Assembly: GCA_031459385.1 (NCBI GenBank)
Contig: JAVKIP010000008.1
Span: 89,064-153,063, forward strand
DNA from: Candidatus Fervidifonticultor secundus
Lineage (GTDB): Bacteria; Sysuimicrobiota; Sysuimicrobiia; Sysuimicrobiales; Humicultoraceae
Length of the DNA: 64,000 bases
Direction of reading: 5' to 3'
Below are positions 1-64,000 of this stretch, in pieces. Below the pieces are notes generated by a model. The model did no database searches. It saw nothing but the letters and a program-made list of their open reading frames with translations, and had not been told where the DNA came from. Numbering within the stretch: the stretch's first letter is position 1; the number at the start of each line of letters is the position of its first letter. The position numbers were made by a program, and so were the translations under genes.

Positions 1-663
1 CGCGCCATGACCGCGGTCCCGGCGAGCCTGCCCGTGGGCCGCCTGGCGGGCCCGTTCTTCGAGGCCGATCTCGACCCGGCCGCCGCGCGCGCGCTCGACG
101 ACGCAACCAGGCTGCTCGAGGATGCCGGGTGTCGCACGAGGCCGGTGCACCTGGAGCACGTCGAGGCCGCGCAGGAGGCGCAGCTGGTCGTGCTGCGGTG
201 GGAGGCCGCGCAGGTGCACCGGGCGCGGTTCCCCGGACGCGAGGCCGAGTACGGTCCCGATGTGCGCGCGATCCTGGCTCAGGGCGCGGCGACGACGCCA
301 GAGGCCCTGGCCCACGCGCGCCAGGCGCTGGCGCGGCTGCAGGCCGAGGTGCGGGCGCAGCTGCGCGAGACCCCGGTGCTCCTGGGGCCGATGCTGGCGA
401 TCGGCGCCCCGCGCATCGCCGACGTCGACCCGGCCGGCCCGGCGTGGCAGGTCCTGCGGCGGGTGATCGCACGGTTCTCGCGCCTGTTCAACGCCACCGG
501 CCTGCCGGCGCTCGCACTGCCCGCCGGGCTCACCGCCGAGGGGCTGCCCGTGGCCGTCCAGCTGGCGGCCGGGCCGTTCGCCGAGAGCCTGGTGCTGGGC
601 GTGGCGCGCCGCCTCGAGGCCGCGCTGGGCTGGACGCTCCCGGTGCTGCCGCGGGACGCGTGA
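1..663 (+). CDS. Amidase (GatA/amidase-signature family), C-terminal part; 5' truncated by the window edge
   Basis: Frame open from base 1; C-terminal amidase motifs FNATGLPALALPAG and GLPVAVQLAAGPFAE. Confidence 0.8.
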   Translation, partial: RAMTAVPASLPVGRLAGPFFEADLDPAAARALDDATRLLEDAGCRTRPVHLEHVEAAQEAQLVVLRWEAAQVHRARFPGREAEYGPDVRAILAQGAATTPEALAHARQALARLQAEVRAQLRETPVLLGPMLAIGAPRIADVDPAGPAWQVLRRVIARFSRLFNATGLPALALPAGLTAEGLPVAVQLAAGPFAESLVLGVARRLEAALGWTLPVLPRDA

Positions 664-670
664 GCGCACC

Positions 671-698
671 GCAGGAGTCGCGGCGCGCGGACGCGAAG
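671..698 (+). promoter_or_regulatory. SigH-like promoter motif GCAGGA-N18-GAAG upstream of ctaA-ctaB
   Basis: AGGA 673-676, 18-nt spacer, GAAG 695-698; same spacing recurs at 7007-7034, 8078-8103 and 19485-19512. Confidence 0.55.
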
Positions 699-756
699 TC
701 GGCGACGTCATGACCGCCGCCCGCGGGCGCGACCCGTGGCCCGTGCTCCTGGCCGC

Positions 757-2607
757 ATGAGGACGCTTCGCCCGCTCTCGTTGCTCGCGCTCGCCGCCAC
801 CTGGCTGCTGCTCCTGGTCGGTGCCACCGTCAGCGCCACCGGCGCGGGGCTCGCCTGCCCGGACTGGCCGTTGTGCCACGGGCGGCTGCTCCCGCCGCTG
901 GAGCGGCTGGTGCTGGTCGAGTACGGCCACCGGCTGCTGGCGTCCGCGGTGGGCGTGCTGGTGCTGGCGCTGGCGGTGCTGACGTGGAAGCACGCGCGCG
1001 GGCCCGGAGGGCTCGCGCGGGGCGCGGCGGGGCTGCTGGTGCTCCTGGCGGTGCAGGTGGGGCTCGGCGGCGCCACGGTCCTGTCGTCGCTCGCGCCGGT
1101 GATCGTGGGCGTGCACCTGGGCACCGCGATGGCCTTCATGGCCGTGCTGACCGCGTTCGCCGTGCGCGCGCACATGGCAGACGGTGGACCGGCCGCGCGC
1201 GACGCGACCGGCAGGGCGGCCGCGTGCGCCGGCGACCCCGGCCTGCCGCGCCTGGTGATGGCCGCGGCCGTGCTCGTCTACCTCCAGATCCTGCTGGGCG
1301 GGTTCACCAGCGCCTTCGGGGCGGGCCTGGCGTGTGGCGGGCTGCCGCTGTGCCACGGGGCCATCATCCCGGCCGGGCCGCCGCCGGCGGTGCTGCACGC
1401 CGTGCACCGCGCGCTGGGGGTGGGTGCGGCCGGCGTCGTGGCAGCGGTCGCGGTGCGGGCGCGGCGCAGCCACGATGCGCCCGTGCGCCGCGGCGCCGCC
1501 GCGGCCGCAGCGCTCGGTGTCGTCCAGGTGGCGCTCGGCGTCTTGAACGTGACGACCCGCCTGGCCCTGGAGGTGCGCGTGGCGCATCTGGGCGGCGCAG
1601 CCGCACTGCTGGCCGCACTGGTCGCACTCGCCGTGTGGATGCAGCACGCCCGCGCGCTGCGCGCCGAGCCGGTGGCGTCGGCTGCGCCCACCTCCGGTCC
1701 TTCCGCGCCCCATCGCCCCGCCCCGGGGCCCACGCCGGGCCGGTCGGTCGTGCGCCTGGTGGGGGACTACGTGGCCCTGACCAAACCGCGCATCGTGGCG
1801 CTGCTCCTGCTCACCACGGTGACCACGATGGTGGTGGCAGGCGGCCATCCGGGCGCCGGGCTGGTGGTGTTCACGATGCTCGGTGGCGCGCTGGCCGCCG
1901 GCAGCGCCAACGCCATCAACTGCTACTGGGACCGCGACATCGACGCCCTCATGCGCCGGACGCGCGGCCGCCCGCTCCCGGCGGGCCGCGTCGCGCCGCG
2001 CCACGCGCTGGCCTTCGGGCTGGCGCTGGCCGTGCTGGCGGTCGTGGTGCTGGGCCTGCGGGTCAACTGGCTGTCGGCGGCCCTGGCCCTGGCCGGCATC
2101 GTGTTCTACGTGGGGGTCTACACGGTCTGGTTGAAGCGCAGCACGCCGCAGAACATCGTCATCGGTGGTGCCGCGGGTGCCGTTCCGCCGCTGGTGGGCT
2201 GGGCCGCCGTCACCGACCAGGTGGCGCTCCCGGCGTTCATGCTGTTCGCCATCATCTTCCTGTGGACGCCGCCGCACTTCTGGGCGTTGGCGCTGCACCG
2301 GCAGGACGAATACCGGGCAGCCGGTGTCCCGATGCTGCCGGTAGTGGCGGGCCCGCAGGAGACCCTGCGCCAGATGCTGGGCTACACCCTGGCCCTGGTG
2401 GCGGCCACCCTGGCCCTGGCCGGACTCGGCGTGCTGGGCCGCGTCTACCTGCTGGCCGCGGTGGTCCTGGCGGTGCCGTTCCTGGTGCTGGTGCTGCGGC
2501 TGGCGCGGCGCCCGACGCCGCAGCAGGCCTGGGCGGTCTTCGAGTACTCCGTGCTCTACCTCGGCCTGCTCTTCGCGGCCATGGCGGTGGACCGGCTGGT
2601 GGGGTAG
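757..2607 (+). CDS. ctaA-ctaB: Heme A synthase (CtaA/COX15) fused to heme O synthase (CtaB/CyoE)
   Basis: N-half has GLACPDWPLC, EYGHR and a second CGGLPLC; after a Pro-rich linker the C-half has LTKPRI, NCYWDRDIDALMRRTRGRPLP and WTPPHFWALA. Alternative start GTG 736. Confidence 0.93.
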   Translation: MRTLRPLSLLALAATWLLLLVGATVSATGAGLACPDWPLCHGRLLPPLERLVLVEYGHRLLASAVGVLVLALAVLTWKHARGPGGLARGAAGLLVLLAVQVGLGGATVLSSLAPVIVGVHLGTAMAFMAVLTAFAVRAHMADGGPAARDATGRAAACAGDPGLPRLVMAAAVLVYLQILLGGFTSAFGAGLACGGLPLCHGAIIPAGPPPAVLHAVHRALGVGAAGVVAAVAVRARRSHDAPVRRGAAAAAALGVVQVALGVLNVTTRLALEVRVAHLGGAAALLAALVALAVWMQHARALRAEPVASAAPTSGPSAPHRPAPGPTPGRSVVRLVGDYVALTKPRIVALLLLTTVTTMVVAGGHPGAGLVVFTMLGGALAAGSANAINCYWDRDIDALMRRTRGRPLPAGRVAPRHALAFGLALAVLAVVVLGLRVNWLSAALALAGIVFYVGVYTVWLKRSTPQNIVIGGAAGAVPPLVGWAAVTDQVALPAFMLFAIIFLWTPPHFWALALHRQDEYRAAGVPMLPVVAGPQETLRQMLGYTLALVAATLALAGLGVLGRVYLLAAVVLAVPFLVLVLRLARRPTPQQAWAVFEYSVLYLGLLFAAMAVDRLVG

Positions 2608-2704
2608 GCCTCCGGGCGCCGCCGGCGCATGCGCCCGCAGGAGCGCGCAGCGCGGGCTGGAGTGGCCGGCACGGGTCCGGCGCGGTCAGCGCCGGCGGGA
2701 GCGA

Positions 2705-3001
2705 TCAGCGCAGGTGGTGCACGCTCAGCGCGTCCGGGCCGATGAAGGCGAACATCACCACGGTCAGCACCACCATCGGCACCACCACGGCGTAGACCAG
2801 GGCGAGCCGCTCATAGGCCAGGTGCATGAAGTAGGCCATGATCAGCGCGGCCTTCATCAGGGCCAGGACGACGAGCGACGGTACCAGCACCGCCCGCGGC
2901 ACGCGCACCAGCACGATAGCCACTTCCAGCAGGGTGATGACCAGCAGCCAGAACCAGGTAACAGCGTAGATCCGATATCCGCGGTGATGCCCCTCGGCCA
3001 C
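2705..3001 (-). CDS. ctaF: Cytochrome c oxidase subunit IV (CtaF/CyoD family)
   Basis: 98 aa, three hydrophobic segments, KAALIMAYFMHL motif; last gene of the cox operon. Confidence 0.85.
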   Translation of the reverse strand: MAEGHHRGYRIYAVTWFWLLVITLLEVAIVLVRVPRAVLVPSLVVLALMKAALIMAYFMHLAYERLALVYAVVVPMVVLTVVMFAFIGPDALSVHHLR

Positions 3002-3011
3002 GGCGCGCCTC

Positions 3012-3629
3012 CTAGATCAGGTACAGCAGCGTGAAGATGAAGACCCAGACCAGGTCCACGAAGTGCCAGTACAGCCCGGCGATCTCCACGCTCTCGGGCT
3101 GGATCGTGCCCCGGAGCCAGCGCAACGCCGTGATCAACAGGTAGATGACGCCGCCGGTGACGTGCCCGCCGTGGAAGCCGGTGATGATGAAGAACGTCGC
3201 CGAGAACTGCGGGACGCCCCAGGGGTTGGAGAAGAGGCGGGCGCCCTCGCCGATGAAGTGCGTCCACTCGTAGGCCTGGGCACCCAGGAAGAACAGCCCG
3301 CCCAGTATCGTGAGCAGCAGGTAGCGCACCACCCGCGGCCGGTCGCCCTGCCGGGCGGCGCCCACGGCCACGGCCATGGTGGCGCTGCTGCAGATCAGGA
3401 TGAACGTCATGAGGCTCACGAGGCCGATGTTGAAGATCTCGAACTGGTGCACCCAGCGCCCCAGCGTCAAGCGCATGGCGCCGTAACCGGTCAGCAGGCC
3501 GGCGAACGTCAGGGTGTCTGAGATCAGGAACAGCCACATCATGAACTTGGGCCAGCCGACCGCGAAGGGCGACCGCCCACCGCTCCACTCGGCCGCCAGG
3601 GTCTGCGGCTCTCCCGCGCCTGCGCTCAC
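3012..3629 (-). CDS. coxC: Cytochrome c oxidase subunit III (copy B)
   Basis: MWLFLISD, FFIITGFHGGHV, YWHFVDLVWVFIF. Confidence 0.92.
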   Translation of the reverse strand: MSAGAGEPQTLAAEWSGGRSPFAVGWPKFMMWLFLISDTLTFAGLLTGYGAMRLTLGRWVHQFEIFNIGLVSLMTFILICSSATMAVAVGAARQGDRPRVVRYLLLTILGGLFFLGAQAYEWTHFIGEGARLFSNPWGVPQFSATFFIITGFHGGHVTGGVIYLLITALRWLRGTIQPESVEIAGLYWHFVDLVWVFIFTLLYLI

Positions 3630-3651
3630 CGTCGCCCCCTTCCCCCGCCCG

Positions 3652-4281
3652 CTACACCCAGAACAGCATCACCACGAGGTACAGCCACAGCGCGTCCACG
3701 AAGTGCCAGTAGACGGCCACCGGGCCCAGCACCGCCGCCTGCGCCCTCGCCTGCCCGGCCCGCCACCACGCGTACGCCAGCGCGCCGACGCCGCCTGCCA
3801 GGTGGAGGGCGTGGGTGCCGGTGAGCAGGTAGAAGAAGTCGCTGTGCGGGCTGGTGGCGAGGTAGACGCCGGCGGCCACCAGCGCGCGCCAGGCCGCCAT
3901 CTGCCCTAGCAGGAACGCCGTGCCCAGCAGCGCCGCCGCCGCGGTCGCCCGTCGCGCGGTCCCGGCCCGGCCCCGCACGGCCGCGCGCCGCGCCACTTCC
4001 AGCGCCGCGCTGCTGGCCAGGAGCACCGCGGTGTTGACCCACAGCACGGGCGGCATCGCCAGCGGCCGCCAGTCGGCCAGGGCCCGCCGAGCCAGGTAGG
4101 TGCTCGTGAACGATGCGAACAGGATAGTGACGACGCCGACCAGCAGCCAGGTGACGACGCCCGCCGGCTGCAACGTCCATGCGCCGTCGCCGGGGCCGCG
4201 GCCTGGCCCCTCTCCCCCGGCCGGCCCGCGCGGCGGCGGGCCGCCGGCCTGTGGCTTCTCCAGGGTGCGGAGGGCGCCCAC
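3652..4281 (-). CDS. coxC: Cytochrome c oxidase subunit III (copy A)
   Basis: NTAVLLASS, FFYLLTGTHALHL, YWHFVDALW. Confidence 0.88.
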   Translation of the reverse strand: MGALRTLEKPQAGGPPPRGPAGGEGPGRGPGDGAWTLQPAGVVTWLLVGVVTILFASFTSTYLARRALADWRPLAMPPVLWVNTAVLLASSAALEVARRAAVRGRAGTARRATAAAALLGTAFLLGQMAAWRALVAAGVYLATSPHSDFFYLLTGTHALHLAGGVGALAYAWWRAGQARAQAAVLGPVAVYWHFVDALWLYLVVMLFWV

Positions 4282-4284
4282 AGC

Positions 4285-6081
4285 CTAGGCGCGCCCGCCG
4301 TGCCCGTGGGCGGGCGAGGCGACCGCCGCGGTGGGCGTGGTCTGGGGGACGAAGTCCTCGGGGGCATCGGGCAGGCTGTAGTCGTAAGCCCACCGGTGCA
4401 CCTCGGGCTCGTGCGCGCCCCAGTTCCCGTGCGGGGGCGGCGAGGGCGCCTCCCACTCCAGGGTGGTGGCCCGCCAGGGGTTGCGCTCAGCGCGGGGGCC
4501 CCAGCCCAGGCTGTAGAGGAAGTTGCCGATGAAGAGCAGCTGCGCCAGCCCCAGGCCGAACGCGGCCAGGGAGATGGCCGTGTTCAGCGGGCCCGCGGCC
4601 TGCATGCGCTCGAACAACTGGTACGCGTAGTAGCGGCGGGTGACGCCCATGAACCCCAGGAAGTGCATGGGGAAGAACGTGGCGTAGATACCGATGAACG
4701 TCAGCCAGAAGTGCAGGCGCCCCAGCCGCTCGTTCAGCATCCGGCCGAACATCTTGGGGAACCAGTGGTAGAGGCCGGCGAAGACGCCGAACATGGCGGC
4801 GCTGGCCATGACGAAGTGGAAGTGCGCCACGACGAAGTAGGTGTCGTGCATCTGGAGGTCCACCGGCGGCTGGGCCAGGAAGACACCGGTGAGGCCGCCC
4901 GTGACGAACAGCGACACGAAGCCGATGGCGAAGAGCACAGCCGGCGTGAAGCGGATGCGGGCCCGCCACAGCGTGGCCAGCCAGTTGAAGGTCTTCACCG
5001 CCGAAGGTACCGCGATGGCCAGCGTCGTGGTCATGAAGGCCATGCCGACCAGCGGGTGCATGCCGCTGGTGTACATGTGGTGGCCCCACACCAGGAACGA
5101 GAGGATGCCGATGGCCGCCATGGACCCCACCATGAACGGGTAGCCGAAGATGGGCTTGCGGCTCCCGGCCGCCAGGATGTCCGAGACCATGCCCATCGGC
5201 GGGAGGATCAGGACGTAGACTTCGGGGTGCCCCAGGAACCAGAACAGATGCTGCCACAGGATCGGGTTCCCGCCGGCATGGGAGAGGAGCTGCCCGCCCA
5301 CGACCACCTCCGGCACGAAGAAGCTGGTGCCGGCCAGCCGGTCGAACAGGAGCATGACCACCGCCGCGGTCAGCACCGGGAACGACAGCAGCATGAGCAG
5401 CGCCGTGATGAACATGCCCCAGATGGTCAGGGGCAGGCGGAGCATGGACATGCCGCGCGTGCGCAGCTGCAGAATGGTGGTGATGTAGTTCAGTCCACCG
5501 AAGAGGAAGGCCAGGATCAACACCACCAGGCTCAGCAGCCACAGCGTCTGCCCCAGGCCCGAGCCCGGCGCGGCCTGGGGGATCGCCGAAAGCGGCGGGT
5601 AGGCCGTCCACCCGGCGTTGGGGGCGCCGCCTGTGACGAAGAACGACGCCAGCAGCAGGACGACGGCTGGCGGGTACAGCCAGTAGGAGAGGGCGTTCAG
5701 GAACGGGAACGCCATGTCGCGGGCGCCGATCTGCAACGGGATCAGGAAGTTCCCGAAGCCGCCGGAGAGCGCCGTGGTCAGCACGAAGAAGATCATGATG
5801 GTGCCGTGCATGGTGACCAGGGCCAGGTAGAAGTCGGGCTTCATCACCCCGCCCTGGAAGCCCCCGGGGAAGAGGGCCTGCAGCTCGGGCCAGCGCCACC
5901 CCGGATAGCCGAGCTGGAGCCGGATCAGCATCGCCAGCGTCCCGCCGATCACCGCCATCACCATCGACGTCAGCAGGTACTGGATGCCGATGATCTTGTG
6001 GTCGAGGCTGAAGATGTACTTGCGGACGAAGCCCAGCTCGTGCTCCGCGTGCGCGGGGGCCGCGGCGTGCGGGGTGCTCAT
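4285..6081 (-). CDS. coxA: Cytochrome c oxidase subunit I (type A1)
   Basis: DHKIIG, TMHGTIM, WFLGHPEVY, WGHHMY, VAHFHFV; ATG at 6081 preceded by GAGGAG/GGAG. Confidence 0.97.
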   Translation of the reverse strand: MSTPHAAAPAHAEHELGFVRKYIFSLDHKIIGIQYLLTSMVMAVIGGTLAMLIRLQLGYPGWRWPELQALFPGGFQGGVMKPDFYLALVTMHGTIMIFFVLTTALSGGFGNFLIPLQIGARDMAFPFLNALSYWLYPPAVVLLLASFFVTGGAPNAGWTAYPPLSAIPQAAPGSGLGQTLWLLSLVVLILAFLFGGLNYITTILQLRTRGMSMLRLPLTIWGMFITALLMLLSFPVLTAAVVMLLFDRLAGTSFFVPEVVVGGQLLSHAGGNPILWQHLFWFLGHPEVYVLILPPMGMVSDILAAGSRKPIFGYPFMVGSMAAIGILSFLVWGHHMYTSGMHPLVGMAFMTTTLAIAVPSAVKTFNWLATLWRARIRFTPAVLFAIGFVSLFVTGGLTGVFLAQPPVDLQMHDTYFVVAHFHFVMASAAMFGVFAGLYHWFPKMFGRMLNERLGRLHFWLTFIGIYATFFPMHFLGFMGVTRRYYAYQLFERMQAAGPLNTAISLAAFGLGLAQLLFIGNFLYSLGWGPRAERNPWRATTLEWEAPSPPPHGNWGAHEPEVHRWAYDYSLPDAPEDFVPQTTPTAAVASPAHGHGGRA

Positions 6082-6119
6082 CGGCTCCGACTCCTCATGG
6101 ACGTCATGCGCACTCTGCG

Positions 6120-6959
6120 CTACTGCGGGCGCTGCAACGCCGGCCGCTGCTGGCCCAGCCACGCGTCGAACGCGGCCTGACGCTCGACCACGACCCGGCC
6201 CCGCATGACGTAGTGGCCGACGCCGCACAGCTCGGCGCAGGCGATCTCGTAGGTCCCGGTCCGGGTGGGCGTGAACCAGGTCTCCACTGTCATGCCGGGC
6301 ACCGCGTCTTGCTTGACGCGGAACTCGGCGATGAAGAAGCTGTGGATCACGTCCCGGGCCCGCACGCGCACCCGCACGGGCCGGTCCACGACCAGGTGGA
6401 GGTCGCGGCTGACGACGTCGTCGGCCGCGGCCGGGTCGGCGGGATCGAGCCCGAAGGGGTTCCGCCGCAGGTCGATCAGCCTGGGGTCGGTGCGCCCGAA
6501 CGTCCCGTCGGGCCCGGGGTAGCGGGCCATCCAAGCGAACTGCTCGCCGCGCACTTCCACCACCATGGCATCGGCAGGCGGCGCGCTGTGGATTCGCGAC
6601 CACACCACGGCGCTCATCGACACCATGACCGCCAACCCCACGGCCGGCACGATGGTGTAAGTCAGCTCCAGGCGGCGGTGCTCGTGCCAGTGCGCGGCCC
6701 GTTCGTCCCCGCGCGCGCCATGGCGCCACACCAGGTAGCCCAGGAACGCGTGCACCAGGATGAAGATCGCTCCGGTGATCCACAGCGTGCTGTAGAAGAG
6801 GCGGTCGATCAGCACGCCGTGCACCGACGCCACCGGCGGCAGCCACCAGCGTCCGCGCGCGAGCAGCGTGAACGCCACGCCCGCGACCATGGTGGCGGCG
6901 ATCAGCGCGGCCACCCTGGCCGCGGTGCGGCGTTCGTCCCCGTCAGCGTGCGTGGGCAT
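6120..6959 (-). CDS. coxB: Cytochrome c oxidase subunit II (CuA, no fused cytochrome c)
   Basis: DVIHSF, KQDAVPG, CAELCGVGHYVM CuA motif; start could also be ATG 6974. Confidence 0.95.
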   Translation of the reverse strand: MPTHADGDERRTAARVAALIAATMVAGVAFTLLARGRWWLPPVASVHGVLIDRLFYSTLWITGAIFILVHAFLGYLVWRHGARGDERAAHWHEHRRLELTYTIVPAVGLAVMVSMSAVVWSRIHSAPPADAMVVEVRGEQFAWMARYPGPDGTFGRTDPRLIDLRRNPFGLDPADPAAADDVVSRDLHLVVDRPVRVRVRARDVIHSFFIAEFRVKQDAVPGMTVETWFTPTRTGTYEIACAELCGVGHYVMRGRVVVERQAAFDAWLGQQRPALQRPQ

Positions 6960-7006
6960 CCGAGGCGTCCCCATCAGCGGGTTCGTCGCGTTCGACGGGG
7001 GGGACA

Positions 7007-7034
7007 ATTAGCCCCGCGCCTGCCGGACTCCTGC
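7007..7034 (-). promoter_or_regulatory. SigH-like promoter motif GCAGGA-N18-TAAT upstream of the cox operon
   Basis: Minus strand reads GCAGGAgtccggcaggcgcggggcTAAT. Confidence 0.55.
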
Positions 7035-7153
7035 CGTGGCGGCGTCGGCCTCCCGCACCGGGTGTGCGCGCAGCAGGGCGGTGCCCGTGTTCCACGGAAA
7101 GAAGGCGTAGGGGAATGCGGCGCGCCGGCGCGCCGGCCGACGGGAGACGTGGT

Positions 7154-8056
7154 GTGGACGCGATCGCCCACCTGAAGACGTTCTTCGAGGGCGAGGACGA
7201 GGTGGCCGCCGTCTACGTCTACGGCCGGTACCCTCCCGGGCCGAGCTTTCCCGACACCGACATCGAGCTGGCGCTGCTCTTCCCCGACGAGGCCGACGAA
7301 GACGACGTGCGCGCGTACCTCGAGCGGCTCTCTGAGCAGAACCCCCTGGGCCCCCTGCCCGGCATCCTGATGCCCTCGGCACTCAACAGCCATATCCTCC
7401 CCGTGGTGTACGAGGTGTTGACGGCCGGGGTGCTGCTGGTGGACAACGATCCCATCGCCCGGGAGGCGTTCACCGCCCGCGTGCAGGCCCGGCTGGAGGC
7501 CGAGCGTGCCCGTCTGCTGCACGAGGCCCGCACGGCGATCCTGCAGGCCCGGTCCCTCGGCCTGGCCCAGCCCGCCACGCCCGGGCCTGTGCTGCCGCAG
7601 CCCCCGACGTACCTCGATCCGTTGCGTGTCGGCTGGCGGCTGGGGCGGCTGCTGGGGTCCTCGGGCATGCTCGAGACGCTCACGCGCGACGCCGAGGCCG
7701 CCGCTCGCGACGCCGACCGCCTGGCGCAGGTGCTCGGCTGGTTCAGCAACGGGGCGGGCGCGGCCACCGGCATCGCCAAGGCCATGCTGAGCATCTTCGA
7801 TCTCGAGCGGCCGCCTCGGCGCTGGCAAGTGTTCCTGCCGCTGGCCGACAGCGCCCTGTTGCCGATGGACCTGGCGCTGGAGCTGGCGGCGATGGTCGAG
7901 GTGCGCTGGCAGGTACTCACCTCCACCGGCCTGCTGTCGGCGGAGCGGCTGGTGGCACGCGTCCGGGGCTTCCTGCCCGCCATGGTGGCATTCGCCCGGC
8001 AGGCCGCGTGGTTCTGCGAGGTGCCCGGCGGCGCAGGCGATGCGCACGTCCACTGA
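7154..8056 (+). CDS. Fused MNT (minimal nucleotidyltransferase)-HEPN(DUF86)-like protein with degenerate catalytic motifs
   Basis: GTG start after GGGAG. N-half AAVYVYG..DTDIELALLF..LNS..VVYEVLTAGVLL resembles MntA. C-half P..WQVFLPL..LALELAAMVEVRWQVLT resembles the DUF86 region with Rx4H lacking its His. Confidence 0.6.
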   Translation: MDAIAHLKTFFEGEDEVAAVYVYGRYPPGPSFPDTDIELALLFPDEADEDDVRAYLERLSEQNPLGPLPGILMPSALNSHILPVVYEVLTAGVLLVDNDPIAREAFTARVQARLEAERARLLHEARTAILQARSLGLAQPATPGPVLPQPPTYLDPLRVGWRLGRLLGSSGMLETLTRDAEAAARDADRLAQVLGWFSNGAGAATGIAKAMLSIFDLERPPRRWQVFLPLADSALLPMDLALELAAMVEVRWQVLTSTGLLSAERLVARVRGFLPAMVAFARQAAWFCEVPGGAGDAHVH

Positions 8057-8077
8057 GCCCGGCCCGCCCGGGGGCCA

Positions 8078-8103
8078 AGGAACCCGCCGGGGGCGGCGCG
8101 AAG
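8078..8103 (+). promoter_or_regulatory. SigH-like promoter motif AGGA-N18-GAAG upstream of the Nfu N-domain gene
   Basis: AGGAacccgccgggggcggcgcGAAG. Confidence 0.5.
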
Positions 8104-8140
8104 AAACGCAGCGCAGCGCGCTAGCGATTCGGAGGCGTCA

Positions 8141-8419
8141 GTGACCGAGCCGGTGCAGATCGCGATTCAGCCCACGCCGAACGTCAACGCCATGAAGTTC
8201 GTTCTGAACCGGCGGGTGACCGACGGCCGCAGCCAGACGTTCCGATCGGCCGACGAGGCTGCCGGACACCCGCTGGCGGCGCGGTTGCTGGCGATCCCTG
8301 GCGTCGTGCAGGTGTTTCTGTTGAACGACTTCCTGACGGTGACGCGGGATCCCGCGGTCGCATGGGAGGAGATCGTCGACGCGGCGCAGGCCGCGATCCG
8401 TGCCCACTATGCCGGCTGA
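8141..8419 (+). CDS. Stand-alone Nfu/NifU N-terminal domain protein
   Basis: QPTPNVNAMKF, PLAARLLAIPGVVQVFLLNDFLTVTR..W; GGAGG RBS. Confidence 0.85.
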   Translation: MTEPVQIAIQPTPNVNAMKFVLNRRVTDGRSQTFRSADEAAGHPLAARLLAIPGVVQVFLLNDFLTVTRDPAVAWEEIVDAAQAAIRAHYAG

Positions 8420-8462
8420 GGTCCGTGCGCCGGCAACAGCACAGGAAGGCGGAGGGATCAGC

Positions 8463-8963
8463 GTGACGGACAAGCCATTCGAGGTCGTCGCTGAGATCGC
8501 CCTGCAGGGCCTGCCGACCAGCAGCGATATCGCGCGCATCGACGACGCCGTGGAGCGCGCGCGGCGGAGCGCCCCCGCGGTGGTGCGTGCCACGCTGAGT
8601 CCGCCGGCGCGCTTCCGCGACGGCGGCTACTGCCTGGAGGCCCGGTTCGTGGCGTGGGCGGCCGACGGCCCCGCCGCCCAGGCGGCAGTGGAGGCTCTCT
8701 TGCGCGCCGCTGGCGTGACGGCCCGTACGGTGTACCTCTCCGGCCGGGCGCTCGCGGCTGCGGACGTCCCGCCTCCTGCGGCGCCCGCGGGTGCGGGCGC
8801 TGGCCGCGCGGCCGCGCGCCGGCCCGCTGCGCCGGCGCGCCGGCGGGGCGCGCGGACGGCCGCCAGGCCCCGCGACGCCACACCCCGTGGTCGCGCGGCC
8901 AGGCCGGCGCGGGGGGCGGCGAAAGGCGGAAGGGGCGCGCGCGGGGGCGGCCGGGGACGCTAG
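8463..8963 (+). CDS. Hypothetical protein: small alpha/beta domain plus Arg/Ala/Gly-rich basic tail
   Basis: GTG after GGAGGG; natural-looking domain of about 95 aa, then a low-complexity tail ending KGGRGARGGGRGR. Confidence 0.6.
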   Translation: MTDKPFEVVAEIALQGLPTSSDIARIDDAVERARRSAPAVVRATLSPPARFRDGGYCLEARFVAWAADGPAAQAAVEALLRAAGVTARTVYLSGRALAAADVPPPAAPAGAGAGRAAARRPAAPARRRGARTAARPRDATPRGRAARPARGAAKGGRGARGGGRGR

Positions 8964-10258
8964 TCGGCCGTCTCCGCCTCCGGGACGTCGGCAGCCAGCC
9001 AGACCGGGGCTTCCAGCAGGCGCCGGATCTCTCCCAGGAACTGTGCGGCTTCGGCGCCGTCGGTCACCCGGTGGTCGGCGGAGAGCGTCGCCTGCATCAC
9101 CGTGGCCACCTGCACGGTGCCATCGCGCACCACCGGCGTGGGCTTCGCGGCGCCCACGGCCAGAATCGCCGCCTGCGGCGGGTTCACGATGGCCGCAAAC
9201 ATGTCCACCGCGTAAGGTCCCAGGTTGCTCACCGTGAACGTGCCACCCGTGAGGTCGTCGGGCCGCAGGTGCCCGGCGCGCGCCCGCTCGATGAGCGCCC
9301 TGCTCTCGCGGGCGATGACCCACAGGGGCTTGCGGTCCACGTCGTGGAGGACCGGCGAGATCAGCCCCTCGGCCACGGGCACGGCGATGCCGATGTTGAT
9401 GGCGCCCGGATACCGGATCACCTCGCCCGCGAACGAGGCGTTCAGGTTCGGGTAGCGCCGCAGGGCCAGCGCCGCCGCCCGCACGACCAGGTCGTTGACG
9501 GTGATCTTGGCGGCGTCGGGCAGCCGCTCGTTGAGCTGCCGGCGCAGGTCCAGCGCCGCGTCCATGGCGATCGCCATCGTCACGTAGAAGTGCGGGGCCT
9601 GCTGCTTGCTCTCGGTCATCCGGCGCGCGATGGTGGCGCGCATGCGGGAGACCGGGACGTCGCGGGCGGGCGCCGGCTCCCCGGCGGCGGGTGCAGCCGC
9701 CGGCGCGCGAGCGGCCGCGCGGGCCGCCAGCGCCGCCTCCACGTCGTCCTTGGTGACGCGTCCGTCCGGCCCGCTGCCACGGATCGTCTCCAGCGCGAGA
9801 CCGTGTTCTGCCGCCAGCCGGCGCGCCAGGGGGGATGCCCGGACCGGGCCGGCGGCGCCCGCAGGGCCCGGCGCCGCCGCAGGGGCCGGCCTCGCGGGGG
9901 CTGCCGATGCCGGCGGCGCGCCGGTCGCCTCTCGTGCCGCCTGCACAGGCGGGGCCGCCGCTGGCCCCCGGGCCGCCTGTGCCTCTGCCCGCGATGGCGC
10001 AGGCGCCGCAGCCGCCGCTTCACCCGGCCGCGTCAGGTCCGCAATGGGCGCGCCCACGGGCACGACGCCGCCCGCGTCCACCAGGATGCGGCTGAGCACG
10101 CCGTCCCACTCGGCCTCGATCTCCACGTTCACCTTGTCGGTCTCGATCTCGGCGATGGGCTCGCCCTTGCGCACGGCCTCCCCGGCCTGCTTGAGCCACC
10201 GCAGCACTTTGCCCTCGGTCATGGCGTCGCCCAACTTGGGCATGATGACCTCGGCCAT
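8960..10258 (-). CDS. pdhC: Pyruvate dehydrogenase E2 dihydrolipoamide acetyltransferase
   Basis: Lipoyl domain IETDKVN, PSBD ASPLARRLA..GSGPDGRV, catalytic SADHRVTDG. Confidence 0.95.
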   Translation of the reverse strand: MAEVIMPKLGDAMTEGKVLRWLKQAGEAVRKGEPIAEIETDKVNVEIEAEWDGVLSRILVDAGGVVPVGAPIADLTRPGEAAAAAPAPSRAEAQAARGPAAAPPVQAAREATGAPPASAAPARPAPAAAPGPAGAAGPVRASPLARRLAAEHGLALETIRGSGPDGRVTKDDVEAALAARAAARAPAAAPAAGEPAPARDVPVSRMRATIARRMTESKQQAPHFYVTMAIAMDAALDLRRQLNERLPDAAKITVNDLVVRAAALALRRYPNLNASFAGEVIRYPGAINIGIAVPVAEGLISPVLHDVDRKPLWVIARESRALIERARAGHLRPDDLTGGTFTVSNLGPYAVDMFAAIVNPPQAAILAVGAAKPTPVVRDGTVQVATVMQATLSADHRVTDGAEAAQFLGEIRRLLEAPVWLAADVPEAETAD

Positions 10259-11244
10259 CAACGGTCCTCGCGGTAGAGGGTTCGGCGGACCGCAGCCACG
10301 ATCTCGGCCTCGTGCGGGGTCGCCAGCAGTTCCAGGTCGCGCGCATAGGGCATGGGGACGTCCGCACCTGTCACGCGCTCCACCGGCGCGTCCAGCAGGT
10401 CGAAGGCGCCCTCGTAGATCGTCGCGGCGAGCTCCGCCGCGGCGCCGAAGGGCTTCCACTGCTCCTGGACCACCACGGCGCGGTGCGTCTTCGCCACCGA
10501 ACGGACGATCGTCTCGGCGTCCAGCGGCCGGAGCGAGCGCAGGTTGATCACCTCGGCGTCGATGCCGTCCTCGGCCAGCTGGCTCGCCGCCTGCAGCGCC
10601 ACGAAGAGCATCCGGCTGTAGGCGACGATCGTCACGTCCCGTCCGGGCCGCACCACCTCAGCGCGGCCGAACGGCAGGGCGCCGTCGCCGTCGGGCACCG
10701 GGCCCTTCATGCCGTACAACGCCGCGTTCTCGAGGAAGATCACCGGGTCCTTGCCGCGGATTGCCGTGCGCAGCAGGCCCCGGGCATCCGCCGGGGTCGC
10801 CGGCACCGCGACCCGAAGCCCGGGCACGTGCGCGTAGAACACCTCGACGCTCTGGGAGTGCTGCGCGGAGAGCTGGACGCCCGCGCCGTTGGGGCCGCGG
10901 ATCACCAGGGGCACGTCCACCTGCCCGCCCGAGAAGTAGCGCACCTTCGCGGCGTTGTTGACGATCTGGTCGAAAGCCAGCAACGAGAAGTTCCAGGTCA
11001 TCACCTCGACGACCGGCCGCAGGCCCAGCATCGCCATGCCGATCGCCGCGCCGACGAACCCTTCCTCGGAGATCGGGGTGTCGATGACGCGCCGCGGGCC
11101 GAACCGCGCCAGCAGGTCGGCGGTGACCCGGAACGTGCCCTGGTACAGCCCGATGTCCTCGCCCAGCAGCAGCACAGCAGGATCGCGCTCCATCTCCTCG
11201 ATGAGCGTGGAGCGGATGGCGTCGCGGTAGGTGACCTCAGCCAT
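10258..11244 (-). CDS. pdhB: Pyruvate dehydrogenase E1 beta
   Basis: GEDIG, DTPISE, MTWNFS, AQHSQ. Confidence 0.95.
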   Translation of the reverse strand: MAEVTYRDAIRSTLIEEMERDPAVLLLGEDIGLYQGTFRVTADLLARFGPRRVIDTPISEEGFVGAAIGMAMLGLRPVVEVMTWNFSLLAFDQIVNNAAKVRYFSGGQVDVPLVIRGPNGAGVQLSAQHSQSVEVFYAHVPGLRVAVPATPADARGLLRTAIRGKDPVIFLENAALYGMKGPVPDGDGALPFGRAEVVRPGRDVTIVAYSRMLFVALQAASQLAEDGIDAEVINLRSLRPLDAETIVRSVAKTHRAVVVQEQWKPFGAAAELAATIYEGAFDLLDAPVERVTGADVPMPYARDLELLATPHEAEIVAAVRRTLYREDR

Positions 11245-12289
11245 CCGGGGCGTCGCCGTAGACGTGCCGCACCAGCTCGTCCGGCGGGGGTGGCGGGCTC
11301 TCCTCAGCGAAGCGCACGGCGTCGTCCACGATCTGCTCCGCCTCTTCCTGGATCCGCGCCACGGCCGCGTCGTCCAGGAGGCCCGCGTCGCGGAGCCGGC
11401 GCTCGAGGAGCGCGATGGGATCGCGCCGCCGCTGCGCTTCGACCTCGTCCTTGGTGCGGTAGGGCTGGAACAGGTCGGCGGCGCCGTGGCCGGCGAAGCG
11501 GTACGTCACCGCCTCGACGGCGTGCGGCCGGCCCGTGGCCCGCGCCTGGGCGATGACGCGCGCCGCCGTCTCGCGCACCGCGAAGAAGTCCATGCCGTTG
11601 ACACGCTCGGCGGGGATGGCGTACTGCGCGAAGCGCGACGCCAGGTCGGGGACGGCTGACGAGCGCGCCACCGAGGTGCCCATGGCATACTGGTTGTTCT
11701 CGACGATGAGCACCAGCGGGCACAGCCCGTCCTTTCCCCACAGCCCGGCCATGTTGAGCGCCTCATGGAAGGCACCGCTGTTCATGGCGCCGTCACCCAG
11801 GAAGCACAGGCACACGCGGTCCTCCTGCCGGTAGCGGAGCGCATAGGCCGCGCCGACAGCCAGCGGGATGTGCCCGCCGACGATGCCGTAGCCGCCGTAG
11901 AAGCCACGCGCGACGTCGAACAGGTGCATCGAGCCGCCCTTGCCGCGGGCGAGCCCGGTGACCTTGCCAAACAGCTCCGCCATGACTTCGCCGGGCGGCG
12001 CGCCGCGGAACAGGGCATGGGCGTGGTCGCGGTAGGCGGTGAAGAAGATGTCGTCCGGCCGCAGCTCGGCCAGGAAGCCGGCTGCCACCGCTTCCTGCCC
12101 GACGTAGACGTGCAGGTAGCCACCGATCTTGCCGCGCCGGAACGCCCGTTCGGTCTCCTCCTCGAAGCGACGGGCGATGACCATCTGCCGGTACCAGGCG
12201 AGGGCCGATGCGAGGTGCTCGGGCGACCGGCGGTCCGTGGTGACGGCAGAGGTGGCGCCGTCGTCGGGCCGGCCCGTCCGGTTGGGCAT
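11237..12289 (-). CDS. pdhA: Pyruvate dehydrogenase E1 alpha
   Basis: IGGYLH..GQEA, YRDH, GKGGSMH, TPP motif GDGA..ENN. Confidence 0.95.
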   Translation of the reverse strand: MPNRTGRPDDGATSAVTTDRRSPEHLASALAWYRQMVIARRFEEETERAFRRGKIGGYLHVYVGQEAVAAGFLAELRPDDIFFTAYRDHAHALFRGAPPGEVMAELFGKVTGLARGKGGSMHLFDVARGFYGGYGIVGGHIPLAVGAAYALRYRQEDRVCLCFLGDGAMNSGAFHEALNMAGLWGKDGLCPLVLIVENNQYAMGTSVARSSAVPDLASRFAQYAIPAERVNGMDFFAVRETAARVIAQARATGRPHAVEAVTYRFAGHGAADLFQPYRTKDEVEAQRRRDPIALLERRLRDAGLLDDAAVARIQEEAEQIVDDAVRFAEESPPPPPDELVRHVYGDAPDG

Positions 12290-12378
12290 GCCGTCCTGCT
12301 CCTTCCCCGCCGCCTCGTAGGCCGAAGGATGAGCCGCGCGCGAACGCGGCGGTGCCGGCGCCGCGCGTGCACTCCATT

Positions 12379-12387
12379 ACTATACCA
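12379..12387 (-). promoter_or_regulatory. Extended -10 promoter (TGGTATAGT) for the pdh operon
   Basis: AT-rich TGnTATAGT about 90 nt upstream of pdhA in GC-rich context. Confidence 0.55.
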
Positions 12388-12470
12388 GATCCGCGCAACC
12401 GGTCGGCACGCGCTATTTGCGCCCGGGCCGCCCGCCGGGTAGGCTAGAGGCGGCGCCGAAGGGAGCCCGC

Positions 12471-13514
12471 ATGCCGACCGACACACTCGACGCGTTCATC
12501 GCGATGTTGCCCAAGGTCGAGCTCCACCTGCACCTGGAGACCTCGCTGCGCCTGCGCCGTCTGGCCGAGCGCGCCGGCGAGGGACCCGCGCTGGGCGCGC
12601 CGCACCTGGTGGCCGACCCCGCGGTGTTCGTCGGCTACGACCGCCTGCGACGGCTGCGGTATGCCGGCCGGGTCGGCCGGGTGCCCGACGCGTGGTACAC
12701 GCGTGAGCGGATCGCGGCCATCACGGCGGAGTTGCTGCGGGAGGCGGCGGCGCAGGGCGTCCGCCACGTCGAGGTGCGGGTGGGCGGCCGCCGCGGCTTC
12801 ACGCTCCTCGGGGTGCGCGGCATGCTCGAGGCGATGGCTGAGGGCGCGGCCAGTGTCCGCGGGCTCGGCATCGGCTACGGCGCCATCGTCACCGTGGTGC
12901 GCGAGCGCGGCCCCGACGACGCCGCGCGCCTGGTGGCAGAGGCGGTGGCCTGCCGCGACTGCGGCGTGGTCGGCATCGACCTGGCCGGCGACGAGCAGAA
13001 CTTCCCGCCGGCCCTCTTCGCCGCGGCGCTGCGTCCGGCCCGTGACGCCGGGCTGGGCCTGGCGGTGCACGCCGGCGAGTTCGCCGGCCCGGCGGGGATC
13101 TGGACCGCGCTCTACCATCTGGGCGCCGACCGCGTCGGCCACGGCATCCGCGCCGTGGAGGATCCCGCGCTGGTGGACCATCTGCGCGACCGCAGCGTGA
13201 CCCTTGAGGTGTGCCCCACGAGCAACGTACGGCTGGGCCTGGTGCCGTCGCTGGCCCAGCACCCGGTGGGGATGCTGCGCCGGGCGGGCGTGGCGGTCAC
13301 CATCAACAGCGACGACCCGCTGCTGCTCGGGACCACGCTCACCCGCGAGCTGGCGGCCGTGGCCCGTGCGCACCGCCTGACGCCGGCCGACCTGGTCGAG
13401 CTGCAGGCGACGGCAGCCCGGGCGGCGTTTGCCCCCGATGCGGTTCGCCGCGCGCTGGACGCCGCGGTCCGCGCGGCGCCGCTGCCCGCCGCAGGTGGCA
13501 GCCCCGCGCCTTGA
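12471..13514 (+). CDS. add: Adenosine/adenine deaminase family protein
   Basis: PKVELHLHL, GIDLAGDE, VHAGE, RVGHG, EVCPTSN, INSDDP. Confidence 0.85.
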   Translation: MPTDTLDAFIAMLPKVELHLHLETSLRLRRLAERAGEGPALGAPHLVADPAVFVGYDRLRRLRYAGRVGRVPDAWYTRERIAAITAELLREAAAQGVRHVEVRVGGRRGFTLLGVRGMLEAMAEGAASVRGLGIGYGAIVTVVRERGPDDAARLVAEAVACRDCGVVGIDLAGDEQNFPPALFAAALRPARDAGLGLAVHAGEFAGPAGIWTALYHLGADRVGHGIRAVEDPALVDHLRDRSVTLEVCPTSNVRLGLVPSLAQHPVGMLRRAGVAVTINSDDPLLLGTTLTRELAAVARAHRLTPADLVELQATAARAAFAPDAVRRALDAAVRAAPLPAAGGSPAP

Positions 13515-13539
13515 TTTGTTGAGTGAATTACTCTAGAAT
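13511..13539 (+). promoter_or_regulatory. Sigma70 promoter TTGATT-N17-TAGAAT with an internal GAGT-N5-ACTC palindrome (candidate Rrf2/IscR-type operator) for the suf operon
   Basis: -35 at 13511-13516, -10 at 13534-13539, palindrome at 13521-13533. Confidence 0.7.
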
Positions 13540-13592
13540 TCTGCTGGCATCTCGTGGGTGCCGCAGGGCAGGGTCTACACGGGGAGGAGCCC

Positions 13593-14423
13593 ATGGCCGA
13601 TCTCGTCATCCGCGACCTGCACGTCCAGGTCGAGGACAAAGTGATTCTCAAGGGGGTCACCCTCGACGTCAGCCGGGGCGAGATTCACGCCCTCATGGGG
13701 CCCAACGGCTCCGGCAAGAGCACCCTGGCCAACGTCTTGATGGGCAACCCCTTCTACCAGGTCGTGCGCGGCGAGGTGCTCTACAAAGGCGAGGACCTGC
13801 TGGCGATGTCGCCCGACGAGCGGGCCCGCAGGGGGCTGTTCATCGCCTTCCAGTACCCGGTGAGCATCCCCGGGGTGACCATGGCCAGCTTCCTGCGCAC
13901 CGCCGTCTCGGCGCGCAGGGGGCTGGAGCAGGAGCTGGTTCCGGTGGCCGAGTTCCAGCGCCTGTTGCGGGCGAAGCTCGACGCGCTGAAGATCGACCCG
14001 TCCATCCTCGGGCGGTACGTCAACGAGGGCTTCTCCGGCGGCGAGAAGAAGCGCGCCGAGATCCTCCAGATGGCCCTGCTGGAGCCCGAGATCGCCATCA
14101 TGGACGAGACCGACTCGGGGCTGGACATCGACTCGGTGAAGATCGTGGCCGACGGCATCATGCGCATGTACGAGGAGCAGCGGGGTGGGATGGGGGTGCT
14201 GGTCATCACCCACTACTCGCGCATCCTCCAGTACATCACGCCCCACCACGTCCACATCATGCACGACGGGCGCCTGGTGGTCTCCGGCGGGCCCGACCTG
14301 GCCCACGAGCTGGAAGAGCGCGGGTACGAGGAGATCCGCAAGCAGTTCGAGGTGATCGCCGCCGAGGTCCAGGAGGCCGGCGCGGTGCGCCGTGCCGGGA
14401 AGGTGTTCTGGGTGGTACACTAG
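13593..14423 (+). CDS. sufC: Fe-S assembly ATPase SufC
   Basis: GPNGSGKST, AFQYP, NEGFSGGEKKR, DETDSGLD. Confidence 0.97.
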   Translation: MADLVIRDLHVQVEDKVILKGVTLDVSRGEIHALMGPNGSGKSTLANVLMGNPFYQVVRGEVLYKGEDLLAMSPDERARRGLFIAFQYPVSIPGVTMASFLRTAVSARRGLEQELVPVAEFQRLLRAKLDALKIDPSILGRYVNEGFSGGEKKRAEILQMALLEPEIAIMDETDSGLDIDSVKIVADGIMRMYEEQRGGMGVLVITHYSRILQYITPHHVHIMHDGRLVVSGGPDLAHELEERGYEEIRKQFEVIAAEVQEAGAVRRAGKVFWVVH

Positions 14424-14462
14424 CGGCGGATGCTGGCGCCTGCGCGGCGCGGGGAGAGGATC

Positions 14463-15866
<1,404 letters not shown>

Positions 15867-15962
15867 CCCGCCCCGCCCGGCGCTGCGCGGGTTCCGGCCC
15901 CGGGCCGCATGGCTTCGGGTCGCCGCCTGGCGCTGCGCGGTAGGCGGCGCGGGACGTCTCCC

Positions 15963-15995
15963 CGGAGGAGGCAGGCATCGCGCCTGCCTCCTCCG
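15963..15995 (+). other. Perfect 14-bp stem-loop in the sufB-sufD spacer
   Basis: CGGAGGAGGCAGGC-ATCGC-GCCTGCCTCCTCCG. Confidence 0.75.
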
Positions 15996-16027
15996 CACGG
16001 GAGCATCGACGTGACGGAGGCAGTGGC

Positions 16028-17350
16028 GTGAGTGATCGCACCTCGTCCCTGGCGGTCCGGCCGGGGGTGCTCGACCGGGCCGCCCTCGCGGCGGCCAGCC
16101 GGCTCGCCGACGATCCCGCATGGATGCGCGAGCGGCGCGAGACCGCGTGGGCGGCCGCAGCGCGCCTGCCGCACCCGGCGGAGGTCTGGCTCGAGGAGTG
16201 GCGGCGCACCGACACCAGCGCACTGGATCTCGCCGGCATCGCCCTGGCCACCGCGCCGGCTGGGACGCCGCCCGACCCCTCGGCGGTGGTGGCCGCCGAC
16301 GAGCGCGCCGGCCTGCTGGTGTGTACCGGCGGCCGCGCCGTGGCGGTGCTGGACGCCGCCCTCGCCGCGCGAGGGGTCGTCTTCACCGACCTGGCCGGCG
16401 CCGCCGCGGCCCACCCTGACCTGGTCCGCGACTACTTCCTCAGCACCCTGCCGGAGTTCGACGGGCACCGCTACCGCGCGCTGCACGCCGCGCTGTGGAC
16501 CGGCGGGGTCGTGGTCTACGTGCCGGCGGGCGTCGAGGTGGCGCTGCCGCTGGTGGCCCAGAGCTGGCTCGGTCAGCCCGACGCAGCCGTCTTCCCCCAC
16601 ACGCTGCTGGTCGCCGCCCCGGGGAGCCGGGTCACCCTGGTCGACCTGTACACCTCTGCCGACGGTCCGGGCCGGCAGGTGGCCACCGCGGTCGCCGAAC
16701 TCATCGTGCAGCAGGGGGCGCAGGTGCGCTACATCGCCGTCCGCGACTGGGGTGCGCCCATGTGGGAGGTCGGGAGCCTGGTGCGCGCCCGCGTGGCGCG
16801 CGACGCCACTGTCCACAGCCTGATGGTCGCCCTCGGCGGCGGGTTGCTCAAGGTCGACGTCGAGTCGCACCTGCACGGCCCCGGTGCCTCGGTCGAGATG
16901 CTCGGCCTGTTCTTCGCTGCCGGGGCGCAGCACATGGACTTCCACACCCTCCAGGAGCACGGCGCGCCCCACACTACCAGCGACCTGCTCTACAAAGGGG
17001 CGGTGCGGGATACCGCGAAGACCGTTTTTGCCGGGCTCATCCGCGTGCACCAGGGCGCGCAGAAGACTAACGCCTTCCAGTCGAACCGGAACCTGATCCT
17101 GTCTGCAGGCGCGCGCGCCGACTCGATCCCCAAGCTGGAGATCATGGCCAACGACCTGCGCTGTACCCACGGCTCGGCCACCAGCCGCCTCCACGACGAG
17201 CACATCTTCTACTTGATGAGCCGCGGCCTCACCCGGGCGCAGGCCGTGCGCATGATCGTGGAGGGGTTCTTCGCCGACGTCTTCGACCGGATTCCCCTGG
17301 AGCGGCCGCGCGCCTACCTCCAGGCGCGCATCGGCGAGAAGATGGCCTGA
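16028..17350 (+). CDS. sufD: Fe-S assembly protein SufD
   Basis: EEWRRTD, PKLEIMANDLRCTHG, FYLMSRG. Confidence 0.95.
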   Translation: MSDRTSSLAVRPGVLDRAALAAASRLADDPAWMRERRETAWAAAARLPHPAEVWLEEWRRTDTSALDLAGIALATAPAGTPPDPSAVVAADERAGLLVCTGGRAVAVLDAALAARGVVFTDLAGAAAAHPDLVRDYFLSTLPEFDGHRYRALHAALWTGGVVVYVPAGVEVALPLVAQSWLGQPDAAVFPHTLLVAAPGSRVTLVDLYTSADGPGRQVATAVAELIVQQGAQVRYIAVRDWGAPMWEVGSLVRARVARDATVHSLMVALGGGLLKVDVESHLHGPGASVEMLGLFFAAGAQHMDFHTLQEHGAPHTTSDLLYKGAVRDTAKTVFAGLIRVHQGAQKTNAFQSNRNLILSAGARADSIPKLEIMANDLRCTHGSATSRLHDEHIFYLMSRGLTRAQAVRMIVEGFFADVFDRIPLERPRAYLQARIGEKMA

Positions 17351-17352
17351 CC

Positions 17353-17712
17353 ATGGACGAGATCGCCGCCGACGCCTTCGTGCAGGTCGCGACCCTGGCC
17401 GAGGTCCCGCCGGGGACCGCGAAGGCGGTGGAGGTCGCGGGCCGCAGGATCGCCCTGGTGAACGTCCGGGGCGCCATCTACGCCATCGACGACACCTGCA
17501 CCCACGAGCGCGTCTCGCTGTCGTCCGGGCAGGTCACCGGCGAGGTGATCGTCTGCCCCAAGCACGGCTCGCGATTCCACGTGGTCACCGGACGGGTGCT
17601 GTCCCTGCCGGCGGTCCGGCCGGTCAGCACGTACGCGGTGAAGGTCGAGGGCGACGCGATCCTGGTGGCGCCCTCGCCCCGGCCCGGGCAGGGGATGCCG
17701 CATCGGCGGTAG
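17353..17712 (+). CDS. Rieske-type [2Fe-2S] ferredoxin (suf-associated)
   Basis: CTHE...CPKHG Rieske motif. Confidence 0.9.
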   Translation: MDEIAADAFVQVATLAEVPPGTAKAVEVAGRRIALVNVRGAIYAIDDTCTHERVSLSSGQVTGEVIVCPKHGSRFHVVTGRVLSLPAVRPVSTYAVKVEGDAILVAPSPRPGQGMPHRR

Positions 17713-17730
17713 GCGGCGGGGAGGACGGAG

Positions 17731-18972
17731 ATGGAGCTGGGCGCGCGCGTGCGAGGTGACTTCCCGCTGCTGGGCAGGACCGTGCACGGCAAACCGCTGG
17801 TCTACCTCGACAGCGCCGCCACCAGTCAGAAGCCGCGCGTGGTCCTGGACGCGCTGCAGGAGTACTACCGCGCCTACAACGCCAACGTGCACCGCGGCAT
17901 CTACGCCATCGCCGAGGAGGCCACGGCGCGCTACGAGGCCGCGCGGGCCACGCTGGCGGCCCTGCTGCACGCCGCCCGCCCCGAGGAGGTCGTGTTCACC
18001 CGCGGTACCACCGAGGCGATCAACCTGGTGGCCGGCAGCTGGGGCCGCGCCAACCTGCGCGCCGGCGACGAGATCCTGCTGACGGAGATGGAGCACCACA
18101 GCAACATCGTGCCGTGGCAGCTCCTGGCGGCGGAGAAGGGGGCGCGCCTGCGGTACGTCCCCATCACCGAGGCCGGCCGTCTCGACCTGGACGCGCTGGA
18201 CCGCCTGCTCACGGGACGCACGCGGCTGGTGGCGCTGGTGCACCAGTCGAACGTGCTGGGCACCATCAATCCCATCCGGCAGATCGCCGAGCGGGCGCAC
18301 GCCGCCGGCGCGCTGGTGCTGGTGGATGCGGCTCAGAGCGTGCCCAACCAGCCCGTCGACGTCCAGCAGCTCGGCGTCGACTTCCTGGCGTTCTCCGGGC
18401 ACAAGATGCTGGGCCCCACCGGTAGCGGCGGGCTGTGGGCGCGCTACGACCTGCTGGACGCGATGCCGCCCTACCACGGCGGCGGCGAGATGATCGTGCG
18501 GGTCGACTACGAGCGGTCGACGTTCAAGGCGCCGCCGCACCGGTTCGAGGCAGGCACGCCCAACATCGCCGACGCCATCGTGCTGGGCGTTGCCGCCGAC
18601 TACCTGCGGGACATCGGGTTCGACGCCATCACCGCCTGGGAGCAGACGCTGGTGGCGTATGCACTGGAGCGCCTGCGCGAGGTGCCGGGCCTGCGGATCC
18701 TGGGGCCGGCGACCCCCGAGCAGCGCGGCGGCGCCATTAGTTTCGTCCTGGACGTGGCGCATCCTCACGACATCGCCCAGGTCCTGGATCAGGAGGGCAT
18801 CGCCATCCGCGCGGGCCACCACTGCGCCCAGCTCCTGCACCGCCGGTTCGGCGTGGAGGCCAGCGCCCGTGCCAGCCTGCACATCTACAACACCCGCGAA
18901 GACATCGACGCGCTGGTCACGGGTCTGCACATGGTGCGCCGCCTGTTCACCCGCGCGCCGCGCCCGGTGTAG
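17731..18972 (+). CDS. sufS: Cysteine desulfurase SufS
   Basis: YLDSAATSQKP, FSGHKM, RAGHHCA. Confidence 0.97.
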   Translation: MELGARVRGDFPLLGRTVHGKPLVYLDSAATSQKPRVVLDALQEYYRAYNANVHRGIYAIAEEATARYEAARATLAALLHAARPEEVVFTRGTTEAINLVAGSWGRANLRAGDEILLTEMEHHSNIVPWQLLAAEKGARLRYVPITEAGRLDLDALDRLLTGRTRLVALVHQSNVLGTINPIRQIAERAHAAGALVLVDAAQSVPNQPVDVQQLGVDFLAFSGHKMLGPTGSGGLWARYDLLDAMPPYHGGGEMIVRVDYERSTFKAPPHRFEAGTPNIADAIVLGVAADYLRDIGFDAITAWEQTLVAYALERLREVPGLRILGPATPEQRGGAISFVLDVAHPHDIAQVLDQEGIAIRAGHHCAQLLHRRFGVEASARASLHIYNTREDIDALVTGLHMVRRLFTRAPRPV

Positions 18973-18984
18973 GATCGAGAGGCG

Positions 18985-19449
18985 ATGGCGCTCGACGACC
19001 TCTACCGCGAGGTCATCCTCGACCATTACGCGCACCCGCGCAACCGCGGCCGGCTCGACCCCGCGGATCTCACCGTCGAGGGCACGAACCCCCTGTGCGG
19101 CGACGAGCTGGTGCTCTCGGTGCGGCTGCAGGGCGAGCGGGTGGCGGCCGCGCGGTTCGAGGGCCGCGGGTGCTCCATCAGCCAGGCGTCGGCCTCGATG
19201 CTCACCGAGGCGATCACCGGCAAGTCCCTGGACGAGGTCCGCGGGCTGATCGGCCAGTTCAAGGGCATGATGCGCGGGGCCCCGCCCGCCGACGCGCTGG
19301 GTGACCTGGCGGCGCTCCAGGGCGTCCGCAAGTTCCCCGTGCGGATCAAGTGCGCGACGCTGGCATGGGTGGCGCTCGAGCAGGGGCTCGACGAGCGCGC
19401 GGCGGGCCGCGCGCCCTCGCGCGCCACGACCGAGACCGAGCCGGCCTGA
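18985..19449 (+). CDS. sufU: SUF sulfur-transfer protein SufU
   Basis: LYREVILDH, NPLCGD, GCSISQAS, RIKCATL. Confidence 0.95.
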   Translation: MALDDLYREVILDHYAHPRNRGRLDPADLTVEGTNPLCGDELVLSVRLQGERVAAARFEGRGCSISQASASMLTEAITGKSLDEVRGLIGQFKGMMRGAPPADALGDLAALQGVRKFPVRIKCATLAWVALEQGLDERAAGRAPSRATTETEPA

Positions 19450-19484
19450 GGCGCTCGCGGGTCGGCAGGGACCTCGCGACGCCG

Positions 19485-19512
19485 GCAGGCGCCCTCTGCG
19501 GAGCCGGCGAAT
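19485..19512 (+). promoter_or_regulatory. SigH-like promoter motif GCAGGC-N18-GAAT upstream of the fused permease
   Basis: GCAGGCgccctctgcggagccggcGAAT. Confidence 0.5.
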
Positions 19513-19542
19513 CTCCCCCCATCCGCGTGCCGGGAGGGGTCG

Positions 19543-21552
19543 CTGACGAGACGCCCTATCGCTCGCCATCTCGCCGTCGCGGTGCTCACCCTGCTGGGCG
19601 CGTCGGTGGGCATCTTCGGCCTGGTCCACCTGGCACCGTTCGACCCCGCGCGGTACTTCGTGCAGTTCCGACAGGGCTATCGGGAAGAGCAGATCCGGCA
19701 GGTCCGGCAGTGGTACGGGCTCGACGATCCCGTGCCCGTGCAGTACGCGCGCTGGCTGGGCCGCGTCGCGACCGGTGATTTTGGCCGCTCGGTGTCCAAC
19801 GGGCGCGAGATCGGGCCCGAGGTCTGGCGCCGCCTGCCGTGGACGCTGCTGCTCCTCCTGGTGGGGTGGGGGCTCGCGGTGCCCGGTGCGGTGATCCTGG
19901 CGGTCGCGGGCGCGCGAGGCGGCCCCGGCGGTCGGGCGGCGCGCGCCGCGGTCACCGGGGCGCTGCTCGCACCGGTCTTCCTGCTGGCCAGCGTGCTGGT
20001 CTACGTCTTCGCCGTCCGGCTGGCGTGGATTCCTATCCTGCCGCCGTTCGAGCTGCGCCCGCACGACCCCGCGCTGTGGCGGTCGGCGCTCCTGCCTGGA
20101 GTGAGCCTGGCCGTGCCCCTGGCCGCCCTGGCCGCGCGCCGGCTGGCGGCGGGGCTGCCAGCGGCGCTGGCGGCCCCCCACGCGCTGGTCGCGCGGGCGC
20201 GCGGCGCGCCCGAGGCGCTCGTGCGGCGGCGCGCCCTGCGGGTGGCTGCGGCGGCGGCGCTCACACCGGCCCTGCCGCTCGCGGTGGCCTCGCTGAACGT
20301 ACTGCTCGTCGTCGAGGAAGTGTTCGGCTGGCCCGGCCTGGGCCGGGTCTTCGTGCGGGCCGTGGCGCAGCGCGACATCACGGCCGTGCAGGCCACGCTC
20401 TTCGTGCTCGTCGCGGTGGGGCTGGCCGCAGAGGTAGTGCTGCGCCAGGTTGCGGCGTGGCTCGGGGGGCAGGACGCGGACGCCAGCGCGGCGCGCGCGG
20501 CCTTCCGGCACGCCGGCGGGAGCGCTCGGTCGCCTGCAGACCGCCCGGTGCCCCTGCCGGCGCTAGACCGTATCGCGCTTGTGGGCGCGGCGGCGCTGGG
20601 TGCCGTCGTCGTCGCCGCGCTGGCGGCGCCGGTGATCGCGCGCTTCCCCCCAGACCAGGTCCTCCTGGAGGAGATCCAGTTGCCCCCGTCGCTGCGCCAC
20701 TGGATGGGCACGGACCCTTCCGGCCGTGACCTCTTCAGCCGGCTGCTGTACGCTGGCCGGGTCACGCTCGCGCTGGCGGCGCTGCCGGCGGCGGTGGCGG
20801 TGGCCGGGGCGGTGGTCCTCGCGGCCCTGGCGCAGTGGCAGGGGCCAGCGTGGGGAGATGCCCTCCTGGGCGCCACCCGCACGCTGGGCGCGTTTCCGCC
20901 AATTGCCCTGGCCATGGCCGTCGTGATCGTCGTGGGCCGTGCGCCCGCGGCCCTGGGCGCGGTGATGGTCCTCTGGGGCCTGGCCGAGTGTGCGGATCGG
21001 ATCGCGGGCATGGTGGCGCGGGCCCGCGCCTGGCCGTTCGCCCAGGCCAGCATCGCGCTCGGCGCGCCGACGGGACGGGTCGTGGAGCGGCATCTGGTGC
21101 CCCACCTCCTGCGGCCGCTGGCCGCTGAGGCGCTCGGCCTGGTCCCCGGCTTCCTGCTCCTGGAGGCGACGCTCGGCTTCTTCGGCTTCAGCCTGAGCCC
21201 CACGGTGCCCACGTGGGGCACGCTGCTGTGGCGTGGCCGGGAAGCGCTGCACCGCGGCGACTGGTGGCTGCTGGCGTTTCCGGTGGCGTTTGCGCTGGCC
21301 GCGGCGTGGGGTTGCCTGCACCTCGCCGGGGCGCTCCGCACGCCCGGGGGCCCCACGTTCGTCAGGGCGGCCCGGCCGGCTCCGGGCCGCGAGTGGGCGC
21401 CGGTTCCCGCCCGCCCGGCCGCCCGCCAGGCGGCGCGCCAGGCGACCCGCGCCCGGGCAGGGCCGGCTGTCACGCCGGTACCGGCAGTCAGCGACCCTGC
21501 GGCACCGTCGCCCCTGCCCGGCAGCGGGGCTAGCGGCGGCGCTTCCGGGTGA
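19543..21552 (+). CDS. Fused DppB/OppB-DppC/OppC ABC transporter permease
   Basis: N-half GLDDPVPVQYARWL, GDFGRS, EEVFGWPGLG; C-half HWMGTDPSGRDLFSR, EATLGFFG, PTWG. Probable CTG start at 19543 after GGGAGG; first canonical GTG at 19582. Confidence 0.85.
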   Translation: MTRRPIARHLAVAVLTLLGASVGIFGLVHLAPFDPARYFVQFRQGYREEQIRQVRQWYGLDDPVPVQYARWLGRVATGDFGRSVSNGREIGPEVWRRLPWTLLLLLVGWGLAVPGAVILAVAGARGGPGGRAARAAVTGALLAPVFLLASVLVYVFAVRLAWIPILPPFELRPHDPALWRSALLPGVSLAVPLAALAARRLAAGLPAALAAPHALVARARGAPEALVRRRALRVAAAAALTPALPLAVASLNVLLVVEEVFGWPGLGRVFVRAVAQRDITAVQATLFVLVAVGLAAEVVLRQVAAWLGGQDADASAARAAFRHAGGSARSPADRPVPLPALDRIALVGAAALGAVVVAALAAPVIARFPPDQVLLEEIQLPPSLRHWMGTDPSGRDLFSRLLYAGRVTLALAALPAAVAVAGAVVLAALAQWQGPAWGDALLGATRTLGAFPPIALAMAVVIVVGRAPAALGAVMVLWGLAECADRIAGMVARARAWPFAQASIALGAPTGRVVERHLVPHLLRPLAAEALGLVPGFLLLEATLGFFGFSLSPTVPTWGTLLWRGREALHRGDWWLLAFPVAFALAAAWGCLHLAGALRTPGGPTFVRAARPAPGREWAPVPARPAARQAARQATRARAGPAVTPVPAVSDPAAPSPLPGSGASGGASG

Positions 21553-22498
21553 GCGCCCGCCGCGCGGCGCCGGCGATCTCGGCGGCAGTCAGCCCGTATT
21601 TCTCCATGAGCGCCCGCGGCGAGCCCGACTCGCCGAAGACATCGCGGATGCCCACGCGCTCGACCGGCACCGGCTCGTGGGCACTCGTGACCTCGGCCAC
21701 CGCCCCGCCCAGCCCGCCGTAGATCGTGTGCTCCTCGGCGGTGACGATGGCGCCGGTCTCCCGCGCGGCCTCGAGGACGGCGGTCTCGTCCAGTGGCTTG
21801 AGCGTGGCCATGTTGAGCACGCGGGCCCCGATGCCCTCGGCGGCCAGGGTCTCGGCCGCCGCCAGCGCCTCGGCCACCATGATGCCGCAGGCGATGAGGG
21901 TCACGTCCGTGCCGTCGCGCAGCCGGGCCGCGCGGCCGATGGCGAACGTGTAGGTCTCGTCGAACAGCACCGGCACCGCGGCACGCCCCAGGCGCACGTA
22001 GGCCGGTCCCCGGTGGTCGGCGAGGGCGGCGATGACCTGCTGCGTCTCGGTGGCGTCTGCGGGCACGATCACCGTCATGTTGGCCAGCGCCCGCATCATC
22101 GCCAGCTCCTCGATGGCCTGGGCGGTCATGCCGTCCTCGCCGACCGTGAGGCCGCCATGGGTGCTGACGAGCTTCACGTTCAGGTTGGGCTGCGCCACCA
22201 GCACGCGGATCTGGTCGTAGGCCCGGCCCGGCACGAAGACGGCGAACGAGCTGACGAAGGGGACCTTGCCGCACGTGGCCAGGCCCGCGGCCACGCCCAC
22301 CATGTTCTGCTCGGCGATGCCGCACTCGATGAAGCGGTCGGGGAACGCGGCCGCGAACGCCTCGAGCCGGGTTGAGTCGCGCAGGTCCCCTGTGAGGGCC
22401 ACGACCCGCGGGTCGCGCCGGCCCACGGCGACCAGCGCTTCGCCATACGCGTCCCGCGTGGCCTTCTGCCCGGCGGTCTGGCTCACGAGGCCCGCCAT
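21530..22498 (-). CDS. Transketolase, C-terminal subunit
   Basis: ATRDAYG, GIAEQNM, GEDGMTAQ, EEH. Confidence 0.92.
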   Translation of the reverse strand: MAGLVSQTAGQKATRDAYGEALVAVGRRDPRVVALTGDLRDSTRLEAFAAAFPDRFIECGIAEQNMVGVAAGLATCGKVPFVSSFAVFVPGRAYDQIRVLVAQPNLNVKLVSTHGGLTVGEDGMTAQAIEELAMMRALANMTVIVPADATETQQVIAALADHRGPAYVRLGRAAVPVLFDETYTFAIGRAARLRDGTDVTLIACGIMVAEALAAAETLAAEGIGARVLNMATLKPLDETAVLEAARETGAIVTAEEHTIYGGLGGAVAEVTSAHEPVPVERVGIRDVFGESGSPRALMEKYGLTAAEIAGAARRALTRKRRR

Positions 22499-22502
22499 CG
22501 CG

Positions 22503-23342
22503 TCAGCTCCCGGGCGCGGCGCCATCGAGCTCAGCCAGCGCCCGCGCCAGCTCGTCGTGGGTGAGCGCCTTGCCATGGAACCCCACGACCCCCTCAAGGA
22601 ACGAGACGCCCTTGCCCTTGATCGTCCGCGCGACGATCACCTGCGGCCGCCCGCGCACGGTCCGCGCCCGGTCCAGCGCCGCCACGATCGCGCCCAGGTC
22701 GTGCCCGTCGATCTCCTGCACGTCCCACGTGCAGGCCCGCCACTTGTCGCCCAGGGGATCGAGGCGGATGCGCTCCTCGGTGGGGCCGGTCTGCTGGAGG
22801 CCGTTCCGGTCGACGATGGCGGTCAGGTTGTCCAGCCCGTAGTGCGCCGCGAACATCGCGCCCTCCCACACCGCGCCTTCCTGGCACTCGCCGTCGCCCA
22901 GCATGGCGTAGACGCGGTAGGGGCGGCCGTCGCGCTTGCCGGCCAGGGCCATCCCGATGGCGGCCGAGAACCCCATGCCGAGCGAGCCGCTGGAGATCTC
23001 CACGCCGGGTGTCCGGGTCATGTCCGGGTGGCCCTGCAGGATGCTGTCGACCCGGCGCAGCGTCCACAGGTGCTCGGGCGCGAAGTAGCCGCAGGCCGCC
23101 AGCACCACGTACCAGGCCGGACACCCGTGCCCCTTGCTCAGCACGAACCGGTCGCGGTCGGGCCAGGTGGGGTTGTGCGGGTCGTGGCGCATGGTGTGGT
23201 AGTAGAGCACCGTCAGGATGTCGATGGCAGACAGCGAGCCGCCGGGGTGCCCGGAGCCCGCCGTGGTGATGACCTGCAAGATGGTCTTGCGGAACTCGCG
23301 CGCCCGCGCCTCCAGGGCGCACAGGGCTGCTGTGGACGTCAT
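22503..23342 (-). CDS. Transketolase, N-terminal subunit
   Basis: SGHPGGSLS, RDRFVLSKGH, GSLGMG, GDGECQEG. Confidence 0.93.
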   Translation of the reverse strand: MTSTAALCALEARAREFRKTILQVITTAGSGHPGGSLSAIDILTVLYYHTMRHDPHNPTWPDRDRFVLSKGHGCPAWYVVLAACGYFAPEHLWTLRRVDSILQGHPDMTRTPGVEISSGSLGMGFSAAIGMALAGKRDGRPYRVYAMLGDGECQEGAVWEGAMFAAHYGLDNLTAIVDRNGLQQTGPTEERIRLDPLGDKWRACTWDVQEIDGHDLGAIVAALDRARTVRGRPQVIVARTIKGKGVSFLEGVVGFHGKALTHDELARALAELDGAAPGS

Positions 23343-23381
23343 GGGATGGAATGCTCCCTCGGTGTGGTCGGCGCCTGCCGC

Positions 23382-23436
23382 CGGGGCTGCCCGGCCGGGG
23401 CGTGCGGATCACCGCCCGCCGCGGGGCTGCCCGGCC
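23382..23436. repeat. 15-bp direct repeat CGGGGCTGCCCGGCC, two copies 40 bp apart
   Basis: Copies at 23382-23396 and 23422-23436 in the divergent tkt/qor spacer. Confidence 0.6.
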
Positions 23437-23593
23437 ACGGCGTCGAGAGTGGCTTCGCCCACCGGTGCGCCCGCCCCTGCCGCGGCGGCGCGCCGGGGGC
23501 GACGCCGCGGGCACGACGTCCGGGCAGCAGGTGCAGCGCATCGGGCAGTGGTATTGGGGTGCGGGAGATCACACTGCGTGGCGAGGAGGATCG

Positions 23594-24577
23594 ATGAAGG
23601 CGATCCGCGTGCACACCACCGGCGGTCCGGACGTGCTGCGGTACGAGGACGTCCCCGACCCGCAGCCCGGCCCGGGCCAGGTGCTGGTCCGCCTGGAGGC
23701 CGCAGGCGTCAACTACATCGACATCTACTACCGCACCGGGCTGTATACGGCACCGCTGCCGTTCATCCCCGGCAACGAGGGTGCCGGGGTGGTGGTGGCT
23801 GTCGGCTCCGGCGTCACCGACGTGCAGCCCGGCGAGCGCGTGGCCTACATCGCGGGCTTGTGCGCCTACGCCGAACTGGCCGCCGTGCCCGCGTCCCGCG
23901 TCGTCCGGCTGCCCGGGGGCATCGACGCGACCACCGCCGCGGCCGCACTGCTCCAGGGAATCACGGCCCACTACCTGGTGCACGCCACCTACCCGCTCCG
24001 GGCGGGCGAGTGGGCGCTGGTGCACGCCGCCGCCGGCGGCGTGGGGCTGCTGCTCGTGCAGATGGCGAAGCGCGCGGGGGCCACGGTCATCGGCACCGTG
24101 GGCACGCACGCCAAGGCCGGGCTGGCGCGCGAGGCCGGCGCCGACCACGTCATCGTCTACACCGAGCAGGACTTCGAGGAGGACACGAAGCGCCTGACCG
24201 GTGGACGCGGCGTGGACGTGGTCTACGACGCCGTGGGGAAGACGACGTTCGAGAAGAGCCTGAACGTGCTGCGACCGCGGGGCTACCTGGTGCTCTTCGG
24301 CCAGGCCAGCGGCCCGGCACCCGCCATCGATCCGCAGATCCTCAACCCGAAAGGGTCGCTGTTCCTGACGCGGCCGTCGGTGGGACACTACACGGCCACG
24401 CCGCAGGAACTCCGGGAGCGCGCGACCGCGGTCTTCCAGATGATCCAGGACGGCACCCTGCGGCTGCGTATCGACCGCCGCATCCCGCTGGCGGAGGCCG
24501 CTGCCGCGCATCGCGCGCTGGAGAGCCGGCAGACCGCGGGCAAGCTGCTGCTGCTCCCCGGGACCGGCGCGCGGTAG
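23594..24577 (+). CDS. qor: NADPH:quinone oxidoreductase (Qor/zeta-crystallin MDR)
   Basis: GVNYIDIYYRTG, HAAAGGVG, KGSLFLTRP; GAGGAGG RBS. Confidence 0.9.
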   Translation: MKAIRVHTTGGPDVLRYEDVPDPQPGPGQVLVRLEAAGVNYIDIYYRTGLYTAPLPFIPGNEGAGVVVAVGSGVTDVQPGERVAYIAGLCAYAELAAVPASRVVRLPGGIDATTAAAALLQGITAHYLVHATYPLRAGEWALVHAAAGGVGLLLVQMAKRAGATVIGTVGTHAKAGLAREAGADHVIVYTEQDFEEDTKRLTGGRGVDVVYDAVGKTTFEKSLNVLRPRGYLVLFGQASGPAPAIDPQILNPKGSLFLTRPSVGHYTATPQELRERATAVFQMIQDGTLRLRIDRRIPLAEAAAAHRALESRQTAGKLLLLPGTGAR

Positions 24578-24641
24578 CCCGCGCCGGTGCGGCGCGCAGC
24601 GGCGGCCGCGACCGCGTCTGCCGGGGCCGCGTGACCGCGGT

Positions 24642-24670
24642 TTGACGCACCCGGGGGCCGATGTTACGAT
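24642..24670 (+). promoter_or_regulatory. Sigma70 promoter TTGACG-N17-TACGAT with TGn extension, for the Rieske-nuoBDIC operon
   Basis: -35 at 24642-24647, TGT then -10 at 24665-24670. Confidence 0.7.
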
Positions 24671-24698
24671 TATGCCCGAACTTGCGCCGAGGTGAGCG

Positions 24699-25007
24699 AT
24701 GCCCCGCGTTAGAGTCGCCGCAACCGCCGAGGTACCGCAGGGATCGGCGCGCATCGTGGACGCCGGCGGGACGCGTGTCGCGCTCTTCCACCGGCCCGAG
24801 GGCTGGTTCGCCATCGAGAACACGTGCACGCACCGCGGCGGGCCGCTGGGCGAGGGCGAGGTCGACGGGGTCGTGGTCACCTGCCCCTGGCACGGCGGGC
24901 AGTTCGACCTGCGGACCGGACAGGTGGTCTCGCCGCCGCCCGCGCGGCCGGTGCGCGCGTTCCCGGTCGTCGTGGAGGGGGACGACGTCTGGCTTGACCT
25001 CTCGTAG
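24699..25007 (+). CDS. Rieske-type [2Fe-2S] ferredoxin
   Basis: CTHRGGPL...CPWHG. Confidence 0.9.
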   Translation: MPRVRVAATAEVPQGSARIVDAGGTRVALFHRPEGWFAIENTCTHRGGPLGEGEVDGVVVTCPWHGGQFDLRTGQVVSPPPARPVRAFPVVVEGDDVWLDLS

Positions 25008-25016
25008 GAGGTGGGC

Positions 25017-25571
25017 ATGAGCACCCAGCCGGCCGCGCCGCGGCCGTCGCGGCTCGCTCCCCTGGACGTGGCGGTGGACCTGCTCGACAGCCTGCCCGGC
25101 GGCAGCGTGATCCTCACCAGGGTCGAGTCGCTGCTCAACTGGGGCCGCGCCGCCAGCCTGTGGCCGCTCACCTTCGGACTGGCGTGCTGCGCCATCGAGA
25201 TGATGGCCGCCTTCGCCGGCCGGTTCGACCTCGACCGGATCGGCGTCATCCCCCGGGCGACGCCGCGCCAGGCTGACCTCATGATCGTGGCCGGTCGCTG
25301 CACCATCAAGATGGCGCCGATCGTGCGGCGGCTGTGGGAGCAGATGCCCGAGCCCAAGTACGTGATCTCCATGGGCTCGTGCGCCACCTGCGGCGGGCCG
25401 TTCTACTACGACAACTACTCGATCCTCAAGGGGATCGACCAGGTGGTGCCCGTCGACGTGTACGTGCCCGGCTGCCCGCCCCGGCCCGAGGCGTTGATCG
25501 AGGGCATCCTCAAGCTGCAGGAGAAGATCAAGGTCGAGCCGTTCCTGCGCCGCGCGGTGGCGCCGGCGTAG
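25017..25571 (+). CDS. nuoB: Complex I subunit B
   Basis: [33 protein letters not shown] 25011 is an alternative start. Confidence 0.95.
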
Positions 25572-25595
25572 CGGCCCGCCGCACCGGGAGGCGCC

Positions 25596-26699
25596 GTGGC
25601 GCTCCGCACCGAAGAGCTCATGCTCAACATGGGACCGCAGCACCCCAGCACCCACGGGGTGCTGCGGCTGGTCGTGACCCTCGACGGCGAGAACATCGTG
25701 GAGGTGCAGCCCGACATCGGGTACCTCCACTCGTCGGTCGAGAAGATGATGGAGTACCGCACCTACCTCCAGAACGTGGCGCTCACCGACCGGGGCATGG
25801 ACTACCTGAGCGCGCTGGCCAACGAGGAGGCCTTCCTCCTGGCGGTCGAGCGCCTGGGCGGGATCGAGGTCCCGCCCAGGGCCCGGTGGATCCGCACGAT
25901 CATGCTGGAGTTCCAGCGCATCGCCAGCCACCTGGTGTGGCTGGGCACCTGGGCCATCGACCTGGGCGCCACCACCGTCTTCCTCTACTGCTTCCGCGAG
26001 CGCGAGAAAATCCTCGACCTCTTCGAGCAGGCCTCGGGCGGCCGATTGCACCATGTCTACTTCCGGCCCGGTGGCGTCTACGAGGACCTGCCGGCGGGCT
26101 GGACCGACCGGGCCCTGGCGTTCTGCGCCGAGTTCCCCGGCCACCTCCAGGAGTACCACGACCTGCTGACCGGCAACCCGATCTTCCAGGTCCGTACGCA
26201 GGGCGTCGGCGTCCTGCCCCGGGAGGTTGCCGTGGCCATGGGCGCGTGCGGCCCGGTGGCCCGGGCCTCGGGGGTGGCCTTCGACGTGCGCCGGGCCTTC
26301 CCGTACGAAGCCTACGCGGACGTCGACTTCGACGTGCCGGTCTTCCCCGATGGCGACTGCTGGGCCCGCTACCTGGTGCGCATGGAGGAGATGCGGCAGT
26401 CGGTGCGCATCATCGAGCAGGCCATCGCCACGCTGCCCCCGGGCGAGATCCGCAGCAAGGTGCAGGTCACGGTCAAGCTGCCCCGGGGCGAGGTCTACGC
26501 CCGCACCGAGTCGCCGCGCGGCGACCTGGGCGTCTACCTGGTGAGCAACGGCGACGATACGCCCTACCGCGTGAAGATCCGGGCGCCCTCGTTCTCGAAC
26601 CTCTTTGCCCTCACGGAGATGATGCGCGGCTGGAAAGTGGCCGACGTCATTGCGATTCTCGGCAGCGTGGACATCGTGCTGTCCGACGTGGACCGGTGA
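25596..26699 (+). CDS. nuoD: Complex I subunit D
   Basis: NMGPQHPSTHGVLR, GYLH, RGMDY, ESPRG, DIVLSDVDR; no NiFe CxxC motifs. Confidence 0.95.
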   Translation: MALRTEELMLNMGPQHPSTHGVLRLVVTLDGENIVEVQPDIGYLHSSVEKMMEYRTYLQNVALTDRGMDYLSALANEEAFLLAVERLGGIEVPPRARWIRTIMLEFQRIASHLVWLGTWAIDLGATTVFLYCFREREKILDLFEQASGGRLHHVYFRPGGVYEDLPAGWTDRALAFCAEFPGHLQEYHDLLTGNPIFQVRTQGVGVLPREVAVAMGACGPVARASGVAFDVRRAFPYEAYADVDFDVPVFPDGDCWARYLVRMEEMRQSVRIIEQAIATLPPGEIRSKVQVTVKLPRGEVYARTESPRGDLGVYLVSNGDDTPYRVKIRAPSFSNLFALTEMMRGWKVADVIAILGSVDIVLSDVDR

Positions 26700-26714
26700 C
26701 CGGGGAGCGAGACG

Positions 26715-27218
26715 ATGCAGGAGTCAACGCATAGCAACGGCGCGTCGCTGGCCGCGCGGGCCTGGCAGGCGGTGGAGGGCCTGCTCACCGGGCTCCGGGT
26801 GACGTGGCGGGCGCTGGTGGGCCCCAAGAACACCGTCATGTACCCCGTGCAGAAGGTGGACGTCGCCCCGCGCTGGCACGGGCTGCTGGCCCTGCCGGTG
26901 GATCCCGAGATCGGGAGCGACAAGTGCATCATCTGCTTCCAGTGCGAGCGCGTCTGCCCCGACCGCTGCATCCACATCGAGGCGACCGGTCGCGGCAAGG
27001 ACCGCGTGCTCACCCGCTTCGACATCGAGATGGACAAGTGCTGCTACTGCGGCCTGTGCGTGGAGGTCTGCCCCACGGAGGCCATCGTCTTCGTGCCGCA
27101 CTACGAGACCAGCACCTACAACCGCGCCACCCTGCTCTACACCCTGGACGACCTGCGGCGGGCAGCGCCCAAGGAGCCGATCGCGCGGGGCGTGATCCGC
27201 CTGGGAGGGCGCGCGTGA
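26715..27218 (+). CDS. nuoI: Complex I subunit I (2x[4Fe-4S])
   Basis: CIICFQCERVCP and CCYCGLCVEVCP. Confidence 0.93.
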   Translation: MQESTHSNGASLAARAWQAVEGLLTGLRVTWRALVGPKNTVMYPVQKVDVAPRWHGLLALPVDPEIGSDKCIICFQCERVCPDRCIHIEATGRGKDRVLTRFDIEMDKCCYCGLCVEVCPTEAIVFVPHYETSTYNRATLLYTLDDLRRAAPKEPIARGVIRLGGRA

Positions 27219-27835
27219 GCTGGGCACTGGTGGAGGAACTGCAGCGCCGCTTCCCGGAGGTGGAACCGTTCCCGCGCCCGCACGCCCCGCAGGCCGACGA
27301 GCAGCCGGCACAAACAAGACCCGGGGCGGCGCCGGGGCGCCCCGCGCCGGCGCGGGCGCACGGCGACTCCAAAGCCTTCCACCACCACACGCCGGGCGCG
27401 TGGGTGCCGGCGGAGCGGCTGCTGGAGATCGCGCGCACGCTGCGCGATGCTGCGCCGTTCCACCTCGACTACTGCTCCTTCGTCTCCGCGGTGGACTGGC
27501 CGGCGGAAGGCATCTTCGAGGTCACCTACCACCTGTTCTCCATGGCCCGGCGCCACGAGCTGCTGCTGAAGGTAAAGGTGCCGCGGGGGACGCCCGTGGT
27601 GCCCAGCGTCACCGGCATCTGGCGTGGCGCTGACTGGCACGAGCGCGAGACCTACGACCTGTTCGGCATCGTCTTCGAAGGCCATCCGGACCTGCGCCGC
27701 ATCATGATGACGGACGACTGGAGCGGGCATCCGCTGCGCAAGGACTACGTCTACGAAGATCCCCGCTGGCTGGTCGACCTGGCTACCCAGCGCCAGCGGG
27801 AGATCGAGGGGCTCGGCCTTGGCGAGCGGGCGTAG
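27215..27835 (+). CDS. nuoC: Complex I subunit C
   Basis: SAVDW, WHERETYDLFGIVFEGHPDLRRI, GHPLRKDY; GTG overlaps the nuoI stop. Confidence 0.93.
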   Translation: MSWALVEELQRRFPEVEPFPRPHAPQADEQPAQTRPGAAPGRPAPARAHGDSKAFHHHTPGAWVPAERLLEIARTLRDAAPFHLDYCSFVSAVDWPAEGIFEVTYHLFSMARRHELLLKVKVPRGTPVVPSVTGIWRGADWHERETYDLFGIVFEGHPDLRRIMMTDDWSGHPLRKDYVYEDPRWLVDLATQRQREIEGLGLGERA

Positions 27836-27950
27836 CCGACCCCGCGTCACCTGGCGGCGCCCCGGCCTGCGACCGGGGCGCTCGCGCTTGGGCGCATCCC
27901 TGACGCGATCTTTACGGACGGCTGGTAGGATGCGTCTGGAGGTGGCGCGC

Positions 27951-29522
27951 ATGCGACAGCCGGGGGAAGCGAGGGGCGCGCTGGCCGGCGCCCTGGCGGG
28001 CGCGGTGCTGGTATGGGGGCTGGTGGCGGGCTGGGGCACCGGGGGCCTGCCGGTGGTGGCCGGCGCGCTCTGGGAGCGGGCCGTGCGGCTGCTCCCCATG
28101 GAGGTCTTCGGGTTCCTCATCGTGCGGTTCAAGTTCGCGGCGAAGCCCCTGGGGTTCTGGGCGCTGATGCTGGCCGTGGTGGTCGGGGCGGCTGCGGCGG
28201 GCGGCCTGTGGGCCCGGCGGCCACGGGGTCCGGTGCCATCGCTGGCGGTGGCGTTCGTGGTCGTGGCCGCGGCGCTCGGGCTCGCGGCCTGGCAGCCGGC
28301 GGTGACCCTGCTGAGCGCGCGGCTGGCGGCCGAGGGCGTGCTGGCGCCAGAGGCCGCGGCAGCGCGCGCGGTGGCGGCCACAGTGGTCGCCCTCGCAGCC
28401 CTGACCGCCGCGGTGTTCACAGCCCTCCTGACGGTCCTGCTGCGGCGGCCGGCGGCAGCCTCGCTGCACCTGCCTCCCGGAGCCGCAGCGGTGAGCCGGC
28501 GCCACTTCCTCGCGCGCTCGGTCGCCCTGGCGGCGGCCCTGACCGGCGCCGCGGCGGCGGCGCAGTGGGTGACCGCGCGGGCGGCGCACGCGGCGGCGGC
28601 AGTCTCGTCGCTCTTCCGGCGGCTCAAGGGGCTGCCACCCGAGGTGACCCCCACCGACAGGTTCTACGTGGTCAGCAAGAACCCGCCGGGCCTCGATCCC
28701 CGGCTGGACGCGTCGCGCTGGCGCCTGGAGATCACCGGCCTGGTGGCGAAGCCCGTGGTGCTGACCTACGAGCAGATCAAGGCGCTGCCCGCGGTGGAGC
28801 GCTACCACACCCTGGAGTGTATCAGCAACGAGGTGGGCGGCGAACTGATCGGCAACGCCAGGTGGAAGGGCGTGCGCTTCCGCGACCTCATCGCGCTGGC
28901 CGGTGGGGTGAGCCCGAAGGCGGTGCGCTTCGCGCTGCGCTGCGCCGACGGGTACAGCGAAGGGCTGGGCGTCGCCGACGCGCTGCACCCCGATACGATG
29001 CTGGCCTACGAGATGAACGGCGAGCCGCTGCCGCCCGCCCACGGCTTCCCGGTGCGGCTGCTGGTGCCCGGGCTCTTCGGCATGAAGAACCCCAAGTGGG
29101 TGACGAAGATCGAGGCGGTCTCCACCCACTTCACGGGCTACTGGCAGGCCTCGGGCTGGAGCGACGAGGCCGTGGTGAAGACGACGTCGATGTTCCGAGT
29201 GCCTGCGGGCCGGACCGCCGCCCGCGCGCCGGACGGCGCCGTCGAGCTCGGCGGCGTGGCCTACGCTGGCGACCGCGGGATCGTCCACGTCGAGGTGAGC
29301 GCCGACGACGGCAAGACGTGGATGAGAGCGGAGGTCGCCCCGCCGCTGGGCAAGTACACCTGGGTGCTGTGGGCGGCGCTGTGGACGCCGACGGGTCCCG
29401 CCACCTACACCCTGAAGGTGCGGGCGCGCGACGGCACTGGCGTACTGCAGACGGCACAGGAGGCGCCCACGCTGCCCGACGGCGCCAGCGGCTACCACAC
29501 GATCCGGGTGCGCGTGCGGTGA
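27951..29522 (+). CDS. Membrane-anchored sulfite-oxidase-family molybdoenzyme with an internal Tat motif
   Basis: N-terminal TM helices, SRRHFL, Mo-ligand TLECISN, MNGEPLPPAHGFPVRL, GMKNPKW, C-terminal Ig-like domain. Confidence 0.88.
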   Translation: MRQPGEARGALAGALAGAVLVWGLVAGWGTGGLPVVAGALWERAVRLLPMEVFGFLIVRFKFAAKPLGFWALMLAVVVGAAAAGGLWARRPRGPVPSLAVAFVVVAAALGLAAWQPAVTLLSARLAAEGVLAPEAAAARAVAATVVALAALTAAVFTALLTVLLRRPAAASLHLPPGAAAVSRRHFLARSVALAAALTGAAAAAQWVTARAAHAAAAVSSLFRRLKGLPPEVTPTDRFYVVSKNPPGLDPRLDASRWRLEITGLVAKPVVLTYEQIKALPAVERYHTLECISNEVGGELIGNARWKGVRFRDLIALAGGVSPKAVRFALRCADGYSEGLGVADALHPDTMLAYEMNGEPLPPAHGFPVRLLVPGLFGMKNPKWVTKIEAVSTHFTGYWQASGWSDEAVVKTTSMFRVPAGRTAARAPDGAVELGGVAYAGDRGIVHVEVSADDGKTWMRAEVAPPLGKYTWVLWAALWTPTGPATYTLKVRARDGTGVLQTAQEAPTLPDGASGYHTIRVRVR

Positions 29523-29621
29523 CGCCCCCGCGCCGGCAGGAATTCCCCGACGGGCCTCCGTCCCGCACCGGACTCGCCCCGGTTGCCATGTCGTCGAGCC
29601 TGTGCACGCTGGGAGGGCGGC

Positions 29622-31019
29622 GTGTCGAACGCCTATGATCTGATCGTCATCGGTGGCGGGCCCGCCGGCTACATCGGCGCCGTGCGGGCCGCGCAGCTCG
29701 GCCTGCGCACCGCGCTCGTGGAGCGCGACAAGCTGGGCGGGATCTGCACCCACTGGGGCTGCATTCCCACCAAGGTCCTCCTGCACACGGCGGAGCTCGT
29801 CGAGCGCCTGAAGCACGCCGAGGCGCTAGGGCTGGACGGCGGCCCGCTCACCGTTAACTACGAGCGGCTGCAGCAGCGCAAGGCGGAGGTGGTCGAGCGG
29901 ATCCACCGGGGCGTGCAGTACCTGATGCGCAAGCACAAGATCGATGTCTTCTACGGCACCGGACGCTTCGAACGGGCCGGTCGCGTGACGGTGGCGCTCA
30001 ACGACGGCTCGGAGACGGTGCTGGACGGCGCCCATGTGCTGGTGGCGACCGGCTCGGTGCCGCGCGGCCTCCCCGGCCTCCCGGTCGACAACCGGCGTAT
30101 CCTGGACAGCAGCGGCGCGCTGCTGCTGGCCGCCCCGCCGCGCGCCATCGTGATCGTGGGTTCGGGCGCCGTAGGCGTGGAGTTCGCGAGCCTCTTCGCC
30201 GCCCTGGGTAGCCAGGTGACCCTGGTCGAACTGCTGCCGACGCTGCTGCCGCTGGAAGACGAGGAGATCGGCCGGGGGCTGGAGCGCGTCTTCACCCGCA
30301 AGGGGATCGCGGTCCACACGGGCACGACGGCCACGCGGGCGACCCCGCGCGGCGACCGCCTGGCCGTCGCCCTGGCCCGCGGCGACCAGACCCAGGAGGT
30401 CGAAGCCGACTACGTGCTGGTCGCGGTGGGCCGCGCGCCGCTGGTGGAGGGGCTGCAGCTGGAGGCTGCGGGCGTGGCGGTCGAGCAGGGGGCCATCGTC
30501 GTGGACGAGGCGTTCCGCACCTCGGTGCCGACAGTCTACGCGGTGGGCGACTGCATCGCCCGGCCCTACCGGCTGGCCCACGTGGCCTCCGACGAGGCCA
30601 TGCACGCCGTCGAGACGATCGCCGGCGTCGAGCACGCGCCCGTCAACTACCAGGCCGTACCCCGCCCGACGTTCTCGATCCCGCAGGTGGCCACCGTCGG
30701 GCTCTCCGAGCGCCAGGCCACCGAGGCCGGCTACGACGTCAGGGTCGGGCGCTTCGTCTTCCAGGCCAACAGCAAAGCGGTCATCGAGGGCGAGCGCGAC
30801 GGGTTCGTCAAGATCGTCACCGACGCGCGGACCGGGGAGGTCCTGGGCGTGCACATGCTGGGGCCCGCGGTGACGGAACTGCTGGCGGAAGGCGTTGCCG
30901 TCAAGTATCTTGAAGGTACAGCGGTGGAGCTGGGCGGGGCGGTGCACTCGCACCCGACGCTCTCGGAAGCGGTCCGGGAGGCCGCCCTGGACGCACTGGG
31001 CCGGGTGCTGAACGCCTGA
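29622..31019 (+). CDS. lpdA: Dihydrolipoamide dehydrogenase (E3)
   Basis: GGGPAGY, GGICTHWGCIPTK, HPTLSE. Confidence 0.96.
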   Translation: MSNAYDLIVIGGGPAGYIGAVRAAQLGLRTALVERDKLGGICTHWGCIPTKVLLHTAELVERLKHAEALGLDGGPLTVNYERLQQRKAEVVERIHRGVQYLMRKHKIDVFYGTGRFERAGRVTVALNDGSETVLDGAHVLVATGSVPRGLPGLPVDNRRILDSSGALLLAAPPRAIVIVGSGAVGVEFASLFAALGSQVTLVELLPTLLPLEDEEIGRGLERVFTRKGIAVHTGTTATRATPRGDRLAVALARGDQTQEVEADYVLVAVGRAPLVEGLQLEAAGVAVEQGAIVVDEAFRTSVPTVYAVGDCIARPYRLAHVASDEAMHAVETIAGVEHAPVNYQAVPRPTFSIPQVATVGLSERQATEAGYDVRVGRFVFQANSKAVIEGERDGFVKIVTDARTGEVLGVHMLGPAVTELLAEGVAVKYLEGTAVELGGAVHSHPTLSEAVREAALDALGRVLNA

Positions 31020-31100
31020 CCCGACCACCCCCGCCGGGCGCACGACGCCCGGCCGGGTGCAGGGAACCGACTCTGCACAGGCCTCGAGGGGGGCGAGGAG

Positions 31101-32123
31101 ATGGGCGACCGAGACCTGCAAACCGCGGCCGCGCAGGCCCGGCACGTCGCGCTGGGCCTCTCCGACGACGACGTGCTCCACATGTACCACACGCTGGCGC
31201 TGGCCCGCGCCATCGACGAGCGGATGTGGGTGTTGCAGCGGGCCGGCCTGGTGCCCTTCGTGATCTCGGGCCAGGGGCACGAGGGCGCCCAGGTCGGCGT
31301 GATGTGGGCCACCGACCGCGCGCGCGACTGGCTGGTGCCGTTCTACCGCTCGCTGGCCGCGTGCCTCGCCAAGGGGATGTCACCCCGGGACCTGATGCTG
31401 GGGCTCTTCGCGCGCGCGGAGGATCCTTCCAGCGGCGGCCGGCAGATGCCCGCGCACTGGGCGCACCCGAAGCTCAAGATCCTGTCCACCAGCAGCCCCG
31501 TGGGCACCCAGTACCTGCACGCGGTGGGTATCGCCTACGCGGCGAAGCTGCGCGCGACGGGAGAGATCTGCGTGACCTCCGTCGGGGAGGGCGGCACCAG
31601 CCAGGGTGACTGGCACGAGGCGATGAACTTCGCCGGCATCCACCGGCTGCCGGTGGTCTTTATGGTCGAGAACAACCGCTACGCGATCTCGGTGCCGCAG
31701 CGGCTGCAGATGGCCGTGGACGACGTCGCGGTGCGCGCCGCCGGCTACGGCTTCCCGGGGGTCGTTGTGGACGGCTCGGACGTGCTGGCGTGCTACGAGG
31801 CGGGCCGCGAGGCGGTGCGGCGGGCCAGGGCCGGCGAAGGCCCCACGCTCATCGAGGCCAAGGTCGAGCGCCTCACCGCCCATTCGTCCGAGGACCGGCA
31901 GGAGAAGTACCGGCCCACGGCCGACGTCGAGGCCGCCCGGAGCCGCGACCCGCTCGTGGTCTTCAAACATTACCTGGAGCAGGTGGGCGTGCTGGACGAA
32001 CGGCGCTACACCGAGATCCACGCCCGGATCCGCCGCGAGGTCGACGCGGCCACCGAGTACGCCGAGCAGGCACCGTGGCCCGATCCCGGCACGGTCACCC
32101 GGCACGTCTACTTCGAGGCGTAG
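31101..32123 (+). CDS. bkdA: Branched-chain 2-oxoacid dehydrogenase E1 alpha
   Basis: SGQGHEGAQ, GGRQMPAH, SSPVGTQ, GEGG..ENN. Confidence 0.9.
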   Translation: MGDRDLQTAAAQARHVALGLSDDDVLHMYHTLALARAIDERMWVLQRAGLVPFVISGQGHEGAQVGVMWATDRARDWLVPFYRSLAACLAKGMSPRDLMLGLFARAEDPSSGGRQMPAHWAHPKLKILSTSSPVGTQYLHAVGIAYAAKLRATGEICVTSVGEGGTSQGDWHEAMNFAGIHRLPVVFMVENNRYAISVPQRLQMAVDDVAVRAAGYGFPGVVVDGSDVLACYEAGREAVRRARAGEGPTLIEAKVERLTAHSSEDRQEKYRPTADVEAARSRDPLVVFKHYLEQVGVLDERRYTEIHARIRREVDAATEYAEQAPWPDPGTVTRHVYFEA

Positions 32124-32138
32124 GCGGAGGAGCGCGCC

Positions 32139-33128
32139 ATGCCGGAGCTGCGGCTGCTCGACGCGATCCGCGAGGCCATGTACGAGGAGATGAAGCGCGA
32201 CGCGCGCGTCGTGGTGCTCGGCGAGGACGTGGGGCCCAAGGGCGGGGTCTTCGGCGCCACCGACGGCTTCGCCGCCGAGTTCGGGGACGCGCGGGTGCTG
32301 GACACGCCGCTGGCCGAGTCCACTATCGTGGGCGCCGCCATCGGCATGGCCGTCAACGGCCTCATCCCCATCGCCGAGATCCAGTTCTCCGACTTCATCT
32401 TTCCGGCGACCAACCAGATCGTGAGCGAGGCAGCGCGCATGCGCTACCGCAGCAACGGGGCGTTCGGGTGCCCTATCGTCATCCGCGCGCCCTACGGCGG
32501 CGGAGTGGAGGTGCACGGCGGCCTGTACCACTCCCAGAGCATCGAAGCGTTCTTCAGCCACGTCCCGGGGCTCAAGGTCGTGGCGCCGTCGACACCCTAC
32601 GACGCCAAGGGGTTACTGAAGGCCGCGATTCGCGACCCCGACCCGGTGCTGTACCTGGAGCACAAGCGGCTCTACCGCGCCGTCCGCGGCGAGGTGCCCG
32701 ACGCCGACTACGTGGTGCCCATCGGCCTGGCCGTCGTGCGCCGGCCGGGGACTACCCTGTCGCTGTTCGCCTACGGCCAGATGCTGCACGATGCGCTGGC
32801 CGTCGCGGCGGAGGTGGCTGGCGAGGGGATCGACGTCGAGGTGGTCGACCTGCAGACGCTGCGGCCGCTGGACGTCGAGACGATCCTGGCCTCGGTTCGG
32901 AGGACGAACAAGGCCCTGATCGTCTACGAAGACAACCGGTTCATGGGCTTCGGCGCCGAGGTGGCGGCCCTCATCGCCGAGGAGGCGTTCGACGCGCTGG
33001 ACGGGCCGGTGATGCGCGTGGCCGGGCTCGACGTCCCGGCGGTGCCCTACGCCGACCCCCTGGCCGCGGCGTTCATGCCCTCCCGGGCCAAGATCGCCGA
33101 CGCCGTCCGGCGTCTGGCCGCGTACTGA
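32139..33128 (+). CDS. bkdB: Branched-chain 2-oxoacid dehydrogenase E1 beta
   Basis: GEDVG..GGVF, DTPLAE, EIQFSDF, HGGLYHSQ. Confidence 0.9.
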   Translation: MPELRLLDAIREAMYEEMKRDARVVVLGEDVGPKGGVFGATDGFAAEFGDARVLDTPLAESTIVGAAIGMAVNGLIPIAEIQFSDFIFPATNQIVSEAARMRYRSNGAFGCPIVIRAPYGGGVEVHGGLYHSQSIEAFFSHVPGLKVVAPSTPYDAKGLLKAAIRDPDPVLYLEHKRLYRAVRGEVPDADYVVPIGLAVVRRPGTTLSLFAYGQMLHDALAVAAEVAGEGIDVEVVDLQTLRPLDVETILASVRRTNKALIVYEDNRFMGFGAEVAALIAEEAFDALDGPVMRVAGLDVPAVPYADPLAAAFMPSRAKIADAVRRLAAY

Positions 33129-33140
33129 GGGCGGCGTCCG

Positions 33141-34406
33141 ATGCCGGTCGAGATCAAGCTACCGCAGCTGGGGGAGAGCATTCACGAAGGCACCATCGCC
33201 CGGTGGCTCAAGCAGCCTGGGGACCGGGTCGCGAAGTACGAGCCGCTGGTGGAGATTACCACCGACAAGGTCAACGTGGAGATGCCCTCACCGGTGGCCG
33301 GGATGCTGGTCGCCCTCCTGGTGCCGGAAGGTGAGACACGGCCGGTGGGGTCGCCGATCGCGCTGGTGGAACTGGAGGGCGCGGCGGCGACGGAGGGCGC
33401 GGCGGCCGCGGACGCCAGACAGGCCCAGGGCCCCGGGCGGGAAGCCCCGGCGACGCCCGCTGCCGGGGCCGGCATGCCGGCGCCCGCGGCGGCGTCCCCG
33501 ACCGCCGCGCGCGACCGCGGCGGGGCGCGTCTGTCGCCGCTGGTGCTGCGCCTGGCCCGCGAGCACGGCATCCCGCTCGGCGTGCTCGAGACCCTGCCCG
33601 GCTCGGGCGCTGGCGGCCGCGTGACGAAGGACGACGTGCTCCGCTACGTCGCGCAGCGGGCGGCGGCGCCCGCCGCCGGCATCGCCGCGCCCGCACCCGC
33701 GCCGGCGCCGGGGGCGCCATCGGGCGACCGGCTGGTGAAGCTCACGCCGATCCGGCGTGCCATCGCCCAGCGCATGGCGCAGAGCAAGCGCGAGATCCCC
33801 CACGCCTACGGCGTGATCGAAGTGGACATGAGCGCCGTGGTGGCATGGCGCGAGGCCCACAAAGAGGCCTGGCGGCGCGAGGGGGTGCCCCTGACCTACA
33901 CCGCCTTTTTCATCCGGGCGGCCGTGGACGCCCTGCGCGCCTACCCGGTCGTGAATGCTGCCTGGACCGACGAGGGCATCCTGCTGCGTGGGACGATCAA
34001 CATCGGCGTGGGCATCGCCATCGACGACGGGCTCGTGGTGCCGGTGCTCCGCGAGGCCGACCGGCTCAGCCTGCGCGGCGTGGCCGCGGCGCTCGACGAC
34101 CTGACGCGCCGGGCGCGCGCCGGCCAGCTGACGCTGGACGACATCCAGGGCGGCACCTTCACCATCACCAACCCCGGAGTCTTCGGGTCGATCTGGTCGA
34201 TGCCGATCATCGTCCCGGGCCAGGCGGCGATCCTCGCCACCGACGCCATCGTCAAGCGCGCGGTGGTCCGCGACGACGCCATCGCCATCCGGCCGATCAT
34301 GCACCTGGGGCTGTCGTTCGACCATCGCGTCTTCGACGGTGCCGTCGGCATGCAGTTCCTCCAGCACCTGAAGGCCTGGTTCGAGGGGTTCCGCGATGCC
34401 GGGTGA
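33141..34406 (+). CDS. bkdC: Branched-chain 2-oxoacid dehydrogenase E2
   Basis: PQLGES, TTDKVN lipoyl site, SFDHRVFDG. Confidence 0.92.
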   Translation: MPVEIKLPQLGESIHEGTIARWLKQPGDRVAKYEPLVEITTDKVNVEMPSPVAGMLVALLVPEGETRPVGSPIALVELEGAAATEGAAAADARQAQGPGREAPATPAAGAGMPAPAAASPTAARDRGGARLSPLVLRLAREHGIPLGVLETLPGSGAGGRVTKDDVLRYVAQRAAAPAAGIAAPAPAPAPGAPSGDRLVKLTPIRRAIAQRMAQSKREIPHAYGVIEVDMSAVVAWREAHKEAWRREGVPLTYTAFFIRAAVDALRAYPVVNAAWTDEGILLRGTINIGVGIAIDDGLVVPVLREADRLSLRGVAAALDDLTRRARAGQLTLDDIQGGTFTITNPGVFGSIWSMPIIVPGQAAILATDAIVKRAVVRDDAIAIRPIMHLGLSFDHRVFDGAVGMQFLQHLKAWFEGFRDAG

Positions 34407-35301
34407 TGGCGCCCGGCGCCCCGCGTGGCTGAAGGTCCGGCTGCCGGGCGGTCCCGACTACGCCGACCTGGTGGGCATCATGCGCACGCAGCAGATGCAC
34501 ACGGTCTGCGAGGAGGCCCGCTGCCCCAACATCGGCGAGTGCTGGGGGCGCCGGACCGCCACCTTCCTCATCCTGGGCAACGTCTGCACGCGGAACTGCG
34601 CCTACTGCGCCGTCGCCCACGGCCTGCCCACCGAGCTGGACCGCGCCGAGCCGGCCCGGCTGGCCGCCGCCGTGGCGGCCATGGGCCTGCGCCACGCCGT
34701 GGTCACCTCGGTGAACCGCGACGACCTGGCCGACGGCGGCGCGGCGATCTACGCCGAGACGATCCGGCAGATCCACCGGCGCGTGCCTGCGTGCACCGTC
34801 GAGGTGCTCGTTCCCGACTTCAAGGGCGATCCCGAGGCGCTGCGCACGGTACTGGAGGCCAACCCCGAGATCCTGGGGCACAACATCGAGGCGCCCCGGC
34901 GCATCTTCGCCGTCGTGCGCGCCGGCGGCGATTACGACCGGTCCCTGACCCTGCTCCGCCGCGCCAAGGAGTGGGGCTACACCTCGTTCACCAAGAGCAG
35001 CATCATCCTGGGCATGGGCGAGACGCCCGACGAGGTCCTGGAGACGATGGACGACCTGCGCGCCGTGGACGTCGACGTCCTGACGTTGGGCCAGTACCTG
35101 CGCCCTGGCCCGGGCTACCACCCCATCGACCGCTACTACACCCCCGAGGAGTTTGCGTGGCTGAAAGACGAGGGGCTGCGGCGGGGGTTCCGCTACGTCG
35201 AAGCCGGCCCGCTGGTGCGGTCGTCGTACCGGGCCGACGTGCAGGCCCAGGCCGTGCGGGCGTACCGCGCGCGCCTGGGGGCGGTGTCGGCGGCCGATTG
35301 A
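34396..35301 (+). CDS. lipA: Lipoyl synthase
   Basis: CEEARCPNIGEC, CTRNCAYC, RSSY. Confidence 0.97.
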   Translation: MPGDGARRPAWLKVRLPGGPDYADLVGIMRTQQMHTVCEEARCPNIGECWGRRTATFLILGNVCTRNCAYCAVAHGLPTELDRAEPARLAAAVAAMGLRHAVVTSVNRDDLADGGAAIYAETIRQIHRRVPACTVEVLVPDFKGDPEALRTVLEANPEILGHNIEAPRRIFAVVRAGGDYDRSLTLLRRAKEWGYTSFTKSSIILGMGETPDEVLETMDDLRAVDVDVLTLGQYLRPGPGYHPIDRYYTPEEFAWLKDEGLRRGFRYVEAGPLVRSSYRADVQAQAVRAYRARLGAVSAAD

Positions 35302-35331
35302 CGCGGACGGGCCGCAGCAGGGCCCGCGCCG

Positions 35332-36363
35332 CTAGCGCCGCTGCCGGGCCAGTTCTTTCTCCTTCTTCTCCATGATGGCGGAGGAGTGCCCGGGGAACGC
35401 CGACGCGTGCGGGTCGAGGTAGGTCGCCGCGTTGTTCACCGCCGTGGCCGCCTCGCCGAACCCGGTGACGATCAGCTTCAGCTTGCCCGGGAACGTGGCG
35501 ATGTCGCCGGCCGCGTAGACCCCCGGCAGGTTGGTCTCCATCTTGGTGTTGACCGCGATCGCGTCGCCCTCCAGCTGCAGCCCCCACTGCGCGATGGGCC
35601 CCAGGTTGGAGACCAGGCCCAGGAACGCCAGCACGGCGTCCACCCGCAGCACTTCCTCCTGCCCGGTCCGGTTGTTGACGATGACGGCCTCCTCGACGTG
35701 CGGGTCGCCCCGCAACGCCCGCAGCTCGTAGAACACCTTGACGGTGATGGGCGACTCGAACAGCTTCTTCACGCTGTCGACGTGGGCGCGGAAGCCGTCG
35801 CGGCGGTGGATCAGCGTGATGGCCCGGGCGTAGGGCAGGAGGTTCAGCGCCCAGTCCAGCGCCGAGTCGCCGCCGCCCACCACCAGCAGGGTCTTGTCGC
35901 GGAACTCCTCCTTCCGCCGCACGGCGAAGAAGAGGCCGCGGCCCTCGTACCGGTCGAGCTCGGGCCGCTTGTAGGTCTTGGGCGTGAAGGCGCCGATGCC
36001 CGCGGTGATGATCACCACGCGGCTGTGGTGCCGGGCGTGCGCGGTGCCGAGCTCGATCACCCCGTCGGCCCGGTGCGCCAGCGTCTGGACCTCTTCGCTC
36101 AGGCAGACGGTGGGCTCGTACTGCATCGCCTGCTCCACCAGGTTGGCGACCAGCTCCTTGCCCAGGATCTTGGGGAAGCCCGCCACGTCGTAGATGTACT
36201 TGTCCGGGTAGAGGGCAGTGATCTGCCCGCCCAGGTCGGGCTGGCTGTCGATGAGCTTGGTGCGGAATCCGCGGAACCCGGCGTAGTACGCCGCGAACAG
36301 GCCCGTCGGCCCGGCGCCGATAATGGTGACGTCGTAGAGATCCTGGGCCTGTGCCTCGTCCAT
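35332..36363 (-). CDS. Ferredoxin-NADP+ reductase (TrxR-like, YumC type)
   Basis: GAGPTG, GGQITALYPDKYIYDVAG, GGGDSALDW, HRR, PGKLKLI..G.GEA; no CxxC. Confidence 0.9.
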   Translation of the reverse strand: MDEAQAQDLYDVTIIGAGPTGLFAAYYAGFRGFRTKLIDSQPDLGGQITALYPDKYIYDVAGFPKILGKELVANLVEQAMQYEPTVCLSEEVQTLAHRADGVIELGTAHARHHSRVVIITAGIGAFTPKTYKRPELDRYEGRGLFFAVRRKEEFRDKTLLVVGGGDSALDWALNLLPYARAITLIHRRDGFRAHVDSVKKLFESPITVKVFYELRALRGDPHVEEAVIVNNRTGQEEVLRVDAVLAFLGLVSNLGPIAQWGLQLEGDAIAVNTKMETNLPGVYAAGDIATFPGKLKLIVTGFGEAATAVNNAATYLDPHASAFPGHSSAIMEKKEKELARQRR

Positions 36364-36515
36364 GAACGCCTCCGCGGTCCGCCCGGTCGGGTGGACAGCC
36401 ACCCTCCAGCGTGACCGTGCCCCATTGTACCCGTTTCTTGACACGAATTCCCACCCGTGCCAGTGTTAGGAATAATCAAGGCGCACGGCATCGTCTGGAG
36501 GTGTGGGGGAGAGGG

Positions 36516-37697
36516 ATGGCGGTCCAGACACAGCGCGGCACCGCGCCGCTGTTGAGCAAGGAGCAGCTGACTCGCTACTCGCGGCAGATCATCCTCGAGG
36601 AGCTGGGGGTGGCGGGGCAGCGCAGGCTGCTGGAGAGCAGGGTGTTGGTCGTCGGGGCCGGCGGACTGGGCTCGCCGGCCTCGCTCTACCTGGCCGCGGC
36701 CGGCGTGGGGACGCTGGGTATCGTCGACGGCGACCGGGTGGACCTCTCGAACCTGCACCGGCAGATCATTCACTTCACGCACGACATCGGCCGGCCCAAG
36801 ACGCAGTCGGCCCAGCGGACCCTGGAGGCCGTCAACCCCGACGTCACGGTCGTCCCCCACCAGACGACGCTGACGTCCGAGAACGCCCTGGAGATCATCC
36901 GCGACTACGACGTGGTCGTCAACGGCAGCGACAACTTCCCCACCCGCTACCTGGTCAACGATGCGTGCGTCCTGCTGCGCAAACCCCTGGTGGACGCCAG
37001 CATCCTCAAGTGGGAGGGCCAGGCCACGGTCTTCCTGCCGGGACAGGGATGCTACCGGTGCCTGTTCCCGACGCCGCCGCCGCCGGGGTCCGTGCCCTCG
37101 TGCGCCGAGGGGGGGATCGTCGGCGCCGTGGCCGGCTACATGGGCACGCTGCAGGCCATCGAGGCCGTCAAGATCCTGCTGGGCGTTGGCGAGACCCTGG
37201 CCAACCGGCTGCTGCTCTTCGACGCCCTGCAGGGCGAGGTCCGCACGCTCCGGTGGACCCGGAACCCCGCCTGCCCGGCCTGCGGCGACCATCCCACGAT
37301 CACCGCGCTCATCGACTACGAGCAGTTCTGCGGGCTGCCGGGCCGTCAGCACGCGTCGGCGGTCCAGGAGGCCGGCCCACCGGCCGTGGATCCCGACGAA
37401 GCGTCGCGCCTGCTGGCGCAGGGCGCGCAGCTCATCGACGTGCGCGAGCCCTGGGAGTGGGCCATGGTGCGCATCCCGGGCGCCGTGCTGATCCCCATGG
37501 CCGAGGTTTCCCAGCGCACGTCCGAGATCGACCCTAACCGGCCGGTGGTCGTGCAGTGCGCGACGGGCGCGCGCAGCGCGAAAGTGACCGAACTGCTGCG
37601 CCAGGCTGGCTACGCCCAGGCGTACAACCTGGCCGGCGGCATCGTGGAGTGGCAGAACCGGCAGCTGCCCGTGGAGGTCGGGGACGGCCGCCGGTAG
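36516..37697 (+). CDS. moeB: MoeB/ThiF adenylyltransferase fused to a rhodanese domain (MoeZ/MoeBR)
   Basis: RYSRQI, GAGGLG, SNLHRQ, CYRC, CPAC; C-terminal DVREP..CATGARS..NLAGG. Confidence 0.93.
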   Translation: MAVQTQRGTAPLLSKEQLTRYSRQIILEELGVAGQRRLLESRVLVVGAGGLGSPASLYLAAAGVGTLGIVDGDRVDLSNLHRQIIHFTHDIGRPKTQSAQRTLEAVNPDVTVVPHQTTLTSENALEIIRDYDVVVNGSDNFPTRYLVNDACVLLRKPLVDASILKWEGQATVFLPGQGCYRCLFPTPPPPGSVPSCAEGGIVGAVAGYMGTLQAIEAVKILLGVGETLANRLLLFDALQGEVRTLRWTRNPACPACGDHPTITALIDYEQFCGLPGRQHASAVQEAGPPAVDPDEASRLLAQGAQLIDVREPWEWAMVRIPGAVLIPMAEVSQRTSEIDPNRPVVVQCATGARSAKVTELLRQAGYAQAYNLAGGIVEWQNRQLPVEVGDGRR

Positions 37698-37752
37698 CGC
37701 GTCGGGGCCCGGCGGTGGTGCACGCCGTCGCCCCACCGGACCCGAGGCTCCC

Positions 37753-38787
37753 TTGATACGGCAGGCGATCCTGCGGGGGCCGCGAACACTGGACCTGGCG
37801 GAGGTGCCCCCGCCTGCGCCCGGGCCCGGCGAGGTCGTGGTGCGGGTGCGCGCGGCGCTTACCTGCGGGACCGACCTGAAGACTTTCCGGCGAGGCCACC
37901 CCCGCCTGCCGTTCGGGCCGTTCGGCCACGAGGCGGCCGGCGACGTGGAGACGGTGGGCGCGGGTGTGCGTCACGTGGCGCCCGGGCAGGCCGTGGTCTT
38001 CACGCCCACGGCCCCGTGCGGCGCCTGCGCCGCGTGCGGTCGCGGCCGGGAGAATCTCTGCGCGCACCTCTTCGATGCCATCGCCCTCGGCGCGTATGCC
38101 GACGCGATTCGGCTGCCGGCCCGGGTGGCCGCGCGGCACCTGTTCCCCAAGCCCGACGGGCTGGATTACGCCGAGGCCGCCTGCCTGGAGCCGCTGGCGT
38201 GCGTCGTGCACGGCTGGCGCCGCCTCGGCGCGACCCGCGGCGCGGTGGCCGTGGTGGGGCTCGGTCCCATAGGCCTGCTGTTCGTGCAGCTGGCAGCGGG
38301 CCAGGGGCTCGAGGTCGTGGCGGTCGGCCGCCGGCCGGAGGGACTGGCGCGCGCCCGCGCCTGCGGCGCCGCGCACACGGTCGACGCGGCTGCGGTGGCC
38401 GACGTGGGGGCGGCGCTGCGCGCGCTCGGGCGCCCAGACGGGCCGGAGGCGGTGATCGAGGCCACCGGCGCCCAGGTCGTGTGGGAAGCGGCCCCGGGCT
38501 GGGCGGCGCCTGGCGGCCGCGTGCTGCTCTTCGGCGGCCTGGCTGGCGGCAGCCGGCCGGCGTTCGACGCCGCACGCCTGCACTACAGCGAGGTGGACCT
38601 GATCAGCGCCTTCCACTACACGACCGCCGACGTGCACGAGGCGCTGGGTCTGCTGGCTGCACGCGCGATCCGCCCTGGCCTCCTGATTGCGGGGGCGCGG
38701 CCCCTGAGCAGGGTTCGCGAGATCTTCGACGACCTGGATCGCGGCGCGGGGGTGAAGTACGCCGTGATCCCCGACGGCGCGCCGTGA
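37753..38787 (+). CDS. Zn-dependent MDR polyol-type dehydrogenase 1 (NADP(H)-type signature)
   Basis: CGTD, GHE, structural CGACAAC..C, EPLAC, GLGPIG, VGRR at the end of beta-B; TTG start. Confidence 0.88.
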   Translation: MIRQAILRGPRTLDLAEVPPPAPGPGEVVVRVRAALTCGTDLKTFRRGHPRLPFGPFGHEAAGDVETVGAGVRHVAPGQAVVFTPTAPCGACAACGRGRENLCAHLFDAIALGAYADAIRLPARVAARHLFPKPDGLDYAEAACLEPLACVVHGWRRLGATRGAVAVVGLGPIGLLFVQLAAGQGLEVVAVGRRPEGLARARACGAAHTVDAAAVADVGAALRALGRPDGPEAVIEATGAQVVWEAAPGWAAPGGRVLLFGGLAGGSRPAFDAARLHYSEVDLISAFHYTTADVHEALGLLAARAIRPGLLIAGARPLSRVREIFDDLDRGAGVKYAVIPDGAP

Positions 38788-39815
38788 GGGCGACGCGGCC
38801 CGGCACGACGCAGGCTGTGGTCTGGCATGCCCCGGGCGACCTGCGCCTGGAAGACCTGCCGCTGCCGGCGCTGGGTCCCGGCGACGCGTTGCTGCGGATC
38901 ACGGCGTGCGGGCTGTGTCCGGGCGAGACGATGGACTGGTACATGGCCCGCAGGGCGCCGGCTGTGCTCGGGCACGAGGCCGTGGGCGTGGTGGTGGAGA
39001 CCGGTCCCGGCGCGGCGTGCGCGCCGGGCACCCGCCTGTTCGTGCACCACCATGCGCCGTGCCTGGTCTGCGCTGCGTGCCGGCGGGGCGCGCACGTGCA
39101 CTGCGCCGCGTGGCGGGCGCGCCGCCTGCTGCCCGGCGGCCTGGCCACCTACGCGGTGGCGCGAGCGGACGCCGTCGCCACGGACGCGCACGTCCTGCCC
39201 GCAGACCTCGATGACGAGACCGCCACGTTCATCGAACCTCTGGCGTGCGTGGTGAAGTCCCTGCGGCGCGCGCGCATGCGGCCGGGTGACCGCGTGCTGG
39301 TGCTGGGCCTGGGTGTGATGGGTCTGCTGCACCTGCTGGTAGCGCGCCGGCTCGGCCCCGCCGTGTTGATCGGCGCTGACCGCCTGGCCAGCCGCGCCGA
39401 GACCGCCCGGCCGCTCGCCGACGTGGTGGTCGATGCCAGCCGGGACGTCCTGCCCGATGCGGTGCGTGCGGCGACCGGCGATGGGGCCGACGTCGTGATC
39501 GTCGGGCCCGGCTCGGTGGAGGCGCTGGACGCCGGCGTGGCCTGTGCGGCGCCAGGCGCCACCGTGCTGCTCTTCACCCCGACGCCGCCCGAGGTGCGCT
39601 GGGCGCTGGCGCCGCACGATCTCTTCTTCAGAGAGATCAGCCTCGTGGCCAGCTACTCGGCTGGACCCGACGAGACCCGCGAGGCGGTGCGGCTCCTGGC
39701 GGCCGGGCTGCCGGTCCAGGGACTCATCACGCACCGCCTGGCGCTGGCGGATGCCGCGCGGGGCTACGCGCTGCTCCGCAGTGCGGCGGCGCTCAAGGTG
39801 GTGGTACGGCCGTGA
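38784..39815 (+). CDS. Zn-dependent MDR polyol-type dehydrogenase 2 (NAD(H)-type signature)
   Basis: CGLC, GHE, HHHAPCLVCAAC..HC, EPLAC, GLGVMG, IGADR; GTGA overlap with the previous gene. Confidence 0.88.
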   Translation: MRATRPGTTQAVVWHAPGDLRLEDLPLPALGPGDALLRITACGLCPGETMDWYMARRAPAVLGHEAVGVVVETGPGAACAPGTRLFVHHHAPCLVCAACRRGAHVHCAAWRARRLLPGGLATYAVARADAVATDAHVLPADLDDETATFIEPLACVVKSLRRARMRPGDRVLVLGLGVMGLLHLLVARRLGPAVLIGADRLASRAETARPLADVVVDASRDVLPDAVRAATGDGADVVIVGPGSVEALDAGVACAAPGATVLLFTPTPPEVRWALAPHDLFFREISLVASYSAGPDETREAVRLLAAGLPVQGLITHRLALADAARGYALLRSAAALKVVVRP

Positions 39816-40339
39816 CGCGGGCGCTCCGCGTGGGCAGCGCGTGCGAGGTGCCGTTCGTGGTGGCGGCGCGGCCGGGGGTGGCGCGCTTCGACCCGCGCAC
39901 CTTCCGCTGGCAGGGCGTCCCCGCCGCGGCCTACAAGGAGCAGACGGCCGGGCCGCTGGCCTGGCGGGGCGTGGAGCGGTTCGTGCTCATGGGGGGGCCG
40001 CAGGCGAAGGCGGCGTTCGAACTGCGCTACTTCGAGATCGCCCCCGGCGGGTACTCGTCGTGGGAACGGCACGCCCACGCCCATGCCATCGTCGTGGTGC
40101 GCGGACGTGGCCGCGTGCGCCTGGGGCGGCGCGTGGTCCGCGTGCGGCCGCTCGACTTCCTCTTCATCCCCGCCGGCACCCCGCACCAGTTTCGCGCCGA
40201 CGGCGAGCCGTTCGGCTTCCTCTGCCCCGTGGACGCGGTGCGCGACGCCCCGCGTCCGGCGGCGCGCTTGCGCGCCCTGCGCCGCCGGGCTACAATGCGG
40301 AGGAGAGCGGGAAGCCCCAGGGCCGGGAGGCGCGCATGA
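39812..40339 (+). CDS. Cupin resembling 1-methylthio-xylulose-5-P methylsulfurylase (Rru_A2000 type)
   Basis: FRWQGV....YKE, LRYFEIAPGG.S..ERHAHAH, HQFRA..EPFGFLC.V...RD.P; cupin identity is clear, the subfamily is from recalled motifs. Confidence 0.75.
   Translation: MTRALRVGSACEVPFVVAARPGVARFDPRTFRWQGVPAAAYKEQTAGPLAWRGVERFVLMGGPQAKAAFELRYFEIAPGGYSSWERHAHAHAIVVVRGRGRVRLGRRVVRVRPLDFLFIPAGTPHQFRADGEPFGFLCPVDAVRDAPRPAARLRALRRRATMRRRAGSPRAGRRA
40268..40296 (+). promoter_or_regulatory. Internal sigma70 promoter TTGCGC-N17-TACAAT for iscA-nfu
   Basis: Lies in the 3' end of the cupin gene, 40 nt upstream of the iscA ATG. Confidence 0.55.
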
Positions 40340-40707
40340 TCACCATTACGGCGCAGGCCGCCGAGAAACTCCACGAGCTCCTGCAGCAGCAGGGTGATCC
40401 GGAGGTACGGTTGCGCCTGTTCATCACCCGCGGCGGCTGCCACGGGTTCAGCTACGGGATGGCGTTCGACCGCGAGCGCCGGGCCGACGACCAGGTCGTG
40501 GCCCAGCACGGCGTCGAGGTGCTGGTGGATCCCGCAAGCCAGCGGCTCCTCGACGGCGCCCAGATCGACTACGTTCGGTCGATCGCGGGCGAGGGGTTCA
40601 CCGTCCGCAATCCCAACGCCGTCGAGACGTGCGGGTGCGGCCACTCGTTCCGGCATCGCGACGAGGCCGGCGAGCCCGATCCCTGCGACGACGCGTCGCA
40701 GAACTGA
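40336..40707 (+). CDS. iscA: A-type Fe-S carrier (IscA/SufA/ErpA, HesB family)
   Basis: GGCHGFSY, NPNAVETCGCGHSF. Confidence 0.92.
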   Translation: MITITAQAAEKLHELLQQQGDPEVRLRLFITRGGCHGFSYGMAFDRERRADDQVVAQHGVEVLVDPASQRLLDGAQIDYVRSIAGEGFTVRNPNAVETCGCGHSFRHRDEAGEPDPCDDASQN

Positions 40708-40724
40708 GCGCGAGGAGGCTGCGA

Positions 40725-40991
40725 ATGACCACCGGGGCTCAGGTGTCCGACCAGGACCAGACCCTGCGCGGGCGCGTCGAGCGGGTGCTGGACGCGATTC
40801 GTCCCTACGTGCAGGGCGACGGGGGCGATATCGAGCTGCTGGACATCACCGACGACGGGATCGTCCAGATCCGGCTGGCGGGCGCATGCGTCGGGTGCAT
40901 GTACTCCATGATGACGCTGCAGGCCGGGATCGAGCGCATGCTCAAACAGGAGATCCCGGAGCTGCGCGCCGTGGAGGCGGTGCCCTTCTAA
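40725..40991 (+). CDS. Nfu-type Fe-S carrier (NifU C-terminal domain)
   Basis: IRPYVQGDGGDIEL, GACVGC, TLQAGIE. Confidence 0.92.
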   Translation: MTTGAQVSDQDQTLRGRVERVLDAIRPYVQGDGGDIELLDITDDGIVQIRLAGACVGCMYSMMTLQAGIERMLKQEIPELRAVEAVPF

Positions 40992-41031
40992 CCCGTCGGG
41001 AGCAGGTGTCCGCTCGGGCCCCGAGGGCGTT

Positions 41032-41049
41032 GCCCCTGCGGGGCTTTTT
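41032..41049 (+). terminator. Intrinsic terminator after nfu
   Basis: GCCCC-TGC-GGGGC followed by TTTTT. Confidence 0.65.
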
Positions 41050-41076
41050 CGTCGGAGGCGGGTGGAGGATGGGAGC

Positions 41077-42570
41077 ATGAGCGCGGAGGAGGCGGGCAGC
41101 CGGGTCCCCACGGCACCGTCGTGGACCCGGATCCTCAAGAAGCTGGACGACTACCGGTGGGAGATTCCCACGAGCTACAAGCCGGGCATGCGCGTGCCGG
41201 GGCTGATCTTCGCCAGCGAGCGCATGATCCGGCAGATGGGCGAAGAGCAGGCCTTCGAGCAGGTGGCGAACGTGGCGACGCTGCCGGGCATCGTCGGCCG
41301 GTCGCTGGCGATGCCGGACGTGCACTGGGGGTACGGGTTCCCGGTGGGCGGCGTGGCGGCGTTCGACGAGGACGACGGCGTGATCTCGCCCGGCGGGGTC
41401 GGCTACGACATCAACTGCGGCGTGCGCCTGATCCGCACCGACCTCACCGAAGCCGACGTGCGTCCGCGTCTGGAAGACCTGGTGGCCACGCTCTTCCGCG
41501 CGGTGCCCTCCGGCGTCGGCGTGGGCGGGAAGGTCAGGGTCAGCATGCAGGAGATCGACGACGTGCTGGCCCGCGGCGCCCGGTGGGCGGTGGCGAAGGG
41601 CTACGGGACCCCCGACGACCTGGAGGTCATCGAGGCCGGGGGCGCGCTGGCCCAGGCCGACCCGGCGCAGGTCAGCACCGAGGCCAAGCAGCGGGGCCGC
41701 GGGCAGATCGGGACGCTGGGCTCGGGCAACCACTTCCTCGAAGTGCAGGTGCTGGATCAGGTCTTCGACGCCGCGGCCGCCCGGGTGATGGGCCTGGAGG
41801 AGCCCGGCCAGATCGTGATCTTCATCCATTCGGGATCGCGGGGGTTGGGGCATCAGGTCTGCACCGACTACCTGCGGGTGGCCGAACGGGCGAACCGGCA
41901 GTATGGCATCCACCTGGTGGACCGGCAGCTGGCGTGTGTGCCGCTGCGGTCGCCCGAGGGACAGCGGTACTTCGGCGCGATGTGCGCCGCCGCCAACTTC
42001 GCGTGGGCCAACCGCCAGTTGATGACGCACTGGGTGCGCGAGAGTTTCCAGCAGGTCTTCGGGAAGTCGTGGGAGGCCCTGGGGATCCGGCTGGTCTACG
42101 ACGTGGCCCACAACATCGCCAAGATGGAAGAGTACGAGGTGGACGGCCACCGCCGGCGCGTCTGCGTACACCGCAAGGGCGCCACGCGCGCGTTCCCGCC
42201 GGGCCACCCTGAGGTGCCGCCGCGCTACCGGGCCATCGGCCAGCCGGTGCTCATCCCCGGCGACATGGGCCGGTATTCGTTTGTCCTGGTGGGCGCGCCG
42301 GGCGCCATGCAGGAGGCGTTCGGGTCCACCTGCCACGGGGCAGGGCGCGTGCTGGGCCGCAAAGCCGCCGTCCGCCAGCTCGCGGGCCGCAACATCGCCG
42401 ACGAGCTGCGGCGGCAGGGGATCATCGTGCGGGCGCAGGATCCCCACCTGCTGGCCGAAGAGGCCTCCGCGGCCTACAAGGACGTCGCCGATGTGGTGGC
42501 GGTTTGCCATGCGGCCGGGCTGAGCCGCCGGGTGGCGCGCCTGCGGCCCATCGGGGTCATCAAAGGGTAG
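41077..42570 (+). CDS. rtcB: RNA ligase RtcB (long, archaeal/eukaryote-like type)
   Basis: [48 protein letters not shown]. Confidence 0.96.
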
Positions 42571-42580
42571 GACGAGGATC

Positions 42581-43750
42581 GTGCGCGCGTCCCCTTCGAG
42601 CCTCGCCGCCGACGAGCAGCGCCTCATCGCGCAGACCGTGCGCGCCTTCGCGCGGGAGGTGCTGCGCCCGCAGGCCGCGGCGTGGGACCGCGAGGGGCGC
42701 TTTCCGACCGAACTCGTCCCGCAGCTGGCGGAGCTGGGGCTGCTGGGGATGGTGGTGCCGGTGGCATACGGCGGGGCGGGGCTCGACCTCACCGCGGTCA
42801 TCGCCGCCATCGAGGCGCTGGCCTGGGGCGATGCCGGCGTGGCGCTGTCGGTGGCCGCCCACAACTCGCTGTGCTGCGGGCACCTGGTGCTGCACGCCAG
42901 CGAGGCACAGAAGCGCCGCTACCTGCCGGCCCTGGCCACTGGCGCGATGCTCGGCTCGTGGTGCCTGACCGAGCCGGCGGCGGGCAGCGACGCGGCCGGC
43001 ATCCAGACCCGTGCGCGGCGGGTGGGCGAGCGCTGGGTGCTGAACGGGACCAAGGTGTTCGTCACCAACGGCAGCCTGGCGGGTCTCTACGTGGTGATGG
43101 CCGTCACCGATCCGGGCGGCGGGCGCAGGGGCATCAGCGCCTTCATCGTGGAGCGCCAGACGCCCGGGCTGGAGGTCGGCCGCACGGAGGACAAGCTCGG
43201 CGTGCGCAGCAGCGACACCGCGGAGGTGCGGTTCGCCGACTGTGCCCTGCCCGCCGAGGCCCTCATCGGAACAGAAGGCGACGGCTACCGGCAGGCCATG
43301 GAAGTGCTGGACCGCGGGCGCATCGGCATCGCGGCGCTGGCCGTGGGGCTGGGCCGGGCGGCGCTGGACGCCAGCCTGGCGTACGCGACGCAGCGCAGGG
43401 CGTACGGGAAACCCATCGCGGAGCTGCAGGCGATCCAGTTCATGCTGGCCGACATGGCCACCGAGCTCGACGCCGCCTGGCTCCTGACCGAGCACGCCGC
43501 GGCGCTGGCCGACCGCGGCGAGCCGCACCGCGTCGAGGCGTCGATGGCCAAGCTCTTCGCCTCGGAGGCCGCCGCCCGCGCCACCGCCCGCGCCGTGCAG
43601 ATCCACGGGGGGTACGGGTTGACCAGGGACTACCCGGTGGAGCGCTTCTACCGCGACGTGAAGCTCACCGAGATCGGTGAGGGCACCAGCGAGGTGCAGC
43701 GGGCCATCATCGGCCGCGAGGTGCTGCGCCGCCTGGGAGGCAGGGCGTGA
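42581..43750 (+). CDS. Acyl-CoA dehydrogenase
   Basis: [34 protein letters not shown]. Confidence 0.93.
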
Positions 43751-45588
43751 CGTCGCCGTTCGCGGCGCGGCTGGCCCGGGGGCCTCTGCTGGCAGACGGC
43801 GCCATGGGCACGATGCTGTACGCGCGCGGCGTGCCCGTCGATCAGTGCTTCGAGGCGGTCAACCTCAGCGATCCTGCCCTGGTCACCGGAATCCACCGGG
43901 CGTACCTCGACGCGGGCGCCGAGCTGCTGGAGACCAACACGTTCGGCGCCAACCGGCTGAAGCTCACCGCCTATGGGCTCGCCGACCGCGCCGCCGAGAT
44001 CAACGCGGCCGGCGTCGCCATCGCGCGCGCGGCCGCGCAGGCAGCAGGCCGGCAGGTCTGGGTCGCAGGGTCGATCGGTCCGCTGGGCCGCTCACTGGCG
44101 CCTATCGGCACCGTGACGGTCGAGGAGGCGGCCGAGGTCTTCGGCGCGCAGGCGCGGGCCCTGGCCGGTGCCGGTGCCGACGTGCTGGTGCTGGAGACGT
44201 TCGCCGACCTCCGGGAGCTGGAGACGGCGGTACGCGCGGCGCAGGCCGCCACTGCCCTTCCCATCATCGCAGAGATGACGTTCGGGCCCGATAGCCGGAC
44301 GCTGCTGGGACATCGGCCGGAGGAGATCGTGGCCCGGCTGGAACCGCTGGGCGTGGCTGCCATCGGCGCCAACTGCAGCGTCGGGCCCTACGGCATCGTG
44401 GAGGTGCTGGAGCGCATGGCGGCCGTGGCCAGCACGCCGCTGGTGGCGATGCCCAATGCGGGCCTGCCCACCATCGTCGGCGGGCGGCTGGCCTATGTGG
44501 CGTCCCCGGCCTACATGGCCGAGCACGCGCGGGCGCTGGTGGACCTGGGCGTGGCGATCGTCGGCGGCTGCTGCGGGACCACGCCCGAGCATATCGCGGC
44601 GATGCGCGCGGCGATCAGTGGCCGCCCGCCCGGCCCCCGGGCCCGGACCACCGCGCGCGCGGCCGCCCCGCCGCCTCCTGCGCCACCGCCGGCGCCGCAG
44701 GGTTCGCTGGCGCAGAAGATCGGGAAGCGCTTCGTGATCACGGTGGAGGTGACGCCGCCGCGGGGGGCCTACGACGCCGAGGCCCTCGAGCACTGCCGGC
44801 GGCTGCGCGCCGTGGGTGTGGACGCCATCGACGTGGCCGACAACCCCATGGCCCGCCTGCGCATGAGCCCCTGGGCCATGGCGGCGCGCATCGAGCGCGA
44901 GGTCGGGGTCGAGACGATCCTCCACTTCACGACGCGCGACCGCAACCTGGTCCGCCTCCAGTCGGACCTGCTGGCCGTGCACGCGCTGGGCATCCGGACG
45001 ATCCTGGTCCTGCGGGGCGACCTGCCACAGACCGGCGACTACCCGCGCGCCACCGCCGTGGCCGACGTCCATCCCTCGGGCCTGGTGCGCCTCGTCAAGG
45101 GCTTCAACAGCGGTCAGGACGTCGCCGGCAACCCGATCGGCACGCCGACGAGCTTCCTGGTCGGGGTCGCGCTCAACATGGCCGCGCGCGATCCGGACCG
45201 GGAGTTGCGGGCGCTGGAGCGCAAGCTGGCCGCGGGCGCCGACTTCGTCTGCACCATGCCCATCTTCGAGCTCGCCACCCTCGACCGGTTCCTGGCCCGC
45301 GTGGGGCAGCTGCCAGTGCCGATGCTGGTGGGCGTGCTGCCGCTGCACAGCGCCCGGCACGCCGAGTTCCTCCACAACGAGCTGCCGGGCATGGTCGTGC
45401 CCGACGCGGTCCGGGCGCTCATGCGGCAGACGCGGGACGGGCGCGAGGCCGGTCTCCGCCTGGCGCGCGAGCTGCTGGCCGCACTGCGCACCCGCGTGGC
45501 GGGCGTCTACCTGGTGCCGTCGTTCGGCCGCTACGACCGCGTGGTAGACCTGGTGGCCGAGGTGCGGGCGGCGTCGCCGGCCCGGTAG
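43747..45588 (+). CDS. yitJ: Bifunctional homocysteine S-methyltransferase / methylenetetrahydrofolate reductase
   Basis: DGAMGT, TNTFGAN, GANC, GGCCGT; MTHFR half RDRN, AEFLHNE.PG. Confidence 0.92.
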
Positions 45589-45594
45589 CGTGTC

Positions 45595-46359
45595 GTGACC
45601 CGCGACGTCGGCGTCGAAGGCCACCGCCGGATCCGGGCGCCCGTGCAGCGGGTCTGGCAGCTGCTGGCGCGGCTGGAGTCCCTGCCGCGCTACTCGTCGC
45701 TGTGGATGGCCGCGGACGTGCTCGAGCGCTCCGGCACCACCGCGCTGGTGGAGTTCCGCGGCTTCCTGGGCGGGCTGCCCGTGACCTCGCTGCAGCGCGT
45801 GACGCTGCGCGCGCCCTCCCGGCTCGAGTTCCGGCAGGTCCGCGGCGAGCTGCTGCAGCTGTCGGGCAGCATCACGCTGCGGGAGGCTGACGGCGAGACC
45901 GACGTGCGCTACCAGATCGCCGTCGAGCCGGGCATCCCGCTGTTCACCGAAGCGTCGGTGCTGCAGATCCTCGCCGCGCACACAGACGTCCTGCTCGCGC
46001 GCCTGAAGGCCGCCGCCGAGCGCGACCTGGTGCGGGTCGTGGTGCGACGGCGGGCCGGCGCGCCGGCTGCAGGCGCGCTGGCCGGGCTCGAGCCCGAGGC
46101 AGAGGCCGACGACGAGGAGACAGACCAGGCCCCGGCCGCGCCGGAGGCCGCCACCGCGGCCGGCGACCAGGAGGCAGACCGTGCGGGTGCCGCACAGATG
46201 GCCGGCGCGCCCGCGGACGCCGCGCAGGCGACCGCGCCTGCGCCCTCCGGCGAGGGCACCCCGCGTGGTCCCGGTGACCAGCGCCGCCGCCGGCGGCGCC
46301 GCCGGCGACGGCGGCACGCGCCGCCCCGGCAACCGGCCGGTCCGCAGCCCCCGCCGTAG
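45595..46359 (+). CDS. SRPBCC/START-like protein with an acidic linker and poly-Arg tail
   Basis: IRAPVQRVWQLL..E..P.Y, RLEFRQVRG..L.G; tail DQRRRRRRRRRRH. Confidence 0.7.
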   Translation: MTRDVGVEGHRRIRAPVQRVWQLLARLESLPRYSSLWMAADVLERSGTTALVEFRGFLGGLPVTSLQRVTLRAPSRLEFRQVRGELLQLSGSITLREADGETDVRYQIAVEPGIPLFTEASVLQILAAHTDVLLARLKAAAERDLVRVVVRRRAGAPAAGALAGLEPEAEADDEETDQAPAAPEAATAAGDQEADRAGAAQMAGAPADAAQATAPAPSGEGTPRGPGDQRRRRRRRRRRRHAPPRQPAGPQPPP

Positions 46360-46377
46360 CCCGCTGGCTTTCCCCGA

Positions 46378-46386
46378 TGCTAGACT
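46378..46386 (+). promoter_or_regulatory. Extended -10 (TGCTAGACT) upstream of mrp
   Basis: TGnTAnnnT about 55 nt upstream of the ATG. Confidence 0.45.
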
Positions 46387-46442
46387 GAGACCGGCGGCGC
46401 CGGCCAACAGGGTGTGCCCGGCCTGCGCCAGGAGGCGGAGCA

Positions 46443-47555
46443 ATGTTCGGTCGCCAGTTCGGTCCCACGCGCGAGCAGGTACTCGACGCCCTGCGCGACG
46501 TGCAGGATCCCGAGCTCCACAAGAGCATCGTCGAACTCGACATGGTCCGCGACGTGGCCATCGCCGATGGCGTGGTGCAGGTGGACGCCCTGCTGACGAT
46601 CAGCGGCTGCCCGCTGCGGGAGACGATCGTCGAGGCGATCCGGGACCGCATCCGCGTCCTGCCTGGCGTGCGCGACGTCGACGTCCGGCTGGGGGTCATG
46701 ACGCAGGAGCAGCGCCAGGCGCTGATCGCCAGGCTGCGCGGCGGCGAAGGCGCGGCGCAGCGCAGGTCGTCGTTCCTCACGGCGTCCTCGCTTACGCGGG
46801 TCGTGGCCGTGGCCAGCGGGAAGGGCGGCGTCGGCAAGTCGACGGTCACCGTGAACCTGGCCGTGGCCCTGGCCGATACCGGCCGGACCGTGGGCATCAT
46901 CGACGCCGATGTCTACGGCTTCTCCATCCCCCGCATGCTGGGCGTGACCGGACGGCCCACCGCGATCGACCAGATGCTGATCCCCCTGGAGCGGGACGGG
47001 ATCCGCGTCATGTCCATCGGCTTCCTGCTGCCCAACGAAGAGGAAGCGGTGGTCTGGCGCGGTCCGATGCTCCACAAGGCGCTGGTGACCTTCATCCAGG
47101 AGGTCCACTGGGGCGACGACCTGGAGTACCTGTTCATCGATCTGCCGCCGGGGACGGGCGACGTGTCGCTGTCCATCGCGCAGACGCTGCCCCAGGCCTC
47201 GATGCTGATCGTCACGACCCCGCAGCCGGCCGCGGCCAGCGTGGCTATGCGCGCGGCGAAGATGGCCGAGAAGGTCAACATGGACGTGGTGGGCGTCATT
47301 GAGAACATGACGGGCTTCACGCCCGCCCCGGGCGCGGCGCCCATCGATCTCTTCGGCCGTGGCGGCGGGCTGCGCCTGGCCGAACAGCTGGGCGTGCCGC
47401 TGCTGGGCGAGATCCCGCTGGACGTGGCGGTGCGCGAGGGCGGCGACGTCGGGGAGCCCGTGGTGCGCGGCCGCCCCGACAGCCCCGCCGCCCTCGCGTT
47501 GCGGGAGGCGGCCCGGCGGCTCGCGGAGCGCCTGCCGGCAGCCGCGCCGGCGTAG
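46443..47555 (+). CDS. mrp: Mrp/ApbC Fe-S carrier ATPase with N-terminal DUF59 domain
   Basis: DPEL..SIV, GCPL, SGKGGVGKST, WRGPM, DLPPGTGD, ENM. Confidence 0.95.
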   Translation: MFGRQFGPTREQVLDALRDVQDPELHKSIVELDMVRDVAIADGVVQVDALLTISGCPLRETIVEAIRDRIRVLPGVRDVDVRLGVMTQEQRQALIARLRGGEGAAQRRSSFLTASSLTRVVAVASGKGGVGKSTVTVNLAVALADTGRTVGIIDADVYGFSIPRMLGVTGRPTAIDQMLIPLERDGIRVMSIGFLLPNEEEAVVWRGPMLHKALVTFIQEVHWGDDLEYLFIDLPPGTGDVSLSIAQTLPQASMLIVTTPQPAAASVAMRAAKMAEKVNMDVVGVIENMTGFTPAPGAAPIDLFGRGGGLRLAEQLGVPLLGEIPLDVAVREGGDVGEPVVRGRPDSPAALALREAARRLAERLPAAAPA

Positions 47556-47580
47556 GAGGGCCGCGGAGGGGACGCGGGCG

Positions 47581-49077
47581 ATGCTCGACCTGCTTTCGGT
47601 GCCGCAGGGACGCAACTACATCGCCGGCCGGTGGGTCGAACCGGCCGGCGATCGCATGCTGACCTCCCTCAACCCAGCCACGGGCGACGTGCTGGGAGTC
47701 GCCCCCGATTCGTCCGCCGCCGACGTGGATCGCGCGGTACAGGCGGCCGCCGAGGCGTGGCCGCGCTGGCGCGCCACCCCGGCCCCGCGGCGGGCGGAGC
47801 TCCTCTTCCGCGCGGCCGAGCTGCTCGTCCGATACAAGGAAGACCTGGCCCGGTTGGCCACGCGCGAGATGGGCAAGATCCTGACCGAGACACGCGGCGA
47901 CGTGCAGGAAGCCATCGATATGACCTACTTCATCGCCGGTGAGGGGCGGCGCCTGCACGGGTACACCACGCCCAGCGAGATGCCGCGCAAGGCCGCCTAC
48001 TGCGTGCGGCAGCCCCTGGGCGTCGTAGGGGTGATCACGCCGTGGAACTTCCCGGTGGCGATCCCGTCGTGGAAGATCGTGCCCGCCCTGGTCTGCGGCA
48101 ACACCGTCGTCTTCAAGCCCGCGCCCGAGACGCCCCTGACCGCCGCGGCGTTTGCGGCCCTGCTGATAGAAGCCGGCCTGCCACCCGGCGTCTTGAACCT
48201 GGTGACCGGCGGTGATTTAACCGGCGCCGCGCTCGTCGACCACCCGGGGGTGGCCCTGATCTCGTTCACCGGCTCGACCGAGGTCGGGCTCCAGGTGGCG
48301 GCCCGCTGCCAGGCGCGGGGCGTGCGGGTTTCGCTGGAGATGGGCGGCAAGAACGCGGCGATCGTCCTCGACGACGCCGACCTCGAGCTGGCGGCCGACG
48401 CCCTGACGTGGAGCGCGTTCGGCACCACCGGCCAGCGGTGCACGGCCTGCAGCCGGATCGTCGTGACCCCGCGCGCACACCAGGAGGTGGTGGAGCGCCT
48501 GGTCGATCGGGCCCGGCGCCTGCGGCTGGGGGACGGCTTGCAGCCCGAGACCGACGTCGGGCCGCTGGTGAGCGCCCGCCAGCGCGAGCGCGTGGAACGC
48601 TACGTGGACATCGGACGCCGCGAGGGCGCGACGGTGGTGGTGGGCGGCGAGCGCCCGCGCCTGCCCGGCCTGGACCGCGGGTTCTTCTACGCGCCCACGA
48701 TCCTGGACGGCGTCGCGCCCGGGATGCGCGTGGCCCAGGAAGAGATCTTCGGCCCGGTCGTGGGCGTCCTGGACGCGCCCGGCCTCGAGGAGGCCATCGA
48801 GATCGTGAACGGCGTGCGCTACGGCCTGTCGGCCTCGATCTTCACGCGCGACGTCTTCGCGGCGATGCGCGCGGTGGAAGAGATCCGCACCGGCATCGTC
48901 TACGTCAACCACGGCACCACCGGGGCCGAGGTGCACCTCCCCTTCGGCGGCACGAAGGCCACCGGCAACGGCCACCGCGAGGGCGGCCTGCAGGTGCTGG
49001 ATGTGTTCACCGAGTGGAAGAGCGTGTACATCGACTACAGCGGCCGCCTGCAGCGGGCCCAGATCGACCGCGACTAG
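47581..49077 (+). CDS. Aldehyde dehydrogenase
   Basis: PWNFP, FTGS, EMGGKN, GQRCTA, EEIFGPV. Confidence 0.93.
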   Translation: MLDLLSVPQGRNYIAGRWVEPAGDRMLTSLNPATGDVLGVAPDSSAADVDRAVQAAAEAWPRWRATPAPRRAELLFRAAELLVRYKEDLARLATREMGKILTETRGDVQEAIDMTYFIAGEGRRLHGYTTPSEMPRKAAYCVRQPLGVVGVITPWNFPVAIPSWKIVPALVCGNTVVFKPAPETPLTAAAFAALLIEAGLPPGVLNLVTGGDLTGAALVDHPGVALISFTGSTEVGLQVAARCQARGVRVSLEMGGKNAAIVLDDADLELAADALTWSAFGTTGQRCTACSRIVVTPRAHQEVVERLVDRARRLRLGDGLQPETDVGPLVSARQRERVERYVDIGRREGATVVVGGERPRLPGLDRGFFYAPTILDGVAPGMRVAQEEIFGPVVGVLDAPGLEEAIEIVNGVRYGLSASIFTRDVFAAMRAVEEIRTGIVYVNHGTTGAEVHLPFGGTKATGNGHREGGLQVLDVFTEWKSVYIDYSGRLQRAQIDRD

Positions 49078-49081
49078 CCGG

Positions 49082-49900
49082 ATGGCGGGCCGCAGGCGGG
49101 CAGCGGGGGCCGGGCTGGTGGCGCTGCTGGCCCTGTCGGGCGGCGCGCCCGCGGGCAGCGCGCCGGCCGCGGCGGTGCGGGTCGTGCAGATCACGGCCGA
49201 CGAGATCACCGTCGATGCCACCACCGGCGATGGCGCGGCGTCGGGCCGCGTGCGCGTCACCGACGGCCAGACGACTGCCACGGCCGATCGCGCCCGGCTC
49301 GCGCGCCGCGAAGGCCAGGTGGTGCTCACGGGTGCGGCGCGGGTAGTTGCGCCCCAGGGGGCGCTGGCGGCTCGCGAGATCACCGTCACCTTCACCCGGC
49401 AGGCGATCACCCGGCTGGTGGCCCGCGGTCAGGCCAGCCTGGAGGCCGAGGAGATGCGGTTGCAGGCCCCGGGCATCACCATCGTGCCGGCCCGCGAGGA
49501 GGTGGCAGCAGACGGCGGCGTCGCGCTGGCGGTCCCGCCGGACGTCACCGCCCGCGGCCAGCGGTTTGCCTACCAGCGGGTGGGGGGCCAGATGCTGCTG
49601 GACGGCGACGTGCGCGTCGTCACCCGCGACGGCGTGCTTGAGGGCACGCGGCTCGATGGCGACCGCCGGCTGCGCCGCCTGCAGATGCAGGGTCCCGTGC
49701 GCGCCACGTACGGCGAGATCCTGGTGCACAGCCAGGCCGCCGCCGTCGACGGCCAGGAGCGGGTAGCGGTTTTCACCGGCCAGGTGCGGGCGACACAGCC
49801 GGGACGCTGGCTGACGACCGACCGGCTGACCGTCTGGTACGCGCAGCGCCGCATGCGGGCGGACGGGCCCACGCGGATCCACGTGGACCCGCAGCCCTGA
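49082..49900 (+). CDS. LptA/OstA-like periplasmic beta-jellyroll protein
   Basis: Signal peptide, then VQITADEI..D, repeated G.V.V....... A/ beta motifs and AVFTGQV...Q....L..D.L. Confidence 0.65.
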   Translation: MAGRRRAAGAGLVALLALSGGAPAGSAPAAAVRVVQITADEITVDATTGDGAASGRVRVTDGQTTATADRARLARREGQVVLTGAARVVAPQGALAAREITVTFTRQAITRLVARGQASLEAEEMRLQAPGITIVPAREEVAADGGVALAVPPDVTARGQRFAYQRVGGQMLLDGDVRVVTRDGVLEGTRLDGDRRLRRLQMQGPVRATYGEILVHSQAAAVDGQERVAVFTGQVRATQPGRWLTTDRLTVWYAQRRMRADGPTRIHVDPQP

Positions 49901-49936
49901 GGGGTCGCGCGGCGCGTCCGCAGGGAGGCGAGAGCG

Positions 49937-50845
49937 ATGGTCATCGAGCGCGTCCGGCGTCCGGTGCTGGACGACCTGCCGCTGGCGCAGGGCAAGCGCG
50001 CGCGGCTGTACCGCCTGCTGTACGCGCACGGTCCGGGCCGCGGCACGATGCTGGTGCTGCCGGTGGACCAGGGCCTGGAGCACGGGCCCGGCGACTTCCT
50101 GCCCAACCCGCCCAGCGAGCGGCCCGAGTTCCAGATCCGGCTGGCGCTGGACGGCGGCTACTCCGCGGTCGCCTTCCACTACGGCATCGCGGCCCGCTAC
50201 CTGGCGCCCTTCGCGGGCCGCATTCCCCTGATCCTCAAACTGAACGGGAAGACGAACATCCCGCCGGAAGACCGGCCGCTTGCGGGACTCACCGGCACCG
50301 TCGAAGACGCCGTCAGGCTCGGCGCCGACGCGGTCGGCTACACACTCTACGTGGGCTCGCCGCGCCAGGACGAGGACATCGCGCAGTTGACCCGCGTGCG
50401 GGCAGCCTGCGACCGGTACGGGATGCCCCTGGTCGTGTGGGCCTATCCGCGCGGCGAGGCGGTCGAACGCGCGGGCGGCCGCGACAGCCTCTACGCCGTG
50501 GACTACGCAGCGCGGGTGGCGGTGGAGCTGGGCGCCGACGTGGTGAAACTGAACCCGCCGGTGCCGGATCCATCGCGCGCGGGCCTGCCCAGGCCCTACG
50601 CCGACCTGAGCCTGGACGCGCGGGCCGCGGTGGAGAAGGTCGTGCGGACCGCGGGGAGCGCCTTCGTACTGTTCTCGGGCGGCCAGCGGCTCGACGACGC
50701 CGACCTGCTGGCGCGGGCGCGGCTGGTCATGGAGGCCGGGGCCACGGGGCTGATCTTCGGCCGCAACCTGTGGCAGCGGCCGATGGCCGATGCCCTGCGC
50801 CTGAGCGCCGAGATCCGCGCGATCATGCTGGCCGCGGTGCAGTGA
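49937..50845 (+). CDS. Class I fructose-bisphosphate aldolase (DhnA/FbaB family)
   Basis: LPVDQGLEHGP, LKLNG, GADAVGYTLYVGS, WAYPRG, ADVVK, IFGRN. Confidence 0.88.
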   Translation: MVIERVRRPVLDDLPLAQGKRARLYRLLYAHGPGRGTMLVLPVDQGLEHGPGDFLPNPPSERPEFQIRLALDGGYSAVAFHYGIAARYLAPFAGRIPLILKLNGKTNIPPEDRPLAGLTGTVEDAVRLGADAVGYTLYVGSPRQDEDIAQLTRVRAACDRYGMPLVVWAYPRGEAVERAGGRDSLYAVDYAARVAVELGADVVKLNPPVPDPSRAGLPRPYADLSLDARAAVEKVVRTAGSAFVLFSGGQRLDDADLLARARLVMEAGATGLIFGRNLWQRPMADALRLSAEIRAIMLAAVQ

Positions 50846-51981
50846 CGTCGTCGCACCCGCCCTCGCGCGCCGCTGGCCGGCCCACTGCGCCGCCGTGGCT
50901 GGGGCCCCTGCAGGCGCTGGTCGCCAACCCGCTGCCCGCGGTCGCCGCGGCGGGCCTGGCCGGCCTGGTCGGCGCCCATCCCTCGTCGTACGCGCGCAGC
51001 CCGCGCATGTGGGCGCGGGCGTTCGCGGTGCTCGGCATCGACGCTGTCTACCTGCCGCTGGACGTGCCCGCCGGCGGCCTGGCCGCGGTGCTCGCCCTGC
51101 TGCGGCGCACAGATAGCGCGCTGGGGGTGAACGTCACCGTACCTTATAAAGAAGCGGTGGTGCCGCTGCTGGACGCCCTCGAGCCGGAGGCGGCGAGCAT
51201 CGGCGCGGTCAACACCGTGACCCGTGCCCGGGGCGGCCGGCTGGTCGGTGCCAACACCGACGGCGCGGGCCTGCTGGACGCCCTGCAGCGGCCGGGCGAC
51301 GGGCTGCCGCTGGTGCCTCGCCTGGAGGACCTGGTGGTGCTGCTGATCGGCGCTGGCGGCGCGGCGCGCGCGGCAGCCTTCGCCCTGGCGCCCCACCTGG
51401 CCGAGGGGCAGCTGCTGATCACCAATCGCCACCTGGCGCGGGCGCAGGCGCTGGCCGCGGCGGTCCGCGCTTCCGGCGGCCGCGCCGAGGCCGTCGGCGA
51501 CGACGCCCTGGACGACGTGCTGCCCGGCGTGCGCCTAGTGATCAACGCGTCGGTGCGGGGTCAGGCCGGCATCGTGGCCCGCGACGACGGGTGGACCTTG
51601 CTGGAGCCCTATTCGGCCCTGGCGCCGGCGTCGCCACCGGTGCTACCGGCGCAAGACGCCGCTGCCTTCGCGGCGGCGTTCGCGGCGCAGGCCGCGGCCG
51701 ACCTCGCGGCGAACCACGCGCGCTCGCGGGCGCGGATGCGCCTGCTGCCGCCGGACGCCGTCGTCTACGACATGATCTACGCGCCGCGCGAGACCACGAC
51801 GATGCGCCACGCGCGCGAGGCCGGGCTGCGCACGGCCGGCGGCCGGTGGATGAACATCGCGCAGGCCGTCTGTGCGTGCCTGGATCATCTCTGCAGGGAC
51901 GCGCTCGCGGCGCGGGGGATCGACCCTGCGGCGGTCCGCCCGGTCGTGACGCGCGCGATGGCTGAGGCCTGGGGGGAGTGA
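50842..51981 (+). CDS. aroE: Shikimate dehydrogenase family protein (divergent, with insertions)
   Basis: RSP, NVTVPYKE, GAVNT, NTDG, GAGGAARA, TNR, YDMIYAP. Confidence 0.82.
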   Translation: MTSSHPPSRAAGRPTAPPWLGPLQALVANPLPAVAAAGLAGLVGAHPSSYARSPRMWARAFAVLGIDAVYLPLDVPAGGLAAVLALLRRTDSALGVNVTVPYKEAVVPLLDALEPEAASIGAVNTVTRARGGRLVGANTDGAGLLDALQRPGDGLPLVPRLEDLVVLLIGAGGAARAAAFALAPHLAEGQLLITNRHLARAQALAAAVRASGGRAEAVGDDALDDVLPGVRLVINASVRGQAGIVARDDGWTLLEPYSALAPASPPVLPAQDAAAFAAAFAAQAAADLAANHARSRARMRLLPPDAVVYDMIYAPRETTTMRHAREAGLRTAGGRWMNIAQAVCACLDHLCRDALAARGIDPAAVRPVVTRAMAEAWGE

Positions 51982-51985
51982 GCGG

Positions 51986-53029
51986 ATGCGCGCCGTGCGC
52001 ATGCACCGGCACGGAGGGCCGGAGGTGCTCGTCTACGAGGAGGCGCCCGACCCGCGCCCGGGGCCGCTGGAGGTGCGCGTGCGGGTGCGGGCCGTGGCCC
52101 TCAACCACATCGACCTCTGGGTGCGGCGCGGGCTGCCGCGCCTGCGCCTCCAGTTCCCCCATATCCTGGGAGCCGATATCGCCGGTGTGGTGGACGCCGT
52201 GGGCGCCGGCGTCGCCGGCGTCGCGCCTGGCGACGAGGTGGTGCTCGCACCCGGGGTCTCCTGCGGGCAGTGCAGGTGGTGCGTCGCCGGCGACGACACC
52301 CTCTGCCCGCAGTTCTCGATCTTCGGCGAGCACATCCCGGGCGGGTACGCGGAGTTCGTGGTGGCCCCGCGGGTGAACGTGCTGCCCAGGCCGGCGCACC
52401 TCGACTTCGCCCACGCCGCCGCCGCGCCGCTGGTCTTCCTCACCGCGTGGAACATGCTGGTGACCCACGCGCGTATCGAGAGCGGCGAGACCGTGCTGAT
52501 CTGGGGCGCGGGCAGCGGCGTGGGGAGCGCGGCGATCCAGATTGCGCGCCTGCGCCATGCCCGCGTGATTGCCACGGCCGGTGCCGACTGGAAGCTGGAG
52601 CGCGCGCGGGCCCTGGGAGCGGAAGCGGTGATCAACCACACCACCGAGAACGTCTACGAGGCCGTGCGGCGGCTCACGGATCGCCGCGGCGTGGACGTCG
52701 TGTTCGACCACGTGGGCGCGGCCACGTGGGACGTCAGCATCCGCGTTCTGGCCCGCGGCGGCCGCCTCGTGACCTGCGGCGCCACCACCGGCCCCGAGGC
52801 CACGACCGACATCCGGTACATCTACGGCCGGCAGCTCAGCATCTTCGGGACCTGGGTGGGGGCCAAGCGCGAGCTCCTCGACGTAATGGCACACGTCGGC
52901 GCCGGCCGCCTGCAGCCCGTGGTGCACGCGGTGCTACCCCTGGAGGCCGCCCGGGCCGCCCACGAGATGATGGAGCGGCGCGAACAGTTCGGCAAGATCG
53001 TGCTGGCGGTGCCGGACGGAGGTGCCTAG
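51986..53029 (+). CDS. Zn-binding MDR oxidoreductase
   Basis: ALNHIDLW, CGQCRWC..C, GAGSGVG, QFGKIVL. Confidence 0.88.
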   Translation: MRAVRMHRHGGPEVLVYEEAPDPRPGPLEVRVRVRAVALNHIDLWVRRGLPRLRLQFPHILGADIAGVVDAVGAGVAGVAPGDEVVLAPGVSCGQCRWCVAGDDTLCPQFSIFGEHIPGGYAEFVVAPRVNVLPRPAHLDFAHAAAAPLVFLTAWNMLVTHARIESGETVLIWGAGSGVGSAAIQIARLRHARVIATAGADWKLERARALGAEAVINHTTENVYEAVRRLTDRRGVDVVFDHVGAATWDVSIRVLARGGRLVTCGATTGPEATTDIRYIYGRQLSIFGTWVGAKRELLDVMAHVGAGRLQPVVHAVLPLEAARAAHEMMERREQFGKIVLAVPDGGA

Positions 53030-53814
53030 CAGGCGCGGCCGGGACGCCGCGCCCCGGGCGCGGCCGACGGCGGGCGCGAGGCCTGCGCGTCGTCTTGGCC
53101 GATCCACTGGGCGCCGTCGGCCCAGACCTCCTTCTTCCAGATGGGCACCGTCTGCTTGAGGGTGTCGATGGCAAACCGACCGGCGTCGAACGCCTCGCGC
53201 CGGTGGGGCGCCGCCGCGGCGATGGCCACGCTAATCTCGCCGATGGCCAGCGTGCCGACACGGTGGACCATGGCCACGCGGGCACCGAAGCGGCGGGCTG
53301 CCTCCGCGGCGATGCGCTGCATCTCGGCACGCGCCAGGGTCTCGTACGCCTCGTACTCCAGCCGCTGGACCCTGCGGCCGCGCGAGTGCTCGCGGACCGT
53401 GCCCAGGAAGAGGACGACGGCGCCGGCATCAGGGTGCCGCACCGCGTCCAGCAGCGGATCGACGCGGATCGGGTCGGCGACGAGGTCGACGGACACCACC
53501 GCGCCGGGACGCTCCTCCTCGCCACCGGCCGGGCCCTCCGCAGCCGGCTCGCCTGCGGCCCCGGGGCCGGCACCGCCGCTCACCGGGGCCAGCAGCGCCA
53601 CCTGGTCGCCGGCGCGGAGCCGGTGCTCCGGCGGCTGCACGGCGTCGTTGACGGCGACGGCCGCGGGCGCCGGCAGCCCGTCGAGCCGGGGGTGGTCTCG
53701 CAGCAGCACGGTCCACACTTGGCCCGCGGTGGTGCCGTCGGGAACCTCGAGGACCAGCGCCGCCGCGCCCACGGCTTCGCGGTAGGCGGCGAAGAGACGG
53801 ACGGTGATGTGCAT
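53026..53814 (-). CDS. moaD-moaE: Fused molybdopterin synthase MoaD-MoaE (MoaX-like)
   Basis: VRLFA..RE, AVN, APVSGG, linker, then GAVVLFLGTVRE, LEYEAY, HRVG, PIWKKE. Confidence 0.92.
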   Translation of the reverse strand: MHITVRLFAAYREAVGAAALVLEVPDGTTAGQVWTVLLRDHPRLDGLPAPAAVAVNDAVQPPEHRLRAGDQVALLAPVSGGAGPGAAGEPAAEGPAGGEEERPGAVVSVDLVADPIRVDPLLDAVRHPDAGAVVLFLGTVREHSRGRRVQRLEYEAYETLARAEMQRIAAEAARRFGARVAMVHRVGTLAIGEISVAIAAAAPHRREAFDAGRFAIDTLKQTVPIWKKEVWADGAQWIGQDDAQASRPPSAAPGARRPGRAC

Positions 53815-54718
53815 GGACGGGGTCGCGCTTCGGGCGCATCGTAGCACGGGGGCGCGGGCCTGTAAAGGAACGGCGACCGCGCGTCGTGCGGCCGCGGGGC
53901 TGGCGCTGGCACTCGTGGTCCTGGTGTGGCCGGCCCCGCCTGCTCGCGCCGCGCTGATCAGCGAGGCGCAGGAGATCCGCATCGGCCGACAGGCGGCCGC
54001 AGAGCTCGAGCAGGAGTCCCCGCTGAGCCGCGATGCCGGCCTGCAGGCCCGCGTGGCCGGCGTCGGCCGGCGCATCGCCGCGCGCTCGGCCCGGCCCGGC
54101 CTGCCGTACGAGTTCAAGGTCCTGCGGGCGCACGAGGTGAACGCCATCTCGCTGCCGGGCGGGTTCATCTACGCCACCGAGGGGCTCGTGCGCTTCGTGC
54201 AGTCCGACGACGAACTGGCCTTCGTGCTGGCGCACGAGGTGGGGCACGTCGCGGCGCGCCATCACGTCCAGCTGCTGGAGCGCCACTTCTTCCTGGCCCT
54301 GGTGGCCCAGCTGCTCGTCGGCGGCGATCCCACCGCAGCGCAGGTGGCGGCCATCGTGCGCTTCTTCGTGCAGCGCGGGTTCTCGCGCGAGTTCGAGTTC
54401 GAGGCCGACCGCCTGGCCGTCGCCTACACCCACCGGGCCGGCTTCGACGCGGCAGCAGGGCTGACGTTCATGCGCCGGCTGCGGGCCGCGGAGGGCCGCG
54501 CCCCCGACCAGTTCGAGGTGCTGTTCCGCACCCATCCCGGGCTGGCCGACCGCATCGAGCGGGTGCGGCAGGAACTACGTCAGCTCGGCTACCGGGTCGC
54601 CCTCGGCTTACGGCGGCGCGAAGGCGCGCTGCCGCGCGCGGCTGCCCCACGCCACGCCGCGGTCCTGTCGCGCGCGCGCCCGCGGCATCCGCGCGTCCAC
54701 CACCCGGCGGTCGCGTGA
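53813..54718 (+). CDS. M48-family Zn metallopeptidase, exported; start uncertain
   Basis: Signal-like segment, NAISLPGG, HEVGH, EADR, THP..RI. Confidence 0.85.
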   Translation: MDGVALRAHRSTGARACKGTATARRAAAGLALALVVLVWPAPPARAALISEAQEIRIGRQAAAELEQESPLSRDAGLQARVAGVGRRIAARSARPGLPYEFKVLRAHEVNAISLPGGFIYATEGLVRFVQSDDELAFVLAHEVGHVAARHHVQLLERHFFLALVAQLLVGGDPTAAQVAAIVRFFVQRGFSREFEFEADRLAVAYTHRAGFDAAAGLTFMRRLRAAEGRAPDQFEVLFRTHPGLADRIERVRQELRQLGYRVALGLRRREGALPRAAAPRHAAVLSRARPRHPRVHHPAVA

Positions 54719-55659
54719 TGCGCATCGCCGACCCCTACGCGGGTGCCGGCACCTGGCGGCGTGCGCAGCTGCACTGCCACACCCGTCGCTCCGACGGCCG
54801 CTTTCCACCGGCGGACCTGGCCCGACGCTACCGGGACGCCGGCTACAGCTTCGTCGTCTTCACCGACCACCACCGGGTCACGCGCTGCGACGATCTCAAC
54901 GGTGCCGGCTTCGTGGCGCTGCCGGGCGTCGAGGAGACCGTGGCCCGGGGCATGCGGCCGTTCGGCCCCCACCTGGGCCGGCTCCTGGTGCACGACGTGA
55001 TCGGCGCGGGCCCGGCGGACGCGCGCATCCGGCGGACGCTGGCCTCCGGTGGGGTGCCGAGCCTGCACCATCCGTCGTGGACTGGCAACTTCTGGACCGG
55101 CACCTGGACGGCGCAGATGCTGGCGGCGCTCCCGGGGCCGTTCCTCGTGGAGGTGTGGAACCCGCACTCGACCCCCGAGGAGGACCTCCGGCGCTGGCTG
55201 CACGCCGTGCAGGCGCACGGACCGGACGTCGTGGTCGCGGCGGCCGCCGGCGACGACTGCCACGTCGAAGCGCAGTTCGACCGCGGGTGGGTGGTGGTCA
55301 AGGTCGAGGCCGTGACCGCGGCCGCGCTGCGCCAGGCGCTGCTCGGCGGCGCGTGTTACGCCAGCACCGGGGTGGACGCGACCTTCGGCGTGCAGGGGCA
55401 GGCGATTGTGGCCCTGGCCCAGGCCGACGACGTGCTCGTCTTCGACGCCGCCGGACGGCTCCGGCGCCGCCTCGGATCCGGCGGCGGTACGTACCTGCCC
55501 GAGGGCGACGAAGGGTTCGTGCGGTTCGAGTGTCACGCGGGGCCGCGCCGGGCGTGGAGTCAGGTTTTCTGGATCACCCCGGAGGGCGCCGACGGCGGCG
55601 CGCGCGAGAGGAGCCGGCCGGGGACCGGGGAACAGAGGGTGGAGGGGGGCCACGCATGA
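54718..55659 (+). CDS. PHP-domain metallohydrolase (CehA/McbA-like)
   Basis: LHCHTRRSDG, FTDH, GVE, HP, EVWN, GDDCH. Confidence 0.8.
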   Translation: MRIADPYAGAGTWRRAQLHCHTRRSDGRFPPADLARRYRDAGYSFVVFTDHHRVTRCDDLNGAGFVALPGVEETVARGMRPFGPHLGRLLVHDVIGAGPADARIRRTLASGGVPSLHHPSWTGNFWTGTWTAQMLAALPGPFLVEVWNPHSTPEEDLRRWLHAVQAHGPDVVVAAAAGDDCHVEAQFDRGWVVVKVEAVTAAALRQALLGGACYASTGVDATFGVQGQAIVALAQADDVLVFDAAGRLRRRLGSGGGTYLPEGDEGFVRFECHAGPRRAWSQVFWITPEGADGGARERSRPGTGEQRVEGGHA

Positions 55660-57089
55660 CGACCGTGCCGGAGGCCGCATCGCACGTCGAGGACTGCGCC
55701 GCCGCCTACGCGGCGTTCCTCGCCGCCTACCCGGAATACCGCGAGACGCACCTGCTGGACGAACTGCGCGCCACTGACTACGCGCGGCTGGACGCGGCCG
55801 GGCACGCCTACCTGGACTACACCGGCGCCAGCCTCTACGCCACGTCCCAGGTGGCCGAGCACCACGAGATGCTGCGCCGCCGCGTGCTGGGCAACCCCCA
55901 CTCGCAGAACCCCGCGTCGCAAGACGCCACGGCACTGGTGGAGGAGACGCGAGACGCCATCCTGCGCTACTTCAACGCGCCACCCGAGGAGTACGTGGCG
56001 ATCTTCACGCCCAACGCCACGGGCGCGCTCAAGCTGGTGGGCGAGGCCTACCCGTTCGCCTCCGGCGACCGCTACCTGCTGACGTTCGACAACCACAACT
56101 CGGTGAACGGCATCCGCGAGTTCGCACGGGCACGGGGCGCTGGGGTCACGTACGCGCCCATCGTGCTCCCCGACATGCGCATCGACGACGGGCAGCTCGA
56201 CGCGCAGCTGCGCGCGGGCCCCGGCGCCCGCGGGCTGTTCGCCTACCCGGCCCAGTCCAACTTCTCGGGCGTGCAGCACGGGCTGGAGTGGGTCGCGCGG
56301 GCCCGGCGCCATGGGTGGGACGTGCTGCTGGACGCGGCTGCCTTCGTGCCGACGAACCGGCTCGACCTGGCGCGGTGGAAGCCCGACTTCGTAGCGCTGT
56401 CGTTCTACAAGATGTTCGGGTATCCCACGGGGGTCGGGTGCCTGCTGGCACGGCGCCAGGCGCTGGCGCGCCTGCGGCGGCCGTGGTTCGCCGGCGGGAC
56501 CATCACTGTGGCCTCGGTCCAGGGCGACCGGCACTACCTGGCGGAGGGCGCGGCCGCCTTCGAGGACGGCACCGTGAACTTCCTCGCGATCCCCGCGGTC
56601 GCCATCGGCCTGCGGTACCTCGAGCGCGTCGGCGTCGAGCGGATCTCCCGGCGGGTCCGCTGCCTGACGGCGTGGCTGCTGGCACAGCTCCAGACGCTCC
56701 GGCACCGGTCCGGGGCGCCGGTCGTGCGGATCTACGGCCCCACCACCACGGCCGGTCGCGGCGGCACGATCACCATGAACTTCTACGACGACCGCGGGCG
56801 CTCCATCGACCACCGGGTGGTGGAGCAGGCCGCCGCAGCGGCGAAGATCTCGCTGCGCACCGGGTGCTTCTGCAACCCCGGGGGCGGCGAGGTCGCCCTG
56901 GGCCTGGACCGCACCGAGCTCATCGCCTGCTTCAACCGGCCGGAGGACCGGCTGACGATGGACGACTTCCGGCTGTGCATCGACGGCAAGAGCAGCGGCG
57001 CGGTGCGCATCTCGCTGGGGATCGCCAGCAACTTCGCCGACGTCTACCGCTTTGCGGCGTTCGCGCGCGGCTTCGCCGACTATGCCTGA
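55656..57089 (+). CDS. PLP class V enzyme resembling the N-terminal domain of Moco sulfurase (MOCOS/ABA3)
   Basis: YLDYTGASLY, GNPHS, PAQSNFSG, SFYKMFGYPTGVG, FEDGT, LRTGCFCNPG, GAVRISLG. Confidence 0.82.
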   Translation: MTTVPEAASHVEDCAAAYAAFLAAYPEYRETHLLDELRATDYARLDAAGHAYLDYTGASLYATSQVAEHHEMLRRRVLGNPHSQNPASQDATALVEETRDAILRYFNAPPEEYVAIFTPNATGALKLVGEAYPFASGDRYLLTFDNHNSVNGIREFARARGAGVTYAPIVLPDMRIDDGQLDAQLRAGPGARGLFAYPAQSNFSGVQHGLEWVARARRHGWDVLLDAAAFVPTNRLDLARWKPDFVALSFYKMFGYPTGVGCLLARRQALARLRRPWFAGGTITVASVQGDRHYLAEGAAAFEDGTVNFLAIPAVAIGLRYLERVGVERISRRVRCLTAWLLAQLQTLRHRSGAPVVRIYGPTTTAGRGGTITMNFYDDRGRSIDHRVVEQAAAAAKISLRTGCFCNPGGGEVALGLDRTELIACFNRPEDRLTMDDFRLCIDGKSSGAVRISLGIASNFADVYRFAAFARGFADYA

Positions 57090-57153
57090 GGCCGGTGCCC
57101 ACGGTCACCGCGATCGGTCGGCACCCCGCGGCGCGCGGCGTCGAGATGCTGCC

Positions 57154-57199
57154 GGTGACTGCGCCGGCACGCCTGCGGTGACGCCCCCGGCACGTCTGC
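57154..57199 (+). repeat. Imperfect 23-bp tandem duplication spanning the helicase start
   Basis: GGTGACTGCGCCGGCACGCCTGC / GGTGACGCCCCCGGCACGTCTGC. Confidence 0.7.
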
Positions 57200-58659
57200 G
57201 GTTCGAGCGCGGGTCGCTGCGATTGGACCTCCCGCGGTCGGCGCGCGTGCCGCCGTACCTCGTCTGGGACGGCCGCGTCGGCGCCTGGCGGACCGAGGCG
57301 CGGTACTACGGAAGGATCCGTGAGGACGCCGCCTCCTACCACCTGCGCGTCGCGGACGAAGCCGCGCAGTTCATGGACCTCCCGCCCCTGCATCCGGCGC
57401 TGCCGCCCCTGCGGGCGGATCAACAGCACGCCGTCGAGGCCTGGGAGCGCGCGGGCGGGCGCGGGGTGGTCGTGAAGCCCACCGGCACCGGGAAGACCGA
57501 GATCGCGCTGGCGATTGTGGCGCGCCATCGCGCCTCGGCGCTGATCGTGGTCCCGCTGCGCGACCTGATGTACCAGTGGCAGCGCCGCATCCGCCAGGGA
57601 CTCGGCGTGGACGCCGGGCTGCTGGGCGACGGCCACCGGGAGATCCTGCCGGTCACGGTGACCACGTACGACAGCGCGTACATCCACATGAAGGAGGTCG
57701 GCAACCGCTTCCGCCTGGTCGTCTACGACGAGGCGCACCACCTGCCCGCGCCCGCGCTGCGAGAGAGCGCGCTGGACTGCCTGGCGCCGCTGCGGCTGGG
57801 CCTGACGGCCACGCCGTGGCGGGCCGACGGCGCGGAGGGGCTGCTGGGCGATCTCATCGGTCCGGTGGTGTACGCGGAACAGATCCCCCAGGCGCGCGGG
57901 CGCACCCTCGCCGCCTACACCGTGATCCGCGTGCCAATCTACCTCACCGACACCGAGCAGGCGGAGTTCGACACCCTCTCGCGTCGCATCCGCCGGTACG
58001 TCGCGGGCTGGCGGCGGGAGCAGGCGGCCCGGCCGGATCGCCCGGGGGCAGGCGGCGCCGGCGCGGCCGACGGGCGGCCCGGTGGGTCGCGCGGCTTCGA
58101 CTGGACGCACGACCTGGCCGTGCGCGCCCGCACCGACCCCGAGGCGCGCGCGATCCTGCGCGCCTACCGGCGCAAGCTGGCCCTGGTGCACCGGTCGGCC
58201 GAGAAGCTGCGCGTGGTGGAGGACATCCTGCGGCTGCACGCCGAAGATCAGGTGGTCATCTTCACCGCGTCCACGCGCATGGCGCTGGAGGTCTCGGCCC
58301 GCTTCCTCGTTCCGGCGCTCACGTCGTCCTCGCCCAGGGAGGAGCGCTATCGCGTCCTCGACCTGTTCGCGCGGGGAACACTGCGGGCGCTGGTCGCCTG
58401 TGAGGTGCTCAACGAGGGCTGGGACGCGCCGGCCGTGAAGGTGGGCGTGGTCCTCGGCGGCGAGAAGGGGACGCGGGAAGCCGTCCAGCGGATCGGCCGG
58501 CTGCTGCGGAAGACCGGCGACCGCATGGCCAGGCTGTACGAGGTCGTCGTGCAGGAGTCGCCCGACGTCCGTCGCGCCCGCCGGAGGAGCCGTACCGATG
58601 CTTACCAGGCAGCAACGCGTCTATCGCTGGATCAGGCCCGGCAGCTCGATCTCTTCTGA
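57178..58659 (+). CDS. XPB/Rad25-like SF2 helicase
   Basis: WDGRVGAWR, PTGTGKT, DEAHH, LTAT, LNEGWD, QRIGRLLR; ends QLDLF. Confidence 0.9.
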   Translation: MTPPARLRFERGSLRLDLPRSARVPPYLVWDGRVGAWRTEARYYGRIREDAASYHLRVADEAAQFMDLPPLHPALPPLRADQQHAVEAWERAGGRGVVVKPTGTGKTEIALAIVARHRASALIVVPLRDLMYQWQRRIRQGLGVDAGLLGDGHREILPVTVTTYDSAYIHMKEVGNRFRLVVYDEAHHLPAPALRESALDCLAPLRLGLTATPWRADGAEGLLGDLIGPVVYAEQIPQARGRTLAAYTVIRVPIYLTDTEQAEFDTLSRRIRRYVAGWRREQAARPDRPGAGGAGAADGRPGGSRGFDWTHDLAVRARTDPEARAILRAYRRKLALVHRSAEKLRVVEDILRLHAEDQVVIFTASTRMALEVSARFLVPALTSSSPREERYRVLDLFARGTLRALVACEVLNEGWDAPAVKVGVVLGGEKGTREAVQRIGRLLRKTGDRMARLYEVVVQESPDVRRARRRSRTDAYQAATRLSLDQARQLDLF

Positions 58660-59833
58660 CCGCCTCGAGGACGCTTGCCTGCCGCACCTGGCCCGGGCCA
58701 TCGCCGTCTACCGTCGCATGGTGGGCCGGTCGCGGGCGCAGGTGCGGGAGGCCGCACGCGCGGCGCTGGCCGCGCTGCGGCCCGACCGGGTGGAGGCCCT
58801 CGTCAAGCTGCTGGAGGACGCGGCCACCTACCAGTGGCCGCCGGCGCCCAAGCAGGCAGCACGTCGGCTGGCGCTCTTCGAGGCCGCCGCCCGCGAGCAC
58901 CCCGTGCTGGACCCCCGGCGGGCGAGTGGGCTGCTCCGCCAGATGTGGGACCTCGCCGGGGATCGGACCGCCGACCCGGGCCGGCATGCGGGCCCTCAGG
59001 GCGCCACCGTGCCGGTCCTCTACGCTGACTACCCCGAGTTCCACCGCCTGTGCGCCTTCCCGGCCGGCTACACCGCCGGGGCGCTGCGCGACGACTACGA
59101 CCTGGCTCAGGCGCAGGCCCTGTTGTACGACGCGGTGCAGGTCACGGTGGACGCAACCGGTGACCTCGGCCACGTGGTGCGCTACGCGCGCCTGGCACGG
59201 TTGATGTACCGGATCGAACGTCGGCCCGGCGGCTACCGGCTGGTGCTCGACGGCCCCGCCTCGGTGCTCCGCCACACGCACGCCTACGGCGTGGACTTCG
59301 CCAGGTTCCTGGCGGCACTGGTGGCCGCGCGGGGCTGGACGATGTCTGCCCAGATCACCCTCCGCAAGGGCTGGCGCCCGGTCACCTTCACCCTCTCCGA
59401 CGCCGACGGGCTGCGGTCCCGGGTGGCAGCCCCTGCGCTCTTCGACTCGCGCCTGGAGGAGGCGTTCGCGCGAAAGTTCGGACCCGCACGCGACGGCTGG
59501 CATCTCGTGCGCGAGGGGATGATCCTGGAGGCGGGCGAGGCCCTGGTCGTCCCGGACTTCCTGTTCCGGCACGATGACGGCACCGAGGTCGCGCTGGAGA
59601 TCGTGGGTTACTGGACGCCCGAGTACCTGGAGGCGAAGTTCCGCAAGCTGGCGCAGGTGCGCGGGGTGAACCTGGTGGTGGCCGTGCGCCCCTCACTCGC
59701 CGCGCGCGCCGGGAGCCTTCCCGCCACGGTGCTGCCCTTCCGCAGCGGGATCCTGCTGAAGGCGTTGATGCCGCGCCTGGAGGCGTTCAGGGCGGGCGGC
59801 TCACGCCGGCTGCGTGCCGCACCGTCGCCCTGA
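58598..59833 (+). CDS. DUF790 (Bax1-like) PD-(D/E)xK nuclease
   Basis: YDLAQAQALLY, LDGP.S...T..YG, FDSRLE..FA, PDF, EIVGYWTPEYL..K. Confidence 0.88.
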   Translation: MLTRQQRVYRWIRPGSSISSDRLEDACLPHLARAIAVYRRMVGRSRAQVREAARAALAALRPDRVEALVKLLEDAATYQWPPAPKQAARRLALFEAAAREHPVLDPRRASGLLRQMWDLAGDRTADPGRHAGPQGATVPVLYADYPEFHRLCAFPAGYTAGALRDDYDLAQAQALLYDAVQVTVDATGDLGHVVRYARLARLMYRIERRPGGYRLVLDGPASVLRHTHAYGVDFARFLAALVAARGWTMSAQITLRKGWRPVTFTLSDADGLRSRVAAPALFDSRLEEAFARKFGPARDGWHLVREGMILEAGEALVVPDFLFRHDDGTEVALEIVGYWTPEYLEAKFRKLAQVRGVNLVVAVRPSLAARAGSLPATVLPFRSGILLKALMPRLEAFRAGGSRRLRAAPSP

Positions 59834-59902
59834 CGTGCCCGCAAGGGGGGCGCGCGCCCGCGCGTGGAAAGCTGACCGGGCGGCGGGTGACGCCTGCGGC
59901 CG

Positions 59903-60970
59903 TCACGCCATCTGGGCCAGCGCCGCCGCGATGCGCGCCGCCGCGCCGGGCGGGCCCATGACCTCGCGCCCTGCGGCGCCGCGGCGCAGGCGCTCGACCG
60001 GGTCGCGCAGCAGCCGCACTGCGGCCGCAGCCGCCTCCTGCCAGTCGCGCGTGACCACCAGCGCGTCCCCCAGCAGCCGGGCCTGAGCCCCCAGAAACGG
60101 CGGCGAGAACTGCGGGCCGCGGCTGGGGAAGGCCACCACCGGCCGGCCCAGCCCTGCCGCCTGCTCGTGCGCGGTGCCGGCGAAACCCATCACCAGGGCG
60201 GCCCGCTCCACGGCGTCGGCGAAGGCGGTCGTGACGTGGATCGTCGGTGCATCACCCAGCCGCGCGCGGACGGCCGCTTCCGGCACGGTCGGGGCCAGCA
60301 CGAGCAGGAACCGGACCTCGGGTACCGCGGTCGCGATCGCCCCTGCGGCCCGGGCCAGCACCGCAGCGTTGTCGGGCGCATCGTGGCGGCTGCCCGGCAG
60401 CAGGGCGACCACCGGCACATCCGGCGGCACCGGAAAGACGACCCCGGAGGCGCGCACGAGGTCCATCATCACGTTGCCCAGGCACTCGGCCGGCAGCCCG
60501 TGTCGCTGGAGGGCCGCTGCGGTCTCGCGGTCGCGGGCGAAGATGCGGCGCGCGAACCGCCGCAGCCCCACCATGGCCAGGGGCCCGAAGGGCGTGATGC
60601 GCACCGAGTCCGCGGTGGAAACGAATGCCACGTGCGGCGACGCGGTGCTGGCCATCCACAGGCAGTAGGTGTCGCCGACGGCGACCACCAGGTCGTGCCG
60701 GTCGCGCCGGCGGGCCAGCGCCGCGCGCTGGGCGAACCACAGCCGGATCACTCCGGCACGCAGGTCCGCGCCGAGCCCCCGCAGCCCTGCCCGAAACGCG
60801 AAGCCGGCGCTGGGCAGGACCCGGCGCGGGTCGAGCAGGCGCACCTCAGGGGGATACGCGCCCATGCCCACCAGCGGGTAGGCGACGACGTCGGCCGGCG
60901 GCAGGTGCCGGATGATCTCGGCGGCGATCAGGTCCTCGGCGTACCCGTTGCTGACGAACAGCAGCGTCAT
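59903..60970 (-). CDS. Lipid-A-disaccharide-synthase-related GT-B protein
   Basis: LFVSNGYAED, PLVG.G, GNVMMD, LLPGSR, AGTA.EQAAGLGRPV, GPQF. Confidence 0.8.
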   Translation of the reverse strand: MTLLFVSNGYAEDLIAAEIIRHLPPADVVAYPLVGMGAYPPEVRLLDPRRVLPSAGFAFRAGLRGLGADLRAGVIRLWFAQRAALARRRDRHDLVVAVGDTYCLWMASTASPHVAFVSTADSVRITPFGPLAMVGLRRFARRIFARDRETAAALQRHGLPAECLGNVMMDLVRASGVVFPVPPDVPVVALLPGSRHDAPDNAAVLARAAGAIATAVPEVRFLLVLAPTVPEAAVRARLGDAPTIHVTTAFADAVERAALVMGFAGTAHEQAAGLGRPVVAFPSRGPQFSPPFLGAQARLLGDALVVTRDWQEAAAAAVRLLRDPVERLRRGAAGREVMGPPGAAARIAAALAQMA

Positions 60971-61048
60971 CGCCTGGCCTCGCGCCTGGCCTCGCACCGC
61001 GCCGGCAGCACCCCGCCGCGCGGCCGCGCGGGAGCCGGCCCGGCGCGG

Positions 61049-61975
61049 TCACCGCCGCGCCTCGAACACGCCCTCATAGTACCCCCGCCACAACAGGTGG
61101 TTGTAGCACTCGTTGAGGATCGCCAGCCGCTCGCCCCGCTCGGCCCAGGGGCGCACGCGCGCCACCAGCGCCGCCACCGGGCGCGTGCGGAACACCAGCC
61201 ATTTCAGCGGCAGCAGCACCGGGTGGAGCTCGAGGTGGAGCGCCAGCCAGGCAGGACAGCCGTGCTTGCGCCAGAGGTGGACCGCGGCCCGGCCGTTCTG
61301 GCGCTGGCGGGCCGCGGCCGCCTCGATGGTGAGCGGGTGCGAGTGTGTCCCGACCAGACCGGGATCGTAGACGATGCGGCCGCCGGCATGGCAAAAGCGC
61401 AGCGCGTAGTCCACATCCTCGAACCCGTAGCCTGCGAAGCTCTCGTCGAACCCGCCGACCGCCGCGTGGCCGGCGCGCGTGATCGACAGGTGGCGCCCGA
61501 TGACGTGCAGGGGCGAGAAGTTCCTGGCACGCCGGCGGGTGAGGTCGGGCATGCGATGACTGACGCGGCCAAACGGCGTGGCCAGCGTCGCCGCGTCGGG
61601 CACGGTGCGGCCCTGCACCGCCAGCAGCGCCCGGCCGTCCGCATGGTGGGTCAGGTGCCGGCCGACCACGTCCGGGGCGGCGAGCACGTCGGCGTCCAGG
61701 AAGAGGAACACCTCGCCGCGCGCGGCCGCCGCGCCGGCGTTGCGCGCGGCGGCCAGGCCGCGGTTGGGCTGGACCACGAGCCGCACGCAGGCCCTCCCGC
61801 GGTGCGCGGCCACAACCGCCGCGCTGCCGTCGGTCGAGCCGTCGTCTACGACGACCACTTCAAAGCGCTCGGCCGGGACGTCCTGGGCGTCGAGCGCGGC
61901 CAGGGCGCGGGCCAGCGTCGCGCGCGCGTTGTGGCAGGGGACGATCACCGACAGGCGCGGCGGCGGGCCGTCCAC
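61049..61975 (-). CDS. Glycosyltransferase family 2
   Basis: SVIVP..N, VDDGSTD, AARN, FLDAD, GFDE.F.GYG.ED. Confidence 0.9.
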   Translation of the reverse strand: MDGPPPRLSVIVPCHNARATLARALAALDAQDVPAERFEVVVVDDGSTDGSAAVVAAHRGRACVRLVVQPNRGLAAARNAGAAAARGEVFLFLDADVLAAPDVVGRHLTHHADGRALLAVQGRTVPDAATLATPFGRVSHRMPDLTRRRARNFSPLHVIGRHLSITRAGHAAVGGFDESFAGYGFEDVDYALRFCHAGGRIVYDPGLVGTHSHPLTIEAAAARQRQNGRAAVHLWRKHGCPAWLALHLELHPVLLPLKWLVFRTRPVAALVARVRPWAERGERLAILNECYNHLLWRGYYEGVFEARR

Positions 61976-61976
61976 C

Positions 61977-62900
61977 TCACCGGCCCTCGCGCGCGGCCTC
62001 CAGCCGCCGGTAGCGGTCGAGGGCGCGCAGGTAGTGCCGGTTGAGCGCCCCGCGGGAGACCAGGAACGCCAGCGTCGCCAGACCCCTGCCCCGCAGCCAG
62101 CGCGCCAGGCGCAGGGCGGCCGGCGCGGGCAGCAGGCCGCCGGCTGCCATCAGGAAGTGCACCGCGCGCTGCACCGGCGTATCCTGGACCAGCAGCCGCG
62201 TCCGCCAGCCTGGGTGCTTGTGCAGCAGGTAGACCGCGGTGCGAGCTCGTTCCTCCTCGCGCGCCAGGGCGGCGGCCAGCGTCTGCGGGGTCGGCGGCGG
62301 CTGCACGTGAAACGCCACGGCAGCCGGCGAGAACACCCTGGGCAGCCCCAGTGCCCGCAGGCGCAATCCCAGGTCGAAGTCCTCCCACCCGTAGACTCGA
62401 AACCCCTCGTCGAAGAGCCCGGCGTCGAACACCGCCTGACGGGGGACCGAGGCGTTGGCCGTGTCCAGGAACGCCGGCGACGGGCGCACCAGCGGCAGCC
62501 GCGGCGGCACCTCGGGCCGTGGCACGAAGACCACGGGCCCGCGGCCCACGACGGGACGCGCGGCGGTCCGGTGCAGGGCCAGGTGGCGCTCGAGGAAGTC
62601 TGGACGCACGAGCACATCGCTGTCGATGAACACCACCAGCGGCGCGCGCGCTGCCCGCAGCGCCGCGTTGCGGGCGGCCGCCCGGCCCCGATTGGCCTCC
62701 AGGCGGACGACGCGCAGGGGCAGGCGCGCAGCGGCAGCCGCCAGCACCGCCGGGGTGTCGTCCATCGAGCCGTCGTCGGCCACCACCACCTCGAACGCAT
62801 CGCGTGGCAGCGTCTGGGCCGCGAGGCAGTCGAGCGCCGCGGCCAGGAGCGGCGCGTGGTTGTAGGTGGGGATGATCACGCTGACCAGGGGCTGGCTCAC
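61977..62900 (-). CDS. Glycosyltransferase family 2
   Basis: VSVIIPTYN, DDGS, AARN, FIDSD, FDE.F..YGWED. Confidence 0.9.
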   Translation of the reverse strand: MSQPLVSVIIPTYNHAPLLAAALDCLAAQTLPRDAFEVVVADDGSMDDTPAVLAAAAARLPLRVVRLEANRGRAAARNAALRAARAPLVVFIDSDVLVRPDFLERHLALHRTAARPVVGRGPVVFVPRPEVPPRLPLVRPSPAFLDTANASVPRQAVFDAGLFDEGFRVYGWEDFDLGLRLRALGLPRVFSPAAVAFHVQPPPTPQTLAAALAREEERARTAVYLLHKHPGWRTRLLVQDTPVQRAVHFLMAAGGLLPAPAALRLARWLRGRGLATLAFLVSRGALNRHYLRALDRYRRLEAAREGR

Positions 62901-63832
62901 GCCCGCTTCCACGCGGCGAAGACGCCCTCGTAGTAGGCCCGCCACAGCAGGTGGTTGTAGACCTCCCCGGCCACCGCCAGCAGGCCCAGCCGTTCCGCCA
63001 GACGCAGCACCGGCATCAGGGGGACGGTCACCACGCCGCTGCGGTAGACGAGCCACTTGACCGGCAGGAGCCCGGGCAGGATCTCCAGGAACAGCCCCAG
63101 CCGCCAGGGGCGACCGTGCTTGCGCCAGAAGTAGACGGCGCCCTCCCCGGCCTGGCGCATCTTCTCCCGCAGGTCGTCCAGCGTCTGCACGTGGTGGTGG
63201 TGGGCCAGCGCGGCCGGCTCGTAGCGCAGCACCACGCCGTCGCGCGTGAGCCGGTACGCCAGCTCGATGTCCTCCCAGCCGTAGCCGCGGAAACCCTCGT
63301 CGAACCCGCCGGCCCGGTGGAACGCCGCGGCGTCCACCGAGAAGTTGCGGGTGATGACGTGGTAGGGGGAGAGGCCTTCGCGGCGGCGTCGCGTGATGTC
63401 CAGTGCCACGCGATGGGTGGCGCGCATGAAGAAGGTGACCAGGCTGTCAGGATGCGTGACCAGACGGCCCTGCACGCCCAGCCCCGGGCGCCCGCTGTGG
63501 TGCGCCAGGTGCGCGGCCACCAGCCCGGGCGCAGCCCAGATGTCGGCATCGAGGAAGAGGAGCACGCTGCCGCGGGCGTCGCGGGCCCCGCGGTTGCGCG
63601 CGGCCGCGCGGCCCTGCGGCGGCTGGCGCACGATCCGCACGGGCGCCGGGCCGCCCAGCCCTTCGAGGGCGTCGCACGACCCGTCCGTCGAGCCGTCGTC
63701 GACGATGACGACCTCGAACGCCCCGGGTGCGACATCCTGCGCCTGCAGCGCCAGCACCGCCCGGCGCAGGGTGGCCCCGGCGTTGCGGGCGGGGATGACG
63801 ACCGACACCCGGGGCGTCCCCGTCCCCTGCAT
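62897..63832 (-). CDS. Glycosyltransferase family 2
   Basis: VSVVIP..N, VDDGSTD, FLDAD, GFDEGFRGYGWED. Confidence 0.9.
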   Translation of the reverse strand: MQGTGTPRVSVVIPARNAGATLRRAVLALQAQDVAPGAFEVVIVDDGSTDGSCDALEGLGGPAPVRIVRQPPQGRAAARNRGARDARGSVLLFLDADIWAAPGLVAAHLAHHSGRPGLGVQGRLVTHPDSLVTFFMRATHRVALDITRRRREGLSPYHVITRNFSVDAAAFHRAGGFDEGFRGYGWEDIELAYRLTRDGVVLRYEPAALAHHHHVQTLDDLREKMRQAGEGAVYFWRKHGRPWRLGLFLEILPGLLPVKWLVYRSGVVTVPLMPVLRLAERLGLLAVAGEVYNHLLWRAYYEGVFAAWKRA

Positions 63833-63834
63833 CG

Positions 63835-63999
63835 CTAGAATCGGGGTGCTGCGGTGCGCTCCGCGGCCGGAACGTCCAGCATCTGCAGGCGGATCAACCG
63901 GGCGTACGTGCCGTCTCTTGTCATCAGCTCGTCGTGCCGGCCCTCCTCGACCACCGTCCCCTGGTCCAGCACCACGATCCGGTCGGCGTTGCGGACCGT
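63835..63999 (-). CDS. ABC exporter ATP-binding protein (MsbA-like), C-terminal end; truncated by the window edge
   Basis: Read manually: [35 protein letters not shown]...*. Confidence 0.8.
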
Positions 64000-64000
64000 C

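Follow-up and report, generated by a model that had tools for sequence, protein, structure and literature searches.

Two zinc-dependent dehydrogenases and a cupin as a probable RuBisCO-like-protein-independent form of the MTA-isoprenoid shunt

Three overlapping genes of Candidatus Fervidifonticultor secundus probably allow a by-product of SAM use to be converted to DXP, a precursor of isoprenoids, with no need of a RuBisCO-like enzyme. They are located in a window of 64,000 nucleotides (the whole stretch of DNA that was analysed; all positions are counted from its first letter) and encode two Zn-dependent medium-chain dehydrogenases/reductases, MDR1 and MDR2, and a cupin. In Rhodospirillum rubrum and Rhodopseudomonas palustris, the MTA-isoprenoid shunt, as described in PMC5893883, runs from MtnP and MtnA through a RuBisCO-like protein (RLP) of the DeepYkr type, which acts as a 1,3-isomerase, to the cupin methylsulfurylase Rru_A2000 or RPA2170. 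We consider it rather likely that the module described here is an RLP-independent form of this shunt, of which no published description was found in the literature.

The module occupies the plus strand. MDR1 (positions 37753..38787, 344 amino acids) starts with TTG, with the sequence GAGG five bases 5' of the start, and is followed by MDR2 (38784..39815, 343 amino acids) and the cupin (39812..40339, 175 amino acids), both of which start with GTG. Both junctions are GTGA overlaps between plus-strand reading frames, so that the translational coupling of the three genes claimed in an earlier note on this DNA stands. A fourth coupled gene, absent from the earlier note's list and encoding an A-type Fe-S carrier of the ErpA type (40336..40707, plus strand; PF01521, and 122.6 bits against NF010147 with a cut-off of 117), overlaps the cupin stop as ATGA. 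Of 15 collinear loci in relatives, 11 have it 3' of the cupin; this placement is conserved in this lineage only, and no pathway role is claimed for it. On the 3' side of this gene, a hairpin with a T tail (41032..41054, plus strand) likely marks the end of the operon; it is the sole terminator-like site between 35000 and 41300, a number not above chance, because shuffled sequence averages 1.3 such sites. A promoter scan revealed no promoter-like site between the upstream MoeZ gene and MDR1. Among 20 loci in relatives, 15 preserve the trio collinearly, with identities as low as about 55%, while the MoeZ-like and thioredoxin-reductase-like genes upstream are not counted as parts, since they are conserved beside the module inside the lineage only. 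In metatranscriptomes, one run contains a 237-base contig identical to positions 39298-39534, which may be DNA carry-over, and no contig spanning the three genes was found.

The cupin is a member of the Rru_A2000 family, the 1-methylthio-D-xylulose-5-P methylsulfurylase type. Among 38 solved structures that match it, the best is 3jzv (E 1.2e-29), followed by the family structures 3ibm (E 4.9e-27) and 3kgz (E 6.3e-26), with the first cupin structure from outside the family at E 9.5e-6. The likeness to Rru_A2000 pointed out in the earlier note is real. The predicted model (pLDDT 84.8) retrieves 3kgz, 3jzv and 3ibm at Foldseek ranks 1 to 3. In an alignment of 50 family sequences, the protein contains all 10 invariant residues (R72, Y73, F74, E85, H87, H89, H91, G98, H125 and R144), to some of which we presumptively assign a catalytic role, and all 15 near-invariant ones. 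The cysteine of the GFLC motif, C138, is conserved in at least 90% of these sequences and is present, as is the histidine cluster, and the segments RYFE, E-x-H-x-H-x-H, the second histidine of HQF, GFLC and RD-x-P align with Rru_A2000. The motifs listed in the earlier note are present, although two of its spacings were miscounted: four residues, not two, separate FRWQGV from YKE, and three, not two, separate GFLCPV from RD. On a quick tree, which is built from 135 columns and poorly resolved (40 of its 94 branches are open), the window's cupin interleaves with RLP-linked and RLP-fused members, which places it inside the Rru_A2000 clade, and MDR-linked and RLP-linked cupins share the same family-invariant residues.

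Both dehydrogenases are made up of ADH_N and ADH_zinc_N domains (Pfam) and share 34% identity across 304 residues. Among solved structures they are nearest to polyol dehydrogenases of the sorbitol, threonine and ketose-reductase types, in keeping with the first description of the pair as paralogous Zn polyol-type enzymes. Neither scores over the NCBIfam curated cut-off of a named equivalog (threonine, sorbitol, galactitol-1-P or idonate dehydrogenase, among others), MDR1 reaching at most 106.6 bits (cut-off 376) and MDR2 at most 112 (cut-off 450). The columns of the catalytic and structural Zn ligands are kept in 25 MDR1 and 44 MDR2 orthologues; in MDR1 these are C38, H59/E60, E146 and the four structural-Zn cysteines. 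MDR1 orthologues carry the signature CGTD[LV]KxF[RL]RGHP, and at the end of strand beta-2 in 19 of the 25, G/S-R-R takes the place of an acidic residue, by which MDR1 is proposed to be an NADPH-type reductase. In the other six the site is of the NAD type, and the division into an NADPH and an NAD+ enzyme therefore does not hold throughout. In MDR2 the same position is Asp or Glu in all 44 orthologues, pointing to an NAD+-type dehydrogenase, and H88-H90 (an HHH motif), W52, Y53, R101 and R204 are invariant in 19 diverse orthologues.

The gene structure, the family memberships, the pathway inventory and the neighbourhood pattern across phyla are all observed directly; for the following route we infer which substrates are used, in what order the two redox steps run, with which cofactors and through which intermediate, and what the cupin does. 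Genes outside the window encode MTA phosphorylase and MtnA, which would supply 5-methylthio-D-ribulose-1-P, the carbonyl of which the MDR pair would shift from C2 to C4 by redox, not by the enediol isomerisation of the RLP. MDR1, with a cofactor site of the NADP type in this lineage, would reduce C2 to give a 5-methylthio-pentitol-1-P, and MDR2, with an NAD-type site throughout, would oxidise C4 to give 1-methylthio-D-xylulose-5-P. With a thiol, the cupin would then strip the methylthio group, leaving DXP and a methanethiol equivalent, and DXP would enter Dxr and the remaining MEP pathway. The proposed reduction to a 5-methylthio-arabitol-1-P at C2, oxidation at C4 and order of NADPH before NAD+ are consistent with the residues at the cofactor sites. 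The earlier note had proposed such a redox route in place of the RLP. This reading is supported: the computational tests named against it, on the clade of the cupin, on mtnA, the MEP pathway and an RLP in the genome, and on the association of the MDR pair with mtn genes, all came out in its favour, the chemistry itself being what we infer.

The proposed logic has parallels. In yeasts, xylose reductase and xylitol dehydrogenase replace xylose isomerase, and there too a cofactor-free isomerase gives way to NADPH-linked reduction and then NAD+-linked oxidation at another carbon; in the yeast route, however, the first enzyme is an aldo-keto reductase, the substrates are unphosphorylated and the pathway is catabolic. 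A second parallel is the APDH of Enterococcus avium, an MDR catalysing the interconversion of arabitol phosphate with xylulose-5-P. As had been stated for D-arabitol-phosphate dehydrogenases, enzymes of this kind are on record, including AtlD of Bacillus methanolicus (PMC6685057); likened by reaction type, they are Zn-MDRs that take a pentitol phosphate to the xylulose-5-P skeleton, as proposed for MDR2, whereas the proposed substrate of MDR2 has a 5-methylthio (or 5-deoxy) group and MDR2 has an HHH motif of its own. With the shunt as given in PMC5893883, the module has in common the entry enzymes MTAP and MtnA, the cupin family with its invariant residues and the continuation through Dxr into the MEP pathway. 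It differs in that no RLP was found in the genome and two Zn-MDRs take its place beside the cupin, and, unlike the cofactor-free proton transfer of the RLP, the MDR step would consume and regenerate nicotinamide cofactors. DXS, the usual DXP synthase, is thiamine-dependent and uses pyruvate and glyceraldehyde-3-P; the proposed product, DXP for Dxr, is the same, but the MDR and cupin proteins are unrelated to DXS.

The genome contains the flanking pathways. Its assembly is rated 97.6% complete, and contig C57 carries, outside the window as the earlier note had stated, MTAP (TIGR01694, 305.8 bits against a cut-off of 274.85) and MtnA (TIGR00512, 425 bits against 279). Dxr (416.7 bits), IspG (412 bits) and IspH (279.8 bits) are all over their cut-offs, so that both mtnA and these three MEP enzymes are present. 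The same assembly gave no PF00016 match, and hence no RuBisCO-family gene that might already serve as an RLP isomerase, and HMG-CoA reductase was not found in it. No DXS reaches the TIGR00204 cut-off of 466; the best match, at 207 bits, belongs to a split transketolase, of which it is the C-terminal half. The possibility that these genes (window positions 21530-23408, minus strand) are a hidden DXS was rejected, and they are read as transketolase because both halves match NF004559, with 333 and 335 bits. Two PLP enzymes match the O-acetylhomoserine sulfhydrylase model TIGR01326 in two pieces each, which sum to about 357 bits in one enzyme and about 363 in the other, the cut-off being 495. Two class II aldolase homologues were considered as MtnB and rejected, with at most 69.9 bits against a 137-bit cut-off; their neighbours are unrelated (PRK02399-family and creatininase-family proteins; protocatechuate dioxygenase), and they could provide an alternative fate for methylthioribulose-1-P.

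In a comparison of the 80 cupin loci closest to that of the window, 26 contain MDR1 and MDR2, 19 a single MDR2-like gene, 15 an RLP and 20 neither, nine of the last group having less than 2.5 kb of flank. None of these best 80 has both an MDR and an RLP beside the cupin, so that the two linkages are mutually exclusive in the 60 loci that have either, the anticorrelation that had been looked for. In genomes with a single linked MDR, an unlinked MDR1 orthologue is present in five of five. RuBisCO_large and Cupin_2 domains are fused in 22 of 28 long relatives scanned, and all six longer cupin relatives, from 8000 candidates scored, are RLP-cupin fusions; an MDR-cupin fusion is found neither among the 28 nor among these six. 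A RuBisCO-family match is absent from 23 of 25 MDR-type genomes, and one of the other two has a true RuBisCO (451 bits). Homologues of the MDR pair do associate with mtnA: four Solirubrobacterales loci have the order mtnA-MDR2-MDR1, and their mtnA genes score 358-373 bits (cut-off 279). In locus L225, from a DXS-less genome, the order is polyprenyl synthase, MDR1, squalene-hopene cyclase, Dxr and two squalene/phytoene synthases, while the radical SAM enzyme HpnH is encoded directly 5' of MDR2 in L072, L064, L189 and L195. Among metagenome loci anchored on MDR2, the cupin is present in 47 of 80 and absent nearby in 19 of 66 informative ones, including L145, where MDR1-MDR2-IscA is kept and the cupin slot is empty. 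The association of MDR and cupin extends over at least 10 phylum-level lineages, with Armatimonadota/Sysuimicrobiota, Bacillota, Actinomycetota, Binatota, Nitrospirota, Planctomycetota, Acidobacteriota, Gemmatimonadota, WOR-3 and Myxococcota in the record titles. The genes are collinear, convergent, divergent or unlinked but co-occurring, and other neighbours are not kept across phyla.

DXS is lacking in 12 of the 25 MDR-type genomes, all 12 of which have Dxr, and in two of 11 RLP-type genomes, both of which also lack Dxr. In a sample of 61 genomes from an acidobacterial class, 18 have the cupin only, 26 DXS only, none both and 17 neither. MDR1, with or without MDR2, adjoins the cupin in 10 of the 18 cupin genomes, the other eight having no MDR within about 7 kb of it, and in none of the 18 does an RLP adjoin the cupin. 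Related genomes are not independent, so these co-occurrence counts overstate the number of events.

Other readings of the module have to be weighed. Within the window's order the neighbourhood alone proves little, because the whole region of about 20 kb, from Lpd to Mrp, is syntenic throughout the lineage, and two unrelated alcohol or polyol dehydrogenases might by chance have been inherited next to the cupin, with no shared pathway. This is very improbable and is already contradicted by the cross-phylum and rearranged loci, in which the association outlasts rearrangement and recurs across the listed phyla without the other neighbours. The position of HpnH next to MDR2 in four loci and that of MDR1 between the polyprenyl synthase and the cyclase of L225 would fit a role of the dehydrogenases in tailoring a hopanoid side chain, for instance in the reduction of ribosylhopane to bacteriohopanetetrol, with the cupin as a side player. 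Adenosylhopane is, like MTA, a 5'-substituted 5'-deoxyadenosine, and we know of no reductase for the ribosylhopane step. Such a role leaves the alternation of RLP and MDR and the mtnA linkage unexplained, however, and in the window's lineage it is rejected: squalene-hopene cyclase was not found in the window's genome and was found in only three of 41 genomes of the order, against about 30 with the module. Taken overall, we give the hopanoid role hardly any probability.

It is more conceivable, if still unlikely, that MDR-linked cupins have drifted to another substrate and that the trio, unrelated to MTA and DXP, acts on a different sugar or polyol phosphate, for example in the catabolism of pentitols or in another thio-sugar pathway. 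The MDRs score below every equivalog cut-off, mtnA is linked in one lineage only, and in the available text of PMC5893883 only two cupin family members have experimental support, that of R. rubrum and, in vivo, that of R. palustris. Against this stand the shared invariant residues and the interleaving of MDR-linked and RLP-linked cupins on the tree, the position of MDR1 beside Dxr and hopanoid/isoprenoid genes and of MDR2 beside HpnH, the mutual exclusion of cupin and DXS in the acidobacterial genomes, and the lack of a conserved sugar transporter or kinase adjoining the module. A further alternative, also rather unlikely, keeps the product and changes the main substrate to 5-deoxy-D-ribulose-1-P, derived from the 5'-deoxyadenosine of radical SAM enzymes; by chemistry that we take to be identical, the same MDR pair would give DXP from it directly, and the cupin would be an accessory that rescues the methylthio analogue from MTA. 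Cupin-less MDR loci with enough flank do exist (six with the pair and 10 to 13 with a single MDR), as does L145 with its empty cupin slot, and HpnH adjoins MDR2 in four loci. To our knowledge, though, the HpnH reaction does not release 5'-deoxyadenosine, a link from 5-deoxyribulose-1-P to DXP was not found in the literature, and the cupin is found with MDR2 in 47 of 80 loci and with the MDR1-MDR2 pair in 15 of the 20 loci from relatives. This alternative extends the RLP-independent shunt more than it competes with it.

The RLP-independent shunt may account for the survival of many bacteria that lack the usual DXP synthase. According to a 2023 survey, 181 species have every MEP enzyme except Dxs, and 172 of them are left unexplained (PMC10663253). 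Its Supplementary Table S2 includes four species with the cupin and neither RLP nor Dxs, three Chloracidobacterium and Thermodesulfovibrio yellowstonii, in which the cupin is left without a known substrate source (PMC10663253). For both puzzles the MDR pair is a concrete candidate answer. Tentatively, and as a possibility that we do not favour in full, MDR1, MDR2 and the cupin would be the missing DXS substitute in a large share of DXS-less MEP bacteria, including these published cases, and all isoprenoid carbon there would come from the ribose of MTA and 5'-deoxyadenosine. If true, the module would be a second, non-homologous solution to a carbonyl transposition thought to require RLP, would show what two widespread, unannotated families of dehydrogenases do and would open a DXS-independent way into the MEP pathway for metabolic engineering. 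Where it is the sole source of DXP, SAM turnover would be stoichiometrically tied to isoprenoid supply.

In the window's own order, none of 41 genomes has a DXS over the cut-off, 37 have Dxr, 37 have mtnA and about 30 have the module. Six genomes (G026, G028, G030, G032, G035 and G039, of which G028 is rated 100% complete) contain neither an MDR2 orthologue nor the cupin nor DXS, and have both Dxr and mtnA. Because these module-less, DXS-less genomes keep Dxr, another DXP source must exist in the lineage, and the module cannot be the sole DXS substitute in the order. The neighbours of mtnA in the module-less relatives, a YggS-type protein, SepF and a family-2 glycosyltransferase, give no lead to a third route. 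An RLP (PF00016) is present in five of the 41 genomes, three of which (G020, G037 and G040) contain the module as well.

The window, with a G+C content of 71–78%, contains four forward-strand genes between positions 37753 and 40707, the end of each overlapping the start of the next. The first two encode paralogous zinc-type MDR dehydrogenases: MDR1 (37753–38787) starts at a TTG codon, with GAGG five bases upstream, and MDR2 (38784–39815) follows with a GTGA overlap. Another GTGA overlap leads into the cupin gene (39812–40339), and an ATGA overlap into the gene of an A-type Fe-S carrier of the ErpA type (40336–40707), which scores 122.6 bits against the ErpA model, above the cut-off of 117. Two Fe-S enzymes of the MEP pathway, IspG and IspH, are matured by ErpA in E. 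coli; by this analogy, the fourth gene would be a further thematic link to that pathway. A terminator-like hairpin is located 3′ of the fourth gene, at 41032, and is the sole such site in 35000–41300, with shuffled sequence yielding one too. All the evidence of transcription seen is one 237-base metatranscriptome contig. The same four genes (window 37738–41200) are found at about 90% identity on a subsurface metagenome contig of another study. A metagenome contig with the synteny of the lineage (L145, 1–2540) carries MDR1, MDR2 and the Fe-S carrier, with a cupin slot of only about 130 bases.

The best solved relative of the cupin is Rru_A2000 (3jzv, E 1.2e-29), then 3ibm and 3kgz, while the next cupin structure follows at E 9.5e-6. 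An alignment of 50 stand-alone relatives has ten invariant and fifteen near-invariant residues; the cupin of the window has every one, including the His cluster, the RYFE motif and the Cys of GFLC. The top structure matches of its predicted model (mean pLDDT 84.8) are again 3jzv, 3ibm and 3kgz. From the solved relative, the conserved residues and the model, the likeness to Rru_A2000 named in an earlier note on this DNA is right as a family assignment, with two spacers miscounted; the overlapping MDR1, MDR2 and cupin genes it described are present. A search of 1.84 billion representatives yielded 750 cupin relatives at E up to 0.001. A RuBisCO large-chain domain is fused to the cupin in 22 of 28 long relatives scanned and in all six longer relatives from a second protein collection; an MDR–cupin fusion was not seen. 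These fusions agree with the published pathway (PMC5893883, PMC6302742), in which 5-methylthioribulose-1-P is converted by a RuBisCO-like protein (RLP), acting as an isomerase, into 1-methylthioxylulose-5-P, from which the cupin frees DXP, using glutathione. Several relatives have an additional member of this cupin family that lies apart from every MDR gene (L039 9971–10381, L042 9991–10401, L040, L041 and L045).

Comparative genomics supports the interpretation of the earlier note, that the MDR pair supplies the cupin's substrate in the place of RLP. Judged from sequence, this is probably the case, and the module is then a known pathway, the RLP and cupin route to DXP, here in a new form with the MDR pair. 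Neighbours within 4.5 kb were sought in the 80 genome loci with the cupins most like that of the window (the best 80 of 593 confirmed, a sample that leans to the window's type), the queries being the proteins of the window itself and four RLP domains taken from the fusions. Orthologues of both MDR1 and MDR2 are neighbours of the cupin in 26 loci, one MDR2-like gene in 19, RLP in 15, and neither in 20, nine of which have a flank of less than 2.5 kb on one side; RLP and MDR occur together in none of the 80. Record titles place the MDR-linked loci in Armatimonadota/Sysuimicrobiota, Bacillota (Limnochordales), Actinomycetota, Binatota, Nitrospirota, Planctomycetota, Acidobacteriota, Gemmatimonadota, WOR-3 and Myxococcota. 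The module is collinear in the window, convergent in the loci of two relatives, head-to-head in Acidobacteriota and unlinked in others. All five single-MDR genomes have one clear MDR1 orthologue elsewhere, at 41–45% identity and with the common signature CGTDLKxFRRGHP; four of these score 224–244 bits to MDR1 versus 118–124 to MDR2, while for the fifth (in genome G064) the alignment falls into two pieces, scoring 165 and 99.8 bits, versus 103. RLP-linked and MDR-linked cupins are intermixed on a quickly built tree of poor resolution, with five changes of the RLP label, at least two of them forced by branches with an SH-aLRT of at least 95%. Whole-genome searches revealed no RuBisCO-family gene in 23 of the 25 genomes in which the cupin's partner is MDR; one of the other two has a true RuBisCO.

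The window's genome (3.30 Mb, 59 contigs, rated 97.6% complete) has MTAP, MtnA, Dxr, IspH and IspG above cut-off; no RuBisCO-family gene, HMG-CoA reductase or above-cut-off DXP synthase (DXS) was found in it. Its best DXS-like match, split N- and C-terminal transketolase genes on the reverse strand of the window (21530–23408), is false. The order was counted over 41 genomes, including that of the window and two unpublished ones (G010 and G019), on which alone no claim rests. DXS is above cut-off in none, Dxr and MtnA are each above cut-off in 37, a RuBisCO-family gene is present in 5, the cupin (E up to 1e-35) in 28 and MDR2 (E up to 1e-100) in 30. In 20 fetched loci of relatives, the trio of MDR1, MDR2 and cupin is collinear in 15 (one from G010) and convergent in two; the other three contain an additional cupin copy without the trio. 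RLP and the module are found together in three relatives. Six genomes of the order, one rated 100% complete, lack DXS, an MDR2 orthologue and the cupin yet possess Dxr and MtnA, which implies another source of DXP, so the module is not the sole substitute in the lineage. Isoprenoid and MEP genes go unmentioned in the main texts of two papers on Candidatus Sysuimicrobiota (CSP1-3).

DXS is missing from 12 of the 25 MDR-type genomes, all 12 with Dxr: four from the window's own order and eight from outside (two Limnochordales-type, one each titled Blastocatellia, Gemmatimonadota, Binatia, with a 4.9-Mb chromosome, and Deltaproteobacteria, and two vaguely titled bins). Two of 11 RLP-type genomes are without DXS, both without Dxr too. 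From the class to which the Blastocatellia record belongs, 61 acidobacterial genomes were evenly drawn: the cupin is present in 18, DXS in 26, both in none and neither in 17 (Fisher p 6e-6, which is too strong, since genomes that are related do not count as independent). The cupin is adjoined by MDR1, alone or together with MDR2, in ten of these 18 cupin-bearing genomes, and by RLP in none. PMC10663253 gives 181 species missing only Dxs, and its Table S2 has species with the cupin but without RLP and Dxs, a gap the module would fill. That many bacteria without DXS depend on the module as their only source of DXP is a tentative reading, which we consider rather doubtful. No description of an RLP-independent route was found in the literature searched, which most subscription journals lay outside.

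Gene order also links the MDRs to the substrate and to isoprenoid genes. In four Solirubrobacterales loci, mtnA, MDR2 and MDR1 lie on one strand with the cupin convergent, and each of the four mtnA genes scores above the cut-off of the MtnA equivalog model. In L225, a locus from a DXS-less genome, an operon-like row on the reverse strand (3676–12458) contains genes for a polyprenyl synthase, an MDR1 orthologue and a squalene-hopene cyclase, continuing with Dxr, two squalene/phytoene synthases and an amine oxidase. The gene directly upstream of an MDR2-like gene encodes HpnH, a hopanoid radical SAM enzyme, in L072 (4993–8390), L064 (5898–8438), L189 (4941–6996) and L195 (4952–6996); the cupin comes after the MDR2-like gene in the first two of these loci and was not found in L189 or L195. 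Hopanoid tailoring by the MDRs is rejected for the window's lineage, as squalene-hopene cyclase was found in only three of the 41 genomes of the order (and not in the window's genome); this rarity makes the hopanoid contexts speak for precursor supply. A cupin is also absent nearby in 19 of 66 informative MDR2-anchored metagenome loci, which keeps in view a cupin-independent product, with the MDR pair making DXP directly from 5-deoxyribulose-1-P. Spermine/spermidine synthases are an MTA-producing enzyme type, and in L217 a 715-residue protein with such a domain (8226–10373, reverse strand) adjoins a cupin-less MDR1–MDR2 pair.

For an MDR pair acting in place of RLP, the stereochemistry set out in the earlier note is correct as chemistry: reduction at C2 gives a D-arabino pentitol, and oxidation at C4 with renumbering gives the D-xylulose configuration. 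MDR1 and MDR2 both contain ADH_N and ADH_zinc_N domains and share 34% identity over 304 residues. The solved relatives of both are sorbitol, threonine and ketose-reductase-type enzymes, and neither meets the cut-off of any NCBIfam equivalog model. The end of beta-2 is Asp or Glu in all 44 MDR2 orthologues, the usual mark of NAD preference. In MDR1 it is G/S-R-R without an acidic residue in 19 of 25 orthologues, the usual mark of NADP preference, and Asp in six, mostly Solirubrobacterales-type. The cofactor sites would thus fit an NADPH-driven reduction followed by an NAD+ oxidation, a pattern that is not general. The MDR2 family (window 38784–39815, alignment A2) is marked by an invariant His-His-His immediately ahead of the structural-zinc loop and by further invariant residues W52, Y53, R101, R204, Y291 and S292, while the MDR1 family has the signatures CGTD[LV]KxF[RL]RGHP and, C-terminally, G[IV]KYAxIP; these conserved residues may be candidates for phosphate binding. 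MDR arabitol-phosphate dehydrogenases exist (PMC6685057).

Directly upstream of the module (35332–37697) are genes for a thioredoxin-reductase-like flavoprotein (reverse strand) and a MoeZ-type ThiF-rhodanese protein (forward strand), which flank it throughout the lineage and not in other phyla. The flavoprotein is of interest because a methylthio-glutathione reductase is suggested in PMC5893883. Four genes downstream of the module, a bifunctional homocysteine S-methyltransferase/methylenetetrahydrofolate reductase is encoded on the forward strand (43747–45588; NF006396, 684.6 bits); this gene is syntenic in most relatives, and locus L239 has a similar one immediately 5′ of the cupin.

Follow-up and report, generated by a model that had tools for sequence, protein, structure and literature searches.

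The MTA-isoprenoid shunt has been described in Rhodospirillum rubrum and Rhodopseudomonas palustris, where MtnP and MtnA are joined by a RubisCO-like MTRu-1P 1,3-isomerase of the DeepYkr type and a cupin methylsulfurylase, Rru_A2000 or RPA2170 (PMC5893883, PMC6302742, PMC4334135). Where DXP comes from in bacteria that have an otherwise complete MEP pathway but no Dxs is a stated open question, with 172 of 181 such species unexplained in the report that raises it (PMC10663253). In Table S2 of that report the genomes with the cupin present and both the RubisCO-like isomerase and dxs absent are those of Chloracidobacterium (three cases) and Thermodesulfovibrio, and these four fall in groups that carry the gene pair analysed here. 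DXP is also supplied without Dxs by mutant AceE, mutant RibB and YajO (PMC10663253, PMC8791446, PMC11730185), although these bypasses, as described, are laboratory suppressors or overexpression effects, whereas the present gene set is natural, conserved and of another enzyme family.

The window, a 64,000-nucleotide stretch of a contig from Candidatus Fervidifonticultor secundus, contains tandem genes for two Zn-dependent medium-chain dehydrogenases/reductases, MDR1 and MDR2, followed by a cupin gene (Table 1). The coordinates given for the pair in a preliminary description, 37753..39815, were exact. The end of MDR1 and the start of MDR2 share a four-nucleotide overlap, GTGA, and the two proteins are only 34% identical over 304 aa, so the duplication is old. 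A promoter scan returned a terminator at 41032 and two sigma-70-like sites, both within moeB or close to it, but none directly upstream of MDR1; one metatranscriptome contained 0.09 of the sequence words, its contigs being short and mostly those of other organisms.

Table 1. Coordinates of the genes and motifs in the window
Feature	Positions	Strand	Description
MDR1	37753..38787	+	TTG start 37753, TGA stop 38787, 344 aa; Zn-dependent medium-chain dehydrogenase/reductase
G192-R193-R194 in MDR1	38326..38334	+	End of Rossmann strand βB; NADP-type signature
MDR2	38784..39815	+	GTG start 38784, TGA stop 39815, 343 aa; Zn-dependent MDR
CGLCPGE in MDR2	38907..38927	+	C45 is a catalytic Zn ligand; PGE in place of canonical GTD
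HHH (H88-H90) in MDR2	39045..39053	+	Just ahead of the structural Zn loop; putative substrate-pocket motif
D199 in MDR2	39378..39380	+	End of βB; NAD(H)-type acidic residue
Cupin	39812..40339	+	Homologue of R. rubrum Rru_A2000; GTGA overlap with MDR2 stop

Both MDRs lie above the gathering cut-off for Pfam ADH_N and ADH_zinc_N, and their AlphaFold models are of high confidence (pLDDT 96.6 for MDR1 and 95.5 for MDR2). The order of secondary-structure elements in the MDR1 model fits the MDR fold, and a fold search with the MDR2 model gave TM-scores of 0.80-0.87 to solved MDRs, of the TDH/SDH type, at no more than 30% identity. The catalytic Zn ligands (Cys, GHE and Glu) and the four-Cys structural Zn site are invariant in both alignments: C38/H59/E60/E146 and C89/C92/C95/C103 in MDR1, and C45/H64/E65/E151 and C93/C96/C99/C107 in MDR2, where H88-H90 and D199 are invariant as well. 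The pair shares its fold, the ligands of both Zn sites and the switch between Asp and a small residue plus Arg with solved SDH, TDH, galactitol-1-phosphate DH and whitefly ketose reductase (1pl6, 2dq4, 4a2c, 1e3j), but differs from them in its pocket motifs (CGTDLKxxxRGH and RLHY in MDR1; WY, HHHAPC and SYS in MDR2). It also falls far under the family cut-offs: neither MDR exceeded the curated threshold of any named NCBIfam MDR equivalog (TDH, IolM, galactitol-1P DH, idonate DH and others), with scores of ~100-112 bits against cut-offs of 376-550 and best values of 106.6 and 112 against 376 and 450.

The MDR2 motif CGLCPGE had been called atypical, which holds for PGE, where the Thr/Ser hydroxyl is lost, but not for C-G-x-C, which is ordinary (4ej6 has ACGICGTD). 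The alignment equates C45 with the Cys of CGTD; core MDR2 members mostly have C-[S/T/P]-G-[D/E], and the LsrF-linked and Acidobacteriota subclades retain CGSD or CGTD. The HHH stretch noted ahead of the structural Zn site is present and may contribute to the substrate pocket. It occurs at 35 of the 41 loci of a set obtained independently with MDR1 patterns, a figure that replaces the 80/80 of the first MDR2 set, discarded as circular because FVHHHAPC was among the search patterns.

Opposite cofactor signatures had been proposed for the two enzymes from VVAVGRR in MDR1 and LIGADR in MDR2, and both motifs are indeed found at the end of βB in the models (residue 192 in MDR1, 199 in MDR2). They occupy one alignment column, together with the Asp of sorbitol dehydrogenase and the Ala-Arg of the NADP(H) ketose reductase 1e3j. 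By the described rule that Asp at this position goes with NAD(H) and a small residue plus Arg with NADP(H) (PMC4028059), the motifs fit the original assignment, with MDR1 predicted to prefer NADP(H) and MDR2 NAD(H). The residue at the D199 position is acidic in all 158 MDR2-clade sequences. A small residue plus Arg/Lys is present in 110 of 159 MDR1-clade sequences and Asp in 33; within the MDR1 subclade that includes the window's protein, Gly/Ala-Arg is found in 34/34. Conservation of the opposite pattern across paired homologues is that of a majority and not a defining trait: 41 loci with both kinds of gene comprise 24 with opposite signatures, 4 in which MDR1 is ambiguous (G-L-E) and 13 with Asp/Glu in both, several of the last being distant members in sugar-catabolic clusters. 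The NADP motif is retained in 45/48 dxs-less against 18/33 dxs-bearing genomes, a comparison confounded by lineage.

The preliminary description had no substrate for the pair and overlooked the cupin, whose position beside it points to the shunt. The best PDB match of the cupin is 3jzv (Rru_A2000), at E 1.2e-29; unrelated cupins come no closer than E 1e-5. Its invariant residues (E85, H87, H89, H91, H125 and C138) include the His/Glu metal motif and, in GFLC, a Cys that we take to be catalytic, and the protein is a putative 1-methylthio-xylulose 5-phosphate (MTXu-5P) methylsulfurylase. The same family adjoins a RubisCO-like gene on a Terrarubrum plasmid and at one further locus (L254), and lies within 6 kb of MDR2 at 41 of 80 loci.

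The window's own genome, which is 97.6% complete, contains MtnP (TIGR01694, 303 bits; cut-off 275), MtnA (TIGR00512, 425 bits; cut-off 279), dxr and ispG, both over cut-off, and speE-like genes. No dxs over cut-off was found in it or in 4/4 relatives, and MDR2 was present in four of the five relatives examined. The genome gave no PF00016 match and no tblastn match to the cupin-linked Terrarubrum RubisCO-like protein, and no ARD over cut-off. Compared with the shunt as described for R. rubrum and R. palustris, the window's organism shares MtnP, MtnA, a methylsulfurylase-type cupin and Dxr, as well as the proposed substrate and product, but lacks a RubisCO-like protein, and two Zn-MDRs adjoin the cupin instead. 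R. rubrum keeps dxs, whereas many hosts of the MDR pair are dxs-less and some are cupin-less.

On balance we favour the reading that the two MDRs jointly stand in for the RubisCO-like 1,3-isomerase of the MTA/5'-deoxyadenosine-isoprenoid shunt, with MDR2 oxidising and MDR1 reducing to yield DXP. MtnP and MtnA, whose genes are present and whose activity is known from homologues, would provide 5-deoxy- or 5-methylthio-ribulose 1-phosphate; MDR2 would use NAD+ to oxidise the C4 hydroxyl, giving a 3-hydroxy-2,4-dione phosphate, and MDR1 would use NADPH to reduce the carbonyl adjacent to the phosphate-bearing carbon, so forming either DXP directly or its 1-methylthio derivative (MTXu-5P). By homology, the cupin would then remove the methylthio group, and Dxr would take the DXP. 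In Fischer projections, the scheme would need no inversion at C3, and the NAD+ and NADPH pools of the cell would pull the isomerisation one way through the opposite cofactors. Against this reading stand the distant members in sugar-catabolic clusters and the MDR1-clade proteins with Asp in place of the NADP motif. With dxr and ispG present and dxs absent, the window's organism has in this route a leading candidate for its source of DXP; a split transketolase (window 21530-23342) or PDH E1 could be an alternative supplier.

The preliminary description had the relay reduce first and then oxidise. A net one-way isomerisation fits, but the order is more likely the reverse, since LsrF (3-hydroxy-5-phosphonooxypentane-2,4-dione thiolase, NF006081), the partner of a clade nested within MDR2, has as its substrate the oxidised dione proposed here as the intermediate. 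An LsrF thiolase over cut-off lies alongside in 17 of 20 loci of this clade, and the genomes concerned have no MDR1, so that this MDR2-type enzyme would act on the ketose phosphate itself, next to an enzyme that cleaves the dione. The role of the LsrF pair is itself putative; the window's genome contains no LsrF orthologue (the best tblastn matches are ~30% identical and class I aldolase-like), and there MDR1 would reduce the dione instead. An anabolic use of LsrF with the MDR2-like enzyme, from DHAP and acetyl-CoA to DXP, is not favoured: dxs loss is not enriched in these genomes (6/19 against 31/95), and one has no dxr.

The LsrF-linked clade is also what weighs against the same net reaction run in the order first proposed, in which MDR1 would reduce C2 with NADPH to 5-deoxy- or 5-methylthio-arabitol 1-phosphate and MDR2 would oxidise C4 with NAD+ to DXP or MTXu-5P. 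In favour of this order, a dione is less stable than a pentitol phosphate, the regiochemistry and cofactors would be identical, and the nearest solved relatives are polyol dehydrogenases; we nevertheless regard this order as unlikely. Its precedent is the relay of xylose reductase and xylitol dehydrogenase on xylose, described as a net isomerisation by an NADPH-preferring reductase and an NAD+-dependent dehydrogenase (PMC2315639), from which the present pair would differ in consisting of two MDR paralogues, in acting on a deoxy-ketose phosphate, in shifting the carbonyl 1,3 and in passing through what is probably a dione.

Flux bears on a second alternative. Salvage may yield too little flux for hopanoid producers, and the cupin is absent from 21 of 50 MDR2 genomes, an absence for which the favoured reading needs the 5'-deoxyadenosine branch as explanation. 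For hopanoid producers with neither cupin nor dxs, the flux problem would be solved if the pair drew DXP de novo from central metabolism and not from SAM waste, either with MDR1 reducing a pentanedione phosphate derived from ribulose 5-phosphate (the RibB-type intermediate) or with the pair isomerising 5-deoxyribulose 1-phosphate made by a class II aldolase from DHAP and acetaldehyde. RibB variants are described as turning ribulose 5-phosphate into DXP (PMC8791446), and at two loci (L312 and L274) the pair lies inside riboflavin operons, adjoining ribE/ribBA, but this context is limited to ~4 loci. The window's genome has three class II aldolase matches, but neither of the two aldolases scanned reached a named-family cut-off. 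The links to the cupin and to LsrF indicate SAM by-products, and we think a de novo source improbable.

Some homologues have isoprenoid genes as neighbours and some occupy the slot of dxs: the order is xseA-xseB-ispA-MDR1-MDR2-tlyA-nadK at L215 (genome G107) and dxs-CDF-MDR1-MDR2-tlyA-nadK at L216. Another arrangement is hpnH-ispA-MDR1-shc-dxr-hpnCD (L218 and L227), and in 15 of 50 genomes, all of one lineage, dxr follows MDR1 at a distance of 2-3 kb. At L221 the order is shc-hpnA-hpnG-MDR2-MDR1-hpnCDE, and at L226 the pair flanks a carotenoid/idi cluster. The frequent position among shc, hpnH, hpnG and hpnCDE could mean that the pair tailors hopanoid side chains, for example by ribosylhopane reduction, and a Zn-dehydrogenase gene, 'ug2', is described ahead of hpnC in Acidobacteria (PMC5462960). 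Catabolism of some other polyol phosphate unrelated to DXP would suit the distant Asp/Asp members, which stand amid FGGY kinases, Dak, rpiB and PTS genes. The dxs slot and the carotenoid genes argue against both, neither would explain the methylsulfurylase-like cupin and the absence of dxs, and for the hopanoid role the window's genome gave no PF13243 match to a squalene-hopene cyclase; we hold either role to be quite improbable. That the two are redundant, broad sorbitol/threonine-type dehydrogenases, as their database names ('L-iditol 2-dehydrogenase' and 'sorbitol dehydrogenase') and closest PDB matches (SDH and TDH) would have it, is very improbable given their low NCBIfam scores, their low mutual identity and their distinct invariant pockets in two separate co-inherited clades, and the earlier doubt about that annotation was well placed.

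That co-inheritance extends to unlinked genes: in 42 of the 47 cases in which a whole MDR1 is lacking beside MDR2, MDR1 is found elsewhere in the genome. Among 80 MDR2 genomes, 77 have a dxr match and 26 a dxs match. Of 151 Acidobacteriota, 51 have dxr without dxs, and 37 of these are without the MDR pair, which rules out the pair as the explanation of all dxs loss; a full re-search of five dxs-less, pair-less Acidobacteriota returned no MDR1 orthologue. Conversely, dxs is kept in 9 of the 23 pair-bearing genomes of this sample. The pair is neither necessary for dxs loss nor exclusive to it.

The dxs-less genomes that are without the pair are not explained by RubisCO-like proteins. A RubisCO-family gene is present in 6/50 MDR2 genomes, in every case distant from the cupin-linked type (at most 79 bits), and the closer type occurs in six Acidobacteriota genomes, one of which has the pair. 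Genome G195 counts against the favoured reading in combining the pair with a RubisCO-like protein of this cupin-linked kind. Such numbers allow no more than a weak test of whether the pair and the RubisCO-like isomerase strictly exclude each other. The gene mtnA was rejected as a discriminating marker because it is near-universal in Acidobacteriota (149/151); it is present in four of five cupin-less Binatia, split in one of the four. Either mtnA or mtnP lies near the pair at only 1 of 80 metagenome loci, and at L312 mtnA is four genes downstream.

Three genomes of the same class or genus as the Chloracidobacterium and Thermodesulfovibrio cases (L066, L070 and L056) have the pair and no dxs. 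We tentatively propose, as a possibility short of an even chance, that the pair is a natural and widespread DXS-independent entry to the MEP pathway: a two-enzyme, transhydrogenation-driven 1,3-isomerase that would be the main or only source of DXP in entire lineages without dxs (Binatia, the window's group, Vulcanimicrobiota, Blastocatellia including Chloracidobacterium, and Thermodesulfovibrio). An unrecognised branch point would then lie at the 3-hydroxy-2,4-pentanedione phosphate that MDR2 forms, leading through MDR1 to DXP in some bacteria and through LsrF to DHAP and acetyl-CoA in others. As predicted from its sequences, the pair could help to explain isoprenoid synthesis in many bacteria without the usual first enzyme, and naming two small soluble enzymes, with substrates and cofactors, makes the question open to test. 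If true, the proposal would also assign a role to a large family now labelled 'sorbitol dehydrogenase' (the MDR2 profile, at E 1e-60 or better, matches at least 7568 clusters, among them those of related clades), and for terpenoid engineering it is attractive to reach DXP without passing through the feedback-regulated Dxs step.

MDR1 and MDR2 may form a hetero-oligomer, as had been suggested, although the two genes are often unlinked, a point against it. A complex model of the two scored 0.89, against 0.00 for the best control, the controls being without a homodimer; of the solved complexes, 116 of 157 attain the mark applied to this score, as do 2 of 215 mismatched pairs. Agreement between runs extended to at least 93% of contacts, with a partner pLDDT of at least 91, but the modelled interface uses what is presumably the strand of the usual MDR homodimer.

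MDR1 and MDR2, the two tandem zinc-dependent medium-chain dehydrogenases/reductases (MDRs) of the window, are followed by a cupin gene, with a 4-base overlap at each of the two junctions. The three genes form a real, conserved module; most likely it is the shunt from SAM by-products to DXP in a form that does without RubisCO, and it is a candidate natural bypass of DXP synthase (dxs). Both dehydrogenases have the Pfam domains ADH_N and ADH_zinc_N and, in alignments, complete zinc ligand sets; they are 34% identical, and neither reaches a named NCBIfam cut-off. In AlphaFold models, strand βB ends with G192 in MDR1 and D199 in MDR2, which share one alignment column, bearing out the opposite cofactor motifs of the preliminary description. 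This column is Asp in sorbitol dehydrogenases and Ala-Arg in the NADP(H) ketose reductase 1e3j, the cofactor rule being that given in the accessible text of PMC4028059. The CGLCPGE stretch of MDR2, also called atypical, is so only in its PGE, through which a Thr/Ser hydroxyl is lost; its C45 is a normal zinc ligand. The run of genes around the operon, whose order is seen again in close relatives only, holds a lipA-like (radical SAM) gene, a thioredoxin-reductase-like gene, moeB-rhodanese, iscA, nifU, rtcB, an acyl-CoA dehydrogenase gene and a homocysteine methyltransferase fusion (the lipA, reductase and methyltransferase names come from reading the sequence, not from a profile scan).

Features of the window and of homologous loci (L-numbers) from other genomes and metagenomes
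Feature	Position	Strand	Remark
MDR1	37753-38787	+	first gene of three
MDR2	38784-39815	+	second gene
Cupin	39812-40339	+	third gene
Run around operon	34396-45588	+	
Split transketolase	21530-23342	-	separate N- and C-terminal genes
LsrF-type thiolase beside MDR2-clade dehydrogenase	L166, L168, L169, L171-L180, L184-L187		
LsrF-linked-type MDR2 gene	L181:310-1497		adjoins ~400-aa protein instead
LsrF-linked-type MDR2 gene	L182:314-1498		adjoins ~400-aa protein instead
LsrF-linked-type MDR2 gene	L183:2524-3786		adjoins ~400-aa protein instead
Riboflavin operon with MDR pair inserted	L312:3939-11239		
Riboflavin operon with MDR pair inserted	L274:3912-8018		

The top PDB match of the cupin is Rru_A2000 (3jzv, E 1.2e-29), followed by two cupins at E 1e-26 to 1e-27 and by unrelated cupins at E 1e-5 or weaker; a same-family cupin on a Terrarubrum plasmid, 44% identical to that of the window, lies directly behind a RubisCO-like gene. 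By its sequence, the cupin points to the MTA-isoprenoid shunt, in which, according to the accessible parts of the sources, MTRu-1P is isomerised by a RubisCO-like protein, DXP is made afterwards and Rru_A2000 is the MTXu-5P methylsulfurylase (PMC4334135, PMC5893883, PMC6302742). Although the module resembles this shunt in its working, no RubisCO-family gene was found in the window's genome (completeness 97.6%, contamination 5.5%), and because the isomerase is absent the module is not a member of the shunt as defined. The genome has mtnA and MTAP above cut-off, and dxr, ispG and speE-like genes; searches of it gave no ARD above cut-off, no squalene-hopene cyclase and no dxs, which was likewise not found in four of four relatives (94-97% complete). 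Its best dxs-like match is a split transketolase, a possible promiscuous source of DXP. A second methylsulfurylase-like cupin copy occurs elsewhere (L145, in G046, where a sulfurtransferase-like gene adjoins it, and G047:C101).

The preliminary description had placed reduction before oxidation; the contexts of MDR2 relatives favour the reverse. In the Acidobacteriota sample a clade of 20 members falls within MDR2, grouping with core MDR2 at support 0.999; in 17 of its 20 loci an LsrF thiolase above cut-off adjoins the MDR2-clade gene, and no MDR1 orthologue was found in its genomes. The LsrF substrate, 3-hydroxy-5-phosphonooxypentane-2,4-dione, is C4-oxidised 5-deoxyribulose 1-phosphate, and DXP is this dione with its other carbonyl reduced. 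MDR2-type enzymes would thus oxidise the ketose phosphate to the dione, from which MDR1 would form DXP by reduction, an order that fits both the cofactor motifs and the way MDR1 stays with ispA, dxr and hpnC after the genes separate. Reduction first, via arabitol phosphate, is possible and would use the same two carbon positions. The genes, their motifs, co-occurrence and contexts are observed, whereas all substrates and the direction of reaction are inferred. LsrF with its neighbouring dehydrogenase offers a candidate route from 5-deoxyribulose 1-phosphate to DHAP and acetyl-CoA; dxs is absent from 6/19 genomes of this clade versus 31/95, and this lack of enrichment for dxs loss favours a catabolic role. 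The ~400-aa neighbour at L181-L183 has no NCBIfam match at E 1e-20. A 5'-deoxyadenosine-to-DXP route has reportedly been demonstrated for the R. rubrum RubisCO-like protein. It follows from the chemistry that a 5'-deoxyadenosine branch needs no cupin, and the accessible text of a review states that a route from 5'-deoxyadenosine to DXP exists (PMC8791446).

In a tree of 329 MDRs, drawn from all loci and the window's genome after exclusion of fragments (<240-290 model positions), duplicates and two plasmid loci, MDR1-like and MDR2-like proteins form a single clade (support 1.0) that splits into two halves. The residue at the βB end is acidic in 158/158 of the MDR2 half. Of the 159 proteins in the MDR1 half, 110 have a small residue plus Arg/Lys there, 33 have Asp and 16 have another motif; in the subclade containing the window's protein it is Gly/Ala-Arg in 34/34. 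Among 41 metagenome loci retrieved by MDR1 patterns free of the cofactor motifs, the signature is opposite in 24, ambiguous in 4 and acidic in both genes in 13, and HHH is present in 35. The opposite signature, expected to be conserved in paired homologues, is therefore real and dominant yet not universal, and not a defining feature; same-cofactor pairs could cycle with a single cofactor. The NADP motif of MDR1 occurs in 45 of 48 dxs-less genomes versus 18 of 33 dxs-bearing ones (15 Binatia genomes with no retrieved MDR1 locus left out, unpublished genomes G063 and G107 included), the 15 exceptions among the latter all being Nitrospirota or close to them. In Nitrospirota loci (e.g. L019, L033, L069, L086, L093-L097) MDR1 has changed to Asp or G-L-E and the lineage retains dxs, so that nature supplies a set of proteins on which the cofactor switch can be tested. 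In both clades there are distant members of the Asp type (L279, L314, L319, L320, L322, L335) whose neighbours include genes for FGGY kinases, Dak, rpiB, PTS, transketolase, class II aldolase and PDH-like proteins; they probably serve polyol-phosphate catabolism, perhaps the ancestral role.

Among the best 80 of 264 confirmed MDR2 loci (600 matches listed), a whole MDR1 lies within 6 kb at 33 and a cupin at 41; the nearest relatives among the matches listed share 55-69% identity and carry the labels Armatimonadota, Ca. Fervidifonticultor, 'bacterium ANGP1' or plain 'bacterium'. A full-length MDR1 orthologue is found elsewhere in 42 of the 47 genomes without a whole neighbouring copy (3 have a partial one, 2 none), and the cupin in 29 of 50 MDR2 genomes searched, being absent mostly from Binatia. 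In these best 80, dxr was matched in 77 (73 above cut-off) and dxs in 26, and 53 have dxr without dxs. Since dxr was recovered so regularly, the absence of dxs is not due to assembly gaps, an argument made for genomes with no completeness figures; the losses fall in a handful of lineages and are therefore not 53 independent events.

Gene positions point the same way. In L215, which rests on unpublished genome G107, the order is xseA-xseB-ispA-MDR1-MDR2-tlyA-nadK, the pair sitting in what we take to be the usual place of dxs; L216 reads dxs-CDF-MDR1-MDR2-tlyA-nadK, L218 and L227 hpnH-ispA-MDR1-shc-dxr-hpnCD, and L221 and variants shc-hpnA-hpnG-MDR2-MDR1-hpnCDE, and in L226 the two MDR genes flank carotenoid genes and idi. 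Neighbours of MDR1 at 80 metagenome loci are MDR2 (43), cupin (20), ispA (10), shc (8), dxr (4) and mtnA (1). The accessible text of PMC10663253 names four genomes, three Chloracidobacterium and Thermodesulfovibrio yellowstonii, with the cupin and neither RubisCO-like isomerase nor dxs; among the loci studied here, those of Blastocatellia (L066 and L070) and of a Thermodesulfovibrio (L056) belong to genomes that have the pair and lack dxs.

An independent sample of 151 genomes (at least 92% complete), all from the phylum to which G050 with its Blastocatellia-labelled locus belongs, contained dxr in 137, dxs in 87, mtnA in 149, the RubisCO family in 22, and an MDR1 orthologue in 22 plus one broken copy, the best 14 candidates per genome being scored in large searches. 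dxs is absent from 14/23 pair genomes and from 37/114 of the remaining genomes with dxr (Fisher p 0.017, a significance inflated by the non-independence of related genomes). The pair is missing from 37 of the 51 dxs-less genomes having dxr, and full re-search of 5 pair-less genomes gave no MDR1 orthologue. Most of the pair-less, dxs-less genomes with dxr (e.g. G087, G126, G166, G186, G209) lack a RubisCO-like isomerase as well, which suggests a further DXP source.

A literature search that covered subscription journals thinly turned up no paper describing two dehydrogenases in a DXP-forming role; a prior mention is possible. In the accessible text of PMC5462960, a Zn-dehydrogenase gene of unknown function precedes hpnC in Acidobacteria and dxs is absent from six; PMC11730185 and PMC13001223, in their accessible parts, leave dxs absence unexplained or list other bypasses.

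The suggested hetero-oligomer was modelled with a score of 0.89 (best control 0.00; partner pLDDT at least 91), the mark being attained by 116/157 solved complexes and 2/215 mismatched pairs, and runs shared at least 93% of contacts. The predicted interface of this putative heterodimer centres on residues 276-291, presumably the usual MDR homodimer strand, and because of this location the pass may reflect likeness to solved homodimers.

Two near-alike uridine phosphorylase loci on separate contigs of the window's genome (L084 and L085; G000:C53 and G000:C37) fit its contamination level or a strain mixture. The pair is also found inserted in riboflavin operons (Table), as ribD-ribE-MDR1-MDR2-ribBA-ribH-mtnA in L312, and the ribE family lies near it in L290 and L304.
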